Below, piece by piece: positions 1-64,000 of a stretch of DNA of 64,000 bases. Under the pieces are notes generated by a model. The model worked only from the letters and a program-made list of their open reading frames with translations, did not search any database and was not told the DNA's origin. How positions within the stretch are numbered: position 1 is the stretch's first letter; every line of letters starts with the position of its first letter. The position numbers and the translations under genes are program-made. The DNA comes from a virus: the IMG/VR virus record IMGVR_UViG_3300028394_000057, positions 1 to 64,000 of that record; one strand, given 5' to 3'.

Positions 1-1
1 T

Positions 2-2197
<2,196 letters not shown>

Positions 2198-2210
2198 GAA
2201 AGGATAAACC

Positions 2211-2360
2211 ATGAATGAAATAACTGAATTATTAACTTACTGGGAAAATGATGGATTAGCAAATCCAGCAGCATTAAAAGCAGCACATGATGCTATTGTG
2301 CTTTTAGTTGCAAAAGTAGAAGAATTAGAAACTCAAATTAAAAATTTATCTAATATATAA
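2211..2360 (+). CDS. Small coiled-coil protein (49 aa), possible fibre chaperone
   Basis: MNEITELLTYW...LVAKVEELETQIKNLSNI*, preceded by SD-like AAGGA; below the ORF-track length cut-off. Confidence 0.6.
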   Translation: MNEITELLTYWENDGLANPAALKAAHDAIVLLVAKVEELETQIKNLSNI

Positions 2361-2369
2361 AATTAGTGT

Positions 2370-2397
2370 TTGACTTTTTATAAAACTGTGATATACT
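2370..2397 (+). promoter_or_regulatory. SigA-type promoter for nrdJ (TTGACT, extended -10 TGnTATACT)
   Basis: Near-consensus -35 and -10 in the intergenic gap. Confidence 0.65.
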
Positions 2398-2431
2398 TTA
2401 TACATCACAGTTATGGAAAGGCGGAAACGCT

Positions 2432-4462
2432 ATGTCGGAATTTTTTTCTTTTACCCTACCAACAGATTTTGTAGAAAAATACAAATCATTGGAATCACCC
2501 TTTGGATTCGTGGATGCAGGTGGCAACGCACTAGGTGAAATTACTTTTGTTCGAACTTACTCACGAGTCAAAGAAGATGGAACTAAAGAACGCTGGTACG
2601 AAGTTGTACGCAGAGTTATTGAAGGTATGTACTCTGTCCAGAAAAACCATGCAAAAGAGAATCGTCTTCCATGGAATGACTATAAGGCACAGAAGTCAGC
2701 ACAAGAAGCATTTGACCGTATGTTTACTCTAAAATGGACACCTCCAGGTCGTGGAATGTGGACTTTTGGAACACCTCTCACAATGGAAAAACGTAACTCT
2801 GCTGCTTTACAAAACTGTGCTATGGTATCAACAAAGGACCTAGATAAAAATGACCCAGGTGCTTTGTTTGCTTGGGTTATGGATGCTCTTATGCTTGGTA
2901 TTGGAGTTGGCTTTGATACCCTTGGTAAAGACAAAAACTTCCCAATCTATGCACCAACAGAACCAGAGGTAGTCTATATTATCCCAGATACTCGTGAAGG
3001 CTGGGTAGAGGCAACACGTTTGCTAATTAACTCATATCTTCGTGCAGGTCAAAACATTCAAAAATTTGACTATTCAGAAATTCGTCTAGAAGGTGCTGCA
3101 ATTAAAGGTTTTGGTGGCGTAGCCTCTGGTCCTGCACCGCTAATCAAACTACATGAACGCATTAGTCATGTACTAAATGGTCGTGTTGGTGATAACCTAG
3201 ATGCTCGTGCCATTGTTGATTTAATTAACCTTATTGGTACTTGTGTTGTTTCAGGTAATGTCAGACGTTCTGCTACACTTGCACTTGGGGTAGACGGAGA
3301 TGAAGACTTCCTAAATTTAAAGAATCCAGAAGCATTCCCAGAGCGTAACTCGTATGACCCAAACAACCCAGGATGGGCTTGGATGTCAAACAACTCTATT
3401 GAGGCAAAAGTTGGAATGGATTATGAAAAATATGTAGACCGTATTGTTGACAATGGTGAGCCAGGATTTATCTGGCTTGATGTTGCTCGTAACTTTGGTC
3501 GTTTAGCAGACCCAGCAGATGGTAAGGACTATCGTGTAATGGGCTTTAATCCGTGTGCAGAACAGCCATTAGAGTCATACGAACTATGTACCCTTGTAGA
3601 AGTACACCTAAACCGTCACGAGTCTAAGGAAGACTTCCTGCGTACTCTTAAATTTGCTTACTTGTATGGAAAGACTGTTACCCTTCTTCCTACTCACTGG
3701 CAACAGACTAACGGTATCATGCAACGAAATCGTAGAATTGGAACATCTCTAACAGGCATTGCATCGTTCGCTGACGAGCACGGTCTACCTGCTACTCGTG
3801 AGTGGATGGACGAAGGATACAACAAGATTCGTTACTACGATAATAAGTATTCAGAGTGGATGTGTGTTCGTGAATCAATTCGTGTAACCACCGTTAAGCC
3901 ATCTGGTTCTGTATCAATTCTTTCAGGTGCTACCCCTGGTGTTCACTGGGGTCCAGGCGGAAAGTTTTATCTAAGAGCAATTCGTTTTGGTAACACAGAC
4001 CCAATGCTACACCTGTTTAAAGCGGCAGGGTATAAGATTGAACTAGACCTGGTTTCAGCAAATACTTCAGTAGTATACTTTCCAATTGCTTCGGGACAGA
4101 AGCGAGCAGAAAAAGATGTAACTCTATTTGAAAAGACAGCCCTTGCCGCTACCGCTCAGAAGTACTGGTCAGATAACGGTGTTTCAGTAACACTATCATT
4201 TGATACAACAAATGAAAAGCAGCACATTTCATCTGTTTTAAACATGTACGAAGGACAACTAAAGGCAGTATCCTTCTTGCCAATGGGAAACACAGTTTAT
4301 CCACAGCAACCATATTCTGAAATTACAGAAGATGAGTATGACTACTACATTGGTAGGTTAGCAAAGATTGATTTCTCTGCTATTTATGATGGAGTAGAAA
4401 ACTTAGAGGCACTTGGAGAAAGTTACTGCAGTACAGATTATTGTGAGATTAAAATTAAATAG
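2432..4462 (+). CDS. nrdJ: Class II adenosylcobalamin-dependent ribonucleotide reductase (monomeric RTPR type)
   Basis: PPGRG, NC, GNVRRSA, NPCAE, TTVKPSG motifs and C-terminal CSTDYC redox pair. Confidence 0.93.
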   Translation: MSEFFSFTLPTDFVEKYKSLESPFGFVDAGGNALGEITFVRTYSRVKEDGTKERWYEVVRRVIEGMYSVQKNHAKENRLPWNDYKAQKSAQEAFDRMFTLKWTPPGRGMWTFGTPLTMEKRNSAALQNCAMVSTKDLDKNDPGALFAWVMDALMLGIGVGFDTLGKDKNFPIYAPTEPEVVYIIPDTREGWVEATRLLINSYLRAGQNIQKFDYSEIRLEGAAIKGFGGVASGPAPLIKLHERISHVLNGRVGDNLDARAIVDLINLIGTCVVSGNVRRSATLALGVDGDEDFLNLKNPEAFPERNSYDPNNPGWAWMSNNSIEAKVGMDYEKYVDRIVDNGEPGFIWLDVARNFGRLADPADGKDYRVMGFNPCAEQPLESYELCTLVEVHLNRHESKEDFLRTLKFAYLYGKTVTLLPTHWQQTNGIMQRNRRIGTSLTGIASFADEHGLPATREWMDEGYNKIRYYDNKYSEWMCVRESIRVTTVKPSGSVSILSGATPGVHWGPGGKFYLRAIRFGNTDPMLHLFKAAGYKIELDLVSANTSVVYFPIASGQKRAEKDVTLFEKTALAATAQKYWSDNGVSVTLSFDTTNEKQHISSVLNMYEGQLKAVSFLPMGNTVYPQQPYSEITEDEYDYYIGRLAKIDFSAIYDGVENLEALGESYCSTDYCEIKIK

Positions 4463-4473
4463 TTATCACTAAA

Positions 4474-4510
4474 AAAATACCCTGCCATTAACTTAGCAGG
4501 GTATTTTCTT
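4474..4510 (+). terminator. Intrinsic terminator after nrdJ
   Basis: aaaataccctgc-loop-gcagggtatttt hairpin with T tract. Confidence 0.8.
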
Positions 4511-4529
4511 ATGTGATAGAATAGTAAGT

Positions 4530-7475
4530 ATGGCTATTAGTTCAAATAAATATATTCAAAAAATATCTTCTCAACATCCAACTGCCTTATGGTCGTTAGA
4601 TGATGAAGCATATTATGTTAAATTAATGTCGGATAGCGGAAGAGACTTAATAAATTGGACAAATGTTAACGCCGATAGTGTTACTAATATAGTTCCAGAA
4701 AACATAATTTTACCACGCAAAGATAGACCTTGCACAGAAATTGTTGGGTTAGAAATTGGTGGGGAAAATATTTATGGAAGCGTGTATCTTATAAGTGATG
4801 AAACTTTTACCTCGCAATCAGGCTCTTTTGATATTTCTTTTAATGTATATTCATATGGAAGCGATATACGTTATGCAAGGGTTGGTTATCAAATAGGAAC
4901 AACTAAATCAATTACAGGAGTTGGAAAGAGGACCACTCAAAACAGTCAAGTAAAATATTTTACAAGCAGTCCCCATGGTTTTACTAATGGACAATTTGTT
5001 ACTGTTTCTGGTACTGTTCCAACAGGGGCAAATCCAGGTGCCTATGACCAGGATGGAATTGTAGAAGTAATTAGTTCAACAACTTTTTGTATAACTAGTG
5101 GACTTAACTTTAATGCTTCGATTGCAGCAAATGAGTCTGCAGGAGAAACGTTTGTTGGTCAGATGGCAGTTGCGTCAGATGTTCGGTTGGCTGGAGAACA
5201 AAATAAATGGCTTTTTTTATCGGGACAATTTACTAGAGCAGTTTCAGGTGCAAAACTAAGATTAAAAATCTTTTATGACGGTGATTATGAAAAAACATTT
5301 TTAGTTAATGGAATAGATGTAGGAGAAAACTCATTAAAATTTGTTGGTAAATCTTCTGGACAAACCCCAGTAGAACTACCATCCGACATTGCAACAGATG
5401 AAACTTATGGAATTCCTGCAGAAAACTTTTTATCAAATTCCAACAAGGGTTATTATATTGTAAAAGACAACATACTTTGTACAGAAAATTCTTCAATTCC
5501 AATGGTTTATGGTTCTTCAAACACAACAGTCTTGTTCACAAACAACAATGCCCCATCATTAATTTTTCCTGGATTTGGATTTCTTAATGATTCTGGAATA
5601 AATAAAACATACAATTTTGAAACTTTTATTAGAATAAACGGAAATACAACAAGTCCAAAAAGAATTTTAGGACCTCTACAATCAGATGATGGGGTTTATG
5701 TGGATGGTTCTTTTATTGGTTTAAAAATAAATAATTTATATAAAACTGTTTATGTTGGAGAATGGTTTAAACCAATGCTATTAAATATTCAATACACAAA
5801 AAATAACATAGAACTTTTTATAAATGCAGAAAAACTTATAAACATAAATACTGCAAATGAAAGTATTTCTTTTCCAGAAAAAATTGCTACTACTGGGACA
5901 TATATTGACAAAGACCAGGATTGGATTGGTTTTTATTATTATGATGAATTTAATTCAATAGAGGTTGATACAGTTGCAATATATTGCTATGTTGTAAATG
6001 AATCAATATTAAAACAAAGACTTTTATATGCACAAGCAGTAAAAACATCTATTTTAGAAAATCAGGCTATTCAGAATAATGGAGAATTTTTTCATTTTCA
6101 GTATCCGTCATCTAACTATAGCAAGAATTACAATTATCCAACCTTTTCTAAATGGGAAAATGCTAGAATATTAGAAAATATAACAATAAAAGATAATGCA
6201 TTGTGTACTTTAGAATATGAATTGCCATCAATAAATTTAGGAACAAAAACACAAAATGAATGGCTGTCTGACCAGTATGAAATACAAAGTGAGGCAACAA
6301 ATTTTATGAGTTTAAAACCAGATTCATCCTATGACGATATTTATGGATACATATATTTTGATAATACAAATATTTTATCAGAGCCTATTTCATCAATATA
6401 TGCTGTTATAAAAAAACCAGCATCATCGGGCACCGAACAAAGACTTTTAACTATATACAATAATTATTCAAAAAATTATTTTAAAATTTGCTTAATTGGC
6501 TCAACTCTTTCATATGTTTTAAATTACAATGGAGTAGACACACAAATCTACTCAACGTCAAGTTCAATAATAAATAATAAAATTGCAATAGGAATTAATT
6601 TAGATATTATTAAAAATTCAACAAATTATGAATTATTATCATTTTTTAATGATAACAATTTGGTAATTTATGTTGGAGGAATGTTAGGAACAGAATATAC
6701 CTTTGACGGAAAAATCTATAAATTTGGAATATGTAATTCTAGAAATTCTTCAAATATTATTGCAAATTTTAATGAAAATGGAATAATGATACCAGCATCA
6801 TCCTTAGAAGATAATGTAGCAACATATACATTGTTTGTTGAAGAATTGTTTGATAATTTATTTTTAGATATTAAAACAAAATCATATTGGGAATCTTCAG
6901 TTTCTTTATTAAATTTATCTTATTTAAACTCGGATACACCAGATTTGAAATTTTTTCAACTAAACATAGATTATCCAGAAAATGTAAACATTGTTGATGG
7001 AGAATATGATACAACAAATGAATTAATTAAATCATATATAAGTTTTCAAGAAAACTCATCAGGTTTATCCGAATCAATTTTTTCTTCAACAGTACCACTT
7101 ACAAAAAATAAAATAATTGATGCAAAATTAAATTGGGCAAATAAAAAATATGAATTTATTGACCATACATTAGTTTACTCACCATCAGACATAGATATAA
7201 CTGATTACAGTGTTGTAATGCATTTAGAATTTGTTTCTAATGTTTATACAAAACCAATTAAATTAAAATATTTAGAGTTGGCATCAAAAACAACTGAAAG
7301 CAATAATGTTTCTACAATTACAACAACATCTGGAGCACCAGTTGAGCATTACTCTCTTGATGAAAATCAATTATTTGATTATCAAAATGATTCTGGTATT
7401 TTAATAACAAAAGAATCAACTTCATATTTAAATTTAAACAATAAAAGCGGCATTAGAATGGTTGGTTTAGAATAA
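4530..7475 (+). CDS. Large virion structural/minor tail protein (beta-rich, probable lectin-like domains)
   Basis: 981 aa; N-terminal HPTALWSLDD motif; beta-strand-rich composition; lies upstream of portal. Confidence 0.55.
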   Translation: MAISSNKYIQKISSQHPTALWSLDDEAYYVKLMSDSGRDLINWTNVNADSVTNIVPENIILPRKDRPCTEIVGLEIGGENIYGSVYLISDETFTSQSGSFDISFNVYSYGSDIRYARVGYQIGTTKSITGVGKRTTQNSQVKYFTSSPHGFTNGQFVTVSGTVPTGANPGAYDQDGIVEVISSTTFCITSGLNFNASIAANESAGETFVGQMAVASDVRLAGEQNKWLFLSGQFTRAVSGAKLRLKIFYDGDYEKTFLVNGIDVGENSLKFVGKSSGQTPVELPSDIATDETYGIPAENFLSNSNKGYYIVKDNILCTENSSIPMVYGSSNTTVLFTNNNAPSLIFPGFGFLNDSGINKTYNFETFIRINGNTTSPKRILGPLQSDDGVYVDGSFIGLKINNLYKTVYVGEWFKPMLLNIQYTKNNIELFINAEKLININTANESISFPEKIATTGTYIDKDQDWIGFYYYDEFNSIEVDTVAIYCYVVNESILKQRLLYAQAVKTSILENQAIQNNGEFFHFQYPSSNYSKNYNYPTFSKWENARILENITIKDNALCTLEYELPSINLGTKTQNEWLSDQYEIQSEATNFMSLKPDSSYDDIYGYIYFDNTNILSEPISSIYAVIKKPASSGTEQRLLTIYNNYSKNYFKICLIGSTLSYVLNYNGVDTQIYSTSSSIINNKIAIGINLDIIKNSTNYELLSFFNDNNLVIYVGGMLGTEYTFDGKIYKFGICNSRNSSNIIANFNENGIMIPASSLEDNVATYTLFVEELFDNLFLDIKTKSYWESSVSLLNLSYLNSDTPDLKFFQLNIDYPENVNIVDGEYDTTNELIKSYISFQENSSGLSESIFSSTVPLTKNKIIDAKLNWANKKYEFIDHTLVYSPSDIDITDYSVVMHLEFVSNVYTKPIKLKYLELASKTTESNNVSTITTTSGAPVEHYSLDENQLFDYQNDSGILITKESTSYLNLNNKSGIRMVGLE

Positions 7476-8224
7476 TGGCAACAGCAAAAGCAAAAATTTC
7501 AATGTCAAATGCACAAAGTGGGTATCCTATAAAATATATTATTTTCAGGTTTCAGTCATCAGCAATAACAAATGCTGAAAGTATTGAAATGGTTACAATG
7601 AGAATAAATTCTGATGATTATAGAATTATGATATTAAAAGGAACCAACACTGCAACAAATACAAACAATAATAAATTAAAGATTCAAAAAAAAGTTGATA
7701 ATACTTACATAACGGTTACAGATGCTAGTGTTTATACTTTAAATTCGCAAACACCAACAGGCTTTTTTGAATATAAAGCAGGTGCTGGTCAATGGGCAAC
7801 TGTAGGAATAAAATTTCCAGAAAAACCAGCCGCAGCGGATTCATATTTTCAAATTAATTCTAATCCAAACTGTAGTTTTACTTTGGCTGGATTTGCATAC
7901 TACGCTTCTGAAAATAATGAACAAAAACAATATTACACATTCAATACTTGGGGTAATGTAGATGACTTGCAATGGTATGCATATAGCAACACATCTCCTC
8001 AAACTTGGCAAAATGTTCATTATTCAGTAATAGACAGCAGGGCAATTGATAGCATTCAAACTCTATTTAATACATTTACTGGAAATGATGCAATTAATCC
8101 AACACCCCCAAGTAATATTACAACTGATACAACTGATACAAATTTACTAAATCTTGCTATAAGTCCTGAATTTAAAATATATATAGATGTCAAAAAAACA
8201 ATAATTACACAAACCCCTGTATAA
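7475..8224 (+). CDS. Hypothetical protein, probably structural
   Basis: 249-aa ORF coupled (TAATG) to the upstream gene. Confidence 0.55.
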   Translation: MATAKAKISMSNAQSGYPIKYIIFRFQSSAITNAESIEMVTMRINSDDYRIMILKGTNTATNTNNNKLKIQKKVDNTYITVTDASVYTLNSQTPTGFFEYKAGAGQWATVGIKFPEKPAAADSYFQINSNPNCSFTLAGFAYYASENNEQKQYYTFNTWGNVDDLQWYAYSNTSPQTWQNVHYSVIDSRAIDSIQTLFNTFTGNDAINPTPPSNITTDTTDTNLLNLAISPEFKIYIDVKKTIITQTPV

Positions 8225-8242
8225 TATGGTATACTAGTGGTT

Positions 8243-8638
8243 ATGGATATTGATACTACAAAAGATATTGGTCAAGTTATGCCCAATCAAATCGGAAAAA
8301 CAAAGGTTTCTGTTGTAAAGGAACCATTCTCAGACTATGGAATATATGTTTGGCAACTTCGTTCTGGCAAAGTCTTTACAGACGGTGAAGGAAATGCCCT
8401 GTCTATTGACTCAATGAGAGGCGATGAATCAAGAATTGCTTTACTTCGTAACGAAGCATCATGGCTAGGTCAACCAGACGGTCAGGCTATATTTTTTGCC
8501 AATGTTCGCAAAGTATCTGATGAAGAGCATAGTGAACAAGTTGATAGAATGGCTCAAGGATACATTCCTTCGGAAACAGATTTGGGTGCTCTTGTAGATG
8601 CAAAGAAAACCTTTGAACTGTACGGAAGTGATGACTAA
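8243..8638 (+). CDS. Hypothetical protein upstream of portal
   Basis: ATG at 8243 lies 7 nt after TGGTATACT (leaderless start); coupled to portal. Confidence 0.6.
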   Translation: MDIDTTKDIGQVMPNQIGKTKVSVVKEPFSDYGIYVWQLRSGKVFTDGEGNALSIDSMRGDESRIALLRNEASWLGQPDGQAIFFANVRKVSDEEHSEQVDRMAQGYIPSETDLGALVDAKKTFELYGSDD

Positions 8639-10236
8639 TGAGTTATTATGAATATGCAAATACACCTGCTCGTCTAGATGAAGCACAAGTAATTAAGAAT
8701 GAATTTGCTGACTATGACCCTTTTATCAAGTCATGGGATGATATAAAATCTTTCAACGGTATGCAAACCAATTTTAAACGTAGAAGTTCTAGAATGGCTA
8801 AGGCTCTAGGTGATGACGCATATCTTGAGTCTGCTGGTGCAATTCAGACTGGTATTAATGGAGCAAGTTCAAATGCTATTAATCCTGGTGTGGTATTTCG
8901 TAATGCATATGCATTGTTTGATGTCATTACTCCACCATACAATCTTTATGAACTAGCAAGTTATTACGACACTTCATTTGCAAACCATGCGGCTATTGAT
9001 GCCAAAGTTGAGAATACTGTTGGTCTAGGGTTTGACTTTATAATTTCTGATAAAACTGGTCTTAAATTAGAGGCAGCAACAACAGACCAAATGGCTCGTG
9101 CTCGCAAACGTATCGAAAGACTTAAAGTACAACTTCGTGACTGGCTAGAAAGCATGAACCAAGATGAATCATTTTCATCTATTCTCGAAAAGGTATTTAC
9201 AGATGTTCACACAATGGGTAACGGATACATCGAGGTTGGAAGAACAGTAACTGGAGAGATTGGATATATTGGACATATTCCAGCGGCTACCATGCGTGTT
9301 CGTAGACTTCGTGATGGTTATGTTCAAATTATCGCAAATAAAGTTGTTTATTTTCGTAACTTTGGTGCAAAAAACGTAAACTATATTACCGAAGACCAAA
9401 GACCAAATGAAATTATTCATATTAAAGAATACTCTCCACTAAATACTTTTTATGGTGTTCCAGACGTAATTGCTGCTATGCCAGCATTAATTGGAGACAT
9501 GCTTGCTACACAATACAATATTGATTACTTTAATAACAAGGCTGTTCCTCGTTACATTGTAACACTAAAAGGTGCACAACTTACACAAGAAGCAGAAGAC
9601 AAACTATTCCGTTTCTTGCAAACAGGTCTTAAAGGACAGTCTCATAGAACTCTTTATATTCCACTTCCAGGAGATTCAGAAACCAATAAGGTTGAGTTTA
9701 AAATGGAACCTATTGAGGCTGGAGTTCAAGAAGGTTCGTTTACTAAATATCGTGAACAGAACCGTGACGACATCCTAGTGGCTCACCAAGTACCATTGTC
9801 AAAATTGGGTGGTAGCAGTTCTTCAACAATTGCTGACTCATTAGCACAAGACCGCACATTTAAAGAACAGGTTGCTAGACCTGCACAACGCAATCTTGAA
9901 AAAATTCTCAATAAAATTATTCGTGAAAAGACAGATATTTTAGAATTTAAGTTTAACGAACTTACTCTTACAGATGAATTGGCTCAGTCACAGATTCTTA
10001 CTAACTATGTTAAGAACCAAATTATGGTTCCTAACGAGGCTCGTGAACTTCTAAATTTGCCAGAACGTGGAGAAAGTGATTCAATGATTCAGCCAACTGC
10101 TAGACAAGCAGCAGATTCAAATGCCAACAATGCTCAAAATAGAACTCGTGATGGAGACCGTCAACAGGCTCAAGCAGATAATACTGCAACAACTGCTGGA
10201 AGAAATCCAAAGGGTGAAGGGAGACGCTCCTCTTAA
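8638..10236 (+). CDS. Portal protein
   Basis: GNGYIEV, NEIIHIKEYSP-YGVP, YFNNKAVP, ILVAHQVP and NEARELLNLP motifs typical of HK97/PBSX-type portals. Confidence 0.92.
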   Translation: MSYYEYANTPARLDEAQVIKNEFADYDPFIKSWDDIKSFNGMQTNFKRRSSRMAKALGDDAYLESAGAIQTGINGASSNAINPGVVFRNAYALFDVITPPYNLYELASYYDTSFANHAAIDAKVENTVGLGFDFIISDKTGLKLEAATTDQMARARKRIERLKVQLRDWLESMNQDESFSSILEKVFTDVHTMGNGYIEVGRTVTGEIGYIGHIPAATMRVRRLRDGYVQIIANKVVYFRNFGAKNVNYITEDQRPNEIIHIKEYSPLNTFYGVPDVIAAMPALIGDMLATQYNIDYFNNKAVPRYIVTLKGAQLTQEAEDKLFRFLQTGLKGQSHRTLYIPLPGDSETNKVEFKMEPIEAGVQEGSFTKYREQNRDDILVAHQVPLSKLGGSSSSTIADSLAQDRTFKEQVARPAQRNLEKILNKIIREKTDILEFKFNELTLTDELAQSQILTNYVKNQIMVPNEARELLNLPERGESDSMIQPTARQAADSNANNAQNRTRDGDRQQAQADNTATTAGRNPKGEGRRSS

Positions 10237-10295
10237 AAAAGTGGTATAATAACATTTATATAACATTTTTATAAAAAGGGGCTATAATTAATACT

Positions 10296-11546
10296 ATGAG
10301 TATTCAGAAGGCACATTTTGACATTGACGGAAATAATGTCCGTATTTCTATGCCTCTCACAAAAATAGATGCAGAACGCAGAATTGTATCTGGATTTGCT
10401 ACGCTTGATAACATTGACAAGCAAAATGATATCGTTACCCCAGAAGCATCCGTATCAGCCTTTTCTAAATTCCGTGGCAACATCCGTGAAATGCATCAGC
10501 CAAAAGCGGTAGGAAAAATGGTGGCATTTAAGGAAGACAAATACTTTGACCCAGAAGAAAAGAAATTCTATCAGGGTGTATATGTATCTGCTTATGTTTC
10601 AAAAGGTGCACAAGATACTTGGGAAAAAGTCTTGGATGGCACACTTACTGGATTTTCTATTGGTGGTAAGATGAAAAAGTGGGATGATGGCTATGACGAA
10701 AAAAGCGATTCCGCTATTAGAATTATTAAAGACTATGACTTGGTTGAGTTATCCCTTGTTGATAGTCCAGCAAATCAGTTTGCAAATATCTTATCTGTTG
10801 AAAAAGTAGACGGTGTTGATACTATTACAGGCGAGGGTACCGATGCAGTTTTAGAAAATGTATTCTGGGACAAAGAATCAGGATTGGTAACAATCACAGA
10901 AGAAGAGTCTGCAGTAAGTCCAGTAACTGGAACACAAATGCAAAACATAGGTTTTGTCGAGAAATCAGACAATGATAAACTTGACATGGTAAAGTTCTTA
11001 GTGGATAGTGCTAAAGGCATTAATACTTCTAAGATTATTAAAAAGGAGAATGATAACATGACCGATGAAAACGTAAACGTTGAATCAGTAGATGTCGTTC
11101 CAGAGGCAGAAGTTGTAGTTGACACTCCTGCTACAGAAGAAGTTGTTGAAGAGGTTCTAGTAACCGAAACAACACATGTAGAAGAAGTTGTAGAAGAAGT
11201 TGTTCCAGGTTCAGAGGAAGTAATTGCTAAGGCAGTTACAGAACTAAGTTCAACAGTTACAACAGCCTTTAGCGACATTACAGCAATCGTAAAGTCACTA
11301 GCAGATGCAAATGCATCACTAGTTTCTGAAGTTGCTGAACTAAAGAAGTCACTAGGTTTTGTGTCAGCAGTAGTTGCCGATGCAGAGTCAGACTTCACAA
11401 ATCTTGGAAAGCGTATCGATGCTGTAGAAGCAGACACCGCTTTCCGCAAGTCTGGTGACCTCGGTGAGGTCATTCAGGAACCAGTACTGGTGGAAAAATC
11501 AGTATGGGGCGGAAGTTTCCTCACAACATCCGATTTACTAAAATAA
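10296..11546 (+). CDS. Prohead (capsid maturation) protease with C-terminal scaffold domain
   Basis: RIVSGFAT, D-Q-D, REMH, GFSIGG and ELSLVDSPAN motifs; acidic coiled-coil C-terminus; between portal and major capsid gene. Confidence 0.88.
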   Translation: MSIQKAHFDIDGNNVRISMPLTKIDAERRIVSGFATLDNIDKQNDIVTPEASVSAFSKFRGNIREMHQPKAVGKMVAFKEDKYFDPEEKKFYQGVYVSAYVSKGAQDTWEKVLDGTLTGFSIGGKMKKWDDGYDEKSDSAIRIIKDYDLVELSLVDSPANQFANILSVEKVDGVDTITGEGTDAVLENVFWDKESGLVTITEEESAVSPVTGTQMQNIGFVEKSDNDKLDMVKFLVDSAKGINTSKIIKKENDNMTDENVNVESVDVVPEAEVVVDTPATEEVVEEVLVTETTHVEEVVEEVVPGSEEVIAKAVTELSSTVTTAFSDITAIVKSLADANASLVSEVAELKKSLGFVSAVVADAESDFTNLGKRIDAVEADTAFRKSGDLGEVIQEPVLVEKSVWGGSFLTTSDLLK

Positions 11547-11570
11547 ACTCACTAGGAGGTGAAAAATAAA

Positions 11571-12728
11571 ATGTCAGAAGAAATTATCAAAAATATGCCA
11601 GCCGCTACAGGCGCTGGTTATCCAAACGCAGAAGGTACTTTTGGTGCTACTGGTGCAACAACCAATGGTACAGGAGCACTTTCACAGAATGGTTTGTATC
11701 TAGGTAACTCTCCAACCGCCAACTTTGGTGATTTGAGTGGTGCCAATGCTGTGAACCCATCTAGAACTGCGAGTCCGAACTACCCAGGTACTGGTATCCT
11801 ACGCCCTGAACAGGCAAAACGATTTATCGATTATGTTTGGGACGCAACCACACTTGCACAGGACGGTCGCAGAGTTACAATGAGAGCAAACACAATGGAA
11901 CTTGAGAAGATTAACGTGGGAGACCGTGTTATTCGTGCTGCAAGCCAAGGTGTTTCAACTTATACTAACACAGGTGCTACATTCTCGAAGGTTGAATTAA
12001 CTACAAAGAAGATTCGTCTAGATTGGGAAGTCTCTTCAGAGTCACTCGAAGATAACATCGAGGGTGCTGCTCTAGAAGACCACTTGGTTCGTTTGATGAC
12101 TAATGCTTTCGGTAACGATATCGAAGACCTAGCCATCAATGGTGACGGTTCAACAGGTTCGTTCCTAAGCATTATGAACGGATTCGTTAATCAGGAGAAG
12201 ACTAACCCTAGCCTTCAGCCTACAAACAATCCTGGAAGTGCACACGAAGTTATTAACTCAACACTAGTTGGTACTAACACAGCGTTTACCGATTGGACAA
12301 CTGAAAGAATGCAGCAACTTATCTTGGCTATGCCTCGTAGATACCGTGCCATCACAAATGGACTAAAGTTCTACGCTGGTACAGACACGTTTGCTAACAT
12401 TGTTAGGAACAATGCTACAGTTTACTCTACTATTGGTTCGACCGAGAATACTCGTAACGAATTCATTGGTGGTGCAAACCAGACTTTCGGTGGAGCACGT
12501 CAGACTCGTGTACTAGGTGTACCTGTTCTTGAAGTTCCTTACTACCCTGCAGGATTCGTTGACCTAACGTTCCCACAGAACCGTATTTGGGGCTTCCAGA
12601 GAGATATCACTGTGAACCGTTTCTACGTTCCAAAGAAGGATACAATTGAGTATACTGTCTTCGTTCGTTTCGGAATTGCCTGGGAAGAACTAGATGCAGT
12701 TGCTTATGCAGACGCAGCAGCAGAGTAA
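11571..12728 (+). CDS. Major capsid protein (HK97 fold)
   Basis: GILRPEQAKRFID, VELTTKK, SLEDNIEG and DIEDLAINGD motifs; strong SD AGGAGGT before ATG 11571. Confidence 0.92.
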   Translation: MSEEIIKNMPAATGAGYPNAEGTFGATGATTNGTGALSQNGLYLGNSPTANFGDLSGANAVNPSRTASPNYPGTGILRPEQAKRFIDYVWDATTLAQDGRRVTMRANTMELEKINVGDRVIRAASQGVSTYTNTGATFSKVELTTKKIRLDWEVSSESLEDNIEGAALEDHLVRLMTNAFGNDIEDLAINGDGSTGSFLSIMNGFVNQEKTNPSLQPTNNPGSAHEVINSTLVGTNTAFTDWTTERMQQLILAMPRRYRAITNGLKFYAGTDTFANIVRNNATVYSTIGSTENTRNEFIGGANQTFGGARQTRVLGVPVLEVPYYPAGFVDLTFPQNRIWGFQRDITVNRFYVPKKDTIEYTVFVRFGIAWEELDAVAYADAAAE

Positions 12729-12752
12729 TTCTGTTTAGCGTTACCTTTGAAT

Positions 12753-12791
12753 GGGGGTGGAGATTTATTTCTCCACTCCCTTTCTACTTTT
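12753..12791 (+). terminator. Intrinsic terminator after major capsid gene
   Basis: gggggtggaga-loop-tctccactccc followed by T-rich tract. Confidence 0.8.
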
Positions 12792-12829
12792 ATCTGGTAT
12801 AATTAAAATAAATCTAAGGAGGATTTTGC

Positions 12830-13135
12830 ATGACCGAAAATAATGAAACAACCTCAAAACAAAGTATTGTTCAAACATTGGGATATAACAGTGATGGAGT
12901 TATGGGTTCAACAACAACCGATGCTGACTCGCCAACTCCACCATTAAGCAATGAAAAAATAGAAGTACCACTAAACAAGGTAGCAGTTTTTTCAAATAGA
13001 AATCTTTATGCAGATAGTTATGGAAACATTAAAATTGGTTATAATATTGTTGGAAATAAACATGCAGAATTTTGGTTACAGCAAAGCGGCATTCGTTTGG
13101 CAACTCCAGAAGAATTAATGGAGGCGTTTGGCTAA
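12830..13135 (+). CDS. Hypothetical protein (head region)
   Basis: 101-aa ORF with SD AAGGAGG and upstream TGGTATAAT. Confidence 0.65.
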   Translation: MTENNETTSKQSIVQTLGYNSDGVMGSTTTDADSPTPPLSNEKIEVPLNKVAVFSNRNLYADSYGNIKIGYNIVGNKHAEFWLQQSGIRLATPEELMEAFG

Positions 13136-14302
13136 ATGGAAGTATTGAGAGTCCCACCTTATCCTATTTCAACATCTTGGGATGTGCCTACTGCAAATGC
13201 AACATACATTTTTGAGGTAGAGGATTTGGTAGACCACTCCATTGAAAGAACAACTCTAACATCAAGTGCAAGTAAAGTACTCACATATGTAATTCCTAAG
13301 TCAAAAGCACAGTTTGACCGTGAGTTTGCTGTAAAAATTTATGAAACAGACCTTTATGGAGAAATTGTTTTAGAAGACAATTTAACTATTTATAGACCTT
13401 ATGTAGACCCAAATACTTTGGCTACAACAACTGAAGATATTCTTGCATATAAAGAATATGAAATTATTGCTCGTTCTATTATTGATACTTATTTAATGGA
13501 AGGTTCTGGAAATGGAGGAGCATTCTATAATCATAAACTTGTTATTCAACGTACAGGAGAAGGTAATGATTATTTTTCTATTTGGCATCCAGTAAATCGT
13601 GTATTAAAAGTATATGAAAATAATCTTCTTGTATATAATGCAGAAAATAACCCTATTGGTATTGCTGTTCAAAACGTTAATGTAACTAGCGGTGTTTTAA
13701 AACTTACAACTACAATTACACACGGATTTCAAACTGGTCAAAGTGTTACAATTTCTGGAGTTACCCCAACCAAATTTAACGGAACATTTACAATAACCAC
13801 AACTCCAACAGCAACAACATTTACTTTAGACAATTCATATGTTTCTGCTACAAATGGTGAGGCAATTACTACTCGTGGTGGGGTAGAGTCAGTATGGCAA
13901 TATCAATATGCCCCATCTTTAGATAACTCAGCAATTCTGCGTATGGAATATGAAGAGTATAATCGACAAGAAAACACATTACCTCGTTTACCAACTGGTA
14001 TTGGAGATATTGGATTTTATGGATATTATTCAGTTGCATTTCCAAGAGGATATGACTATATGTTTATTGTAGATGCTGGTTTTAAAACTGTTCCACCAGA
14101 TATAGAAATTGCAATTAAAATGCTTATTGAAGATATTAAATGTGGTAAAAATGATTATTATAATAGATTTGTTACTGAATATAGCACTGACTCATTTGAT
14201 GTCAAGTTTGCACCACAATTTTTGGAAGGCACTGGAAATATGATTGTTGATAAAATTCTTGGCAACTATAAGGGAACACTCATTAAACCAGGATTACTAT
14301 GA
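13136..14302 (+). CDS. Head-to-tail adaptor with inserted beta domain
   Basis: Position; C-terminal AGFKTVPPDIEIAIKMLIED...VDKILGNY pattern of gp6/gp15-like adaptors. Confidence 0.7.
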   Translation: MEVLRVPPYPISTSWDVPTANATYIFEVEDLVDHSIERTTLTSSASKVLTYVIPKSKAQFDREFAVKIYETDLYGEIVLEDNLTIYRPYVDPNTLATTTEDILAYKEYEIIARSIIDTYLMEGSGNGGAFYNHKLVIQRTGEGNDYFSIWHPVNRVLKVYENNLLVYNAENNPIGIAVQNVNVTSGVLKLTTTITHGFQTGQSVTISGVTPTKFNGTFTITTTPTATTFTLDNSYVSATNGEAITTRGGVESVWQYQYAPSLDNSAILRMEYEEYNRQENTLPRLPTGIGDIGFYGYYSVAFPRGYDYMFIVDAGFKTVPPDIEIAIKMLIEDIKCGKNDYYNRFVTEYSTDSFDVKFAPQFLEGTGNMIVDKILGNYKGTLIKPGLL

Positions 14303-14745
14303 TATGCGAAACTACAGACTTTACTTACCCACTACTTGCTGATGTTTATTATCCAATTATTGAAACTGGAGCATATGGAAATCTTAAAAAACAATGGGTT
14401 TTAGATAGAACAATTGCTTGTTATTTTTCTTCTGGTGGATTAAAAAATAAAAAAGATGTTAACTCAGAAGCAAATTTAAATATAGATAATTTAATTTCTG
14501 GAAGAATTAGAAATGATTTAACACAATCACAAACAAATTCTTTATACTCAATTACAAACATTATAGTTACAAACATTCGTGATATTGATGCAACATCTAT
14601 TTATAATGAATCTGCTGGACCTCGTTCTGGAATGTCAACATTATTTGAAATAGCAACACTTAATCCAATTCAAGGTGCTTTTGGAAAAACTGACCACTAC
14701 AAACTTTTGCTAAGACGTTCTGAAAATCAGGCGGCAGATTTGTGA
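14299..14745 (+). CDS. Head closure/stopper protein (putative)
   Basis: Synteny and size. Confidence 0.55.
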   Translation: MICETTDFTYPLLADVYYPIIETGAYGNLKKQWVLDRTIACYFSSGGLKNKKDVNSEANLNIDNLISGRIRNDLTQSQTNSLYSITNIIVTNIRDIDATSIYNESAGPRSGMSTLFEIATLNPIQGAFGKTDHYKLLLRRSENQAADL

Positions 14746-15416
14746 AAGTAACATTTAATTCTAAAAATTTATTTAGTGATTTAAACAATTTAACAGAATA
14801 TTCTGTTGGATTTTTAGATGGTATAAAATTAGGAGAAAATAATTTTTTAGATAATCTTGGTCAATCTACAATAGATTTAATGAAAAGTTTTATAGATTCA
14901 AATGCTAGAACACAACCACAAACCTTACATCACGTTTACGAATGGTATCAAACTGGTTCTCCAGAAGCAAGATTATTTGATTTAGAATATTTTGTTAAAA
15001 GTTCTGGTTTATCTTTTAATTATACTTTTAGTCAATCAAATTCTTTTGCAAACGGTTCAAAAGAACCATTTTATAATAAAGCACAAATAATGGAAAATGG
15101 AACCCCTGTTACAATTAGACCTAAAAATGCAAAAGTATTATCATTTGATGATAATGGAACTCAAATATTTACTAAAAATCCAATAATTATTGCTAACCCT
15201 GGTGGAAATAATGTATCTGGAAGTTTTGAAAGAATATTAGATGAATTTTTTAACACTTATTTTCAACAGTCATACTTGTATGTTTCTGGGGTACTGGAGT
15301 ATTTACAAAATCCAATTACATATAAACAAAACTTACCTGCTGGAGTTAAGCAAGGAAAAAGTGTTGGAGTTAAAGTTGGCTATGAATGGATATCGAAAGG
15401 TGGTAAAATAGAATAA
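14742..15416 (+). CDS. Neck/tail-completion protein (putative)
   Basis: Synteny; MENGTPVTIRPKNAKVLSF motif seen in neck proteins. Confidence 0.55.
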   Translation: MKVTFNSKNLFSDLNNLTEYSVGFLDGIKLGENNFLDNLGQSTIDLMKSFIDSNARTQPQTLHHVYEWYQTGSPEARLFDLEYFVKSSGLSFNYTFSQSNSFANGSKEPFYNKAQIMENGTPVTIRPKNAKVLSFDDNGTQIFTKNPIIIANPGGNNVSGSFERILDEFFNTYFQQSYLYVSGVLEYLQNPITYKQNLPAGVKQGKSVGVKVGYEWISKGGKIE

Positions 15417-15937
15417 TGACTACTACATCTATTTTAAATACACCTGTGCTATGGGTTAATGCTTACTTACAAGAAAAATTACAAGATTTAGGTTTTGCTT
15501 CAATTCCATTTTTTCCAACAACTCCATCAACCATAAATGACCTTACAGAATATTTTCCTGCTGGTGGCGTAATGTGTACATATGACCGTATGCTTCGTAT
15601 GCGTAAAAGTCCATTTCCACATATTAAATGTGAAGAATTATTATATTATTTTTATGCTACAGCAGAAAATTCAATTATTAACATGATTAAAATAACTGAA
15701 AAGATTAATAGACTTATGGATAATGAAGATGAGACTGCAGAAGACATTAATCAATGGTGTATTGCTAAAGGCTCAATTACTGTAGAAGGTGAATCCCTTC
15801 AACCAAATTTTAGATTTCATAATTTCAAGGTATTTCAATTGCAGGAAACTCGTGACATTATTAACTTTGGTACAGCCAGGACTTATGCTGGTAACAAGAT
15901 AATCCTATACTATGACTACACAATGGTAAGTAAATAG
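15416..15937 (+). CDS. Tail terminator protein (putative)
   Basis: Immediately precedes the major tail gene; size. Confidence 0.5.
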   Translation: MTTTSILNTPVLWVNAYLQEKLQDLGFASIPFFPTTPSTINDLTEYFPAGGVMCTYDRMLRMRKSPFPHIKCEELLYYFYATAENSIINMIKITEKINRLMDNEDETAEDINQWCIAKGSITVEGESLQPNFRFHNFKVFQLQETRDIINFGTARTYAGNKIILYYDYTMVSK

Positions 15938-16012
15938 TTAAAAGGCTGTTATACTTATATAGAGGAAACACACGCTCATATATTTCATTAAAGAAAAAGA
16001 GGTGAAAAAAAT

Positions 16013-16747
16013 ATGGCAACTTATACAAGAGGAAATGCTGCTAACATCGTAGTCGGTGCTGCAGCAGTTTTTTTAGGAAATTACGGTGTAAACGTAAACA
16101 GCACAATTGCATCTGGAACTAACCCAGGTGCTGGTGCTCCAGATTTCGTAGAAGCAACGTCTTACAAGGATACCCTTGCAAACAACGTTAACTACACATC
16201 TGTAGGTTTTACTAACAACGGTCTAGAACTATCATTCGACCCATCATTCGGTGAGGTAATGGTAGACCAAATTCTAGACGTAGCAAAGTTGTACAAGTCA
16301 GGTATGAAGGTAACTCTAAAGACTTCTCTAGCAGAAGCAACTTTGGAAAACTTGCTACTAGCACTTGCACAGCGTGGTTCTGTAAACCGTTACACTAACA
16401 CTGCAACAACAGCCGCAGCAACAATTACATATACTCCAGGTACAAGCACTGAAAACAGTACTGCACATGGTAAGTATATTGACTTGTTCTCAGGTGACCT
16501 AGGTGACTACCCAGTTGAGCGTTCGCTCATTGCAATTGGTGCTGGTCTGTCTACCATTGGAAACAATGCAACAGGTGTAGCAACAACTGACCAGTCAGAA
16601 CGTGTCTATGTCGCATATCGTGTTGTAAACATCAGTAACGTAACTGTCGCTGCAAAGCGTGATGCTGCAACTACATTCGATGTAGAGTTCCGTCTGCTCC
16701 CAGATGCAAACGGTGCTTACGGTAAAATCGTAGACCGCACATACTAA
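16013..16747 (+). CDS. Major tail (tube) protein
   Basis: NIVVGAA, VGFTNNGLELSF, VDQ, LAEATLENL and FDVEFRLLPD motifs; strong SD; followed by terminator. Confidence 0.85.
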   Translation: MATYTRGNAANIVVGAAAVFLGNYGVNVNSTIASGTNPGAGAPDFVEATSYKDTLANNVNYTSVGFTNNGLELSFDPSFGEVMVDQILDVAKLYKSGMKVTLKTSLAEATLENLLLALAQRGSVNRYTNTATTAAATITYTPGTSTENSTAHGKYIDLFSGDLGDYPVERSLIAIGAGLSTIGNNATGVATTDQSERVYVAYRVVNISNVTVAAKRDAATTFDVEFRLLPDANGAYGKIVDRTY

Positions 16748-16774
16748 AAATTAAATAATAACTGAATACTGATG

Positions 16775-16809
16775 AGGCTGCCCTGGGGATACCTGGGGCA
16801 GTTTCTTTT
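16775..16809 (+). terminator. Intrinsic terminator after major tail gene
   Basis: ggctgccc...gggcagtt hairpin followed by tctttt. Confidence 0.75.
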
Positions 16810-16822
16810 GGTATAATAGACT

Positions 16823-17539
16823 ATGCCTACTAATATATATGATACAAAATACATTTACCTTATTGATGGAACAGAGTTAGAGGTTAGTCCATTAAAGATT
16901 AAATATTTAAAAGAATTTATGGAAGTATTTGAACCAATAAAAAATACTAAAAATGATGATGAGTCTATTAAAATACTTATTCATTGTATGAAAATAGCGA
17001 TGAAACAATATTATCCTAAAATTAAAACAATTGAAGATGTTGAAGATAGTATGGATTTGCCAACAATTTATAAAGTTTTAGAAATTTCTGCTGGAATTAA
17101 AATGGGTCAGCCTACAGATAGTAGTATAGACAATAGTGTACAACAAATACCAGTAGCACCAACAGATAATGGTTCTTGGAAAACACTAGATTTGGCTAAA
17201 CTAGAAGCAGAAATTTTTGTTCTTGGAATATGGAAAAACTTTGATGAACTAGAATCAAACATATGTATGCCAGAATTAATGGCTATTCTTGAATCAAAAA
17301 GAGAATTGGATTATAATGAAAAGAAATTTCTTGCCGCTATGCAAGGTGTAGACCTTGATGAAGCCAGCGGTAAAAAAGAAGAAGACCCTTGGGAAGCAAT
17401 GAAAGCCAGGGTCGCAGCAAAAACTAGCGGTGTTGGTAATGGAGACCCTAATGATATAACAGCATTACAAGGAATAAAAGCACAGCAAACAGGATTTGGT
17501 ATAGGTATGGGTCTTGATTATGAAGTTGTTTCAAAATAG
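16823..17539 (+). CDS. Tail assembly chaperone, long (GT-like) form
   Basis: Between major tail and TMP genes; N-terminal ~95 aa homologous to the next ORF. Confidence 0.7.
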   Translation: MPTNIYDTKYIYLIDGTELEVSPLKIKYLKEFMEVFEPIKNTKNDDESIKILIHCMKIAMKQYYPKIKTIEDVEDSMDLPTIYKVLEISAGIKMGQPTDSSIDNSVQQIPVAPTDNGSWKTLDLAKLEAEIFVLGIWKNFDELESNICMPELMAILESKRELDYNEKKFLAAMQGVDLDEASGKKEEDPWEAMKARVAAKTSGVGNGDPNDITALQGIKAQQTGFGIGMGLDYEVVSK

Positions 17540-17581
17540 ATTGTGTTATGCTATAATTAATAAGAGCCTTAAGGAGGATTC

Positions 17582-17905
17582 ATGTCTACAACAATTAACG
17601 AAGCAAGAACTGTAGAACTACTGGACGGAACAAGTATTACTGTTCGTCCACTTAAAATCTCTCTTCTACGCCCTTTTATGACAAAGTTTGAGGGTATTGC
17701 AGAAGTAGCAGATAGCAATGATAAATCAATGAGTTTGCTCATTGAATGTGTGCAGATTGCTTTTCAGCAATTTGCTCCAGAACTAGCCAAGGATGCAAAG
17801 GCTCTAGAAGAACTTTTGGACCTACCAACCGTATACAAGATTGTTGAAGAAGCATCTGGTATTAAACTTAGTGAAGCCTCACTAATGGGTGGTTTAATCG
17901 GCTAA
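17582..17905 (+). CDS. Tail assembly chaperone, short (G-like) form
   Basis: Directly upstream of TMP; strong SD AAGGAGG; paralog of the previous gene's N-terminus. Confidence 0.75.
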   Translation: MSTTINEARTVELLDGTSITVRPLKISLLRPFMTKFEGIAEVADSNDKSMSLLIECVQIAFQQFAPELAKDAKALEELLDLPTVYKIVEEASGIKLSEASLMGGLIG

Positions 17906-17923
17906 CAAAGCGGTGTAAGTTGA

Positions 17924-20900
17924 ATGGCTGATATCAATTCCAATATAAAAGTTAATATAGATACGTCAGACGCTCTGGCACAACTAAAACTTTTACAGCA
18001 ACAGATATCAGCCTTTCAGCAAGCAATGCGAAATGCAGGAGCACAAAATGCTGCCGCTGCTGCTGCAATGCAGCAAAATCTTATAACCTCAATTAATGCT
18101 ACTGGAAAATTCAGAGCAAACGTTCAAACAATAAAAACAAGTGCAGAATCATTTACAGAATCTTTAGAAAAGAATAAATTTTCTATTGGAGAATACTTTA
18201 GATATGCTGGCGGTGCTTCAAAAACTTTCGGTAAATTGTTTAAATCAGAGTATGCAACTATAACTCAGGTAGCAAAAGAACGAGTAAAAGAACTACAAAC
18301 TCAATATATCAAACTTGGTCGTGATGCCACTGGCGCTATGAAGGCTATTGCTGTTAAGCCGCTATCACTTGACATGAATAATCTTGCAACTAAAACACAG
18401 TTAGCAGCACAAAAACAACAATTGTTTAATCAGTTAATGAAACAAGGTTCTACAAGTCTTCTAAATTTTGGTAAAAATACTCAATGGGCTGGTCGCCAAC
18501 TTATGGTTGGTTTTACAATTCCATTAACTATGTTAGGTTCTGCCGCTGCTAAAGCATACATGCAAATTGAAGCAGCATCTGTAAAATTTAGACGTGTTTA
18601 TGGTGACATGAATACAACTACAGAAGAAGCCAATAAGATGGTTAGGTCTGTACAAGGTCTTGCAAATGAATTTACAAAGTATGGTGTTGCAGTTGCAGAT
18701 ACTATGGATATGGCTGCCCAGGCAGCCGCTATGGGTAAAACTGGTGCAGACCTTATTGCACAAATAAATAATGCTGCAAAACTTTCTATCTTAGGTGGGG
18801 TAGACCAAACAAAGGCTTTAGAAACTACTATTAGTCTTACAAATGCTTTTGGAGTTGCAGCAGAAGATTTAGGTAAAAATATTGATTTCCTAAACGCAGT
18901 GGAAAACCAAACTACACTTAGTATCGATGATTTAACTACTGCTATTCCAAAGGCTGCCCCTGTTGTTAAACAACTTGGTGGAGATGTAAAAGATTTGGCA
19001 TTCTTTATGACAGCAATGAAAGAAGGTGGAATTAACGCATCTGAAGGTGCTAACGCAATTAAATCTGGTTTGGCATCATTAATTAATCCATCAGAAAAAG
19101 CATCAAAATTTCTTCAAGGATTTGGCATTAATGTTAAGGGTATTGTTGAAGCAGATAAAGGTAATCTAAAGAAAACAGTTGTTGATTTTGCTAAAGCACT
19201 AGACACTCTTGACCCACTAAACCGTGCTCGTGCTATTGAACAAATGTTTGGAAAGTTCCAATTTTCCAGACTTTCAACATTGTTCCAAAACGTAATTGCC
19301 GAAGGTAGCCAAGCATCTCAAGTAGCAGAATTATCTAAAAACTCAGCAGAAGAATTAGCAATCTTATCAGAACGAGAAATGAAAAAGATTTCAGATTCTC
19401 CAATGTTTAAGTTTCAAAAATCTATTCAAGACATGCAAGCCAAACTTGCACCTGTTGGCGAAGCATTCTTAAAGGCTGTCACACCAATCATTGAATTTGT
19501 TAGCAAAATACTAGATGGTTTTAATAGTATGGGCGAAGGTGCCAAAAACTTTGTTTCAATGCTAGTGTTGGCTGTTGCTGGTATCGGTCCTGTATTGCTT
19601 ATGACATTTGGTTTGATTGCAAACGGTGTAGCAAATATTATGAAACTATTTACAAATATGAAGGGTTTCATTAATAAGACAACAAAGCCATCAGATATTC
19701 TTGGTGAACAAACTAGTTATATGACTACAGAACAGTTGAAGGGTGCAACAGTTGCAGCATCTCTTGACCAAGCACATGCCAAACTTCGTCAAACATTTAC
19801 CTCTGAAAAAGCAGCATTAGATGAATTAACTAGGTCATATAGACAAGCAGTAGAAGCCCAACAGCAATATTCTGGTGTTCCAGGAATACCAACAGGAAAT
19901 CCAAATGCTGTTCCTAAAAGATATGCTAATGGTGTTTCTATGGTTCCTGGTCCAAGAGGTGCAGGAGATATTATTCCAGCCTTGCTGTCTCCAGGTGAAG
20001 CAGTTATACCAGCCAAACATGCACAAAAATATGCTCCAGTAATTGCTGGTATGGTTTCTGGTAATCTTCCAGGATTTGAAACTGGAACTACTGGTGTTGG
20101 TATTCGTCAAAGCACAATTGGACCACTTACTCAAAAACAAACCGAAGGAATTTTAAGAACTGGTAAAACACTTAAAGAAATTAGCGATGAAGTTTATGCT
20201 GGACCATATGGAGCAGTTCCTCCAGAACACTATGTAAGACAGGTTGAGCCAACTAGTGGGCACTCATTCCCTGCATTCCAAGTTGGTGGAATTTATGAAA
20301 AGGCTGATGGTAGTCAAGTATTTGTAAAACCACAAATGGATTTAACCTCAGCACTAGCAGAAGTTCGTGGTACTCAAATTGCAAGAGACGCACATCAATT
20401 AACAACACCTATGCAAAAAATTGTTACAATGATGGACCCAACAGACCCAGAAGGTATGCGTAAATTTATTGCTTTAGAATCACCACTAAATGAACAAATT
20501 GCTAAAATTTCTACATCATTTACAAAGGGACAATATTTTAAACAACTAGTTGCTTCTTTACTTCGTGGAGATAAAGACCTTGGTATTGGAAATCTTGGCG
20601 GAGATATCCTTGCTGATGTTGGTACTGCAGGTGTATTCCAAACAGCATCTGGTAAGCGTAAACTTGGCGGTAGCATTAATTCAATGGAAGAGCAAGCCAT
20701 CATTAATTTGCTTGGTGTAAAGGGCGGTGCTAAGAGATTCTTTGCTGAATCAACCTCAGATATTGCTAAGAACATGTCATCTGCTGAATATGATGCAACA
20801 ATGAAAGCAGAAATTCAAGCAGTAATGCCAAGGCTTCAAGCCACCATTGCTGGTTTTGGAAATCTTTCACCAGAAGAAAAAGCAGCATACGCAAATATGC

Positions 20901-23900
20901 AGCAAAGACTTCAAGCAGGTATGAGTGTTGATTGGGGTAAATATCAGGTTATGCATTCTGCTGTTCCTTCAAAAAAGTATGCTATGGGTGGTATGGTTCC
21001 AGGATATTTTGATGGAAAAGATAATGTTAAAAAAGAATCTGATTATACAACAGAAGAACTTTATAAACTATTAAACATTCAAGAAACACATGCTTTTGGT
21101 GAAATGAATATTAAAGACCCAAGAGTTCAAGCACAACTGCAAAAACAATTTAAAGAATCTACTCCAGAAGACTTTAATAAATTTAAAGTTCTTAGTAATC
21201 TTACTATTAGTTTGCCAGGTAAATTAAATCAATTAATTAAAGAAACTAGTAACGGTGTAAGCGGAACAATGTTTGGTCAAGCCTACAATGCTTTGCGTGG
21301 TAAATTAAGTAAAACTGCAAAAATGTCTGGTATTAAAAATCTATCAGATTCTCAATCTCTTGAAGATATTATTGGAACAAAATTTGCAGGAGAACCATTA
21401 ATTAAAGATTCAATATTTGCAAGAATAGTAGAGCAAAATATTAACGAACAAACTGCAAACACCTCTAGTATTGGTGCTGCAGCAAACTTAATTTGGGAAA
21501 GAACAAAACAAGTTGGTACAGTTAGACCTAAACGTGATGGTTTAGATGCACCTAGATGGAACGATTTGATTCGAACAATGTTGCAAAATGATGAACTTGT
21601 TTTGGTTCCAGGAAGTGAAAAAGGATTTCCAGTTGCAAATACTCCATTTGGTGGTCGTTTTGGAAGAATCAAAGCAGATGGTATTGGCTCAAGTAAGACT
21701 GCTGAAGGACGTGCTCTTCGTAAACTAGCACAAGATGCAGCAAATGCATGGGCTAGGTCAGGCAATAAAACAACACCTTTGCCTAGTGTACAAGATAATA
21801 ATGGAAATATAGTTCCATTAACTTGGAGAGATAATAGTGCAAAACCAGGAAGTTTTTCAACAGATGATTTTGCTGCCTATGACGATACAAGTAAAAAATA
21901 TGCATCAGACCTATCTTTTGCCCCTGGAGGATTTGATGTTCTTAAAAATCTTAAATTCTTTGCTGATGGTGGAATGGTTCCAGGTTATTCTGGAGGAACA
22001 GATAATATAGTTAAAAAACTATCTCTAAAAGATTTAGATTTTGCTGGAATGAAAAAGGATAAACTTGGTGCAGTGCCAGGTGGCTACAGAATAATTGATG
22101 GTAAAAAATATTATGTAAAAAATACTAAATCATCTACAGACGCATCAATAGAACTAATTATGTCTGAATTAAACCAGGCTATGCAAAATCCTGGTGCCCA
22201 TAAAATGAACATGTTTGGCGAAGGATTGGTTGGGAGTAAGTTTGTTCCAGGTTTAAAGAACACAATGGATTCCACTATGACTAATTGGTTGCAATCACAA
22301 CCAAACAAATTCTCAGCAGCAGAAACACTTATGGCGGCTGCTAAAGATTTCATTACAAAAGATGCTCCATTTAACGCAATGATTGGAAATGACGATGGTC
22401 ACACAAATAATATACTTTTTAATCCAAAAACTCGCAAATTTGTAAACCTTGACCTTGGGGTTAATTCAGCAAAAGATAAAGGTAAGTCAACAAAATTTAA
22501 TGAAATGGCACAAATTGGAATTCAAAACTTTAAATCTAGAATTATGATGGCTATTAGAACTGTTCTCTCTCCCAAAAAAGCCGATGTTCTTTCAAAAAAA
22601 TATGGAATTGATTTAAATGCATATTCTAAGGGGGATAAATTTTCAAATGAATATGACACATCTCCAGAAATTAGCAAAATGGCTAAACTGCTTGGTTTTG
22701 ATTTATCTAAACCAATATCCGAAAACCCAATTGATTTAAGAACCAACCCTTTTGTTTTGTCACTACTTGCTAAAAATCCAGAACTTGCAGAAATTTTAAA
22801 ACTACAAGTAACAAGTGGTGGAGTAAACCCACAAAGTGCTCTTTCACAAATCTTTAAAACTTTACAAAGTGCAAGCAAAAAACCAATTCTGAAATTTGCT
22901 GATGGTGTATTTTCAGTTCCAGGACCAAAGGGTGCTGGCGATGTAGTTCCTGCTATGCTATCTCCTGGTGAGGCTGTTATTCCTGCTGACCGTGCTGCTC
23001 AACACCGTGGACTAATTAAGGGAATGATTGCTGGTAATTTGCCAGGGTATGCAAAGGGAACTATAATTCCAGGATACGTTCATGGCAAAGATGAAGTTAA
23101 AAGAATACCAGGAATGCCAGCATCCGCAGTTACCGTTACTTCTTTTGATGCTGATAATCAGGCTATGCTTGCAGAACAATCAAAAGTTGTTGCTTTAGAA
23201 GAAGCCTTAGTTGCAAAAAAGACAGATTTAACTCGTTTAACTCGTGAACAAATTGAAGAGCAGATGGCAGTAGAGGATGACATCTACAGACAACTATTAG
23301 AAAAACAAGAAGAACTAAAGATGAAACATGTTCTTACTGAAGATGAAAGAAAGTTGCTAGAGTCAAACAAGCAAATTATGCTTAGAAAAGAAGAAGCCTT
23401 TAAACTTGAAAAGAATGTAATAGAAAAAGAAAAAAGAGGACTGTTTACAAGAAATGCTACGACTGGAAAAGTTCAAGGTCTGATGTATGGTCTTTCTGGA
23501 GCAGCAGGTCTTGCATCAACTGTGCCAGGTGCTGTAGGAGAAAGTGCACAGCAAATGCTTCCAGTTATTGGTGCTGCCACTGCCGCTATGTCTGTTATTC
23601 CTGGCTACGCTGGCATGATTGTTGGAGCAGGTGCAGCATTAGTTACAGCCTACATGCAAGTACAAGAGAGGTTAAACAAGATTAGAGATGAGGCATTGGC
23701 TCTGGGAACTGCTATGGGTTCATCTACAAAGTCTATTGATAAATTTGCGGAATTTGCCAAAACTGTTACTGGTAGTCAGACAATGGATAAACGTAGAGAA
23801 ACTAGTGCTGGCACTTTCTTTAATGTTGTTCAGGGTAAAACAACTTTTGGCGAAGCATATATGCAAGGAGATGCTGGAAAAGCCTTAGTAAAATCAGTTG

Positions 23901-26900
23901 GAGAATCAATTAAGGGTGGAGGATTAACTCAAGCAAAATCTATGATTGTAAATCAATTATCTACTGCTATTGCCAGCGGAGCAATGTCTCCTGCTCAGGC
24001 TAGAAGTATTGCATCAAATCTAGGTGCTCAACTAGGAGACATGTCTTTAGGTATTGAGGTTGCAGGAAAAATAACTGACCTTGTAGGTCCAAAAGGAGAA
24101 GACTTAAAGAAAGAACCTTTGCAAATAAGACTGCGTCTTGTTGCTGACTCTATGGAGCAGTTTAAGAAGCAAGCAGAAATTTCTAATGCTAACGCAACTG
24201 ATGCCGCAAAGAATGCAGGAACATCTGGTGCAGGTATTGGTATAGGTGCTGGTGCTGGTTTAGCGGCTGGCTTTGGTGTTGCTGGTGCAGGAAGCATAGT
24301 AGCAAATCTTGGCTCTACAGGAATCTTGGCAGGAATGGCTCTTGGAACTACAGCAGGTTCTGTAGTTCCAGTTATTGGAACTATTGCTGGAGCACTTGTA
24401 GGATTCTCGATTGCTGCAGTTCAACTGCAAGGAGATATTGCAAAAAATGCAGGGTATTTACAAGCAAGTCTAGGAAGTGCCTTATCTGTTCAACAACAAA
24501 TGGTTGACTCTTTAACAGTAGATTATGAAAAGAGAATAGCGTCAGCAAAGGCTGCTGGGGATACAGCAGAAGCCACTAGACTACAAAATCAGTACCTTGC
24601 TGACCAAGCAGAGTTATTAGACTTTAATAAAAAACAAACTCAAGAAATGTATGGTATTTTAAATGAACAAAGTACTGGCTTAGGGTTTATGTTAAATGCA
24701 CAAGTTGCAAACTTGGATACAGCAAGAGAAGGTTTGAAGAAAGCATTTGAAGGAACTGGGCAAGAGGTTCAGGCTAAACTTGCACAAGAACAGATTGATG
24801 CTATGTCAGGTTCTCTTGCACAAAAGACTATGCTTATGTCAGCAGTTGGTCAAAAACAAATAGGGCTTAACCAAATTGGAGTTGCACAAAAAGCGTTTGG
24901 TTCTGACCAAGCAGGAGCAGATACTCTGCAAACGCTTATGGAAAATAGCCCAACCGAACTAAACAGAACTCTTGGTCTAGCAGGAAACATGGCTGAAACA
25001 GAGCAAAAGAAATTTGTAATAGACATGAGTCTAAAAGACCCTATTCAAGCAAAGATAATGAATGATGCTGTAGAACTAGCACAAAAAACAACTGGCGTTT
25101 TCTTTGGAGAAAAGAAAACAGCGGAAGCAATTATGAGATTTGCTGTAGAAAATCCAGAAAAGATGCTAGAGTTTCAAGAAAACGTAACAGATTTAAAAAA
25201 TATACAAGGAACAACTTTTGATATTACAGTTGCACAAAAAATTCTTGGTCCAGATTTAGCAAAGGCTTTGGGAGAAAAAAGCGTTGGAGCATATTTTAAA
25301 AAGTATAACAAGCAAAACAAGATTGTGTTCTTATCTGAATTCCAGCAGGTAATGACAATGCTTGCAAAGGGTGATGAAGACATGCTTGCATCTTGGAGAT
25401 TGTGGAATGCTGAAAATGGTGGCAAAAAAACAATGGCTGATTACGCTGCCTACCAGTCTGACAGAACAGTTACTAGTCAGGGAGTCGACAATACAATAGT
25501 TCCTGGCACTGGTACCACTGGCGGTAGTGGTAATGGTCCAGAGAGTTCTTGGCTAGACCCTTTTGTTAAAAATATAAGGGATGCTGGAACATCGACTCAA
25601 AAATTAACAACTGGTTTTAATGATTCAGCAGCAGCACTTACAAAATTTGCGAATAAAGTACCAAATTTTATTGGTTTATTTACACAACTTAAGAAAGCAG
25701 GGGCTAGTGCAAAAATTATCGAGGCTGCACTTGGCGGTGATGAAGCCACAACAGCAAAATTGATTGATACAAAAACTGGACAATTAAAAGCAGGGGCTAA
25801 AAAAATTCTTGATGGAATTAGCAAAGCCATTAGAGAACAAAAAATGGTAGACTGGATGCTCCTTACAGGGGCAGGAAAAAGACAAAAGTATAACGATATG
25901 TATCAAGCAAACCTGGATGTTCTTAAAATTGATGAAGATAAAATTAATAAAACTTATGATGATAGAATTAAAGCATTAGATGAAATAAATACTCTTCAAG
26001 AAAAAAATACTGCTCAACAACAAAGCACTTTAACTATTGCAGATGCCTTATCTAAAGGAGACATTGCAGGGGCTGCTCGTGCCGCATTAGAAAAAACAAA
26101 ACAAGACACAGCATTTGCTATTGAACAACAAAAGATAAATCTAGAAAATGCTAGACAAACAGAACTTGGAAAACTTACAACAAATATTAATGGTGTTCAA
26201 ATGACAAGAGTAGAAATAGAAGAAAAGATTAGAATTAATGCAGAAAAAATTACTAAAAGTAAAGCAGAAGAATTAGAATCTGAGATTCGTATTGGTAAAT
26301 TAGCAGAAAAACGATTTAAAGCATACAAACCAGTTCCAGGTGTGTCCACTGGTGGCGGTGGTGGTGGCGGTGGCGGCAAAGCAGATACAAAACCCACACC
26401 AGATACAAAACCCACACCAGATACTAAGCCCACACCAGATACAAAACCCACACTAGATAATAAGCCCACACCAGATACAAAACCTAGTGGCGTAGTTGGT
26501 GACATTACAAGTTCTCCACAAGGCAAAGCATTTACAGCAGCACTCAAAGGTGCTCAGGATGTTACACCTGGTGCTTTAAAGGCTGCTCAGGATTATGCTA
26601 CTGCTAAGAAAAATGCAGGGGCATCAATGAGCGATGCTGCTGCAGCAAAGAAATTTGGTGGAAAAAATACTGCAGCATTTAAAACATGGAAAGCAAATCA
26701 AACAAAACTTGCTAAAGCATTAACAGCAGCACAGGATTACGGTATTGTCGATAGTTCTGGTAACGTTCTTACAGCAGACCAAGTTACTAATGCAAGTATT
26801 TATCAAAGATATGCAATGCTTAGTTCAAAGAGTGGTCAAGCAGATGCAGCAGAATCTTTAAAAGGTATTCCAGCAGAAATTGCTTCTAGGGCAAAATTGA

Positions 26901-27682
26901 TTAAAAATTCAAATAAAGATTTTGCAGCAGACAAAACAAAACTTGATGGAATGAAGAAAACATTTGAAAAAGCAGGTGGTTTATTGTATATGCTTCCAGG
27001 ATACTATCAAACATGGTTAAATACCTCAGATGCTTTAAGACCTACAACTCCTTTTGGAAAACTTATTGCAAAAGGTGCTAAACCAGAAGAACTTATAAAT
27101 CAAGCAACAAAAATGGCAACGAAGTTTGGTGAAATAGATAATTATAGAAAAGCACTTACAAGTGCTGGGTATACAGACTCGTTGCTTTTTCAGGCTAAAC
27201 TATTTGATAGTAATTATGGTCGTGATGGACAAACTTTAAAGCAAACATCCGATTTTGCATCTGGTCAAATGTTTAAGCCACATAAAGCCTATACAGGAAC
27301 AAATATTGGATATGGTAAAAACCAAATACTTCCTGACGCAGAAAACATGCTTAGATTTGGTAATCAATATTACGCTATGGGTGGTATGGTTTATGCAAAC
27401 AAGGGGCTTAAGGTTGCAGCAAGTAAGTATGCTCTTGGAACTGATACTATTCCTGCTATGCTTACCCCAGGAGAATTTGTAATTAAAAAATCAGCAGTGG
27501 ATTCAATTGGATTAAATAAACTTAATTCTATAAACTCTGGAACATTGTCATCTAATTCAGTGTATAATTATAGTATCAATGTTAATGTTAAATCAGATGC
27601 AAATGTAAACCAAATTGCAGATACTGTTATTAGACAAATTAAACAAATTGATTCACAAAGATTAAGGAGTGTCAGTATATAA
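17924..27682 (+). CDS. Tape measure protein with inserted kinase-like cargo domains
   Basis: 3252 aa, Ala/Gly/Gln-rich and helical; TP901-type core (AVENQT..., EGANAIKSGL); C-terminal GTDTIPAMLTPGEFVI motif; synteny. Confidence 0.92.
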   Translation: MADINSNIKVNIDTSDALAQLKLLQQQISAFQQAMRNAGAQNAAAAAAMQQNLITSINATGKFRANVQTIKTSAESFTESLEKNKFSIGEYFRYAGGASKTFGKLFKSEYATITQVAKERVKELQTQYIKLGRDATGAMKAIAVKPLSLDMNNLATKTQLAAQKQQLFNQLMKQGSTSLLNFGKNTQWAGRQLMVGFTIPLTMLGSAAAKAYMQIEAASVKFRRVYGDMNTTTEEANKMVRSVQGLANEFTKYGVAVADTMDMAAQAAAMGKTGADLIAQINNAAKLSILGGVDQTKALETTISLTNAFGVAAEDLGKNIDFLNAVENQTTLSIDDLTTAIPKAAPVVKQLGGDVKDLAFFMTAMKEGGINASEGANAIKSGLASLINPSEKASKFLQGFGINVKGIVEADKGNLKKTVVDFAKALDTLDPLNRARAIEQMFGKFQFSRLSTLFQNVIAEGSQASQVAELSKNSAEELAILSEREMKKISDSPMFKFQKSIQDMQAKLAPVGEAFLKAVTPIIEFVSKILDGFNSMGEGAKNFVSMLVLAVAGIGPVLLMTFGLIANGVANIMKLFTNMKGFINKTTKPSDILGEQTSYMTTEQLKGATVAASLDQAHAKLRQTFTSEKAALDELTRSYRQAVEAQQQYSGVPGIPTGNPNAVPKRYANGVSMVPGPRGAGDIIPALLSPGEAVIPAKHAQKYAPVIAGMVSGNLPGFETGTTGVGIRQSTIGPLTQKQTEGILRTGKTLKEISDEVYAGPYGAVPPEHYVRQVEPTSGHSFPAFQVGGIYEKADGSQVFVKPQMDLTSALAEVRGTQIARDAHQLTTPMQKIVTMMDPTDPEGMRKFIALESPLNEQIAKISTSFTKGQYFKQLVASLLRGDKDLGIGNLGGDILADVGTAGVFQTASGKRKLGGSINSMEEQAIINLLGVKGGAKRFFAESTSDIAKNMSSAEYDATMKAEIQAVMPRLQATIAGFGNLSPEEKAAYANMQQRLQAGMSVDWGKYQVMHSAVPSKKYAMGGMVPGYFDGKDNVKKESDYTTEELYKLLNIQETHAFGEMNIKDPRVQAQLQKQFKESTPEDFNKFKVLSNLTISLPGKLNQLIKETSNGVSGTMFGQAYNALRGKLSKTAKMSGIKNLSDSQSLEDIIGTKFAGEPLIKDSIFARIVEQNINEQTANTSSIGAAANLIWERTKQVGTVRPKRDGLDAPRWNDLIRTMLQNDELVLVPGSEKGFPVANTPFGGRFGRIKADGIGSSKTAEGRALRKLAQDAANAWARSGNKTTPLPSVQDNNGNIVPLTWRDNSAKPGSFSTDDFAAYDDTSKKYASDLSFAPGGFDVLKNLKFFADGGMVPGYSGGTDNIVKKLSLKDLDFAGMKKDKLGAVPGGYRIIDGKKYYVKNTKSSTDASIELIMSELNQAMQNPGAHKMNMFGEGLVGSKFVPGLKNTMDSTMTNWLQSQPNKFSAAETLMAAAKDFITKDAPFNAMIGNDDGHTNNILFNPKTRKFVNLDLGVNSAKDKGKSTKFNEMAQIGIQNFKSRIMMAIRTVLSPKKADVLSKKYGIDLNAYSKGDKFSNEYDTSPEISKMAKLLGFDLSKPISENPIDLRTNPFVLSLLAKNPELAEILKLQVTSGGVNPQSALSQIFKTLQSASKKPILKFADGVFSVPGPKGAGDVVPAMLSPGEAVIPADRAAQHRGLIKGMIAGNLPGYAKGTIIPGYVHGKDEVKRIPGMPASAVTVTSFDADNQAMLAEQSKVVALEEALVAKKTDLTRLTREQIEEQMAVEDDIYRQLLEKQEELKMKHVLTEDERKLLESNKQIMLRKEEAFKLEKNVIEKEKRGLFTRNATTGKVQGLMYGLSGAAGLASTVPGAVGESAQQMLPVIGAATAAMSVIPGYAGMIVGAGAALVTAYMQVQERLNKIRDEALALGTAMGSSTKSIDKFAEFAKTVTGSQTMDKRRETSAGTFFNVVQGKTTFGEAYMQGDAGKALVKSVGESIKGGGLTQAKSMIVNQLSTAIASGAMSPAQARSIASNLGAQLGDMSLGIEVAGKITDLVGPKGEDLKKEPLQIRLRLVADSMEQFKKQAEISNANATDAAKNAGTSGAGIGIGAGAGLAAGFGVAGAGSIVANLGSTGILAGMALGTTAGSVVPVIGTIAGALVGFSIAAVQLQGDIAKNAGYLQASLGSALSVQQQMVDSLTVDYEKRIASAKAAGDTAEATRLQNQYLADQAELLDFNKKQTQEMYGILNEQSTGLGFMLNAQVANLDTAREGLKKAFEGTGQEVQAKLAQEQIDAMSGSLAQKTMLMSAVGQKQIGLNQIGVAQKAFGSDQAGADTLQTLMENSPTELNRTLGLAGNMAETEQKKFVIDMSLKDPIQAKIMNDAVELAQKTTGVFFGEKKTAEAIMRFAVENPEKMLEFQENVTDLKNIQGTTFDITVAQKILGPDLAKALGEKSVGAYFKKYNKQNKIVFLSEFQQVMTMLAKGDEDMLASWRLWNAENGGKKTMADYAAYQSDRTVTSQGVDNTIVPGTGTTGGSGNGPESSWLDPFVKNIRDAGTSTQKLTTGFNDSAAALTKFANKVPNFIGLFTQLKKAGASAKIIEAALGGDEATTAKLIDTKTGQLKAGAKKILDGISKAIREQKMVDWMLLTGAGKRQKYNDMYQANLDVLKIDEDKINKTYDDRIKALDEINTLQEKNTAQQQSTLTIADALSKGDIAGAARAALEKTKQDTAFAIEQQKINLENARQTELGKLTTNINGVQMTRVEIEEKIRINAEKITKSKAEELESEIRIGKLAEKRFKAYKPVPGVSTGGGGGGGGGKADTKPTPDTKPTPDTKPTPDTKPTLDNKPTPDTKPSGVVGDITSSPQGKAFTAALKGAQDVTPGALKAAQDYATAKKNAGASMSDAAAAKKFGGKNTAAFKTWKANQTKLAKALTAAQDYGIVDSSGNVLTADQVTNASIYQRYAMLSSKSGQADAAESLKGIPAEIASRAKLIKNSNKDFAADKTKLDGMKKTFEKAGGLLYMLPGYYQTWLNTSDALRPTTPFGKLIAKGAKPEELINQATKMATKFGEIDNYRKALTSAGYTDSLLFQAKLFDSNYGRDGQTLKQTSDFASGQMFKPHKAYTGTNIGYGKNQILPDAENMLRFGNQYYAMGGMVYANKGLKVAASKYALGTDTIPAMLTPGEFVIKKSAVDSIGLNKLNSINSGTLSSNSVYNYSINVNVKSDANVNQIADTVIRQIKQIDSQRLRSVSI
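26383..26484 (+). repeat. 18-bp tandem repeat (~5.5 copies) encoding PDTKPT, preceded by poly-Gly
   Basis: agatacaaaacccacacc repeated. Confidence 0.9.
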
Positions 27683-28308
27683 TGGCTACTAGTACATATA
27701 TGCAAGGTCGTAAAGAATATGCTAGACCTCAAGGAATTTTATTTTCTAAAAATTCTGGAACTTTGGCAGCAAATGGAACTTATGTTCCAAATGGAAATGA
27801 ATTTGGTGAATCTGGAACATTGGATGCTAATGCAGATTTTTTAATATTGTCAGATGATAATAGAGGACCAATAGATTTTAAAACCACTAGGATTGAAAAT
27901 CGTAAAAGAATGATTAATGGTCGTATGCGTTCATATCATGTTGCAGACAAGTTAACTATTAATCTTTCTTGGAATATGCTTCCATCACGTTCTTATTTTG
28001 GAAATCCAAATTTTAACGCAACTACTGGAGTGTCAGATAAAACAGAGTCATGTACAAGTGATGGCGGTGCTGGAGGAGTAGAAATTCTTAGATGGTATGA
28101 AAATAACCCAGGTCCATTTTGGATGTTTCTTTCGTATGATAAATACAGTAATTTTGATAATGATGGCAATGTAAATAGATATACTCACTTAGGAGAATAC
28201 AGTCAAGTAGTTGAAGTTTATATATCTAGTTTTGATTATTCCGTTGAAAAACGTGGTGCACGAACAGATGATTTTTGGAATATATCTATATCGTTGGAAG
28301 AGGTTTAA
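27682..28308 (+). CDS. Distal tail (Dit-like) minor tail protein
   Basis: Follows TMP; RMINGRMRSYHVADK...WNISISLEEV. Confidence 0.65.
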   Translation: MATSTYMQGRKEYARPQGILFSKNSGTLAANGTYVPNGNEFGESGTLDANADFLILSDDNRGPIDFKTTRIENRKRMINGRMRSYHVADKLTINLSWNMLPSRSYFGNPNFNATTGVSDKTESCTSDGGAGGVEILRWYENNPGPFWMFLSYDKYSNFDNDGNVNRYTHLGEYSQVVEVYISSFDYSVEKRGARTDDFWNISISLEEV

Positions 28309-28311
28309 AAA

Positions 28312-31300
28312 ATGCTTAAAACATATTCAAACGGCACTGAAATTTTTGATTTAAAAAATCATTTGCTAGATTCGCAAACAATAAAAACTCAATCAATTGT
28401 TTTGGGTGAATGGAATTTAAACATAGCAGATAATATAGAAGAGATAGGAAACTATAGATATAGACCTAGTAATTCTGCAAGTTCTTTTTATACGTTGCCA
28501 TCTACATTTACAAAAGAAACATCATCAACTACATCTCCAAAATATTATGGTGCTACATTTGCAGATGTAGTTATAGATGGTGGGTATGATATTGATAGTA
28601 ATCCAATAAGCATTTTAACTGAAAATGAAAAAATAAAATTTTATTATTCTTTAGAAGATTGTTTTAATAGGTTTCGACCACGTTCTGGAATTAATAAAGC
28701 GGTATTTCGTAAAGGATATTATTCACATTTTACTGACCTAAATATGGCAAAAAGACCAAGATATTATGTAGCAGATAAAACAAATATTTTTAAATATTGG
28801 ACATCCTATAGGACAAACGATAATCTTATACTTGGTATATCAAAAGATGCAGCACCATCATCTGGTGGATATTATATAGATGATGCTGTTCCTTTTGTTA
28901 AATATAAAAACAATATATATGCAAATAGGATTATTGTAAAAATGCAAACTCATGTAGGTAGTGCTGCAGACAAAACTTTATCTAATGACCCTTTTACTGG
29001 CGATGCAAATAAAAAAGTTCCTAAAATTTGGAGTATAGAAGTTTTAAGAAAAAATAATTCTGGAGGAACCAATTGGACTACAGAAAAAGTTTTGACTAGT
29101 TATACAATTAATAATGATGGATATGTAGAATTAGCGTATGGACCACAAATACCATCAGAATATCAAGATATTTTTACTTATGTTGCAACTATAGCAAATT
29201 CTTCTGCTTTGCCAACAAGTTCAACAAATGGGTATGCCTATCTTGTAGAATCAGACAATACATATCGTATATGGCTAAGTTCTACTTCATCTTGGGTAAC
29301 ATTTTCTGCAAGTTCTAGTTGGCAAACAATAGAATCTTTTTCAAATAGAACAATTCCATATGCAACAGATTTAGTTGGAGATGAAACAAGTCTTACTACT
29401 TTTAATTTGGGAGATAACTATACCAGATATAGAGAATTTGATGCTATTCAGGGCATTAGGGTAGCAGTAAAAACAATGAAAAATATCAACACTTCTTTTG
29501 ATTTAATTGAAATTTCTCCAAGACTTGTAGTTGACCTATCAGATAAAACATTAAATTTTTCAATTGAAAAAAAAGCATCCGACTTATCTGTAAGTGGATT
29601 ACCATTAGGAGACATCCTTGCTTCTACTGGCAAATTATCATTATTTGATTACGACCAGGCATTTGATAAAGACAATGCAAACAGTATATTGAAAGATATA
29701 ACGTTTAAAAATTTGCAATTTAAATTTTATCAAAAAATTATTGATGTTAATGGTTTAGATTATTTGGTTCCAATTAAAACAATGTATTCAGATGGATTTC
29801 CAGATTTAAGTTATTCTGATAGAACATTAGATATTACATTAAGAGATTTGTTTTTTTATTTTGAATCAGTAACTGCACCTACCGTTTTTGTTAAAAATAA
29901 AACATTAAGTTATATAATTTGTTTATTACTAGATTCTATTGGTTATTCTAATTATATATTTAAAAGAACTTTAAATGAAAAAGAAAAAATTATTCCAGAT
30001 TTTTTTATTGCACCAGATAAAACAGTAGCACAAATTTTACAAGATTTAGCAAAATCAACACAAGCATCAATGTTTTTTGATGAAGAAAATAATTTTGTTG
30101 TTATGAGTAAAAATTATATGATGCCAACATACACATCAGATATTGAAAATGGCAGAGTAACAGACATAACTCTTTCTGCTTCTACAGACCAAGGACAAAA
30201 TGACAGTCCTCTAGAATCTGAAACTTCTATACGCTCTAATGCCTCAATTGCAAATATTTTAGATATTAAAATAGAAAATCACGATGTTTATAATGATGGA
30301 AAAATTATTTATAATTCAAAGTATATTCAAAAAAATGTTTCTAATCTAGAGCAGGTATCGGCATTAGATTCAGATAAAACATACACATATCAACCAGTTT
30401 TACTTTGGGAATTGTCAACAAAAAGTGACACAAGTAATGTAGAAAAAAATACAAATGATGGATTTGCTTTGTCTGCTGTAACGTTAAAAAAGGCTATTGT
30501 TGAAGCATCACCAAGTATTTCTACAACTACTGGAAAAATTGTAAACAATACAATAGATATTGGAGAAAGCGTCTATTGGTTAAGTAATTATTCTGGATAT
30601 TTGTTTGCTAATGGTGAAATTATTAAATATGATGCAAAAGAATATTCCGTAGTAGGTGTTGATGGACTAAGCAACGTTTGGATTTCTAGTGCAAGCGATA
30701 AAGATTATTATTTTTCAAAAGTTCCATATAATGGAAAAATGTATCCTACTGGACTTATAAAAATTTATACAGAAGTTTCTTATACAGCAGATGGAGCATT
30801 GGCTACTGTTGTAAAACATGGTAGAGGACAATTTGGAACAAAAATTATTGGTCATTCTGCAGGGATACCCCAAGACTCTCCTTGGTTTACAAATACTAGC
30901 GGAGCATCAAACGATTTTGAATATTTAAGTGGCGTTAAAACATTTCCTCCAATGACTACTGAAACTACTCCTGTAGAAATTCCAACAATTTTTGGTTCCC
31001 CTGCTGCACCTGCTGGAAAAACTGTTCCATATACTTTAGCAGGTAGTAATATATATTACGAAAATGATTCAAATTTTAATACAAAAAATGGAATTATAAG
31101 AAATTTCTTATCATCAACATATCCGTCAATAAACAAATACAACAAAAGCACAGATTTACCGTTGGGAGCAGTTCAAGCATCTGCTCTTACAATTTTTGGT
31201 AATAAGAATAATGTAAGAACTTTGCCAATTAATTTTTTGTCATATTCTTATAAAGATTTAGGAAAATGTAATGATACATTTGGAACAAGAATGAGAATAA

Positions 31301-32937
31301 TGGGGCAATTGACATCAAATAAAAGTACAATTCAGAATGCAACTGGCTCTATGTCATTTTTTAAAGGAAATAGTGAAACCACCTCTGCTCTTAATGTTTA
31401 TGGTGGTTCTGGCGGTATTGCAATTTGGTTAAATCCTACAGCAAATTCTGGATATTATTTTGAGATAGCAGCATTGTCAACATACGAATCTTTAAATGAT
31501 TCAAATATGTGGTTTTATAAATTAAAAAGAAAAACTGGAAATGGACTTAAAACTAATTCAGTGAGTGGCTCATTAACTCAAGTAAATGCAGACTTTACCG
31601 ATGATAGAACTCAAAATATATTGAAAGCAACAAGTGTTGGTATTATAAATACTAATACTCAATTTAGTGCAACTCTTGCTGTTGGCGATAGAGTTAAAAT
31701 ATCTGGACAAACAAAAACAGAAAAGAATGGATTTTATTTAGTAACTAAATTAGGAACCTCAACTACTAAATGGGAAATGGAACGAGACGAACTTGCAATA
31801 CCAGAAGTATTGTGGAAAGGAAAAACTAGAATAGTCGTAGATGCTACTGGTACTGTTGGTTTGTCAAAAACTAATCCAAAAGATGAACTTCCAATATATG
31901 ATTTAAAAGTAAAATGGGAAACCATTGATAATGGGGCAATAAGATTTTCTTTATATTTAAATGATATTTTGGTTGGGGTATGCGTAGACACTGTTCCAGA
32001 AGAAAAAGGAACTCATGTTGGTCTTTTTGTAAGAGGTACTTCAAAATGTATGTTTGAACATGTTTATGCACTTACTTCTGATTATCGACAAAAATCTCCA
32101 ACTGCAACTTATTCTAAAATATTTGGAATAGAAAACATAAAAATATCAAATACTTTTAATGCTTATAGGCTTAATGAAACAATTATTACAGATTATTTAT
32201 CTAGTCAAACTACGACAGGTTTTGAAAATGATTTGTATTTTGAAGAATTTGGAACAATTTTGCGTGAGTGTGCTTATTTTAATATTCGTTATGATAAAGC
32301 ATATCCTGCTTTACTTGCAAAGATTGCCAATAATCAAAATCCATTATTAGGTTATTATGTATCTAATTTTAAATCAAGTCCATATGGTGCAGAATTTATG
32401 GTATTTAATACTACAGATTCTGTGTTACCAATGGATTCGTCAAGTGGAAATTATTTAAGAATTACTGGAGTTACCTTTACAGCAGAATCAAACAACGAAT
32501 TAACAGTTGATGATTATTTTAATAAAGCAACTGATTATTCACACACTCAGTTTACAAGTTTACCAACCAATGCAACAAATTCAAAAAATGATTTAATTTT
32601 AATAAAAAATAGCAGACTTACTTATGGTAAAAAAGATTTTTCATTGGAAGCACCTTATATTCAGGATAGGGATACTGCATACGAAATGATGGATTGGATG
32701 ATTCAAAAAATTAAAAAACCAAAAATTGCAATAGGTGTAGAAGTTTTTGGATTACCAATTGTTCAACTTGGAGACATTATTAAAATAGATTATTATATAT
32801 CAAAAATAAAAGATGGAATCACTATAACGGACAATGTTCAAATTCCAACAAATTCAAGATTTGTTGTTTATGCTATTACTCATTCAGTAGATGCAAATGG
32901 TCCGTCACAAACATTATATTTAAGCGAGGTATCATAA
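28312..32937 (+). CDS. Large tail-tip/hub protein
   Basis: 1541 aa; hub-like segments (ILQDLAKSTQASMFFDEENNFVV; GLPIVQLGDIIKIDY). Confidence 0.7.
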   Translation: MLKTYSNGTEIFDLKNHLLDSQTIKTQSIVLGEWNLNIADNIEEIGNYRYRPSNSASSFYTLPSTFTKETSSTTSPKYYGATFADVVIDGGYDIDSNPISILTENEKIKFYYSLEDCFNRFRPRSGINKAVFRKGYYSHFTDLNMAKRPRYYVADKTNIFKYWTSYRTNDNLILGISKDAAPSSGGYYIDDAVPFVKYKNNIYANRIIVKMQTHVGSAADKTLSNDPFTGDANKKVPKIWSIEVLRKNNSGGTNWTTEKVLTSYTINNDGYVELAYGPQIPSEYQDIFTYVATIANSSALPTSSTNGYAYLVESDNTYRIWLSSTSSWVTFSASSSWQTIESFSNRTIPYATDLVGDETSLTTFNLGDNYTRYREFDAIQGIRVAVKTMKNINTSFDLIEISPRLVVDLSDKTLNFSIEKKASDLSVSGLPLGDILASTGKLSLFDYDQAFDKDNANSILKDITFKNLQFKFYQKIIDVNGLDYLVPIKTMYSDGFPDLSYSDRTLDITLRDLFFYFESVTAPTVFVKNKTLSYIICLLLDSIGYSNYIFKRTLNEKEKIIPDFFIAPDKTVAQILQDLAKSTQASMFFDEENNFVVMSKNYMMPTYTSDIENGRVTDITLSASTDQGQNDSPLESETSIRSNASIANILDIKIENHDVYNDGKIIYNSKYIQKNVSNLEQVSALDSDKTYTYQPVLLWELSTKSDTSNVEKNTNDGFALSAVTLKKAIVEASPSISTTTGKIVNNTIDIGESVYWLSNYSGYLFANGEIIKYDAKEYSVVGVDGLSNVWISSASDKDYYFSKVPYNGKMYPTGLIKIYTEVSYTADGALATVVKHGRGQFGTKIIGHSAGIPQDSPWFTNTSGASNDFEYLSGVKTFPPMTTETTPVEIPTIFGSPAAPAGKTVPYTLAGSNIYYENDSNFNTKNGIIRNFLSSTYPSINKYNKSTDLPLGAVQASALTIFGNKNNVRTLPINFLSYSYKDLGKCNDTFGTRMRIMGQLTSNKSTIQNATGSMSFFKGNSETTSALNVYGGSGGIAIWLNPTANSGYYFEIAALSTYESLNDSNMWFYKLKRKTGNGLKTNSVSGSLTQVNADFTDDRTQNILKATSVGIINTNTQFSATLAVGDRVKISGQTKTEKNGFYLVTKLGTSTTKWEMERDELAIPEVLWKGKTRIVVDATGTVGLSKTNPKDELPIYDLKVKWETIDNGAIRFSLYLNDILVGVCVDTVPEEKGTHVGLFVRGTSKCMFEHVYALTSDYRQKSPTATYSKIFGIENIKISNTFNAYRLNETIITDYLSSQTTTGFENDLYFEEFGTILRECAYFNIRYDKAYPALLAKIANNQNPLLGYYVSNFKSSPYGAEFMVFNTTDSVLPMDSSSGNYLRITGVTFTAESNNELTVDDYFNKATDYSHTQFTSLPTNATNSKNDLILIKNSRLTYGKKDFSLEAPYIQDRDTAYEMMDWMIQKIKKPKIAIGVEVFGLPIVQLGDIIKIDYYISKIKDGITITDNVQIPTNSRFVVYAITHSVDANGPSQTLYLSEVS

Positions 32938-33503
32938 TGTTAAATGGAGCAAAACCAGTAACATCAAATAATATTTCAACTATTACTGCAACAGCGGCTA
33001 AAGCAACCACTACAAAACCAGCAGTTAAAATTGCAACATCTAATTTATTTATAGATACATTAAATGTTCCAGACTATAAATCGATAGAAGATTTAATATT
33101 TGAAACATTAAACTCTGGAGAAATACTTGATTATGGTAATACACAGGCTACAGTTGTTGGTAGTGTTGGAACAGGAATAAATGGTTTTCAAGATGATAAT
33201 TTAAATTTGATAGATACACGTTTATATCCAGACTCAAACATAGATGAAGAAATTCCTTATGACGGCAATGGACCAAACACTACAGATGGTTCTACAGGTG
33301 GTTCTACAGGTGGCATCGTTCCAATTGATTCAAATATAAACTATTACTATCCAATAGTTGGGAATGGAATAGGTGGAGAGTATGTTTATTTTAATACTAA
33401 TAATAACTTAGTAATTGATTTAATAAATGTAAGGGAGGGGCAGTATGTAGAGATTGAGTTTTGGAAATACGAAACAGAACTTAATGATACAATATATTCA
33501 TAA
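32937..33503 (+). CDS. Minor tail protein (putative)
   Basis: Coupled ORF in the tail-tip cluster. Confidence 0.5.
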   Translation: MLNGAKPVTSNNISTITATAAKATTTKPAVKIATSNLFIDTLNVPDYKSIEDLIFETLNSGEILDYGNTQATVVGSVGTGINGFQDDNLNLIDTRLYPDSNIDEEIPYDGNGPNTTDGSTGGSTGGIVPIDSNINYYYPIVGNGIGGEYVYFNTNNNLVIDLINVREGQYVEIEFWKYETELNDTIYS

Positions 33504-34882
33504 TGATTACTTCAAAAGGACAAGAACTTATAACAAAAAAACTAGCATCTAACACACCATATGCAACACATATTGCATTAGGTTGCGGTGCAAGACCAAG
33601 AAACAAATTTAGCGTAAGCATATCATCAACAGAATCATCTACTGCTAATGCAACATCTGGGTATGCAAAAATAATTACATCTACAAACCACGATTTTCAG
33701 GTGGGGGATTATGTAAAAATATATAATACAGGTGGTAGTAATATTGCTAGTGCATATCTTGGAACTTGGTTAATAACAAGCATAACCTCGAACAGTTTTA
33801 AATTTGCTATTGGTAATAATACAGTAAGAGCATTGGCATCTCCAAGTCCATCTCCAAAAGTAATTTTAGATTTTTCAAATAAAACATCTTTAGATTTAGA
33901 AATGTTTAGAATTCCAATTACAACTTCAACTAGTTTTAGCGAAGATGGCATTAATAAAATTTTGTTTTCAGCAGATTTGCCAACAACCGAAAGGTATGAA
34001 ATTAGTGAAATTGGAATATTTTCACAGGTATCAGACTCAACATCACAAGTTAATAATAAAGTTTTGTATAGTTTTTTAAATACAGAAAGTTGGAAATATC
34101 ATTCTTCAACAGCAATAGAAGGAATTTTATTTAAAACTACTTTAATAAATACAGCATTGACTACAAATGATATAGTAATAACAGATAAAGCATTTCAAGC
34201 AAATGCAAATAATCTTTTATTTAATAATTCTATAAGAACTTTAAGGCAAGAACGACCAAGATTTTATAATAATTCTTATTTTTTATATGGGGACACCTCT
34301 AATTTAGTAGTTAATGGTTCGGGAACTAGCATGAGATTAACTCCAACTTCAACAACAAATCATATAGAAATAATTGATAATTCTCTTTCCCAATTAGATA
34401 AAGCATCATCAAATGATGAAATAAAGTTTGCACTATCAATAGTTAATAAAACACAAAGTGCCGCTGACCCAGATGAAATTAGAGTTTTGCTAGAATTTGC
34501 AACTATAGACGGTACTGGAAGTGCTACATCTGAATATAAATATAAAAGATTTCATGCAAAATTAACAAGCACTGAACAAGATTTTTCCAAAAACAGGTAC
34601 ATTGTTTTTACTAAAAAATTAAGTGAAATAGATAGTTCTGAAAGTTTTTCATGGGAACAAATAAAATTTGTAAAAATATATTCATCAATTATTAAAAGTA
34701 GTGCAATAAGCGGAGATTACCTTGCAGCATTTGATGCAATAACTTTTAATTTAACAACAAGTACAAATCCACTCTATGGTTTAAGTGCATATACTATAGT
34801 AAAAACTAGCGATAATTCAACTATTCCTAAAGAAGAAAATTCTCAACAATCAGTAGAATTTAAGTTTGGAATTGGAACTTAA
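33503..34882 (+). CDS. Minor tail/baseplate protein
   Basis: MITSKGQELI...HIALGCG...EISEIGIF pattern of tail-fibre-proximal proteins. Confidence 0.6.
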   Translation: MITSKGQELITKKLASNTPYATHIALGCGARPRNKFSVSISSTESSTANATSGYAKIITSTNHDFQVGDYVKIYNTGGSNIASAYLGTWLITSITSNSFKFAIGNNTVRALASPSPSPKVILDFSNKTSLDLEMFRIPITTSTSFSEDGINKILFSADLPTTERYEISEIGIFSQVSDSTSQVNNKVLYSFLNTESWKYHSSTAIEGILFKTTLINTALTTNDIVITDKAFQANANNLLFNNSIRTLRQERPRFYNNSYFLYGDTSNLVVNGSGTSMRLTPTSTTNHIEIIDNSLSQLDKASSNDEIKFALSIVNKTQSAADPDEIRVLLEFATIDGTGSATSEYKYKRFHAKLTSTEQDFSKNRYIVFTKKLSEIDSSESFSWEQIKFVKIYSSIIKSSAISGDYLAAFDAITFNLTTSTNPLYGLSAYTIVKTSDNSTIPKEENSQQSVEFKFGIGT

Positions 34883-34883
34883 A

Positions 34884-35462
34884 ATGGTAGATGTTGGAAT
34901 AAAAAAAATACAAATTACTGAATCAAGTCTGCCAGCAATTAGGGATACTGAAGAATATCTTTTAAGGTATAGGGTTAAAACTAACACAAATTCTTCTACT
35001 TGGTCTAAAGTTTACGTTGTTGGAAAATCTAACTCTATAGCGTCTTTAGTTGCCATAGAACCAATAAACCCTAGTATTTCACAAATAGATAACAACAACA
35101 AACTACAAGTATCTTGGACTATGCCAAATTCAATAAATTTAAATTATTTCGATGTTTATGTAAAATGGTACTACACAACAGAAATTCCAAACAATAATAC
35201 TCAAAATGCCACTGAATGGGTTAGGTATGATAAAGTAGTTTATTTATCAACAATTAATATAGATATACCCTCTACTGCAAAATGGTTTCAAATTGCGGTA
35301 ACTGCAGAAACATTTCCTAAATTTGTTAATCAAACAATACTTAGCGATAAAACAACATTTTTATTTCAAACAGAGTCGGGTGCTAATTTAAGAAGAAGGA
35401 CCCAAACTATTGATGGTGGGGGAACTGTTGGTGGAACCGCTGCTGGTGGAAATACTGGTTAA
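34884..35462 (+). CDS. Minor tail protein (Fn3-like)
   Basis: YLLRYRV...S-WS and LQVSW...FDVYVKW patterns. Confidence 0.5.
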   Translation: MVDVGIKKIQITESSLPAIRDTEEYLLRYRVKTNTNSSTWSKVYVVGKSNSIASLVAIEPINPSISQIDNNNKLQVSWTMPNSINLNYFDVYVKWYYTTEIPNNNTQNATEWVRYDKVVYLSTINIDIPSTAKWFQIAVTAETFPKFVNQTILSDKTTFLFQTESGANLRRRTQTIDGGGTVGGTAAGGNTG

Positions 35463-35509
35463 TGGATTAATTTTTAAAAACACTTTAATATTTATGTTAT
35501 AATATAAAT

Positions 35510-35944
35510 ATGACAAACATACCTATTCCCTCAACCAACCAGCCAATCGACTATGATTTTTTAAACACAATTGTCCAAACAATAAATTATCTTTCTGACG
35601 CTAATGCGATAGATAATGCAAATTCAATATCTGCAATTTTTAATCAGACTGTTGCATCTAATAAAGTAAAAGTTCTTGCATTAACAAATAATGTTGTTTC
35701 TGAAACCAAGAGTCAGCCAAATGTTATGGCTACTGTGCAAATTAGTTTTGGTTCAACAACTTTTAAGGGCAATCCTTTTGTGGTTGCAACACCAAGGGCT
35801 GTTAATAGTGCTAATTTTGCTGGATGCAGTTATTTTATCTCAAACCTTTCATCATCTGGATGTACAATAAACATTAAATGGCTTGTAGAAAAATCCAGCA
35901 TCAATATGTTTTTTGACGTTTTGGCTATTGGCGTTCCAGCATAA
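35510..35944 (+). CDS. Small tail fibre/lectin-like protein
   Basis: ISFG-TTF--NPFVVATP...SSSGCTI...VLAIG resembles H-type lectin/gp53-like domains. Confidence 0.55.
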   Translation: MTNIPIPSTNQPIDYDFLNTIVQTINYLSDANAIDNANSISAIFNQTVASNKVKVLALTNNVVSETKSQPNVMATVQISFGSTTFKGNPFVVATPRAVNSANFAGCSYFISNLSSSGCTINIKWLVEKSSINMFFDVLAIGVPA

Positions 35945-35947
35945 AGA

Positions 35948-36478
35948 ATGGCTGCTCAAACAATGGAGCAATACAATTCTGCTTCTGTAATTACAGGGAA
36001 TAAAAAGGTTTGGTTTCTTAATGGAAGCCTTGTTCGTGTATATCATATGAACAACTCTAATGGAATAATGTCTGTTTATAATATCATACTTGACCAGATA
36101 GAAAGTTGTTTAATTAGTGATTTTAAAAAGAATAGACAAAGAGCATATACCGTAGGAGAGGCTGCAAGCCTTGTTAACAGGCATAAAAAATATATGCCAC
36201 AATTAATGCTAAAAGGTATTATTCCCTTCCCTATGGGGTCACAGAAGGGCGGAGAGAGGGGCTGGCAGGTCCGTTCTTACTATTCTGAATCACAGGTAAG
36301 AGAAATTCGTGATATACTTGCTTCCTACCATCACGGTAGACCAAGAAAAGATAAACTAATAACCAACGATGTAACACCTACAAAGCAAGAGTTGACAAGG
36401 CGTATGGGCGATGGTATACTGGTATATACAAAGACAGAAGATGGCAGATTTGTGCCTATCTGGAATGAATCAATTTAG
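35948..36478 (+). CDS. MerR-like HTH DNA-binding protein
   Basis: AYTVGEAASLVNRH...RSYYSESQVREIRD. Confidence 0.65.
   Translation: MAAQTMEQYNSASVITGNKKVWFLNGSLVRVYHMNNSNGIMSVYNIILDQIESCLISDFKKNRQRAYTVGEAASLVNRHKKYMPQLMLKGIIPFPMGSQKGGERGWQVRSYYSESQVREIRDILASYHHGRPRKDKLITNDVTPTKQELTRRMGDGILVYTKTEDGRFVPIWNESI
36392..36420 (+). promoter_or_regulatory. Intragenic SigA promoter for the replication block (TTGACA-N17-TATACT)
   Basis: Perfect -35, 17-bp spacer, extended -10 TGG. Confidence 0.65.
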
Positions 36479-36498
36479 TTCTTGAAAGGACAAACGGT

Positions 36499-36708
36499 AT
36501 GAATAATGATGAGACTAAGGTTACAGTAGGGCTAGGCTATACGCTTAATCTAGGTAACTTTCAATCACTCCGCATTGACTTATCTGTATCAGATAACAAG
36601 CGTGAGGGAGAAAATATAACAGATGCATTTGAACGTGTGTATGCTTTTGTTGAAACAAAGTTGGCTGAAAAAGTCAAGGAATCTGTAGAAGAGACAGAAA
36701 ATAAGTAA
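36499..36708 (+). CDS. Hypothetical protein
   Basis: 69-aa ORF with SD AAGGA; YTLNLGNFQSLRID motif. Confidence 0.65.
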   Translation: MNNDETKVTVGLGYTLNLGNFQSLRIDLSVSDNKREGENITDAFERVYAFVETKLAEKVKESVEETENK

Positions 36709-37016
36709 TGGCTGACCGCAAAGACCGCATGGCTTTGCTTAGTCGCTACAGTAAACTGCATACTGCAAAGTACCAAGAAAAGCCATCCCTAAATTTAAAT
36801 GTAGAGCAGTGGGCAGCAGATGCCTTGATTGCTTCTTATGGTATTCCCGAATGCTATGACCTGCTAGAATATTACTTTGATGTATCAGAAAATCCATCAT
36901 GGAAATACTTTGCAAATTATGCAGACAACATTGTTTACAAACGTAAACAAGTACAACAAGATTTAAAAGAACGCCAAGAGCGTAGACTGAAAGCGAAAGA
37001 GTGGCTAAATGAATAA
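36708..37016 (+). CDS. Hypothetical protein (possible helicase loader)
   Basis: Overlaps the helicase start; function inferred from position only. Confidence 0.55.
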   Translation: MADRKDRMALLSRYSKLHTAKYQEKPSLNLNVEQWAADALIASYGIPECYDLLEYYFDVSENPSWKYFANYADNIVYKRKQVQQDLKERQERRLKAKEWLNE

Positions 37017-38229
37017 CACAGAATCGAAACTAATCTCTGCTGTATTAGCAGACAAACAAGTGCACGTTTTGCTACAAGCAAATGTAGAAAACATACTAAG
37101 AACTCACAATGACATCTGGACATTCATTCGTAACTATTCAGAAGCCAATGGCACAGTGCCACCAACATCATTAGTTGTAGATAAATTTCGTGACTTTATT
37201 CCTGCCGAAGGTATTGGTGCCACCAAGTATCACCTAGAAGAACTACAGGCTGAGTTCCTGAATGATAGTCTAAAGGATGTTCTTAGGACTACCGCTTCAG
37301 ATGTTCAGGCAGGTCAGGGAACCAAAGCATTAGAAGACTTAATCCAGAAGACATCAGAACTAAAAAAGAATACAGCAGTTATCCGTGACATTGATGCCAC
37401 TGATATTGATTCTGCTGTTGCTTACTTTGAAAACCTTGCTCGTCAGAATGAACTAGGTTCGATTGGTATCAAAACTGGTTTGCCAGGATTTGACAACTAT
37501 CTTCCTGCTGGTATTACTCCAGGTCAGTTGGGTGTGTTTCTTGCTTATCCAGGAATTGGTAAGTCTTGGTTCGCTCTTTACATGGCAGTACAGGCATGGA
37601 AGCAGGGCAAGTCACCACTAGTAATATCACTCGAAATGTCAGAGACGGAGGTTCGTAACCGTGTGTTTGCTATCATGGGTGAAGGTCTTTGGTCACATCG
37701 CAAACTTAGCAATGGGCAGGTAGAGATTGATGACCTGAAGCGTTGGCACAAGAAAGAACTTGAGGGTAAGCCAGAATTTCATATCATCTCTAATGACAAC
37801 GGTGGAGAAGTAACTCCATCAGTTATTCGTGGTAAGATTGACCAATATAAACCTGACCTAGTTATTGTTGACTATCTACAGTTGATGTCTCCAAATCAGA
37901 AATCAGATAATGAGACTGTTCGTATGAAAAACCTTTCTCGTGAACTTAAATTGATGTCTATTGGTGAAGAGATTCCTATTATTGCTATCTCTTCTGCTAC
38001 ACCAGATGACGTTACTAAGTTAGATACAGTTCCTACTCTTGGTCAAACTGCTTGGTCACGCCAAATTGCGTACGATGCTGACTGGGTTCTTGCTCTTGGT
38101 CGTGCCACCAACTCAGACATTCTAGAGTGTGTGTTCCGTAAGAACCGTAATGGGTTTATGGGAGAATTCTTGGTTCAGGTTGATTTTGACAAAGGTTACT
38201 ATCGTTATAAGGATTTTGAAGATAACTAG
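37009..38229 (+). CDS. dnaB: DnaB-like replicative helicase
   Basis: AYPGIGKS Walker A; SLEM, IVDYLQLM, YDADWV and KNRNG motifs. Confidence 0.93.
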   Translation: MNNTESKLISAVLADKQVHVLLQANVENILRTHNDIWTFIRNYSEANGTVPPTSLVVDKFRDFIPAEGIGATKYHLEELQAEFLNDSLKDVLRTTASDVQAGQGTKALEDLIQKTSELKKNTAVIRDIDATDIDSAVAYFENLARQNELGSIGIKTGLPGFDNYLPAGITPGQLGVFLAYPGIGKSWFALYMAVQAWKQGKSPLVISLEMSETEVRNRVFAIMGEGLWSHRKLSNGQVEIDDLKRWHKKELEGKPEFHIISNDNGGEVTPSVIRGKIDQYKPDLVIVDYLQLMSPNQKSDNETVRMKNLSRELKLMSIGEEIPIIAISSATPDDVTKLDTVPTLGQTAWSRQIAYDADWVLALGRATNSDILECVFRKNRNGFMGEFLVQVDFDKGYYRYKDFEDN

Positions 38230-38241
38230 TTATAATAGAGT

Positions 38242-38586
38242 GTGGACAATATATATCACAGACCTATTAAGAACTTTACGTTTGACGGAATCATTAAGAA
38301 TGATGCCGCAATTGGTAGACTTCGCATAGAACTTGTGAGACTTAAAGCACTTGAGATGTGCGAGTTGGGGTATGTGCAAAGACTTGACATAGACCCACAA
38401 TTTACGATAAAATATAATAACGAAAAAGATTACTACGAATTTACATTAACAGTATATGGTACATACATAGGAAAGAATAAAGCATTATGGACAATAGGAA
38501 TAGACGGAACACAAATGGTTCCTACTCAAAGGAACAAATTAAGCGAGTTATTGCAGGGTCAGGCATCACAATCGAATCGGAAGTAG
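38242..38586 (+). CDS. Hypothetical protein
   Basis: 114-aa ORF; GTG 5 nt after TATAAT. Confidence 0.6.
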   Translation: MDNIYHRPIKNFTFDGIIKNDAAIGRLRIELVRLKALEMCELGYVQRLDIDPQFTIKYNNEKDYYEFTLTVYGTYIGKNKALWTIGIDGTQMVPTQRNKLSELLQGQASQSNRK

Positions 38587-39431
38587 ATTCTGATTATATT
38601 ATATTTTGTCCTTTCCATAATAACTATCGTTCACCTGCTGGTGAAGTAGATAAAAGTTCTGGACTATTCTTTTGTTTTTCCTGCCACCATGTTTGTGACC
38701 TAGCATCTTTAATTATGAATACCTCTGGCAGAACATACTTTGAGGCAGTTCGTTACATCAAGTCTAAAGAAACCGAGATTGACCTTTCTTATCAAATTAA
38801 TCAAACACTTGTAGAAAAGCCAGACTATATTCCATATGATGAATTACAAATTAAAAGATTAAATCAGCAAGCATTAGAATCCGCAAGAGCAACTAGATAC
38901 TATGATGGCAGATTAATTAATCAAACATCTATTAATAAGTTTCAACTCGGATTTTCTGAGAAACAAGATATGGTAACTATACCTGTACATTCCCCAGATG
39001 GAATTGCTGTGGGGTTTGTTGGTCGTTCTATTGAGGGTAAAGATTTCAAGAATACCCCAGGACTTCCAAAAGCAAAAACTTTATTTAACATACATCGTGT
39101 CAAGACTGCTGGAAAAGTCTATGTAGTTGAATCATCATTTGATGCTATCCGTTTAGACCAATGTGGTTTTCCTGCGGTAGCAACATTGGGTGCAAACGTA
39201 TCCAATTTTCAAACAGACCTACTCGGAAAGTATTTCAATAACATAATTGTTATTGCTGATAATGATGAGGCTGGCGGTAATATGAAAGATAAGATAGTTG
39301 AACGTCTTGGCTCTCGTGTTAACGTAATTAAAATAGATAAACAATATAAGGATATTGGCGATATGTCTGACGAAGCAATAAAAAATATTGATGAATCGTT
39401 TGACAAAACTATTGCTAGTATGCTAAACTAG
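38487..39431 (+). CDS. dnaG: DNA primase (CHC2 zinc finger + TOPRIM)
   Basis: CPFH...CFSC; VVESSFDA; DNDEAG; KDIGD. Confidence 0.92.
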   Translation: MDNRNRRNTNGSYSKEQIKRVIAGSGITIESEVDSDYIIFCPFHNNYRSPAGEVDKSSGLFFCFSCHHVCDLASLIMNTSGRTYFEAVRYIKSKETEIDLSYQINQTLVEKPDYIPYDELQIKRLNQQALESARATRYYDGRLINQTSINKFQLGFSEKQDMVTIPVHSPDGIAVGFVGRSIEGKDFKNTPGLPKAKTLFNIHRVKTAGKVYVVESSFDAIRLDQCGFPAVATLGANVSNFQTDLLGKYFNNIIVIADNDEAGGNMKDKIVERLGSRVNVIKIDKQYKDIGDMSDEAIKNIDESFDKTIASMLN

Positions 39432-39461
39432 TATACCGCTAAGAAAACATAAGGAGAAATT

Positions 39462-40115
39462 ATGAGCGTAATTAAAGGGCTAAAAGATATCGGTGCATTA
39501 ATGGATAAGCCAAAATATGAAAACAATGGTCAAAAAGTTCGCTGGGTAAAACTGGCTGACGGACAATCTGCAAGAGTTCGCTTTGTTGAAGAACTTGATA
39601 CAGATTCAGCAAACTACGATGAAAGTCGTGGTCTATCTGTGGTAATCGCAGAACACACTAATCCAAAGGATTACAAGCGTAAGGCAGTTTGTACAATTGA
39701 CTCTGAGGGTCGTTGCTATGGTTGTGAAATGGGTCGTAAAGAACCAAAGGGCGGATGGCGTTCACGTCTTCGCTGGTATGGTAACGTCATCATTGATGAT
39801 GGTACTGAAGCACCTTATGTGGCTGTATGGTCACAAGGTATTTCAAAGCAGTCTGCTTTCGGAAATCTCCGTGAGTATGCTATTGAGACTGGCTCTATCT
39901 CTAACCTAGAGTGGAAGATTAAGCGTAATGGTCAGGGAACTGAAACCAACTACACATTGCTTCCAACTAAGCCTGACACAGAACCATTCAAGTTCGATGG
40001 CATTGAGCCATTCAATCTTGAAAAGGTTGTTCGTGAAGTCGCTTATGCAGAGCAGGAGAATTTCTACTTCGGTTTTGATGCTCCATCTCTAACATCCAGC
40101 AACACTGACTGGTAA
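39462..40115 (+). CDS. Single-stranded DNA-binding protein (gp32-like, Zn-binding)
   Basis: H...C...CYGC, WKIKRNGQGTETNY and acidic C-terminus; between primase and polymerase. Confidence 0.75.
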   Translation: MSVIKGLKDIGALMDKPKYENNGQKVRWVKLADGQSARVRFVEELDTDSANYDESRGLSVVIAEHTNPKDYKRKAVCTIDSEGRCYGCEMGRKEPKGGWRSRLRWYGNVIIDDGTEAPYVAVWSQGISKQSAFGNLREYAIETGSISNLEWKIKRNGQGTETNYTLLPTKPDTEPFKFDGIEPFNLEKVVREVAYAEQENFYFGFDAPSLTSSNTDW

Positions 40116-40125
40116 AAATAAATGT

Positions 40126-40162
40126 AATGGGGGTAGACGATTCGCTCTCTGCCCCCATTCTT
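40126..40162 (+). terminator. Hairpin (terminator/attenuator) between SSB and dnaE
   Basis: aatgggggtaga...tctgcccccatt. Confidence 0.65.
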
Positions 40163-40188
40163 CATCTCTAACTTAAGGAAAATTTTAT

Positions 40189-43100
40189 ATGAGTTATGCT
40201 GGACTGCACGTTCACACTCACTACTCGCTATTTGATGGAATAGCAACACCACAAGAATATGTGGACAGGGCAATCGAAATTGGAATGCCAGCCATCGCAA
40301 TCACAGACCACGGTTCGCTATCTGGACATCGTGAAATGTATCGTACCGCTATTGAAAAGGGTATAAAACCAATTCTTGGTGTTGAAGGATATATTGCACA
40401 AGACCGCTTTGACCAGAGAGATAAAACAGAGCGTGAAGACACACCACTAAACCCTGTATACAATCACTTAATTATTCTTGCTAAGAATGAAAAAGGTCTA
40501 GAGAATCTAAACAAACTAAATGAGATTGCTTGGACTGAGGGTTTCTATAAGAAGCCTCGTATGGATTGGGAATCTCTAGAAAAATATAAAGAAGGACTTA
40601 TCATTACTTCTGGATGTCTATCTGGTTTCTTGGCTAAGGCTATTGAAGCAGATGACCTTGCTGCTGCTAAAGAACATTTGCAGTGGGCTAAGAAAACATT
40701 TGGCGATGACTACTACATTGAAGTTATGCCACACAATCCACCAGAGATTAATAAAACTATTCTTGCTCTTGCAGATGAGTTTGGTATCAAGCCTATCGTT
40801 ACTCCAGATTGTCACCACGCTAGTCCAGAACAGCGTGAGATTCAGGAACTTAAACTAATCCTAAATACTTATTCAAACAAAGTTCAGAAAGATGCAAACT
40901 TTGCTGGTACTCAAAAGTATGACAACCTTATGGATAAGTTAGATTACTTGTATGGGGCTGACCGTCAGATTACTTTTAGAGATTATGAAATTCATTTGCT
41001 TTCTGATGAAGAGATGCACAAGTCTATGGAATCGCAGGGTATTGTAAGACAAGATATGTATGATAATACTATTGAGATTATGAACAAGGTTGAAGATTAC
41101 AATATCAAAGACCACTTAGACTTGCTACCAGCACAGTATCAGAATCCAGACCAAGAACTTTATGAACTTGCTATGGAGGGTTTGGTTGCTCGTGGTGTAG
41201 GTGCTGACCCTGCATATCACATTAGGGCTGAAGAAGAACTTCAAATCATTAAGGATAAAAACTTTGCTCCTTACTTCCTAGTTGTTCGTAACATGATTAA
41301 CTGGGCTAAGAAAGAAGGCATTATGGTTGGTCCAGGACGTGGTTCGTCTGCTGGTTCTCTAGTTTGTTATGCGTTAGGGATTACTGATATTGACCCTATT
41401 GAGCATGGTCTTCTTTTCTTCCGTTTTATCAATCCAGAACGTAATGACTTTCCAGATATTGATACAGATATTCAAGATTCAAGACGTGAAGATGTCAAAG
41501 ATTATCTAGTTAGACAGTATAGGCATGTTGCTTCTATTGCCACATTCCTTGAGTTCAAGGGTAAAGGTATGATTAGAGATATTGCTCGTGTGTTAAACAT
41601 TCCACTACCAGATGTGAACAAGGTTCTCAAACTGGTTGATGACTGGGATGATTATTTAAGGTCTAAGTCTACTCAGGAGTTCCGTGAGAAGTATCCAGAG
41701 ATTGAACTTTATGGTGAACAAATGCGTGGTCGTATTCGTGGTACTGGTATTCACGCTGCTGGTGTAGTTACTGCTAAAGAGCCTATCTTTAAGTATGCAC
41801 CACTAGAGACTAGAACAACTCCAGGTAGCAAGGAACGTATTCCAGTAGTAGCAGTAGACATGGAAGAAGCAGAACGTATTGGTCTAATTAAGATTGATGC
41901 TTTGGGTCTTAAGACTTTATCTGTTATTCAGGATACTTTGGCTATCATTAAGGAACGTACTGGTACTGATGTTGACTTATATAAACTAGATATGAAAGAT
42001 GCAAATGTATATCGCATGCTTTCTGATGGCTATACCAAGGGCGTATTCCAATGTGAAGCAACACCTTATACTAACTTGCTTGTTAAAATGGGTATCAAAA
42101 ACTTTTCAGAACTTGCTGCTTCTAACGCTTTGGTTCGTCCAGGTGCTATGAATACAATTGGTAAAGATTATGTTGCTCGTAAACATGGTAAGCAAAATAT
42201 TGATTACAAGCATGAAGTGTTAAAAGCATTCACACAAGAAACCTATGGATGTATTCTATATCAGGAACAGGTTATGCTTGCCTGTGTGGAACTTGGTGGA
42301 ATGACAATGGCTGAAGCGGATAAGGTTCGTAAGATTATTGGTAAGAAGAAAGATGCTAAAGAATTTGATGTGTTCAAAGACAAGTTCGTTGCTGGTGCTT
42401 CTAGATTCTTAACTCCAAATGCTGCTCAAGACCTTTGGCATGACTTCGAAGCCCACGCTGGATACTCGTTTAACAAGTCTCACGCTGTGGCTTACTCAAC
42501 AGTTTCTTACTGGACTGCATGGCTAAAGCACAATTATCCTATTGAGTTTATGTATTCATTGCTCAAGAATGAAAGTGATAAAGATGCTCGTACTGAATAT
42601 TTGATTGAAGCAAAACGTATGGGTATTCCTGTTCGCTTGCCACACATCAACGAATCAGATGTTGATTTTAAAATCGAGGGTAAAGGAATTCGCTTTGGAC
42701 TATCATCTATTAAGTTTATTAGTGATAACATTGCTAATAAGTATCTTGCCGCTAGACCTTTTGGTTCTTACAAAGAACTAGAAGAGTTTACATTTGGTAA
42801 GGGCAATGGTGTTAACAGTCGTGCATTACAGGCTCTACGCCTTGTAGGAGCCGCTACTTTTGAAGACCAACCTAGAAACGATGAAGAAGTTCGTGAGAAC
42901 CTTTACGAGTATCTTAACCTACCAGAATTTAATACATCAATTCCACAACACTATCACGCATTCATTAATGACGTGGAAGAGTACGAAGAAAAGGGTGCAT
43001 ACATTCTAATGGGGATGATTAAGAACATCAAGCGTGGTGATGGCTGGTCAAGAGTAGAACTACTAGATAAAACTGGTAGCACTGGAATCTTTGATGAAGC

Positions 43101-43470
43101 AAACACAACTATTGAAGCAGGTAAGACCTATATAGTTCTTGCAAGTGATAATAGAATTGTTACTGCTATTCCAGCAGATGAAACTAAAGGTAATTTGTCT
43201 GGGCTAATTAAGATTCTTAACTATCGTCAGTTGCCATACAAAGATGATGAACTATTTGTAGTGTCATTTAAGCCAAGGGTAACTAAGGCTGGTAAAAAGA
43301 TGGCTTCTCTCGTTCTGGCAGACACTAATCGTGATATGCACAGCGTAACAGTATTTCCAACAGCATTCCCAAGGGCTTACATGAAGATTGATGAAGGAAA
43401 TGTGTATAAATTCTCTTTAGGTAAAACTAAAGATGGAACAACAATTATGGAAGATGTAGAAAATGTTTGA
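40189..43470 (+). CDS. dnaE: DNA polymerase III alpha subunit
   Basis: PHP domain HVHTHYS/TDHG; GPGRGSSAGS, PDIDTD, HAAGVV, KIDALGL, YSFNKSH. Confidence 0.96.
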   Translation: MSYAGLHVHTHYSLFDGIATPQEYVDRAIEIGMPAIAITDHGSLSGHREMYRTAIEKGIKPILGVEGYIAQDRFDQRDKTEREDTPLNPVYNHLIILAKNEKGLENLNKLNEIAWTEGFYKKPRMDWESLEKYKEGLIITSGCLSGFLAKAIEADDLAAAKEHLQWAKKTFGDDYYIEVMPHNPPEINKTILALADEFGIKPIVTPDCHHASPEQREIQELKLILNTYSNKVQKDANFAGTQKYDNLMDKLDYLYGADRQITFRDYEIHLLSDEEMHKSMESQGIVRQDMYDNTIEIMNKVEDYNIKDHLDLLPAQYQNPDQELYELAMEGLVARGVGADPAYHIRAEEELQIIKDKNFAPYFLVVRNMINWAKKEGIMVGPGRGSSAGSLVCYALGITDIDPIEHGLLFFRFINPERNDFPDIDTDIQDSRREDVKDYLVRQYRHVASIATFLEFKGKGMIRDIARVLNIPLPDVNKVLKLVDDWDDYLRSKSTQEFREKYPEIELYGEQMRGRIRGTGIHAAGVVTAKEPIFKYAPLETRTTPGSKERIPVVAVDMEEAERIGLIKIDALGLKTLSVIQDTLAIIKERTGTDVDLYKLDMKDANVYRMLSDGYTKGVFQCEATPYTNLLVKMGIKNFSELAASNALVRPGAMNTIGKDYVARKHGKQNIDYKHEVLKAFTQETYGCILYQEQVMLACVELGGMTMAEADKVRKIIGKKKDAKEFDVFKDKFVAGASRFLTPNAAQDLWHDFEAHAGYSFNKSHAVAYSTVSYWTAWLKHNYPIEFMYSLLKNESDKDARTEYLIEAKRMGIPVRLPHINESDVDFKIEGKGIRFGLSSIKFISDNIANKYLAARPFGSYKELEEFTFGKGNGVNSRALQALRLVGAATFEDQPRNDEEVRENLYEYLNLPEFNTSIPQHYHAFINDVEEYEEKGAYILMGMIKNIKRGDGWSRVELLDKTGSTGIFDEANTTIEAGKTYIVLASDNRIVTAIPADETKGNLSGLIKILNYRQLPYKDDELFVVSFKPRVTKAGKKMASLVLADTNRDMHSVTVFPTAFPRAYMKIDEGNVYKFSLGKTKDGTTIMEDVENV

Positions 43471-43801
43471 TGAAGTAGCAAAAGAACTGCACGAAGCCGC
43501 AGTAGAAAAAGGTTTTTGGGGCATTGCCTATAACAATGATGACAAGGAATCCTTGGATATATTTATGACTAAACAACTAATGATGATTGTGTCAGAGGCG
43601 GTAGAGGTTATGGAAGCAATTCGAAAGTCCAAAGGACCAGAAGAAGTAGCAGATGAAATGGCTGACATTATTATTCGCACTCTTGACTTGTACGCAGGTC
43701 TCCGTGAGTTTGAGTATGTCAATGGTAGCCTTGACGATGCTTTTGAAAAGAAGACTGGCTACAATAAGTCTAGACCAGAAAGACATGGGGTTCGTTTCTA
43801 A
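43463..43801 (+). CDS. MazG-like nucleotide pyrophosphohydrolase
   Basis: SEAVEVMEAIRK...EEVADEMADIIIR. Confidence 0.85.
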   Translation: MFDEVAKELHEAAVEKGFWGIAYNNDDKESLDIFMTKQLMMIVSEAVEVMEAIRKSKGPEEVADEMADIIIRTLDLYAGLREFEYVNGSLDDAFEKKTGYNKSRPERHGVRF

Positions 43802-44808
43802 TGACAACTATCGAAGAAGCAATGGCAGCACTAGACCCACGCATTCGTAAGCGTTTGACTAATGGTGTTGGATTTAAAACAGAATATCAGGCTACCCCTA
43901 GTTTTGGACTTAACCGTGCACTTAATGGTGGACTACCTATGGGCAGACAGGTATTGGTTTGGGGAAGCAAGTCTTCTGCTAAGTCTTCACTTTGTCTACA
44001 GATGGTTGCTCTGGCTCAGGAAGAAGGCAAGTTGTGTGCTTGGATTGATGCAGAGATGGCTTACTCTGAAGACTGGGCTAAAAGACTTGGGGTAGACACA
44101 GATAAACTTATTGTGTCACAAGCCAGAACTATTAATGAGATGGTTGATGTGGGAACTAACCTAATGAACGCAGGGGTAGACTTGATTGTAATTGATTCAA
44201 TTACATCACTGCTACCTGCTATCTATTTTGAAAAGGATACTGATGAACTTAAACAATTGGAAAATACTAAACAGATTGGTGCGGAGTCTAGAGATTTTAG
44301 TAACGCTTGGAAGATGCTTAATTATGCTAATAATAAAGTTAAGCCAACCCTTATGGTTCTTATTTCGCAATCTCGTAACAATATTTCTGCTATGTATACT
44401 AGTCAACAGCCTTCAGGCGGTCAGGCTACTAAGTTTTATTCATCAACGGTTATCAAGTTATTCTCTTCCGAATCAGACAATCAAGCAATTAAAGGCAAGA
44501 TTGCAATTGGCGATAAACTCATTGAAGAAAAGATTGGTAGGAAAGTTCGTTGGGAGATTCAATTTAGCAAAACATCGCCAGCCTTCCAATCTGGAGAATA
44601 CGATTTTTATTTCCGAGGCGATGTTGGCATTGATAGCATTGGTGATTTGGTTGATACTGCAGAGATGATGGGTATTGTAGAACGCACAGGTGCTTGGTAT
44701 ATCCTACCAGATGGAACTAAATTACAGGGTAGAGATAAGTTTGTGGCTCGTGTTCGTGAAGACTTGGACCTACAAGATGATATTAAGGCTAGGGTTGTTC
44801 GTGGGTAA
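43801..44808 (+). CDS. recA: RecA/UvsX-like recombinase
   Basis: LNRALNGGLP-GR, WIDAE, IVIDS and GAWY motifs. Confidence 0.92.
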   Translation: MTTIEEAMAALDPRIRKRLTNGVGFKTEYQATPSFGLNRALNGGLPMGRQVLVWGSKSSAKSSLCLQMVALAQEEGKLCAWIDAEMAYSEDWAKRLGVDTDKLIVSQARTINEMVDVGTNLMNAGVDLIVIDSITSLLPAIYFEKDTDELKQLENTKQIGAESRDFSNAWKMLNYANNKVKPTLMVLISQSRNNISAMYTSQQPSGGQATKFYSSTVIKLFSSESDNQAIKGKIAIGDKLIEEKIGRKVRWEIQFSKTSPAFQSGEYDFYFRGDVGIDSIGDLVDTAEMMGIVERTGAWYILPDGTKLQGRDKFVARVREDLDLQDDIKARVVRG

Positions 44809-44983
44809 ATACACAGTCTACACAGGTAAGTTTCCTTGTCATACATGCAGGGTAGAAGTAAAATCTGTAAGAGTATATCCATCAGACAAATTAATAACTT
44901 GGATGTGTCCAGACAAACATTTAAATGAAGTTAGTTTAAAAAACAATAAGAAGAAAGACTATGAGCGAGAGAAGCGAGAGTAA
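44801..44983 (+). CDS. Small Zn-ribbon protein
   Basis: GTG start; CHTC...CPDKH. Confidence 0.55.
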   Translation: MGKYTVYTGKFPCHTCRVEVKSVRVYPSDKLITWMCPDKHLNEVSLKNNKKKDYEREKRE

Positions 44984-45260
44984 GCGTATTGGTGCTAAAC
45001 AGCACAAGAACTCTGGCAGGGGTACTCACAAGGGCGATGCTTCTTGGGAAGGGTTTACTGTTGACTTCAAAGAGGTTGGCAAGTCCTTTACCCTGAATAA
45101 AGATGTTTGGGCTAAGGCAACTACAGATGCTATTCGTAATAATAATAACCCAGCAATTGTAGTTGTCCTTGGCGATACTGGAATCAAAACAAGACTAGCA
45201 GTCATTGAGTTGTCTTTGCTAGAGATGATACTTGACCTATTACCACCTGATAGTGTATAA
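44961..45260 (+). CDS. PD-(D/E)xK Holliday-junction-resolvase-like nuclease
   Basis: NSGRG--KGDA...VDFKE. Confidence 0.7.
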   Translation: MSERSESKRIGAKQHKNSGRGTHKGDASWEGFTVDFKEVGKSFTLNKDVWAKATTDAIRNNNNPAIVVVLGDTGIKTRLAVIELSLLEMILDLLPPDSV

Positions 45261-45286
45261 TAGAACTATAACATTAAGGAAACAAA

Positions 45287-45592
45287 ATGGAACAAACACA
45301 GACAACAATTGAACAGGTCAATGGTCTTACAGAGATTGCTGACTTTATGAATGATGAAGAACTGACTACTGCTCTTACCTTTATTGCTAAGGTAATTCTT
45401 AAGCCAGATATTCCCCTTAACGTTGCACAAGTAGAAATCGTTCGTTTGCAAGCAATTGCTGCGAAGATGTCTTTCAAAGCCACATGGCTTACTAACGTAG
45501 ATAAAGGAGACAGAGCGAAAAAGAATATTTACTACACCGCTGCAGAGGCTATTAACAACCTCGTATCGGCTCTTAAATATATTACTCGCTAA
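45287..45592 (+). CDS. Hypothetical protein
   Basis: 101-aa helical ORF with SD; upstream TTGACC-N18-TATAAT. Confidence 0.65.
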   Translation: MEQTQTTIEQVNGLTEIADFMNDEELTTALTFIAKVILKPDIPLNVAQVEIVRLQAIAAKMSFKATWLTNVDKGDRAKKNIYYTAAEAINNLVSALKYITR

Positions 45593-45598
45593 ATTATC

Positions 45599-46408
45599 AT
45601 GGCTAAAAATTTATTGCAACAAGTGATGCTCAAGAAGATTGATGCGAATCCAAATTCAAAACCTTCATTCCTTGACAAAGAAGCATTGATTGAAAAGATT
45701 AACTCTGGTTATACTGTCAATCGTGTAGATAAGTTTCAAACAAAGAAAACATTTGCACCTAGCACAATAGCATTCTCTCATGGAGAATGTCCACGCTATT
45801 GGTATCTAGCCTTTGAGGGTGCAAACTTTACAGACAATGCTGATGCTTATGGCGGTGCGAACATGACTGCTGGTACAAAGGCACACGAAAGAATTCAAGC
45901 AGCAATGGGCAATGTCCCTGGTCTGCTTGTAGATTCGGAATTCAAGGTAACATACGACAGCCCACCAATTTTTGGCTATGGGGATGTTATTCTTAATTGG
46001 GAAGACCAAGAGTTACTTGGTGAGATTAAGACAATGCCGAATGAAGGATTTGAGTATCGCAAAAGTGCAGGTAAGCCAAAACTAGGGCATATGGTCCAGT
46101 TGCTTATTTACATGAAGATTCTTAATAGAAGCAAAGCAATCCTGATTTATGAAAACAAGAACAATCACGAACTGTTGATTTTTCCTGTAGAATTAAATCA
46201 GTATATGTACGAGTGGGTAGAGAACGCTTTTGAATGGATGAGGAATGTTCGAAAGGCTTGGGAAGATAAAACCCTGCCAGAGAAAAATTATCGTTCTAAT
46301 TCAAAGATATGCAAGACATGCCCTATACAAGCGGCTTGTGCTTCTGCAGGTTCTGGAGAGATAAAAATTAAATCTCTGGAGCCTTTAAATGAAGAACAAA
46401 CACTGTAA
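45599..46408 (+). CDS. Cas4-like exonuclease
   Basis: CPR, GT--H, D...EIKT, Q-L-Y and C-terminal CKTC-----C. Confidence 0.85.
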   Translation: MAKNLLQQVMLKKIDANPNSKPSFLDKEALIEKINSGYTVNRVDKFQTKKTFAPSTIAFSHGECPRYWYLAFEGANFTDNADAYGGANMTAGTKAHERIQAAMGNVPGLLVDSEFKVTYDSPPIFGYGDVILNWEDQELLGEIKTMPNEGFEYRKSAGKPKLGHMVQLLIYMKILNRSKAILIYENKNNHELLIFPVELNQYMYEWVENAFEWMRNVRKAWEDKTLPEKNYRSNSKICKTCPIQAACASAGSGEIKIKSLEPLNEEQTL

Positions 46409-46688
46409 TTGGTGCGATAAGCAATTTCAAACTAAACTATCTTATCAGATATACTGCTCTGCTGAATGCAGGGAACAAGCAACTAGAGAAAAGATTGCTG
46501 AAAAATATTTAAAGGATAAGGTAAAGAAGCGTGTTGGAAAAGTCAGACTTTGTAAATCTTGTAACAAACAATTGTCAATCTACACCGAGGAAACTATTTG
46601 TCAAAATTGCGAGGTAAATCCAGATGACGTTAAAGACACTCTTAAAGAGATTAAGGATATCCTAAATGGTAAAACTAAACTTGACTAA
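46389..46688 (+). CDS. Cys-rich zinc-finger protein
   Basis: Four Cys pairs (CxxC/CxxxC). Confidence 0.65.
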   Translation: MKNKHCNWCDKQFQTKLSYQIYCSAECREQATREKIAEKYLKDKVKKRVGKVRLCKSCNKQLSIYTEETICQNCEVNPDDVKDTLKEIKDILNGKTKLD

Positions 46689-47241
46689 AAAACCAAAACG
46701 ATTCTGTGCTATTGATGCCAGTACAAACAGCCTAGCGTTTGCCATCTTTGACGATAATAAAATTATTGCTTGTGGCAAGATTAAGTTTGAGGGCGTGTCT
46801 ACCTATGACAAGGTTATGGATGCTGCTAAGAAAACAAAAGCCTTCTTTGATAAGTTTGATTTTGATACTATTATAATTGAACACACAGTCTTTATGAACA
46901 GTCCTAAGACTGCCGCTCAGTTGGCTATGGTTCAGGGAGCATTGCTTGGTGCTGCATCTATGGCTGGGGTAAAGAAGATTGGCTCAGTCTCACCTATGAC
47001 ATGGCAGAACTTTATTGGCAACAAGAAGATAACCAAAGAAGAAAAACACGAGATACAGAAAAAGAATCCAGGAAAATCTGTGTCTTGGTTTAAGAATGAA
47101 GAACGAAGTATTCGAAAACAAAGAACAATTAACTTTGTTAATATAAACTATGATAAGCAGTTAGACGATGACGATGTTGCAGATGCTTGTGCTATTGGTC
47201 ATTGGGCTTTAAAAAATTGGGACAAGGCGTTTGGATACTGA
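46666..47241 (+). CDS. ruvC: RuvC-like Holliday junction resolvase
   Basis: AIDAS, IIIE and DDVADACAI. Confidence 0.82.
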   Translation: MVKLNLTKKPKRFCAIDASTNSLAFAIFDDNKIIACGKIKFEGVSTYDKVMDAAKKTKAFFDKFDFDTIIIEHTVFMNSPKTAAQLAMVQGALLGAASMAGVKKIGSVSPMTWQNFIGNKKITKEEKHEIQKKNPGKSVSWFKNEERSIRKQRTINFVNINYDKQLDDDDVADACAIGHWALKNWDKAFGY

Positions 47242-47396
47242 TGGCTAATAAATTTTATACCAATGAGGCATGGCTTCGCAAAAGATTCCATGTAGATAAA
47301 AAAACTCCAGAGCAAATTGCTTTAGAGTGTGGCACTAGCGTAGAAACAGTCTATGTTTATTTAGCCAAGTTTAAGTTAAGGAAGTCAAAAAGATGA
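47241..47396 (+). CDS. Small HTH protein
   Basis: MANKFY...TPEQIALECGTSVETVYVYL. Confidence 0.65.
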   Translation: MANKFYTNEAWLRKRFHVDKKTPEQIALECGTSVETVYVYLAKFKLRKSKR

Positions 47397-47680
47397 AAAA
47401 AGTAAAATTAGTTAAACAAATTCAAACAAAATTTGACAAAGAAGATAGCCTAGAAATCGGCAATTTTACTATTGCTAAAGGTGATATCATTAAGATAGAT
47501 GGGGAACATGGCGTAAAGTTTATGTTTGAAAGTCTTGTTACCAATACAGAAACTGGTAAAATTTGGGTGGACTGCTTTGAAATGCAAAAAGCAAAGCCTA
47601 CCATATGGCGTTCTTTTACTCCAGACAGAATAAAAAGAATTCCAACAAAACGAGGAAGACCAAAGAAAAATGTCAATTGA
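47393..47680 (+). CDS. Hypothetical protein
   Basis: 95-aa ORF with ATGA overlap. Confidence 0.6.
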   Translation: MKKVKLVKQIQTKFDKEDSLEIGNFTIAKGDIIKIDGEHGVKFMFESLVTNTETGKIWVDCFEMQKAKPTIWRSFTPDRIKRIPTKRGRPKKNVN

Positions 47681-48203
47681 AGAATTAACAGTTGAACATC
47701 TCGATGAGATGAACAAGGTTGTGGAGAAGTACCTCCAAGGTGAAGAACCTACCCAAATTTCTAAAGCACTTGCACTACCACGTCAAAAAGTTGTAGCCCA
47801 CATTAATCAGTGGCGTGTAATGGCTTCTGACAATGCCGCTATTCGTGCTAGGGCAAAGGAAGCATTGGTTGGTGCAGACACACACTATAACAAACTAATT
47901 AGTAAAGCATACGAAGTTATGGATGATGCTACCACTGTTGCTAATCTTGGTGCCAAGACTGCCGCAATTAAACTTGTTATGGATATTGAAAGCAAACGTA
48001 TAGACATGCTACAAAAGGCTGGTCTACTTGAGAATAAAGAACTGGCAGAAGAGATGCTAAACATTGAACACAAACAAGATGTACTTGTTGGTATTCTTAG
48101 AGATATTGCAAGTGAGTATCCACAGATTCGTGACGAGATTATGCGTAGGCTTTCGCAGGTATCAAAAGAGCAAGAGGTTATAACCATTGTCAATGTTCAA
48201 TGA
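47670..48203 (+). CDS. Terminase small subunit (putative)
   Basis: N-terminal HTH and helical body; overlaps the large subunit start. Confidence 0.65.
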   Translation: MSIEELTVEHLDEMNKVVEKYLQGEEPTQISKALALPRQKVVAHINQWRVMASDNAAIRARAKEALVGADTHYNKLISKAYEVMDDATTVANLGAKTAAIKLVMDIESKRIDMLQKAGLLENKELAEEMLNIEHKQDVLVGILRDIASEYPQIRDEIMRRLSQVSKEQEVITIVNVQ

Positions 48204-49983
48204 TTTTCTTGAGGTACTAAAGAGCAACGTTTTTGCAGAGATACCAGTAGATGTTAAAACATTTGTTGAAGGTGAAGACTATTTGCAACAGCCACCACTA
48301 TCTCAAATTCAGTATGACATTGTTGAAGCAATGTCACAAATTTATAGACTAGAAGAGGTTATAGAACTACTTGGTGAAGAAGAAGGTCGTAGATACTACA
48401 AAAAATATACAAAGAATGAAGTAATCCTACAACTTGGAAAAGGTTCTGGTAAGGATTTTGTTTCTACTGTCGCTTGTTCCTATATTGTTTATAAATTACT
48501 TTGTCTTAAAGACCCTGCTCGTTATTTTGGCAAACCTACTGGAGACGCTATTGATATTATCAACATTGCTGTTAACGCACAACAGGCTAAGAACGTTTTT
48601 TTTAAGGGTTTCAAAAACAAAATTGAGCGTTCACCTTGGTTCGCTGGTAAATATTATGCAAAAGTAGATAGCATTGAGTTTAATAATGCTATTACTGTTT
48701 ATTCTGGACACTCAGAACGAGAGTCTCACGAAGGTCTAAACCTTATTCTGGCAGTGCTGGATGAAATTTCTGGTTTTGCTAATGAAGTTGGAACTGGAAA
48801 TGACCAAGGAAAAACCGCAGACAACATCTATAAAGCCTTCCGTGCCTCCGTAGACAGTCGTTTTCCAGACTTAGGCAAAGTAGCACTACTTTCTTTTCCA
48901 CGCTATCCTGGGGACTTTATTAGCCAAAGGTATGACTCAGTTATTGCCGAAAAAGAAGTGGTAATAAAGAAACATAAGTTTATTATGAATGCAGATTTGC
49001 CAGAAGACGCAGATGGAAATAGCCTAGATATTGAATGGGAAGAAGATAATATTTTGTCTTATAAATTTCCAGGAATGTTTGCTATTAAAAGACCTACATG
49101 GGTGGTAAATCCTACTCGTAAAATTGATGACTTTAAATTAGCGTTCTATACAGACCTGGGAGATGCCATGATGCGTTTTGCTTGTGTCCCCACCTACGCC
49201 TCTGACGCTTTCTTTAAGCAACAGGAAAAAGTTCGTGCTTGTATGACAATTGTAAACCCCATTGATTCTAATAAAAGTTTTATGGAATCATTTAAACCAG
49301 ACCCAGATAAAAAATACTTTGTCCATGCTGACCTTGCACAACGCCACGACAAATGTGCTGTGGCTATTGCTCACGTTGAAAAATGGGTAAATGTGCAGGT
49401 AGTTAAAGATTATGCCCAAGTAATGCCTATCGTAGTGGTAGATGCAGTAGTATATTGGGAACCAAAAGTTGAAGGTCCTGTTAACCTTTCAGAGGTAAAG
49501 CAATGGATTCAGAACTTGAGGAGACTTGGATTTGATTTGGGTATGGTATCGTTTGACCGTTGGCAATCGTTTGATATTCAAAATGAACTGAAGTCTGTTG
49601 GTATAAAGACTGAAACTGTTTCTGTTGCCAAGAAGCATTATGAAGATATGGCTATGCTTGTTTACGAAGAGCGTCTTGCTATGCCAGCCATAGAGTTGCT
49701 GTTTGAAGAACTAACAGAATTAAAAATTATGAGGGGTAATCGTGTAGACCACCCTAGAAAGTCCTCTAAGGACCTTGCAGATGCTGTATGCGGTGCTATC
49801 TTTGGTGCTATCTCTCACACTGTAAAAGACATGAATCAGATGGTAGAAATACATACATTTCGTGACAGAAAACCAACAGAAGAAATGCATGAGTTTGACA
49901 AGCGTAATATCATTCAACGCAATAAACCAGAGCAAAAAGATTTAGATGCATACTTTAAACAGTTCAACATAAATATAATGTAG
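48187..49983 (+). CDS. Terminase large subunit
   Basis: GKGSGKD Walker A; VLDE Walker B; HADLA, FDRWQS and DHP--SSKDLADA nuclease motifs. Confidence 0.93.
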   Translation: MSMFNDFLEVLKSNVFAEIPVDVKTFVEGEDYLQQPPLSQIQYDIVEAMSQIYRLEEVIELLGEEEGRRYYKKYTKNEVILQLGKGSGKDFVSTVACSYIVYKLLCLKDPARYFGKPTGDAIDIINIAVNAQQAKNVFFKGFKNKIERSPWFAGKYYAKVDSIEFNNAITVYSGHSERESHEGLNLILAVLDEISGFANEVGTGNDQGKTADNIYKAFRASVDSRFPDLGKVALLSFPRYPGDFISQRYDSVIAEKEVVIKKHKFIMNADLPEDADGNSLDIEWEEDNILSYKFPGMFAIKRPTWVVNPTRKIDDFKLAFYTDLGDAMMRFACVPTYASDAFFKQQEKVRACMTIVNPIDSNKSFMESFKPDPDKKYFVHADLAQRHDKCAVAIAHVEKWVNVQVVKDYAQVMPIVVVDAVVYWEPKVEGPVNLSEVKQWIQNLRRLGFDLGMVSFDRWQSFDIQNELKSVGIKTETVSVAKKHYEDMAMLVYEERLAMPAIELLFEELTELKIMRGNRVDHPRKSSKDLADAVCGAIFGAISHTVKDMNQMVEIHTFRDRKPTEEMHEFDKRNIIQRNKPEQKDLDAYFKQFNINIM

Positions 49984-50027
49984 TGGTATAATAGTTTTGT
50001 TGGACATTCCCAACAAGGAGACTACAA

Positions 50028-51968
50028 ATTAATAACAAAACCTCAAGATTTATACTAGCAATATTTTTAGCCTTTTTCTGTTTATTTTTTCCATCAACAG
50101 CCTCTGCAGAAACAAGGGCTGAATATGATGCAGTTGTAGCAGAAGCACAGGCTTTAGTTGATGCTACCAAAACCGCTTTGACAGTTGCTCAGGAAGCATA
50201 CCAGACAGCCTTGAATGAAAAGGCTACAATAGATTCCATGGTAGAGTCAAACAAAACAGTTTTAGATAATGCAATCCTAGATGTTGAAAGCAAGCAATTG
50301 CTGGTAGATAAAGCACAAGTAGACTTAGATTTGGCTAAGGAAAATTACAACACAAAATTAATTTCAGACCCTAATTGGACTAGACCTGATAAAGAGGTCA
50401 CACAAACTATTGACGTTCCATATACAGTTCAAGTTCCATATACGGAGTTAGTTCCAAGAACAGAACTTGTACCGAGAACAATCTTAGTTCCTAATACAAG
50501 GATGGAGTCTTATCTAGATTATGAGCCAGTTGAAGTCACAACTTTGGTTCCAGGTGGACTTACAGCAACTTCTTACAACAGACAAGGGTACAACAATGCT
50601 CCACCACTACCAACAGAAACAGAAACACCACTAGCAACTAAGAATGTTCCTAACATTGATTTCCAATGGGGCGGTGGCTTGGTCTTAAACTCTGGAAAAA
50701 CTGAAGATGTTTTAGTAAAGTTTGAAGGTAACCTAATGGTTCCACAAGATGGATGGTATAGTTTTTACGCTCCAGGAGATGACGGAGTTAAGTTAACAAT
50801 TGCTGGCATGAGCCTTATCAATGATTGGCGTGACAAAGGTGGAGGTGGCAGCACCTCACAAGAAGTATGGATTAGAGCAGGTGTTTTTTATCCAACCACA
50901 CTATACTATTATGAAAATGGTGGTGGAGCATGGGTACAACTTTATTCAAAAATTTCTGGTGGTAATATGCAAATTGTTCCTGCATCATGGTTTGGAGAAA
51001 GAACAGTAACAGAGATAGTATATCAACCAGTTGTAAAGTACTACGAGGTAACTTATTACACAGAGGAAATTGTTTATGATGAGGTAATTGTGTATGATGA
51101 AATTACTTTATTTAGAGAAGAAATTAGATATAGAAAAGAAGATATCATCATTGTTGTTCCAGATGAGGATGCTAGTGCTCCACTAATCAATAACCCAGAA
51201 CTACTGCTGGTTGTTGGTATAGCACAGACCAACTTAGATGAAAAACAATCTACTTTGTTATTTGCAATATCCGATAGAGATAAGTTGCAGCAAAACTACG
51301 AGTCTTCTTTGCTAGTTCAAACAGAAAAAGCAGGTATAATTGAAGTAACATCGCAGGGTGTAATAACAAAACAGGAGGAACTACTTGTCGCAGAACAAGA
51401 ACTACAAGCCATTCCACCTTATGAAGAGCCAACACCTACACCTACGGAGACCGAGGAACCTGTTGAAAAGCCAACAGAAGTTATCCCAGAGCCGCTACCA
51501 GAGCCAGAGCCGCCAGTGTCCCCCGAACCCAATCAACCTGAGTTACCAGTAGATATAGCCACGGTAGACCCACAATCACTTTCAAATGAACAAGTAGCAG
51601 AACTTATATCTGTAGCAAATGAAATATTAAATAATTCCGAGCAAGGCTCACCAGAGTATGAAGAAGCCCTTGACGCTTTGTTTGTTGCTGCTCAGGCAGA
51701 TGACATTGTAATCTCTGAAGAACTTGCAGCCATTCCAGGTGCAGCGGCTTTAGTTGGTGCAATTAACTTTATGGGTAACGTTGGTTCTGACATGTCTCCA
51801 AAGGTAAGAGAAGAATCTAAAAAGATTGTTGTAACAGCAGTTGTTGCTGTTGGAGCAGCAGTCAACGCAGCAACAGGAGCAGCATTATCTGCAGCAGCAC
51901 CATCAGCGGCAGCATCTGCATCAGCAGGTGGCTCAGGTGGAACATCAAGTACAAGGAGGAAAGATTAA
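50028..51968 (+). CDS. Secreted, membrane-anchored PA14-domain protein (probable ATT start)
   Basis: PA14 motifs (NIDFQWGGG, DDGVKL, YYENGGGA); open frame extends upstream of 50178 to a signal peptide behind SD AAGGAG. Confidence 0.75.
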   Translation: MNNKTSRFILAIFLAFFCLFFPSTASAETRAEYDAVVAEAQALVDATKTALTVAQEAYQTALNEKATIDSMVESNKTVLDNAILDVESKQLLVDKAQVDLDLAKENYNTKLISDPNWTRPDKEVTQTIDVPYTVQVPYTELVPRTELVPRTILVPNTRMESYLDYEPVEVTTLVPGGLTATSYNRQGYNNAPPLPTETETPLATKNVPNIDFQWGGGLVLNSGKTEDVLVKFEGNLMVPQDGWYSFYAPGDDGVKLTIAGMSLINDWRDKGGGGSTSQEVWIRAGVFYPTTLYYYENGGGAWVQLYSKISGGNMQIVPASWFGERTVTEIVYQPVVKYYEVTYYTEEIVYDEVIVYDEITLFREEIRYRKEDIIIVVPDEDASAPLINNPELLLVVGIAQTNLDEKQSTLLFAISDRDKLQQNYESSLLVQTEKAGIIEVTSQGVITKQEELLVAEQELQAIPPYEEPTPTPTETEEPVEKPTEVIPEPLPEPEPPVSPEPNQPELPVDIATVDPQSLSNEQVAELISVANEILNNSEQGSPEYEEALDALFVAAQADDIVISEELAAIPGAAALVGAINFMGNVGSDMSPKVREESKKIVVTAVVAVGAAVNAATGAALSAAAPSAAASASAGGSGGTSSTRRKD

Positions 51969-52147
51969 TGAAGAATTTTTTAAATGACCTACTGGGTCAA
52001 GCATGGACACTCCTTGGTATGTTTGTAGCATGGCTGGTCCTTGAGGGTTCAGCAAAAGAAGTTGTAGGATATGCAATCTTTGGAACATCAGTTCTATGGA
52101 TGATTACTTATCCACTTAGAAATCCAAAAGACAAGGAGGAAGATTAA
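51968..52147 (+). CDS. Small two-TM membrane protein (59 aa)
   Basis: MKNFLNDLLGQAWTLLGMFVAWLVLEG...; strong SD; TAATG coupling at both ends. Confidence 0.7.
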   Translation: MKNFLNDLLGQAWTLLGMFVAWLVLEGSAKEVVGYAIFGTSVLWMITYPLRNPKDKEED

Positions 52148-52434
52148 TGAAACTATTCGGTAATGTATTTATGCGTATCGTTGCTACGTTCGTTGCATCT
52201 GCACTTGGTGTAGTTGGTGCAGGAACAGTGGCAAGCGGTATAAGCGGAATTGATATCCCAGTTTGGTTTAGTGCTGTTATGGGTGGTATTTTGGCAGTAG
52301 CCAAGGTTGTAGAACTCCTAGCCCTAGCATTCCTTGAAGATGGCAAACTATCTCGTAATGAGATTAATGCTGCTTTCCGTCAGACTGTTGCTCTTAAAGA
52401 TGTAAAAGAAGATGTAGAAACATCAAAGAAATAA
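52147..52434 (+). CDS. Two-TM membrane protein (holin-like)
   Basis: Two hydrophobic segments and charged tail; near the endolysin. Confidence 0.55.
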   Translation: MKLFGNVFMRIVATFVASALGVVGAGTVASGISGIDIPVWFSAVMGGILAVAKVVELLALAFLEDGKLSRNEINAAFRQTVALKDVKEDVETSKK

Positions 52435-52435
52435 C

Positions 52436-52464
52436 TTGACAAACCTCTTTCAGTAGTTTATACT
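52436..52464 (+). promoter_or_regulatory. SigA promoter (TTGACA-N17-TATACT)
   Basis: Consensus match in intergenic gap. Confidence 0.7.
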
Positions 52465-52491
52465 AGATATAGACCTGAAAGGGGTTTTTCT

Positions 52492-52731
52492 ATGTCAATG
52501 ACTTTTGACGAATGGCTACAACATGGCTTAACACAAGGCTGGATTGGTCCTGCTGTATGCAGTACACACGATGGCGTTCCTACCACTAGAGATGAAGATT
52601 TAGAGTGGGAAACTGGAGACCCATGTATCCATGTACTAAGACTATATGAAGATGAAGCAACCAAGTTGGCTGTTGAAGAAAATCATGCTCCGTCTGTATG
52701 GCGAGCAACAAACAGTGGTTACACTGTATAA
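52492..52731 (+). CDS. Hypothetical protein
   Basis: 79-aa ORF; CSTHDG...DPCIH. Confidence 0.65.
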   Translation: MSMTFDEWLQHGLTQGWIGPAVCSTHDGVPTTRDEDLEWETGDPCIHVLRLYEDEATKLAVEENHAPSVWRATNSGYTV

Positions 52732-52742
52732 TTAAATAGTGA

Positions 52743-52815
52743 TGGGCATTAACTCAGTTGGCAGAGTGTTCGACTGTTAATCGAAATGTCCCTGGTTCGA
52801 GCCCAGGATGCCCAG
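52743..52815 (+). tRNA. tRNA-Asn (GTT)
   Basis: Cloverleaf: TGGGCAT/ATGCCCA acceptor, TTCGA-CTGTTAA-TCGAA anticodon arm, CCTGG-TTCGAGC-CCAGG T arm; no encoded CCA. Confidence 0.93.
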
Positions 52816-52819
52816 CAAA

Positions 52820-52891
52820 GCCACCTTAACTCAGCGGTAGAGTGCCATACTTGTAATATGGAGGTCAACAGTTCAAATCTGTTAGGTGGCT
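52820..52891 (+). tRNA. tRNA-Thr (TGT)
   Basis: Cloverleaf: GCCACCT/AGGTGGC acceptor, CCATA-CTTGTAA-TATGG anticodon arm, AACAG-TTCAAAT-CTGTT T arm. Confidence 0.92.
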
Positions 52892-52957
52892 CTGATGAAT
52901 GCTATAATAGTATTACTATGAGCAATCGTAGAATACATCTTGAAAGGAAGTATAATT

Positions 52958-53422
52958 ATGACAGCAATTTATAAAGAACCATTCCCAGCAAAAACTCGTG
53001 GAGATGAATTCGGAAACCTAGCCCCTTATCGTGAGGGTAGACCACACAGAGGTCAGGACTGGAGTCCAAAGGAACTTTCACCAATTCCAGCAATCACTGA
53101 TGGAACAGTTTTTCTTAATGAGTGGAGTGATGGTCTAGGTTGGTTTCTAGTTCATTCAGCAAAAGACGGACACTTCGTTTTATACGCTCACCTAGCAGAA
53201 CAGTCACCATTGAAGAAAGACTCTAAAGTTAAACTTGGAGATATCATTGGTAAAGTTGGCGGTGGAAAGAAAACTCCATCAGGTAAATTCTCAACTGGAG
53301 CACACCTACACCTGAGCATTGGTAAGGCTAACAAGGCTTGGAGCAATCCAACAATTCACCTATCGGCATATGATGACTTGGTAGACCCACTAAAGCACAT
53401 TCTAGCAAACTCAGGAAAGTAA
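52958..53422 (+). CDS. M23-family peptidase (probable endolysin)
   Basis: HRGQD, YAHL and STGAHLHL Zn-binding motifs. Confidence 0.88.
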   Translation: MTAIYKEPFPAKTRGDEFGNLAPYREGRPHRGQDWSPKELSPIPAITDGTVFLNEWSDGLGWFLVHSAKDGHFVLYAHLAEQSPLKKDSKVKLGDIIGKVGGGKKTPSGKFSTGAHLHLSIGKANKAWSNPTIHLSAYDDLVDPLKHILANSGK

Positions 53423-53423
53423 A

Positions 53424-53600
53424 ATGCCAGAATACACTTTTAAATGTCCAACATGTAATAAGATTGATAAAGATACCAGAACTTTTGAAGATGCTGCAAA
53501 AGAATTTTTATGCAAATCTTGTAATGCTCCAATGAATAAAGTATATTCTATTGGTGTTGTCAAGTTTAACGGTGGAGGATTTTACTCAAATGACAAATAG
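53424..53600 (+). CDS. FmdB-family zinc-ribbon protein
   Basis: MPEYTFKCPTC...CKSC...FNGGGFYSNDK; not in ORF track. Confidence 0.8.
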   Translation: MPEYTFKCPTCNKIDKDTRTFEDAAKEFLCKSCNAPMNKVYSIGVVKFNGGGFYSNDK

Positions 53601-53817
53601 CCTAATTGAACAAATTGATAAGAAGTGGACACTATCAGCATTAGATAGATGTGATGCATGTGGCTCACAGGCTTATGTTCAAGCATTAGGAACAGCAGGG
53701 GATTTGCTTTTCTGTGCTCATCATTACGAGGGTATTCTAAGAAATGAAAAGGCACAGGAAGCAATGACCAAATTTGCTTATCAAATTATTGATGAGCGTG
53801 AACAATTGAGTGAGTAG
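53590..53817 (+). CDS. Small Cys/His protein
   Basis: DRCDACGSQAYV...LLFCAHH. Confidence 0.65.
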   Translation: MTNSLIEQIDKKWTLSALDRCDACGSQAYVQALGTAGDLLFCAHHYEGILRNEKAQEAMTKFAYQIIDEREQLSE

Positions 53818-53819
53818 TT

Positions 53820-54233
53820 ATGGAATATTTTTTAGGGTCAGTAGTTACCTTAGTAAGCATTTTTATTACTGTTAAATTTATTAGACAGCCAAAAAATAAA
53901 TTTATCAATAACTTTATTGTTCATAATCAATCAAGGCTGCACGATTTAACAAAATATATGCTTCCAGAAATTAAGTCAGAACCTATCAAAACACAGGCAA
54001 CCGAATATTTTGATTCAAAGCATATTAAGGTTGTATATACCAGTAGCAGTGTTTATTGGATTCAGGACGGTGTCTTCTATACCGCTGATTTTATTAATGG
54101 AGAAGTTTTACAAGAAACTAAGAAAAAGGTTGACACAAGTACCATGAGTAAGGTAGAATTAGATAAGATAAGTTTTATCGTAGATATATTAGCAAAGGAT
54201 GAAAAGAATGATAGTGGCAATTCAGGGAAGTAA
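53820..54233 (+). CDS. Hypothetical protein with N-terminal TM helix
   Basis: Hydrophobic N-terminus. Confidence 0.6.
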   Translation: MEYFLGSVVTLVSIFITVKFIRQPKNKFINNFIVHNQSRLHDLTKYMLPEIKSEPIKTQATEYFDSKHIKVVYTSSSVYWIQDGVFYTADFINGEVLQETKKKVDTSTMSKVELDKISFIVDILAKDEKNDSGNSGK

Positions 54234-54558
54234 GAACTTCAATGACTACAACGTATTCTTAAGAGCAATGGGGGTAGCCCTATCTAGCCTACCAGAAGGC
54301 GATACTGACATACTTTTTGCATCTGCTGGACCATTAAACATTAATAACATGGGCATGGAATTTACTAACATATCTGAACGCAGTCTAAAGGCTCGTGGAA
54401 TTAACATTAAGTTAATTAAGGTTCCACCTACTTGGATTAAAAATAATATTAATAGCATTGGTTATTTTGCTTATTTTAGCAAACCAAAAGAACCACTATC
54501 TGAATTAGTAAACTTGGCTGAAGCCAAGGATATTGAGGTAGGGGTTTATCGTTACTAA
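54199..54558 (+). CDS. SLOG/YspA-like protein (putative)
   Basis: IVAIQGSKNFNDY N-terminus resembles the SLOG GSRxFxDY motif. Confidence 0.5.
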   Translation: MKRMIVAIQGSKNFNDYNVFLRAMGVALSSLPEGDTDILFASAGPLNINNMGMEFTNISERSLKARGINIKLIKVPPTWIKNNINSIGYFAYFSKPKEPLSELVNLAEAKDIEVGVYRY

Positions 54559-54566
54559 ACGAAAGG

Positions 54567-54794
54567 GTGATTATGTTAATTAAATCACTAGAAGAAATGG
54601 AAACAATTGTAGAAAACAATAAGTTTCTATCATGGGATGGCTGGACAGTTTTAGAACTGAAAAAGTCTGCAATGGCATGGTTAAAACCAAATGCTAAGTT
54701 TATTAAACACGAATGGTATACTGCTAATCGTTTTGATGTAAACGAGAGTGGCTGGAATATACCTGCTAGTTTGGTAAAGAAGAATGCCAAATGA
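54567..54794 (+). CDS. Hypothetical protein
   Basis: 75-aa ORF; LSWDGWTV. Confidence 0.6.
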   Translation: MIMLIKSLEEMETIVENNKFLSWDGWTVLELKKSAMAWLKPNAKFIKHEWYTANRFDVNESGWNIPASLVKKNAK

Positions 54795-55074
54795 AAATTG
54801 GAAAGATGAAGCCTTATGTAAAGGTGACGATGTTAATCTATTCTTTGATACTTATGAGCAAGATGTTGAAGTCAGAAAAGAAGTAGATTCTTTATGTTCT
54901 ATTTGTCCAATGGCTCGTATATGTTTTGCAGTTGGGGTATCTCAAAAATCATATGGTGTTTGGGGTGGAGTTTACTTAGATAGAGGTAAAGTTTCCAGGG
55001 AATTTAATAAGCACAAAACCAAGCAAGACTGGACAGAAACATGGCAACACCTAACAACAGATAAGGAATTCTAA
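54784..55074 (+). CDS. whiB: WhiB-family Fe-S transcription factor
   Basis: W---ALC...FF...CSICP----C...GVWGG. Confidence 0.9.
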   Translation: MPNENWKDEALCKGDDVNLFFDTYEQDVEVRKEVDSLCSICPMARICFAVGVSQKSYGVWGGVYLDRGKVSREFNKHKTKQDWTETWQHLTTDKEF

Positions 55075-55316
55075 TGTATACACCAGAGATGGCAACAGCA
55101 TTTAAAGCAATAGTGCCACCAAAGAATTTTGGTCTCACTATCTATGACAATGATAATTTTGTTACGCTTGAAATTAATCCTAAAGATTTGGTTGATTTGC
55201 TTGACGAAGACAAGACAGCAGTGGTAAAATATATCAATGATGTCAAAAGTATTTTGGAAGAACTTGGAGCAATTGTGTTTATAGTTAGAGAGGCGTTAGA
55301 ATCTAATGTGGATTAA
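55074..55316 (+). CDS. Hypothetical protein
   Basis: 80-aa coupled ORF. Confidence 0.6.
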   Translation: MYTPEMATAFKAIVPPKNFGLTIYDNDNFVTLEINPKDLVDLLDEDKTAVVKYINDVKSILEELGAIVFIVREALESNVD

Positions 55317-55737
55317 TATTTCAATTGGAGTGGTGGTAACAGTCGTACTATTCTACACAACCTATAGATTGCTTAGATATAGAATTGCTTTTCAAAATCT
55401 AGCAAACGAGTATCTTCAAAAGTTATCCGATAACGAACTTTTGCTTAAAGAAATAAACAGACTTAATCAGCAAATAAACAATAAAGAACTTGAAAATTCA
55501 GATGGTTTTTTAAAATTTGTTTCAGATTCTCGTGACTGGGCTTTTCAGTATATTGAACAGGTTCAAAAAGCACTTAATGAATTTGATGAAGAGGTTGCAC
55601 CCCAACTTGAATGGGCTAATACCTTTGGTCAGGCTGCAGGTGACACAGTTCACACAGGAACAATGAAAAAGATTTCCGAGGCATACGATAAACTAAAATC
55701 AATATTGCCAGAGAATACCGAAACGCCTAATAACTAG
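55306..55737 (+). CDS. Membrane-anchored coiled-coil protein
   Basis: N-terminal TM segment plus heptad region. Confidence 0.6.
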   Translation: MWINISIGVVVTVVLFYTTYRLLRYRIAFQNLANEYLQKLSDNELLLKEINRLNQQINNKELENSDGFLKFVSDSRDWAFQYIEQVQKALNEFDEEVAPQLEWANTFGQAAGDTVHTGTMKKISEAYDKLKSILPENTETPNN

Positions 55738-55759
55738 GCACTAAACAAGGAGAAACAAA

Positions 55760-56044
55760 ATGAGTACAACTCAACTAAAGGCTCTGTTCGCATCATATTT
55801 GCGTAGCATCCTATCCGCAGTGGCAGCACTATACTTGGCTGGCATTACAGACCCACAGACTCTTCTATGGTCTTTGGTTGCTGCATTGCTACCAGTTGCA
55901 ACAAGAGCAGTAAATCCAAAGGACAAGGCATTTGGTATTGTTCCATCTGCTGAAGTTGTTGCAGAGGCTCTTAAGGATGTCAAGGTAACAAAGGCACCAG
56001 TTAAGAAGACTGTGACGGTCAAGAAGACGGTTACAAAGAAGTAA
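55760..56044 (+). CDS. Membrane protein, holin-like, with basic tail
   Basis: Two hydrophobic helices; KKTVTVKKTVTKK tail; strong SD. Confidence 0.55.
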   Translation: MSTTQLKALFASYLRSILSAVAALYLAGITDPQTLLWSLVAALLPVATRAVNPKDKAFGIVPSAEVVAEALKDVKVTKAPVKKTVTVKKTVTKK

Positions 56045-56058
56045 TCTTAATAAATATT

Positions 56059-56088
56059 AAGGCGAGTCTAGAAATAGGCTCGTCTTTC
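56059..56088. terminator. Hairpin between convergent transcription units
   Basis: aaggcgagtcta-gaaa-taggctcgtctt. Confidence 0.65.
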
Positions 56089-57168
56089 TATATTTGGCAA
56101 TATTTCTTTTACCTTTAATAATATCTCTAGGTATTCAAATAAATTTAAATAATTTTGTTTTAAAGATTCTTGAGAAAATTGATTATATCCAATTTTGTAT
56201 GCACTTTCTTTCAAAGAACTATCGTCTTCCATAGCCATGTAAGAGTCTATTTTTTGTGCCAACTCAACTGGCGACCCTGCATAAGCAGTTATAGTTCTTC
56301 TTGTATTAAATGTTTTAATCTGAGTAGACCTGATAAGCCATTCTTTTGGTAGCACCTTGTCATTTGGAGAAATGTTGGTCATAATTACTGGCAAGCCACT
56401 AAGCAAAGCCTCGTTCATTGGTAAACATAATCCAGCAAACCTTCTTGGCAAAATTAAAGCATCAAATCCATCATACAAATCTGCTCTATTGACAACATTA
56501 AAATATTCTATTCTTGCCCTGGGGTCATTACAAATAAAGTTAGAACCAGTTTGAACCTTAAAAACAATTTCAAAATCTGACTCTGCATACTTTAACATTT
56601 CAATTACTGTATTTGTTCCATTTCTATCTTGTGTTGCTGCTTTTCCAACAACATGAAGCAAACGTCTATGTTTTTTAGATAAATTGTTTTGTCTAACTTT
56701 GTCAAACTGAGTGTGTTCTGTTGGTGGCGGCAAGTGAAGAACCTCACAGTGGTTTCCATATAATTCTTTAACTTCTTCTAAATACCAAAAACTTGGAGAG
56801 AGTAATACATCTGGCAAATGTGTTGGTTCCATGTGATGCAAAAATTCATAATTGAATTGTAATATTGTTTTTATTCCTCTATCCCTGGCAAATGGAACAA
56901 CATTGTCAGAATAGAATAGTTCGCAAGAAATTACAACATCCAAATCGTTTAAAAATTCTAAAACTTCTTGTTCTTGTATCCAGCCTTCTGGATTTCCTAA
57001 CTGAGTGTTATAGTCTTTATACCATTCTGGATGTGTTGCAAACTTGCCCTCATTCCAACTAGAAGAATCTACTAAAAATACTTTAGATGGATTAAGCATT
57101 TTTGCTAATTCTAAACATTGATTACCTAAACCAGTATCATCCATTCTTGCTATAAGACCTATTTTCAT
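56068..57168 (-). CDS. GT-B glycosyltransferase (GT4-like)
   Basis: DALILPRRFAGLCLPMNEALLSGLPVI. Confidence 0.85.
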   Translation of the reverse strand: MKIGLIARMDDTGLGNQCLELAKMLNPSKVFLVDSSSWNEGKFATHPEWYKDYNTQLGNPEGWIQEQEVLEFLNDLDVVISCELFYSDNVVPFARDRGIKTILQFNYEFLHHMEPTHLPDVLLSPSFWYLEEVKELYGNHCEVLHLPPPTEHTQFDKVRQNNLSKKHRRLLHVVGKAATQDRNGTNTVIEMLKYAESDFEIVFKVQTGSNFICNDPRARIEYFNVVNRADLYDGFDALILPRRFAGLCLPMNEALLSGLPVIMTNISPNDKVLPKEWLIRSTQIKTFNTRRTITAYAGSPVELAQKIDSYMAMEDDSSLKESAYKIGYNQFSQESLKQNYLNLFEYLEILLKVKEILPNIERRAYF

Positions 57169-57899
57169 TCTGTTAGACCCCAAGCAATATCATCGCTAGT
57201 GAATTTTCTAGTTCCAGCACGACCATCTAAATGATAAGAGGATGCAACATCAACCCCATTGTTTGGATAATATATCCAAACTTTATTTACATTCCAATTA
57301 TTGATAACAACATAACTGTAAAACCTATCTTCAATAAACTCTTTATCATGGGACTGTGCAAGCACCACGTCTCTATAATAAGACACTTTAGATATGTGTG
57401 GTCTTTGGCTCCATTGAATTGTTTTTAAAAAGTTTCCTTCTTTTTCTAACATCAAATAATCATGCTCTTCTGGAATTTCTTTCATAGGATGGAATCTAAC
57501 TGTATTGCAGTTGTCTGTCTCTAACATGTCTAAACATTCTTGTATATTAATTTTGTTTTTAATGAGAGGGGTATCAGATTCAATATACAGAATAAGAGAA
57601 GTGTTAACTAAATCAATAGTCTCTTTCATCATAGTGGTTTGATGTTTATGTTCTGTAAAGATAATAGGCAATACGTTTGTCCACTCATGCAATGACTTCC
57701 AAAGAATTCTATTCTTATATTCGTCATATCTGTCTTTCCAAGTAAGTCTTTCATCTCTAAGACCATCTACTTGTAAAATAATTTCGCTGTCAGGAAAATA
57801 ATGTCTAACACTATCCATGGTTTCTTCAAGAATACTGGTATCTGGATGACTTGGTATTACAGATGTTGGTATAATTATTGTTACATCTTTAGAGTTCAT
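57165..57899 (-). CDS. GT-A-fold glycosyltransferase (putative)
   Basis: VTIIIPTS...DG...LYIESD...HLDGR. Confidence 0.65.
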   Translation of the reverse strand: MNSKDVTIIIPTSVIPSHPDTSILEETMDSVRHYFPDSEIILQVDGLRDERLTWKDRYDEYKNRILWKSLHEWTNVLPIIFTEHKHQTTMMKETIDLVNTSLILYIESDTPLIKNKINIQECLDMLETDNCNTVRFHPMKEIPEEHDYLMLEKEGNFLKTIQWSQRPHISKVSYYRDVVLAQSHDKEFIEDRFYSYVVINNWNVNKVWIYYPNNGVDVASSYHLDGRAGTRKFTSDDIAWGLTE

Positions 57900-58743
57900 T
57901 ATATTCCTTGACTATTTTAATAGCAAAATCTCTTTTAAATTTAATCCACCAAGACACGAGCAAATGCATATTTTGTGGATAATCTTTTAATAAACTATCA
58001 ACAATTTGTGGTAATTCATTCCAATTATTAGTCTTTGCTATATCTATTTTACCATCAAAAACAAAATCCCAGAAGTCAAAGTCTTGTTCTATGGCACTTT
58101 TAATGTCACCAATGGGCAAACAAAGCAACTCTATGGCTTCGTAGAACCTGAATGAATCAATTGTTACGTTTCCAGCAGGAGCAGGAGCAATCCTACCTTT
58201 AATGAATTTTTCATAATACTTTTTTGGCTCATAACCCTTCATAAAGCCATCTGTTAAATTAAATACACAGTTATCTATAGTGGGCAAAACTTCAGCCAAT
58301 TCTTTTCTTCTACTATGATTTATTTGACCAGAGTAAAAGACATCATATTCTTTTTCTGCATATTCTGGCAGATTTGTTTTTAAAAATTCTGGTGCACCAA
58401 GAGGAAATTTATTATGTTTTTCATGTTTTAAAAATGGATATTGCATCCAAAACTTTATATCTCTGTGACTAATTTGATTATCTTGAAATTGTCCAGTTTC
58501 ATTGGAAGTAACAAAAAGCATAACTCTATCTATTTTACTTAACTCATTATCAATCACATGCTCTTTTGTATAAAAATCTCCACCACATATAACAACAATA
58601 GCCTTATCGGTCTTTGGTAGGGACTGAACCCTAACTGTCTCTATGTTAGCCCTATTAAAAACTTCTTGCAAAAATGCAAAATCAGATTTTGTGTCTGGGT
58701 AATTATCACTTTTAGAGTATAGGTATGCTTTAATTTGACTCAT
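57889..58743 (-). CDS. Glycosyltransferase (exostosin/GT47-like)
   Basis: YDVFYSGQ---RR...APAG---DSFRFYEAIELLCLP. Confidence 0.7.
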   Translation of the reverse strand: MSQIKAYLYSKSDNYPDTKSDFAFLQEVFNRANIETVRVQSLPKTDKAIVVICGGDFYTKEHVIDNELSKIDRVMLFVTSNETGQFQDNQISHRDIKFWMQYPFLKHEKHNKFPLGAPEFLKTNLPEYAEKEYDVFYSGQINHSRRKELAEVLPTIDNCVFNLTDGFMKGYEPKKYYEKFIKGRIAPAPAGNVTIDSFRFYEAIELLCLPIGDIKSAIEQDFDFWDFVFDGKIDIAKTNNWNELPQIVDSLLKDYPQNMHLLVSWWIKFKRDFAIKIVKEYNEL

Positions 58744-59443
58744 AATAAAGATGAACCTCGTGTTGATAATCTAAAATTGTTTCGGTATACCCAAGTTGTT
58801 TAATCCAACCTCTAAGTTCACTAAGATACAAACCCCATTGATGAAACATAAACTCTGGATGTCCAGATAACCAAATCTTTGGTTTATATTGTTTTAACAC
58901 TTCTTCGGCACCACGCAACACCTTAAATTCGCTTCCCTCTACATCTAGAGTGATAATTGTTGGTGGCTTTAATCCATAAAAAGAAACGCAGTCATCTATC
59001 TTTACTTGACCATACATGCTTCCCTCTAGATATAATTCTTTAAACCCATGTGCCGCTTCAATATTTTGATATGCTTCTGGTGGAAATTCATCTCTATATA
59101 TTCTAATAAGTGAATTGTTTTCATCAGATGCAAAGCATGGAATAGTTGCTAATGGATTTTTTAAATTATTTGCTTCCCAGATTGCTGGCATGTGTGACCA
59201 AACTTTTGGGTTAGGTTCAAACAAAACTACTTCTGCACCCCAAATTTGACACAAGGCAGACATCTCTCCCTCTTCTGCACCAACATAATACACAACATCC
59301 CCATCTACAAGATTGTCGTGCATGGATTTTAGCCTTAGTTTCTCCCAACCATTTTCAGTATACCATTCTGGTCTATCTGCTCTGTGCTTTGGAATGGTAA
59401 TTTCCCATTCGCCATTTAGAATGGCTTTAACCATTTCTGTCAT
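58730..59443 (-). CDS. FkbM-family SAM-dependent methyltransferase
   Basis: YVGAEEG, FEPNP and LDVEGSEFKVLRGA. Confidence 0.85.
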   Translation of the reverse strand: MTEMVKAILNGEWEITIPKHRADRPEWYTENGWEKLRLKSMHDNLVDGDVVYYVGAEEGEMSALCQIWGAEVVLFEPNPKVWSHMPAIWEANNLKNPLATIPCFASDENNSLIRIYRDEFPPEAYQNIEAAHGFKELYLEGSMYGQVKIDDCVSFYGLKPPTIITLDVEGSEFKVLRGAEEVLKQYKPKIWLSGHPEFMFHQWGLYLSELRGWIKQLGYTETILDYQHEVHLYYESN

Positions 59444-60372
59444 TTGTTTTCCTCCATATAAAATTTAATTATTTCTTTCATGCTATCTTTCATAGTATGC
59501 TTTGATTCCCATCCAGTTTTTTCGTATAGCAAAGATGAGTTCATAAATTGTTTCTTAATTTCAAACCCATCACTTTCAACCATTTTATAATTGACTTCTT
59601 TGCCAATAGCATCTCTAACAATATTAAACACTTGAAGTGTGGAATATCTTTCCCCAGATGATATATTAAATGATGCAACATCATTAACTGTTTCTGCGTA
59701 TGTTAGTATATTAGCATATGCTGAAACAACATCTTTCACATTTATATATTCTCTAACATCTCTACCATTATTTCTTATTGTAAATGATAAATTATCTTTA
59801 TGTGCTTTTAAAATTCCAGGTATTAGTCTTTGAATGTTGTTATCTCCAGTGCCATAAATATTACAAGCACGAGTAGTTACAATAGGCATACTGTATGTAT
59901 TTCTATATGAGTTACACATAATGTCTGTAATAGATTTAGAGGCATCGTATGGATATATTCCATTAAGGATATGGTCTTCAAAGTATTCGTCATTAGTTAG
60001 TTCTCCGTATGCTTTGTCGCTAGAAGCAACAATGATTGACTTACATTCTTTATATTCTCTCAATGATTCAAGCACGTTTAGAGTGCCAACAGCATTTGTA
60101 TAGAAAGTATTGTACGGATATTTAATTGAATCATGTGCTTGAGTTTGTGCTGCAAGATGAATAAAATAGTCTGGTCTTGACTTTTCTATAAAGAAATCAA
60201 CATCTGTTTTGTTATTGATATTTCCATATACCTTGTTAACATTCTTAGAAAGTTCTGTACGACTGTGTTCGTCTTTCAATAAAACAAACACATCCCAACC
60301 AAGAGATAAATAATGGTTTGAAAGGTGTGAACCCAAAAGTCCAGTAGCACCAGTGATTGCTATACTTTTCAT
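59440..60372 (-). CDS. NDP-sugar 4,6-dehydratase/epimerase (extended SDR)
   Basis: ITGATGLLG, HLAAQ, SSDKAYG, YDASK and NIYG-GD. Confidence 0.9.
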   Translation of the reverse strand: MKSIAITGATGLLGSHLSNHYLSLGWDVFVLLKDEHSRTELSKNVNKVYGNINNKTDVDFFIEKSRPDYFIHLAAQTQAHDSIKYPYNTFYTNAVGTLNVLESLREYKECKSIIVASSDKAYGELTNDEYFEDHILNGIYPYDASKSITDIMCNSYRNTYSMPIVTTRACNIYGTGDNNIQRLIPGILKAHKDNLSFTIRNNGRDVREYINVKDVVSAYANILTYAETVNDVASFNISSGERYSTLQVFNIVRDAIGKEVNYKMVESDGFEIKKQFMNSSLLYEKTGWESKHTMKDSMKEIIKFYMEENK

Positions 60373-61334
60373 TCTATGCCTAACTTGTTAACAATTGTTT
60401 CCCAGCGATGTGCGTAGGTGTGTTCATTTTTTGTTCTTTGATGTCCAGCAAAACGAATCTGTTCTCTCTCTTCATCATTATCTAAATAGTAATCAATTTT
60501 TTCTTTTAGTTTATCTAGATTACCATGTGGGTAAAATGCAATCTCTTTACCGTCTTCAAAAAATTGGTCAAGACCTGTGATGTCTGGGTAGATAGTAAAT
60601 CCACCACGACCAGTAGACTCAAATAGTCTGTCGCTACTGTAATAAGGATATGAAAAATTAATGTTTAAACTATCTCCAATAGCAATCTTGCTGCGAGCAT
60701 AAATTCTATTTAAAGCATCTCCTCTTACCGTTCCAGTTTCACCATCTGGACCAACATGTAAGAATCTATTTCCGTAAGTATATTTTAAAAATTCAATTAG
60801 TTGTGGTCTGTATGGATACTCTGGATGATATCCCTTGCTTCCAACAAAGATAACATCATAATCAAAGTTACTTGCATCGTAATCTGGGTGAACGTAAACC
60901 TCTTTATCGTAAACACCTGCTGGAAGATAGTGACCGATTACATCGGTTTCTTTGTTAAACCAATCAGCCATGAGTTTATCTGTTGCAAAAAAGTGACCAA
61001 TCTTAGAATAAAAACCATCATTTTCTAAATCTACTTGTCTTTGCAATCCAAACCAAAGGTCTAAGTGATAGGTCATAGTTGGAATATTTGCTACCTTTAA
61101 TAATTCTAATAGTCTTGTTAGGTCTAAGTCTCCTGGATTTGACCAACCATGCGTATGTACCCAAACAAACAAATCTGACCTCATTGCTTCAAATAAAATG
61201 TCTGATGTTTTTGCTCCCCAAACACCTTCTTGAAGTCTGATTACTTCGTGTCCTAGGGATTCTAATGATTTAGCGTGATGATTTTCGCTAGAGTAATCTA
61301 CCTGAAAATTACCTAAAAATGCTATTCTAGCCAA
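60369..61334 (-). CDS. CgeB-like glycosyltransferase
   Basis: DVIFVGS...YSSDRLFESTGRGGF...REQIRFAG...EHTYAHR. Confidence 0.82.
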   Translation of the reverse strand: MARIAFLGNFQVDYSSENHHAKSLESLGHEVIRLQEGVWGAKTSDILFEAMRSDLFVWVHTHGWSNPGDLDLTRLLELLKVANIPTMTYHLDLWFGLQRQVDLENDGFYSKIGHFFATDKLMADWFNKETDVIGHYLPAGVYDKEVYVHPDYDASNFDYDVIFVGSKGYHPEYPYRPQLIEFLKYTYGNRFLHVGPDGETGTVRGDALNRIYARSKIAIGDSLNINFSYPYYSSDRLFESTGRGGFTIYPDITGLDQFFEDGKEIAFYPHGNLDKLKEKIDYYLDNDEEREQIRFAGHQRTKNEHTYAHRWETIVNKLGIE

Positions 61335-61371
61335 TGTGTTCCTGTCTGTTTGTTCACAATGTGATACTTAC

Positions 61372-61395
61372 ATTATACCAGATATATGCTATAAT
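61372..61395. promoter_or_regulatory. Back-to-back extended -10 promoters (TGGTATAAT on minus strand, TGCTATAAT on plus strand)
   Basis: attatacca-gatata-tgctataat between the divergent GT operon and hsp20. Confidence 0.65.
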
Positions 61396-61453
61396 TTACT
61401 TGTACCTGCCAAAAGGGGGTACAAAATAACTCGCTTAAAAGGAGATGATACAA

Positions 61454-61858
61454 ATGGTAATCTACACAGACCCATTCGCAGCACTTAGTCAGGAATTTGA
61501 TAAGATGTTTGCACAACCAACAAGGGCTACATACCCACCCTACAACGTAATCCACTCAAAGGAAAAGAACGAATGGTATCTTGAGTTCGCTCTAGCAGGA
61601 TTTGAGAAGGATGATGTAACCATCACAACAGATAAGAATGTTTTGACTGTTGCTGGTGAAACAAAAGAAGACAAAGAACTACCAGAGGATATCCGCTATG
61701 TTTATAAGGGCATTGCTGGTCGTAAGTTCACTCGTTCTTTTACTCTACCAGAATACGCTGAAGTCGCTAAGGCTGAATTGAAGCATGGTATTCTGACTAT
61801 TGATTTAGTTATCAATGTTCCAGAGGAAAAGAAACCTAAGACTATTATTATTAAGTAA
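61454..61858 (+). CDS. hsp20: Small heat-shock protein (Hsp20/IbpA-like)
   Basis: YPPYN, LAGF, KGIAGRKFTRSF and GILTI; ATG 61454 is best spaced from the SD (alternative start 61445). Confidence 0.92.
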   Translation: MVIYTDPFAALSQEFDKMFAQPTRATYPPYNVIHSKEKNEWYLEFALAGFEKDDVTITTDKNVLTVAGETKEDKELPEDIRYVYKGIAGRKFTRSFTLPEYAEVAKAELKHGILTIDLVINVPEEKKPKTIIIK

Positions 61859-61918
61859 GTCGGAAGTCCTGGGTATGACAGTAAACTGCCCACCTAATAG
61901 ATATGGTATAATAAGACA

Positions 61919-62374
61919 ATGGAAAACTTACTAGCACAACTAAGAACGCTACTGGCAGATAACGTTGCCCTTAAATTTAAAGCACACGGATATCATTGGA
62001 ATGTAGAAGGACATGATTTTTCACAATACCACAAATTTTTTCAGAAAATCTATGAGGACTATGATGCTGCAACAGACACTTATGCAGAATGGCTTCGCAT
62101 ATTGAAAGAGTATGCACCATACAGACTAACAGATTTCTTTGACATGTCAACAGTTCCAGAACCAGTAATTGTTGGTGAACCACAGGGTATGCTGCATGAC
62201 CTATATCTTTCAATTGAGGCACATATAGAAGCCTTGGTGATTGCAGGTGGTGTTGCAACAGAAGCAAAACAATACGGATTAGCAAATTTCTTTGCTGACC
62301 GTCAAACAGCCTCGCAGAAATTCTGCTGGCAAATTCGTGTAAGTCACGAAATGGAAATGGAGATAGAAAACTAA
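61919..62374 (+). CDS. dps: Dps/ferritin-like protein
   Basis: HGYHWNVEG-DF--YH-FF--IYE...D--AE...K--WQI. Confidence 0.88.
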   Translation: MENLLAQLRTLLADNVALKFKAHGYHWNVEGHDFSQYHKFFQKIYEDYDAATDTYAEWLRILKEYAPYRLTDFFDMSTVPEPVIVGEPQGMLHDLYLSIEAHIEALVIAGGVATEAKQYGLANFFADRQTASQKFCWQIRVSHEMEMEIEN

Positions 62375-63627
62375 TGCCTTATTCAGTAGGAGCACAAAAT
62401 TCAAATGGATGCTCAGGGTATCCAGTAGTAAAAGAAGGTGGCGAAGTAATGGGATGCCACAAGACAGAAGCAGATGCAACAGCACAGGTTCGTGCCCTGT
62501 ATGCTGCTGAAGCAGACAAGGCTGATGGTCCTAACAGTGTTAATCCATCGTCTACCCCAAACCCAACATACCCAAATGTTGGAGTGAAGACACCAACATC
62601 TATGCGTGGTGGAAAGAAAGTTAAGATTCGTAAACCAAAGAATCAACCAGGAAATGGTTCAGATAGTTCTGGTGCAGTTTCTAGTGGTGGAACATCCATT
62701 AGTTCTATGTATAAGGCAGATACAATCGTTGAAGGAGATTATGTAATGGGGCTAACAACTGAAGGTGCAGTTGTTGGTCTTGTTGAGCATGTTATGACTG
62801 AGGGTGGAGTTTATGGTGTTGCAGGAACAGAATACGCTATTCAATCCACGCCAGAAAATCCAGCAATGGCTGTTAGAATTTATGAGTATGAAGAAGATGA
62901 AGACCAATGGTGTCCAACAGCATACTCAATCGGAATGCTAATGTCCGATGCACACAAAATTGCAGAACTTGATGTAGAGGTTCAAGAACCAATGGATGGT
63001 ATGCCAGAAATGGACATGGAAGAAATGTATAAGGCTGATGGATATTCTCCAACTGCTGGAATGAAGTCTGCTGCTGCTCGTGCTATCCGTTGGAAAGAAG
63101 AAGGTAAAGCCACTGGTGCAGGAACTCCTGTAGGATGGGGTAGAGCAAGAGATATCGTAGCAGGACGCTCAATGTCTCTCAGCGTGGTCAAACGAATGTA
63201 CTCTTTTTTCTCCAGACACGAGGTAGACAAAAAAGGCAAAGACTTTAACAATACAAGTAACCCAAGCAACGGTAGAATTATGTGGGACGCTTGGGGCGGT
63301 GACGCTGGATTCTCTTGGAGTCGTGGCATTGCAACTAGAGAAGCAGATAAGGCTTTGTTTGCTGATTTTGGTAAAGATTATTCTAGAGATGAAATGTCCG
63401 TATCTAAGGGTGGTAGCGTTGGTAGCATGGTTTCTTGGAATTCTTCTGGCGGTACAGCAACAGGAAAGATTGTTAGAATTATTAGAAATGGTAAGTACAA
63501 TGTTCCTAACTCAGACTTTGCAGTAACAGGAACACCAGAAGACCCTGCCGCAGTTGTCAGAGTATATAAAGATGGTAAACCAACAGACACACTTGTTGGA
63601 CATAAACTTAAGACTCTTAGAGGATAG
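62374..63627 (+). CDS. Modular protein (head-associated domains plus two Tudor/SH3-like repeats)
   Basis: N-terminal GCH-T---A--Q--ALYA domain; KRMYSFFSRH...WGGDAG domain; duplicated TPE(N/D)PA--VR(I/V)Y domain. Confidence 0.6.
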   Translation: MPYSVGAQNSNGCSGYPVVKEGGEVMGCHKTEADATAQVRALYAAEADKADGPNSVNPSSTPNPTYPNVGVKTPTSMRGGKKVKIRKPKNQPGNGSDSSGAVSSGGTSISSMYKADTIVEGDYVMGLTTEGAVVGLVEHVMTEGGVYGVAGTEYAIQSTPENPAMAVRIYEYEEDEDQWCPTAYSIGMLMSDAHKIAELDVEVQEPMDGMPEMDMEEMYKADGYSPTAGMKSAAARAIRWKEEGKATGAGTPVGWGRARDIVAGRSMSLSVVKRMYSFFSRHEVDKKGKDFNNTSNPSNGRIMWDAWGGDAGFSWSRGIATREADKALFADFGKDYSRDEMSVSKGGSVGSMVSWNSSGGTATGKIVRIIRNGKYNVPNSDFAVTGTPEDPAAVVRVYKDGKPTDTLVGHKLKTLRG

Positions 63628-63630
63628 GTA

Positions 63631-63879
63631 ATGAAGGAACTAATTCATTTTAGTGCTACATGGTGTCAACCATGCAAACAAATGCAGCCAGTATTAGATA
63701 AGTTTCTTAGTGATAACCCAGACATTGTTTATACTAAGTATGATGCTGATGAAAATGTAAGCGTTTTCCAGGAACATGAGGTTAGGGGAGTCCCTGCTTT
63801 TATTGGCAAGGTAGATGGCAAGGAAACTTTTCACAAGGGGGCAGCCACCGAAGCCAGACTTTCCTCACTATTTGCTTGA
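63631..63879 (+). CDS. Thioredoxin
   Basis: FSATWCQPCK and VRGVP. Confidence 0.9.
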   Translation: MKELIHFSATWCQPCKQMQPVLDKFLSDNPDIVYTKYDADENVSVFQEHEVRGVPAFIGKVDGKETFHKGAATEARLSSLFA

Positions 63880-63904
63880 CAAATACCGCCATATACGGTA
63901 AAAT
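63876..63904 (+). promoter_or_regulatory. SigA promoter (TTGACA-N17-TAAAAT), leaderless
   Basis: ATG lies 6 nt downstream of the -10. Confidence 0.7.
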
Positions 63905-63910
63905 ATATAT

Positions 63911-64000
63911 ATGAGTAAACCAGATTGGGCTACACGCCTACAACGCACATTTAAACGTAAATACGACAAGGGCTATGAAGATGGCTATAACAAGGGCTGG
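63911..64000 (+). CDS. Hypothetical protein, 3'-truncated
   Basis: MSKPDWATRLQRTFKRKYDKGYEDGYNKGW runs off the window. Confidence 0.55.
   Translation, partial: MSKPDWATRLQRTFKRKYDKGYEDGYNKGW

Follow-up and report, generated by a model that had tools for sequence, protein, structure and literature searches.

Tape measure proteins (TMPs) are usually regarded as rulers and channel formers that carry at most a wall-degrading domain. The TMP of Thermus phage P23-45, gp96, is a 5,002-aa protein fused to a virion RNA polymerase, which transcribes the pre-early genes (Chaban et al. 2024, PMC10770324). Like the protein described here it is a giant TMP, and it bears a cytoplasmic, non-wall-degrading enzyme that is used right after injection. 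Unlike the protein described here it has a single N-terminal enzyme and no array. Neither a repeated joint peptide nor cassette exchange has been described for gp96, and its cargo is unrelated in sequence to the cargo reported below.

T5 pb2 and the TMPs of mycobacteriophages and Gordonia phages have an enzyme domain inside the TMP, as is the case here. T5 pb2 is cut between a hydrophobic stretch and the enzyme domain, and it has been proposed that pb2C, possibly once it has refolded, is expelled into the periplasm. The long joint peptide described below occurs three times in Gordonia phage Yeezy, whose SLT domain (aa 1511-1601) stops precisely at the second copy; mycobacteriophage Douge gp16 has two internal joint copies. 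These TMPs carry one or two peptidoglycan hydrolases active in the envelope, whereas the TMP analyzed here carries predicted kinases, to which its relatives add phosphatases and many domains without assignment; a single protein can have nine of these domains or even more, and close relatives exchange them.

Lambda gpH is converted to gpH* and gpHC by the loss of a ~14-kDa C-terminal piece from a Gly-rich region, at a cut site that is unmapped. Near its C-terminus, gpH has the arrangement FATGG...EPAGIVHRGEFVF...YATGG, which bears a weak likeness to the joint and to the C-terminal module of the TMP studied here; residues 732-781 match the profile of that module weakly (E 0.17). Unlike the present TMP, gpH has a single copy of the module and no cargo.

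Polyvalent proteins are large, virion-borne strings of diverse enzyme domains, protein kinases among them, that are predicted to be co-injected with DNA and possibly processed (Iyer et al. 2017, PMC5512222). The present TMP resembles them in having several unrelated effector-type domains in one putatively virion-associated polypeptide (two kinase folds and a domain called S2 here, a HAD phosphatase and many other cassettes in relatives). The context differs, the carrier here being a TMP and the polyvalent carriers being MuF, N4-type RNAP and conjugative elements; tape measure proteins receive no mention in the survey (Iyer et al. 2017, PMC5512222). The kinases of polyvalent proteins are without the C-terminal subdomain, and a common joint peptide is not described for them (PMC5512222).

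Layout of the tape measure protein

The window, the whole stretch of DNA analyzed, comprises 64,000 nucleotides. The source is an uncultured phage of 91 kb. The features of its TMP gene are as follows.

17924..27682, + strand: TMP gene (P0001), a single open frame of 3252 aa
17924..19900, + strand: N-terminal TMP core, aa 1-659 (family F0), kept in 190 of 190 long relatives
19919..20089, + strand: long linker 1, aa 666-722, YAxG followed by GxGDxxPAxLSPGEAVIPA... and LPGF
20132..20971, + strand: cargo domain S1, predicted atypical protein-kinase fold, aa ~737-1016, pLDDT ~90
20978..21007, + strand: short linker 1, YAMGGMVPGY, aa 1019-1028
21008..21958, + strand: cargo domain S2, folded alpha/beta domain in the predicted structure, aa 1029-1345
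21959..22000, + strand: short linker 2, FADGGMVPGYSGGT, aa 1346-1359, the swap point of the closest relatives
22001..22894, + strand: cargo domain S3, predicted HipA/CtkA/PI3K-like kinase fold, aa 1360-1657, pLDDT mostly 65-96
22895..23077, + strand: long linker 2, aa 1658-1708, then YAKGTIIPGY, aa 1709-1718
23078..27370, + strand: distal TMP body, aa 1719-3149 (family F1), in 148 relatives
27371..27679, + strand: C-terminal module, YAMGGMV and GTDTIPAMLTPGEFVI, aa 3150-3210, then a conserved tail, aa 3211-3252

Profile searches identify P0001 as a TP901-type tape measure protein, because it matches PF10145 (aa 247-443, 87 bits against a Pfam cutoff of 33.2) and the PHROG tape measure families (down to E 3e-100) and is located in a block of tail genes. 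Chaperone-like genes flank it on one side and minor tail protein genes on the other. Two phrog_10504 genes and an Ig-domain protein (phrog_2175) that may be the tail tube protein lie 5' of it; on the 3' side are a gene of 208 aa and a minor tail protein of 1541 aa. The N-terminal core shares 27-31% identity with the TMPs of Streptomyces and Gordonia phages. Hydropathy scans place a hydrophobic stretch in this core (aa 540-572, nt 19541-19639) and Gly/Ala-rich hydrophobic stretches in the distal body (aa 1889-1909 and aa 2133-2168). The distal body also has a tandem repeat, (KPTPDT)n, at nt 26359-26502, and it is ~55% identical even to relatives that share 96% identity upstream. More than 1,200 giant metagenomic TMPs (protein clusters) have a matching layout.

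An earlier, sequence-only reading of this DNA had described an insert of ~1050 aa unlike TMP sequence, bracketed and divided by copies of a linker motif that recurs at the C-terminus. All of this stands. Pfam has no match in the insert and PF10145 alone elsewhere, and the PHROG tape measure profiles are essentially confined to the first ~700 residues. Every motif lies in ORF 17924-27682 where it had been placed: YANGVSMVPGPRGAGDIIPALLSPGEAVIPA...GNLPGF in long linker 1 (aa 667, nt 19922), FADGVFSVPGPKGAGDVVPAMLSPGEAVIPA...GNLPGY in long linker 2 (aa 1658, nt 22895), YAMGGMVPGY as short linker 1 (aa 1019, nt 20978), FADGGMVPGY at the opening of short linker 2 (aa 1346, nt 21959), and, in the C-terminal module, YAMGGMV (aa 3150, nt 27371) and GTDTIPAMLTPGEFVI (aa 3172, nt 27437). 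The linker profile matches aa 3157-3210 with 42 bits. A fourth short copy, YAKGTIIPGY (aa 1709), which that reading had not listed, lies directly behind long linker 2 and aligns with short linker 1 and the nine residues after it (E 5e-5).

The general form of the joint is [FYL]AxGG..PG[FY], to which the two long joints add an insert of ~45 aa. The patterns [FY]A.GG.V, [FY]A.G.{3,4}PG[FY] and PA.L[ST]PGE.VI each occur three times in the TMP; their shuffle means are 0.01, 0.0004 and 0, and the observed count was reached in 0 of 5000 shuffles. The two long linkers are 60% identical over 57 aligned aa (E 5e-23). Their nucleotide identity is 68%, and different codons are used at 18 of the 34 identical residues; the linker copies are therefore conserved, as judged from these alignments, at the peptide level rather than at the DNA level. 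By sequence, the long linker duplicates, inside the protein, a conserved module located near the C-terminus of many TMPs, and it is not peculiar to the insert.

The joints are predicted to be intrinsically unstructured. In the structure predictions, long linker 1 has pLDDT values of 34-65, mostly <60, and the S2/S3 joint at short linker 2 has values of 28-50; the pTM of 0.49 is a value to be expected of two free domains.

Folds of the cargo domains

S1 is predicted to adopt a bilobal kinase fold. Its best 50 VIA matches are all kinase folds and include CotH (5jda, Z 11.7, 214 aligned residues, rmsd 4.0), MavQ (Z 10.3) and PI4KIIa (Z 10.0), and Foldseek also backs the assignment. At least 90% of 162 homologues retain K802, E813, D883, D885, N890 and D898, and the strand-3 Lys, the helix-C Glu, the catalytic D885..N890 and the metal-binding D898 fall on matching elements of the model. 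The likeness to CotH is one of fold only: by sequence profile S1 does not belong to the CotH family, and Pfam gives no match at E values up to 10. S1 is found in 178 of 204 TMPs, usually as the first cassette.

S3 is predicted to have a HipA-type kinase core with a D-x-H-x-x-N catalytic loop and D-x-G. Its VIA matches are HipA (4pu3, Z 11.5, 216 aligned residues), CtkA (Z 10.9) and E. coli HipA (5k98, Z 10.3), and Foldseek finds PI3K-gamma (E 5e-4). K1399, E1410, N1489, D1491, H1493, N1496, D1510 and G1512 are conserved. Pfam has no relevant match at E up to 10, the HipA_C profile included. In 1.84 billion proteins, a phmmer search for S3 found no more than 12 representative clusters, all in TMP-like giants or fragments, with giant proteins making up nearly the whole set.

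In the models of both S1 and S3, an invariant Lys lies in a strand, a Glu in the next helix, and D..N and D.G past a long helix. This placement counts for kinases because kinases carry the catalytic residues at these elements. A full set of kinase catalytic residues is retained in each of the two domains. Z scores of 10-12 at ~10% identity point to a kinase fold, for which the substrate could be protein, lipid or sugar. The two domains have in common the fold and catalytic residue pattern of atypical kinases of the HipA, CtkA, CotH and PI4K types, from which they differ in having ~10-13% identity to them and no matching Pfam family, and, for S3, in being without the HipA N-terminal subdomain.

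S2 has pLDDT values mostly of 76-96, falling to 58-64 toward its C-terminal end. It is found in 57 of 204 TMPs, and H1056, N1102, Q1103, G1111, K1127, E1147, G1151, D1162 and R1201 are invariant. Searches of Pfam, PDB profiles and the Atlas gave no assignment. The three independently folding domains proposed from the sequence agree with structure prediction, in which S1, S2 and S3 are well-predicted folds and the linkers have low confidence. The proposal that the cargo consists of enzymes holds for two of them, S1 and S3, which have enzyme folds with intact catalytic residues; S2 remains without an assignment.

Cassette exchange among relatives

Five close relatives have five different cargo sets. 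P0002 shares 96% identity across aa 1-1372 and then has a HAD-IIIB phosphatase (47.6 bits against a Pfam cutoff of 27) in the place of the HipA-like kinase S3; homology is back from aa 1648, and in close relatives generally it restarts around long linker 2. Identity to P0002, P0003 and P0004 stops a few residues past ...PGYxGGT in short linker 2. The swap joint itself, FFAxGGxVPGYxGGT, is conserved, and different cargo follows from the next residues in relatives that are 96% identical as far as this joint. P0008 has an additional ~140 aa exactly at short linker 1.

The same cassettes also occur in other surroundings. In P0006 a different joint precedes the S3 cassette, whose first residues are the same, and the HAD cassette has an identical start after the joints in four relatives that differ in cargo set and in upstream sequence. 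Cassette order is shuffled in distant relatives. One relative (L001) has at least nine cassettes. Within the cassette region, 52% of homology end points lie <=15 aa from a joint, against 26% expected, an enrichment that is two-fold only and is drawn from end points that are not independent, since the sequences are related.

According to these alignments, it is at the joints that related phages acquire, drop, substitute and rearrange cassettes. The sequence-only reading had suggested aligning related TMPs at the linkers; when this is done, the identity, number and order of the cargo vary exactly there and the flanks are conserved. Its view of the linkers as recombination boundaries agrees with where exchange falls in the relatives, and the likeness it drew to polymorphic effector systems holds for cassette exchange and for that aspect only.

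Proposed delivery of the cargo and possible roles of the joints

These features make it likely that the TMP doubles as a modular carrier of enzymes, with cassettes that are exchanged at the joints and would be delivered to the host. S1, S2 and S3 would be strung like beads between the N-terminal core and the distal body. The TMP would sit in the tail tube and exit before the DNA, and the cargo would therefore enter the host upon infection and refold inside. Three copies of folded domains of 30-35 kDa exceed the ~4-nm lumen of the tube, so the cargo is assumed to be stored unfolded or extended. S1 and S3, at the least, would find their host targets in the cytoplasm, because kinases require ATP. 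In the most tentative step, cleavage at the joints, of the kind known from lambda gpH and T5 pb2, may additionally free the domains. Through the tail, the host probably receives ready-made enzymes in a variable assortment; packaging of the full-length TMP, cutting and delivery are all steps that we infer.

The same carrier could work with joints that are never cut, a form of it that we regard as somewhat less likely than not. The joints would be flexible, easily unfolded spacers, the long joints would be spare modules for hub binding or plugging, and the domains would be threaded through the tube as one polypeptide, leaving the enzymes tethered at the trans-envelope channel. The predicted disorder of the joints is consistent with this, as are the proposal that the P23-45 enzyme works while bound to the TMP pore and the result of a Pfam search, which detected no protease domain in the TMP. 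The strong peptide conservation of GxGDxxPAxL[ST]PGExVI, however, exceeds the needs of a plain spacer, and the module adjoins the region in which lambda gpH is cut. By analogy with that cut, the joints may instead be true processing sites, a reading we hold to be rather doubtful, in which a phage or host protease, or the polyprotein itself, would cut at every [FYL]AxGG and free soluble kinases and other enzymes. The T5 pb2 cut does separate an enzyme domain from the remainder, and the Gly-rich run in which lambda gpH is cut directly precedes FHFATGG...GEFVF...GYATGG. The 14-kDa lambda fragment would begin at ~aa 711-727, and the joint here is at a matching position, ~100 aa from the C-terminus. 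Yet the lambda site is unmapped and the sequence match is weak, as given above, and no protease has been named in any of the systems compared. A more specific proposal, which we put forward as a speculation and consider somewhat unlikely, is that the long-sought processing signal of TMPs is the [FYL]AxGG joint, whether or not it contains the GxDxxPAxL[ST]PGExV insert, and that its multiplication here has made the TMP a true polyprotein. From it, kinases, phosphatases and other enzymes would be set free in the cytoplasm of the host ahead of all phage gene expression, recombination at the joints would re-deal the set, and the same element would adjoin the lambda gpH cut.

It is improbable that the inserted domains serve the virion rather than host takeover, as length spacers, assembly aids or envelope-penetration devices whose kinase folds are relics. 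The near-universal presence of S1, usually as the first cassette, does suggest a core role, and wall-degrading enzymes make up most known TMP inserts. Across distant homologues, however, S1 and S3 have invariant catalytic residues, which is unexpected for relics, and other cassettes vary freely among phages that are 96% identical elsewhere, which fits a structural role poorly.

On the modular carrier model, the TMP of a very large environmental phage family (>1,200 protein clusters) would serve as a rack that holds interchangeable enzymes, most of them non-muralytic, whose predicted active sites are intact. If the model is true, this is a delivery route for ready-made host-takeover or counter-defence proteins beside capsid-packed internal proteins and polyvalent proteins. 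The model is testable because the joint peptide occurs in cultured Gordonia phage Yeezy and mycobacteriophage Douge, and weakly in lambda; the joint is also a concrete candidate for the location of the gpH cleavage site. The C-terminal module matches the TMP C-termini of Clavibacter, Gordonia and Stenotrophomonas phages, its profile matches Douge gp16 (E 3e-4), and the profile of long linker 1 has two matches in the Douge TMP.

The tape measure protein and its linkers

The record containing the window is 91,335 bp long and is rated complete by CheckV. The tape measure protein (TMP) gene and the three cargo domains of its product, which lie between the TMP core and the distal body, are as follows.

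17924-27682, + strand, TMP gene, ORF of 3252 aa
aa ~737-1016 of the product, cargo domain S1
aa ~1029-1345, cargo domain S2
aa ~1360-1657, cargo domain S3

Sequence matches identify the 3252-aa product as a TMP. It matches PF10145 (87 bits, Pfam), PHROG TMP families match its first ~700 residues, and aa 1-659 are 27-31% identical to TMPs of Streptomyces and Gordonia phages. An Ig-domain protein gene and two phrog_10504 genes lie upstream, and minor tail protein genes lie downstream. The two phrog_10504 genes are adjacent and directly precede the TMP gene (window 16823-17905; the first also matches phrog_10474). By their matches they look like a duplicated chaperone-like pair, taking the place of the frameshifted G/GT pair that is usual there. 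Other genes of the phage code for a portal, a head protease, a class II ribonucleotide reductase, DnaB and a Pol III alpha subunit. A 596-aa PA14-domain protein is encoded amid the replication-side genes (window 50178-51968), and six genes form a minus-strand block (56068-61334). G+C is 27-31% at 6001-8000 and at 28001-36000, the latter including the genes for hub and tail tip that follow the TMP gene, versus about 37-40% elsewhere.

Hydrophobic stretches flank the cargo block of the TMP, at aa 540-572 before it and at aa 1889-1909 and 2133-2168 after it. The distal body contains an 18-nt tandem repeat in six copies (window 26359-26502), encoding (KPTPDT)n after a Gly run.

The sequence-only reading had described cargo domains fenced by repeated linkers; every motif copy was found where it had been placed, and the linker observation is confirmed. 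The long linkers, at aa 666-722 and 1657-1713, share 60% identity (E 5e-23). Short linkers of the form [FYL]AxGG..PG[FY] are present at aa 1019 and 1346, an extra short copy lies at aa 1709 behind the second long linker, and the motif occurs again at aa 3150-3187. The observed motif counts were reached in none of 5000 shuffles. Linker copies have 68% nucleotide identity and use different codons at 18 of 34 identical residues, and no long identical DNA tract was found between copies within the TMP gene. The lack of such a tract and the differences at synonymous sites led us to reject the idea that the joints are mere DNA recombination substrates. Judged from these comparisons, the copies are conserved at the peptide level.

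Cassette exchange among relatives

A search with the insert retrieved more than 1,273 TMPs of 2,400-4,000 aa. S1 is present in 178 of the 204 TMPs collected, S2 in 57 and S3 in 9, and domain maps reveal that cassettes have been lost, replaced and reordered. Cutting 190 TMPs at their joints gave 84 segment clusters. In one related metagenomic locus (L001:8024-20965), a TMP of 4,314 aa carries at least nine cassettes separated by LAKGGIIPGY-type joints, among them a HAD-IIIB phosphatase (aa 1822-1955, 58 bits) and, below threshold, a primase-type zinc finger (aa 2674-2705).

The closest relatives, the metagenomic TMPs P0002, P0003 and P0004, are decisive for cassette exchange as read from protein alignments. 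P0002 is 96% identical to the TMP studied here (P0001) over aa 1-1372 and then diverges, homology returning at aa 1648. For P0003 and P0004 the break comes at aa 1363 and 1362, respectively, and homology returns at about aa 1657-1658. Read at the protein level, the junction is FFADGGMVPGYSGGT followed by DNIVK in P0001 and FFAAGGMVPGYAGGT followed by SNVGPTGKPKASVFDIDDT in P0002. The P0002 cassette is by score a HAD-IIIB acid phosphatase (47.6 bits versus a cutoff of 27). This HAD cassette has an identical start behind joints in four relatives, the cargo sets and upstream sequences of which differ, and the S3 cassette in P0006, a further related TMP, has the same first residues with a different joint ahead. 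Of the homology end points that fall in the cassette region, 52% are no more than 15 aa away from a joint versus 26% expected, an enrichment whose p-value is untrustworthy because the end points are not mutually independent. The proposal that the insert consists of interchangeable cassettes carrying cargo is thus supported: close relatives swap cargo at a joint, behind a nearly identical upstream flank in P0002.

Identity between P0001 and P0002-P0004 is 88-96% over the first ~1,370 aa and about 49-57% behind the second long linker (window 23078-27370). This fall argues that the TMP gene is also mosaic or recombinant on a large scale, besides the exchange of single cassettes.

Nucleotide and protein searches of 50,697 phage records with the insert gave no match, and on these searches the P0001 TMP family is known from metagenomes only. 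The matches found in genome collections lie on MAG contigs from bins assigned to Bifidobacterium, Acidimicrobiaceae, Flavobacterium and Methylococcus. These taxa are mutually unrelated, most likely reflecting binning noise, and a host assignment from the bins was rejected.

Predicted folds of the cargo domains

Two AlphaFold2 models (aa 660-1030 and aa 1029-1657) were built with alignments from related loci. The expectation that the segments between linkers would fold as domains held in these models, in which S1, S2 and S3 are predicted with confidence and the linkers are not: pLDDT is about 90 for S1, mostly 76-96 for S2 and mostly 65-96 for S3, versus 34-65 for linker 1 and 28-50 for the S2-S3 joint.

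All 50 of the 50 best VIA matches of S1 are kinase folds, with Z scores of 11.7 for CotH, 10.3 for MavQ, 10.0 for PI4KIIa, 9.4 for CtkA and 9.0 for HipA; Foldseek agrees weakly with a kinase fold. At least 90% of 162 homologues retain K802, E813, D883, D885, N890 and D898, residues that the model places on the strand, helix and loops matching kinase positions. VIA and Foldseek match S3 to HipA (Z 11.5 and 10.3), CtkA (10.9), PI4K/PI3K and many protein kinases, and its conserved residues are K1399, E1410, N1489, D1491, H1493, N1496, D1510 and G1512. S3 is rare, with 12 representative clusters among 1.84 billion proteins, nearly all in giant proteins at varied positions; no stand-alone S3 protein of 166-529 aa was found, and a PDB sequence search returned chance matches only.

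The conserved residues of S2 are of the H, N, Q, K, E, D and R types. Pfam, Atlas (recognition below threshold) and a PDB profile search (empty) gave no fold or family for it, and the VIA and Foldseek lists for the two-domain model are taken up by S3 kinase matches and thus effectively cover S3 alone. Two BFVD rows named as ADP-ribosyltransferase could not be attributed to one domain or the other, and the helix-rich first half and invariant residues of S2 lend that fold no support; it is not claimed. Pfam searches with each insert segment separately gave no meaningful match at E up to 10. BLAST and local profile-profile comparison (best probability 8.6%) reject the possibility that S1, S2 and S3 are paralogues. 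Enzyme cargo is a prediction from the models and conserved residues.

Origin of the joints and a candidate delivery route

Among 205 relatives, the long-linker profile finds 1-5 copies per TMP, 3 being the commonest number. The C-terminal module of P0001 itself is a further match (42 bits), and the long linkers inside the protein are thus copies of a conserved module that many TMPs have ~40-130 aa ahead of the C-terminus. Sequence matches place this module in TMPs of Clavibacter, Gordonia, Stenotrophomonas, Burkholderia and Pelagibacter phages and in some cyanophage proteins. Its core DTxPAMLTPGEFV motif occurs in proteins of T4-like Synechococcus and Prochlorococcus phages (e.g. S-SM2 7716-7811) whose annotations are transmembrane protein or lysozyme, and it is thus not confined to siphophage TMPs. 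Among solved-structure sequences, gp16 of mycobacteriophage Douge has two internal matches, at aa 967 and 1415, with E values of 4e-8 by the long-linker profile (A2) and 3e-4 by the profile of the C-terminal module (A6); residues 1658-1699 alone are resolved in its chain, bound to the baseplate hub.

The 2109-aa TMP of the cultured Gordonia phage Yeezy (KU963249, L086:184-6510) has three strong long-joint copies.

aa 922-967, first long-joint copy
aa 1603-1642, second long-joint copy
aa 1940-1984, third long-joint copy

The end of its SLT transglycosylase domain (aa 1511-1601, Pfam) coincides exactly with the second copy; Pfam matches nothing in the 297 aa that separate copies 2 and 3. This abutting domain, together with the module in other phage TMPs, indicates that the joint-plus-cassette grammar predates the P0001 family and includes known wall-degrading inserts.

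In siphophages the TMP occupies the tail tube, its C-terminus lying in the hub, and comes out before the DNA. Three copies of folded domains of 30-35 kDa would be too big for the lumen, implying storage in a non-native state. The cargo would refold after ejection, as has been suggested for T5 pb2C; T5 pb2 is cut so that its enzyme domain comes free. Kinases require ATP, which indicates that kinase cargo would act in the cytoplasm.

The TMP described here is akin to two known kinds of protein, TMPs in which enzymes are embedded and polyvalent proteins that are injected. The closest known system to a multi-cargo TMP is P23-45 gp96, a TMP-fused cytoplasmic enzyme able to work after injection (PMC10770324). 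A survey of polyvalent proteins (PMC5512222) describes injected multi-domain proteins, including kinases, but never mentions tape measure proteins, the carrier in this phage. Literature searches for TMP polyproteins, TMP cargo or TMP kinases found nothing to the point. Linker cleavage and delivery of cargo to the host, as proposed from the sequence, are candidate steps by analogy.

Lambda gpH is trimmed by about 14 kDa through proteolysis in a Gly-rich region near its C-terminus. A 14-kDa fragment would have its start around aa 711-727, immediately ahead of FHFATGG...GEFVF...GYATGG. The module match in gpH is weak (aa 732-781, E 0.17). The segment at aa 730-790 of the product of gene H (L109:143-2704) reads FHFATGG...EPAGIVHRGEFVF...GYATGGYVG and follows immediately on the Gly-rich run in which the cut from gpH to gpH* is expected for a ~14-kDa fragment.

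Follow-up and report, generated by a model that had tools for sequence, protein, structure and literature searches.

The window analysed here, a 64,000-nucleotide stretch of DNA from an uncultured freshwater phage, carries a giant tape measure protein (TMP) gene whose product contains a kinase-like cassette, termed K. The TMP gene and its landmarks are the following.

17924..27682, plus strand: giant TMP ORF (P0001), a single open frame of 3252 aa
17924..19843, plus strand: conserved TMP N-terminal domain, aa 1-640 (E 1e-176 to 0)
19538-19651, plus strand: hydrophobic segment in the N-terminal domain, aa 539-576 (hydropathy)
23477..23656, plus strand: hydrophobic segment, aa 1852-1911 (hydropathy and uncharged runs)
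24215..24430, plus strand: glycine-zipper-like hydrophobic segment, aa 2098-2169 (hydropathy and uncharged runs)

The 3252-aa ORF matched PF10145 (PhageMin_Tail) at aa 247-443 (E 2e-24, 87 bits vs a cut-off of 33.2), and PHROG tape-measure families spanned aa 1-700 with a best E of 3.4e-100. It lies in a siphovirus-type tail module. Upstream of it are a portal, a head protease, a tail protein with an Ig domain and two ORFs in chaperone position; downstream are minor tail proteins. A TMP core, large size, hydrophobic segments and a gene position between chaperones and distal tail are all present. The first-pass annotation had placed a kinase domain inside the TMP, and the PF10145 and PHROG matches on the same ORF, together with its tail-gene neighbours, bear this out. 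The N-terminal 640 aa are common, nearly end to end, to all full-length relatives with the kinase cassette, and the C-terminal region is kept in all relatives. Glycine zippers of TMPs and of the T6SS effector Tde1 have been linked to membrane permeation (PMC10240207). The DnaE polymerase of this phage showed 55% identity to those of Streptomyces phages, which are the closest for both the polymerase and the TMP N-terminus; the DnaE likeness suggests an actinobacterial host. The stretch was partly without read cover in sequencing runs X3 and X4, a gap that says nothing about expression.

Within the ORF, K and its motifs were located as follows.

21977..22897, plus strand: kinase cassette K, aa 1352-1658 (AF2 model, fold searches, replacement in the relative L009, contig ends)
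22079-22807, plus strand: confident kinase-fold core of K, aa 1386-1628 (AF2 model, fold searches)
22079..22120, plus strand: N-lobe hairpin GGYRIIDGKKYYVK, aa 1386-1399 (strands at model residues 38-42 and 45-51, then a helix)
22142-22156, plus strand: ASIEL, aa 1407-1411, the helix-C Glu motif
22151..22153, plus strand: E1410, candidate helix-C Glu (18/18 invariant; inside a helix, model residues 55-70)
22382-22417, plus strand: catalytic-loop motif IGNDDGHTNNIL, aa 1487-1498
22388..22459, plus strand: catalytic loop N1489-x-D1491-x-H1493-x-x-N1496 and Mg-binding loop N1508-x-D1510-x-G1512 (18/18 invariant)
22445-22459, plus strand: NLDLG, aa 1508-1512, the Mg-binding motif

The four motifs named in the first-pass annotation all occur in the order given there, in frame within one uninterrupted ORF (17924-27682, plus strand). 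They had also been described as intact, and the proposed residues proved to be conserved when 18 homologous domains were aligned locally; these share 22-38% identity with the window copy, except for one at 73%. N1489, D1491, H1493, N1496, D1510, G1512 and E1410 were invariant in 18/18, and K1399, the candidate ATP anchor (YYVK), was kept in 17/18. In the N-lobe hairpin, G1386 and G1393 were invariant as well. K possesses candidates for an ATP-anchoring Lys, a helix-C Glu, a catalytic Asp/Asn loop and a metal Asp, at positions that fit the predicted secondary structure. In a 98%-identical environmental variant, none of the 16 substitutions fell on a catalytic residue. A chance motif was ruled out by homologue invariance and the predicted fold. 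Purifying selection on K is modest overall (omega about 0.4-0.6), with dN/dS among K copies of 0.39-0.61.

This moderate selection, as well as the absence of any match reaching a curated family threshold, would fit an inert pseudokinase whose use would lie in binding or refolding, or that is a mere spacer tuning tail length. Tail length scales with TMP length, and cassette number and order differ among relatives. However, the ATP, catalytic and Mg residues are invariant at about 30% overall identity, which would be needless for a spacer or a pseudokinase, and a second kinase-like domain of the same protein (X1, below) likewise retains equivalents of the Lys, Glu, DxxxxN and DxG. An inert K is thus considered very unlikely, and K was judged to be probably catalytically competent.

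The AF2 model of aa 1350-1640 was built on 11 sequences and is of moderate confidence (pLDDT 71.8, pTM 0.71). Its elements run strand-strand-helix ... helix-loop-strand-strand, as in a kinase. When the model was compared with 48,161 PDB chains by VIA-align, which is independent of Foldseek, the best 50 rows were all kinase-fold proteins, including RIO2 and RIO1 (Z 10.8), NleH (9.5), CtkA (8.7) and HipA (8.7). The best structural matches had an rmsd of 3.5-3.6 over 154-159 residues, and 106 PDB chains matched at a Z of at least 8. Foldseek gave PI3K p110 on top (E 6.6e-4), with HipA among the matches. K is thus predicted to take a bilobal protein-kinase-like (PKL) fold; both this prediction and the motif conservation are computed. 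Structure prediction had been proposed earlier as a check, and the model matched only protein-kinase-like folds.

A likeness of K to HipA/CtkA/PI3-4 kinases had been put forward from the motif order. The fold and the DxHxxN...DxG spacing uphold it, whereas the curated thresholds do not for the window copy. The profile search proposed at that time, against HipA_C and PI3_PI4_kinase, gave no match for the window copy at E<=10. Nothing relevant was found for this copy at Pfam E<=10, in NCBIfam or in PHROGs, or in a PDB sequence search with the window K domain, and a six-frame search of the whole phage genome with PF20613 and PF00454 gave no match. The HipA_C and HipA_2 profiles of Pfam matched neither the window copy nor 6 relatives at E<=10, and HipA_N had no match on the TMP ORF. 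A HipA toxin-antitoxin module was ruled out by the position of the domain inside a 3252-aa TMP, the tail-gene neighbours and the lack of HipA_N.

Fainter links were obtained from the relatives and from family profiles. PF00454 was found in three relatives below threshold (21.1, 17.0 and 16.5 bits vs a gathering cut-off of 27.1), with a best E of 3.2e-4 and matches at profile positions of about 140-188. For the K family HMM, the best natural PDB match was the catalytic and Mg-binding loop of Tel1/ATM (E 0.017 to 0.26), and the K motif GN-D-x-H-x-x-N-I-L ... N-L-D-L-G aligned column by column with Tel1 GLGDRHGHNIL...HIDLG. K has a GDRHxxN-type loop and, at the spacing of PF00454, a DFG-type Mg loop behind it. 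Alignment of K with E. coli HipA by hhalign covered 19 columns at HipA 297-315 (E 0.12), NCBIfam YjjJ appeared in one K relative (E 0.11), and the named ESM Atlas clusters nearest K were HipA_2 (0.94) and PI3_PI4_kinase (0.93). Taken one by one, these sequence links to PI3K and HipA are weak. K is predicted to work like HipA/PI3_PI4 kinases and is a formal member of neither family, because the window copy reaches no curated threshold. Designed helical-repeat proteins, which were the top PDB matches of one profile, were rejected as a repeat artefact, and P0011 was rejected as a relative, its match being repetitive and of low complexity.

The PF00454 kinases (Tel1/ATM, p110) and K are alike in their predicted bilobal fold and share G-x-x-D-x-H-x-x-N-I-[LM] and [IL]-D-x-G loops at nearly equal spacing. 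From Asn to Asp the spacing is 14 residues in K and 13 in p110alpha. Nevertheless, K is smaller than the PI3K/PIKK domains, at about 245 aa without helical, FAT or C2 accessory domains, and unlike PF00454 kinases it forms part of a phage tail protein. HipA, HipA_2, HipT and CtkA would share with K one branch of the kinase-like superfamily. In its catalytic loop K has D-G-H-x-x-N, nearly identical to TDGHAKN of E. coli HipA, and the Z of 8.7 for HipA and CtkA covers nearly the entire K domain. In contrast, the Mg loop of K is DxG as in PI3K, unlike the form found in HipA, and K has no antitoxin partner and is no stand-alone toxin.

Two further cassettes and a set of repeated linkers surround K.

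19919..20086, plus strand: long linker copy 1, aa 666-721, YANG..VPGP.GAGD..PALLSPGEAVIPA...GNLPGF (sequence repeat)
20144..20983, plus strand: X1, second kinase-like domain, aa 741-1020 (AF2 pLDDT 74.5, pTM 0.75)
20972..21022, plus strand: short linker, aa 1017-1033, YAMGGMVPGYFDG (sequence repeat)
21014..21952, plus strand: cassette X2, aa 1031-1343 (homologous in L009 and L010 at 77-85%)
21953..22003, plus strand: short linker, aa 1344-1360, FADGGMVPGYSGGT, left boundary of K (L009 homology stops there)
22892..23092, plus strand: long linker copy 2, aa 1657-1723, right boundary of K (L009 homology restarts there)
27365..27499, plus strand: C-terminal linker-type motif, aa 3148-3192, YAMGGMV...GTDTIPAMLTPGEFV (sequence repeat)

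X1 was overlooked in the first-pass annotation. Its candidate catalytic residues are K802, E813, D885, N890 and D898, and its motifs were invariant in divergent copies; X1 was present in 17 IMG/VR contigs. The best 50 VIA-align rows for X1 were all kinase-fold proteins, including CotH (Z 11.2), PI4KIIalpha (9.9), HipA (8.9) and MavQ (8.9), and the best Foldseek match was CtkA (E 6e-3). When K and X1 were aligned by hhalign, the N-lobes alone aligned (E 0.05), which does not establish shared ancestry. For X2 there was no match in Pfam, PHROG or NCBIfam, and recognition in the ESM Atlas was low.

The linkers were detected by phmmer and regular expressions; self-BLAST of the TMP at default settings returned no internal repeats. 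The long linker of aa 666-721 recurs at aa 1657-1723 and, shortened, at the C-terminus. It is present 1-5 times per related TMP and lies within about 10-40 residues after K in every homologue except the divergent fragment P0012. In related TMPs with near-identical N-terminal 640 aa, K was found at positions 50 to 3631, and cassettes varied in number and order. The closest relative, L009, is 85-90% identical in the flanks, and there the same two linkers enclose an insert of 315 aa unrelated to K. K was absent from 10 related records (positive control 4/4). In P0014 and P0002, a HAD acid-phosphatase cassette is directly N-terminal to K, and the L010 HAD cassette faintly matched the lipid-phosphatase domain LNS2.

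The junctions themselves were also recovered elsewhere. A contig from a second freshwater sample was identical across 21818-23085 and reproduced both K junctions; this independent contig rules out an assembly chimera. A 966-nt contig of another study starts at 21977 and ends at both K boundaries, and another contig attaches the right linker to different upstream sequence. K is therefore an exchangeable cassette bounded by repeated linkers, an architecture that was computed, as was its TMP context. The exchange of this cassette was passed over in the first-pass annotation. A loose end in run X4 was located at 22895, at the right K boundary.

Several of these observations would suit a kinase of lipids or small molecules, which would phosphorylate a lipid of the membrane or an envelope precursor and so remodel the membrane at the entry site for the channel or for DNA passage. 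The DxHxxN...DxG signature and the sole Pfam matches point to the phosphoinositide-kinase family, PI3K leads the Foldseek list for K, and two lipid kinases, PI4KIIalpha and MavQ, are among the best X1 matches. The HAD acid-phosphatase cassette beside K in P0014 and P0002, the faintly LNS2-like HAD of L010 and the expected tethering of K beside putative membrane-inserting segments point the same way. Should the host be actinobacterial, as is consistent with a DnaE and a TMP N-terminus nearest to those of Streptomyces phages, phosphatidylinositol or its mannosides would be candidate substrates; actinobacteria contain phosphatidylinositol. However, the post-DxG loop of K is neither conserved nor basic across the family, VIA-align puts RIO and protein kinases above lipid kinases, and to our knowledge the characterised own-cell-acting bacterial members of the branch (HipA, HipT) are all protein Ser/Thr kinases. 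Both the lipid or small-molecule role and these particular substrates are thus regarded as unlikely.

The reading that we favour, with a probability of roughly 0.6, is that K is an active kinase cargo of the TMP, of the PI3K/PI4K/PIKK/HipA type, that acts on the host after ejection. ATP would be held by Lys1399 and Glu1410 and Mg by Asp1510-x-Gly, with Asp1491-x-His1493-x-x-Asn1496 as the catalytic loop. Before infection, the TMP would fill the tail lumen in a largely extended form, to be expelled on host binding. The segments at aa 1852-1911 and 2098-2169 would then enter the cytoplasmic membrane, and the cargo region of aa about 720-1720 (X1, X2 and K) would be threaded through and refold on the cytoplasmic side, which supplies ATP, and K could phosphorylate host targets there ahead of any phage gene expression. 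We infer the enzymatic activity of K, its ejection into the cell, its topology and its substrate. Host proteins, phosphorylated on Ser/Thr as by HipA, CtkA and T7 gp0.7, would be the substrate at slightly better than even odds, and a membrane lipid or other small substrate is a tentative second candidate.

TMPs such as T5 Pb2, lambda gpH and that of HK97 are ejected and reach the inner membrane. We know of no phage for which the arrival of any TMP part in the ATP-containing cytoplasm has been established. Against delivery, three copies of a folded 30-kDa domain are too big for a tail lumen of roughly 4 nm; therefore, delivery would need unfolding and refolding. In addition, the TMP polyprotein might be processed ahead of assembly.

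The size of the folded kinase relative to the lumen would also suit a K active in the producing cell or on phage proteins rather than after ejection, for example in late phosphorylation of the tail or TMP, or after its release from a TMP polyprotein by cleavage at the linkers before tail assembly. ATP is certainly present in the producer cell, and the repeated conserved linkers could serve as processing sites. On the other hand, no protease site and no tail-associated protease were identified, and the last linker copy is at the same time the C-terminal motif of the TMP itself, a hint at docking or recombination rather than at cleavage. Fusion to the TMP would be needless for late-acting enzymes, and accessory, swappable cargo carried by a virion protein is typical of delivered effectors (PMC5512222, PMC13277306). 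Action in the producing cell is thus considered highly improbable.

As reported previously, kinase domains occur in virion-delivered polyvalent proteins of phages and plasmids (Iyer et al. 2017; PMC5512222). Like the carrier of K, these proteins have an enzymatic domain within a huge, multi-domain, virion-associated protein with cassette-like variability, and their inferred role is the modification of host proteins on entry (PMC5512222). The polyvalent kinases described belong to a truncated Ser/Thr/Tyr-kinase clade without a C-lobe, on MuF- or portal-linked head proteins, and tape measure proteins have 0 occurrences in that article (PMC5512222). In contrast, the carrier here is a TMP and the kinase is PI3K/HipA-like. 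The TMP has several shuffled cargo domains and would presumably be delivered, whereas the anchor domains that define polyvalent proteins, MuF, portal-linked and others, are absent.

Enzymatic domains embedded in TMPs include the peptidase of T5 Pb2 and the muralytic motifs of TM4 and staphylococcal TMPs. The TMP modules known to us are cell-wall hydrolases, which work outside the cytoplasm and independently of ATP. TMP-related effectors of contractile injection systems, including Sle1, have modular, exchangeable functional domains (PMC13277306). In enzymatic TMPs and Sle1, as in the carrier of K, a scaffold bears a functional module that acts, or in the case of K would act, on the target cell after ejection. 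Nothing relevant to a kinase fold within a TMP came up in a literature search. The T7 protein kinase gp0.7 and T4 Alt resemble the proposed K in that they modify host proteins in the earliest stage of infection. T4 Alt is an injected ADP-ribosyltransferase, capsid-internal and pre-made in the virion, and T7 gp0.7 is expressed after entry and not packaged. The chemistry of Alt differs from that of K, and neither gp0.7 nor Alt has a sequence relationship to K.

The carrier of K varies two themes already on record, TMPs with enzymatic domains and polyvalent proteins delivered by virions, and the polyvalent or effector-polyprotein idea then covers the tail tape measure as well as head proteins. 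Kinases may be delivered by this phage before its DNA enters the cell. The presence of an ATP-dependent kinase fold in a TMP means that a portion of the TMP would reach the cytoplasmic side of the membrane, and it is a possible natural reporter for the unsettled fate and topology of TMPs after ejection. Phosphorylation of host targets without phage gene expression would reveal such cytoplasmic access. Moreover, linker-bounded cassette swapping could be borrowed for custom cargo in phage tails. A bolder and quite improbable extension is that the TMP is a programmable injection polyprotein whose PI3K/PI4K-like K phosphorylates a lipid of the host membrane where the phage enters, such as actinobacterial phosphatidylinositol or its mannosides. 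Its cargo, two different atypical kinases in this phage and a HAD phosphatase in its relatives, would, just as doubtfully, be fenced by recombinogenic linkers and threaded into the host cytoplasm before the DNA. If true, K would be the first lipid kinase of the phosphoinositide type to be delivered by a phage, and it would prove directly that TMP segments reach the cytoplasmic face of the membrane.

The K and X1 families are sequence orphans, with 12 representatives among 1.8 billion proteins, and would be a new branch of PI3K/HipA-like kinases. A tblastn search of 50,697 GenBank phage records with K, X1 and the long linker gave no match. By hhalign, gp67 of the cultured Gordonia phage GodonK (1479 aa, encoded directly after the portal gene) aligned to K with a probability of 77% (E 2e-5); this protein belongs to no Pfam family and has D-x-P where K has D-x-H.

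The predicted kinase cassette K lies inside the tape measure protein (TMP) of a phage that is uncultured and known from metagenome sequence, in a window belonging to a 91,335-bp IMG/VR virus record. TMP families match the first ~700 residues of the 3252-aa ORF: PF10145 aligns at aa 247-443 (87 bits against a cut-off of 33.2), and PHROG TMP families reach E values down to 3.4e-100. Portal, head maturation protease, major-head-like protein, Ig-domain tail protein and two chaperone-position ORFs lie 5' of the TMP gene, and minor tail proteins lie 3'.

Features of the tape measure protein
17924-27682, + strand: TMP ORF, one uninterrupted frame, 3252 aa
19919-20086 (aa 666-721): long linker copy 1, sequence repeat
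20144-20983 (aa 741-1020): X1, second kinase-like domain, from motifs and an AF2 model
aa 1017-1033 and aa 1344-1360: short linkers [FY]A.GG.VPGY, sequence repeat
21014-21952 (aa 1031-1343): X2, cassette between the two kinase-like domains
21977-22897 (aa 1352-1658): K
22892-23092 (aa 1657-1723): long linker copy 2, sequence repeat
27365-27499: C-terminal linker copy, shortened, sequence repeat

The first-pass annotation had read K as a virion-delivered HipA/PI3K-like kinase from four motifs, all of which were found in the TMP frame, at aa 1386-1399, 1407-1411, 1487-1498 and 1508-1512. The structure prediction that it proposed also returned a kinase fold. The AlphaFold2 model, built on a shallow alignment of 11 rows, is only moderately confident (pLDDT 71.8, pTM 0.71). 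Its elements are a strand pair, one long helix, another strand pair, further helices and, last, two short strands. K1399 sits at the end of the second strand and E1410 within the long helix; the NxDxHxxN loop comes after a long helix, and DxG after the paired short strands. When the model was compared with 48,161 PDB representatives using VIA-align, the top 50 matches were exclusively kinase-fold proteins, with 106 chains at Z>=8. RIO2 and RIO1 scored highest (Z 10.8, rmsd 3.5-3.6 over 154-159 residues), with NleH1 at 9.5 and CtkA and HipA at 8.7. Models without a true match typically reach a best Z of 7-8; the best Z of the K model is above this background, and the kinase identity of every match is the stronger argument. 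In Foldseek, PI3K p110 chains were the best PDB matches (E 6.6e-4) and HipA was listed too; a second-look structure search gave the kinase fold again.

Sequence searches placed K less directly. With aa 1350-1640 as the query, Pfam (E<=10), PHROGs, NCBIfam and PDB sequences gave no relevant match and no kinase family, and six-frame searches of the phage genome with PF20613 and PF00454 were empty. The window copy had no PF00454 match, and three relatives matched PF00454 below threshold at the same profile positions (best E 3.2e-4; 21.1 bits, cut-off 27.1). Only 12 relatives of K, nearly all within proteins of 1900-4000 aa, emerged when 1.84 billion representative proteins were scanned exhaustively with HMMER; a 90%-cluster database added one further relative (71% identity), and pattern scanning picked up six K-carrying loci in IMG/VR and JGI metagenomes. 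Among natural PDB proteins, the family profile matched Tel1/ATM best (E 0.26 and 0.017), with its columns aligned one by one to the stretch GDRHGHNIL...HIDLG. With E. coli HipA, hhalign aligned the catalytic loop alone (E 0.12), and the nearest named neighbors in the ESM Atlas included HipA_2 (0.94) and PI3_PI4_kinase (0.93) clusters. The catalytic loop is spaced D-x-H-x-x-N, as in the PI3K/PI4K/PIKK/HipA branch. Therefore, from this spacing and the profile, hhalign and ESM Atlas results, we file K as a predicted protein-kinase-like fold that would work like the PI3K/HipA branch, as a curated member of neither family. The catalytic loop of K differs from the HxD of aminoglycoside or choline kinases and from the HRD of Hanks kinases.

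Eighteen homologous domains were compared, one sharing 73% identity with the window copy and the others 22-38%. Among them, N1489, D1491, H1493, N1496, D1510, G1512 and E1410 were invariant, and K1399 was kept in 17. The dN/dS among four loci was 0.39-0.61, a moderate overall constraint. A 98%-identical environmental variant carried 10 nonsynonymous and 6 synonymous changes, none of which touched a catalytic residue. Because the chemistry is strictly conserved on a drifting scaffold, the sequences argue for K being an enzyme rather than a spacer.

The first-pass kinase reading was incomplete in that it lacked X1. The motifs of X1 appear in kinase order, GG.Y...VFVKP (GGIY..VFVKP in the window), ALAE, DKDL...N and AD[VA]G (ADVG in the window), and are invariant in divergent copies. 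Its AF2 model from 16 sequences had a pLDDT of 74.5 and a pTM of 0.75, with low confidence in the candidate catalytic loop (model residues 143-179). Its structural matches were atypical kinases only, namely CotH (Z 11.2), PI4KIIalpha (9.9), and HipA and MavQ (8.9), followed by CtkA, HipT and Fam20; the best Foldseek match was CtkA (E 6e-3). X1 is commoner than K (17 IMG/VR contigs, 66-89% identity), and kinship between the two was not demonstrable by hhalign (E 0.05). For X2, no family was found in Pfam, PHROGs or NCBIfam and the ESM Atlas was uninformative; its conservation was 77-85% in the closest relatives, L009 and L010, and 25-43% in others.

K behaves as an exchangeable cassette. The 640-aa TMP N terminus is near-identical in all full-length relatives (E down to 0), in which the start of K ranges between residues 50 and 3631. 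Except in one divergent fragment, a ~60-aa linker (VPGP.GAGD..PA.L.PGE.V ...) follows K within a few tens of residues. In the closest relative, L009, the flanks are 85-90% identical, and homology ends at the short linker and restarts at the long linker; an unrelated 315-aa insert (L009 4867-5811) occupies the place of K. This insert, for which no Pfam family was found, is divided by an internal GGIIPGY-type linker and has a hydrophobic stretch at its end. K was absent from ten related X1-carrying records, with 4/4 known carriers detected as the positive control. The stretch is present in freshwater metagenomes, and an independent contig is identical across both K junctions. Another study's 2022 sample has one 966-nt contig that covers exactly 21977-22942 and a further contig that links the right linker at 22895 to different upstream sequence. 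The G.D..PA.L.PGE.V form occurs three times in the TMP. Because the last copy is the protein's own C-terminal motif, the two inside the protein resemble TMP C termini that were duplicated and now mark module boundaries. The motif may serve as a docking, recombination or processing site.

Three related proteins or loci have a cassette of the HAD class-B acid-phosphatase type (E 1e-13 to 1e-17 for PF03767), which the window TMP lacks:
P0014 aa 1376-1505: immediately N-terminal to K
P0002 aa 372-537: immediately N-terminal to K
L010 about 6240-6640: the LNS2 lipid-phosphatase domain also matched, faintly

The phage's DnaE-type polymerase is 55% identical to Streptomyces phage polymerases, and the closest relatives of the TMP N terminus are actinophage TMPs. 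As the samples are also freshwater, a freshwater actinobacterial host is plausible. Foldseek against viral models found K-like domains in large virion-type phage proteins. One of these proteins is from a cultured phage, Gordonia phage GodonK:
NC_048176.1 26522-30961: gp67, 1479 aa, directly 3' of the portal gene, annotated hypothetical
The K family aligned with gp67 residues 106-214 (hhalign probability 77%, E 2e-5). This N-terminal domain is homologous to K but has D-x-P where K has D-x-H; no Pfam family was found for gp67. GodonK offers a cultured system for experiments.

For K, the predicted fold, the conserved motifs, the setting in a TMP and the exchange of cassettes rest on the computations described here, and we infer the remaining mechanism. 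TMPs of T5, lambda and HK97 are ejected at infection and reach the cytoplasmic membrane. In the present TMP, hydrophobic and glycine-zipper segments lie at aa 539-576, 1852-1911 and 2098-2169; TMPs and the T6SS effector Tde1 use such zippers to permeate membranes (PMC10240207). The cargo region would be threaded through the membrane and refold at its cytoplasmic face, where the kinase could phosphorylate host targets ahead of phage gene expression. Three precedents support this delivery logic by analogy. One comprises T7 gp0.7 and T4 Alt. Virion-delivered polyvalent proteins include kinases, in an account where TMPs go unmentioned (PMC5512222), and contractile injection systems have modular effectors related to TMPs (PMC13277306). 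One weak point is passing a 30-kDa domain, in three copies, through a tail lumen of ~4 nm; a less likely course is processing at the linkers before assembly. For a delivered kinase, a protein substrate is more likely because of the analogy with HipA, CtkA and PIKK. A lipid substrate must also be taken seriously, in view of the PI-kinase signature in K, the HAD phosphatase adjoining K in relatives and a possible host that contains phosphatidylinositol.

No TMP with a kinase domain was reported in the literature searched, and tblastn of K, X1 and the long linker against 50,697 GenBank phage records gave no match. Enzyme domains in TMPs and polyproteins that carry effectors are both kinds already known; what is new here is a predicted PI3K/HipA-like kinase cassette in a TMP, with two predicted kinase folds in all.

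Elsewhere in the TMP, 26351-26443 encodes a nine-glycine run, a short spacer and tandem KPTPDT repeats, which looks like a flexible spacer, possibly variable in length. Just upstream, adjoining ORFs at 16823-17539 and 17582-17905 each have a match to phrog_10504. The first is the longer, with an additional C-terminal domain (phrog_10474); by sequence, the pair resembles a G/GT chaperone pair split into two separate genes. A 981-aa ORF (4530-7475) with no PHROG family found has a ribonucleotide reductase gene on one side and the portal region on the other; its stretch is markedly AT-rich (GC 27-33% versus about 38% nearby). Genes for tRNA-Asn(GTT) and tRNA-Thr(TGT) stand side by side at 52743-52892.
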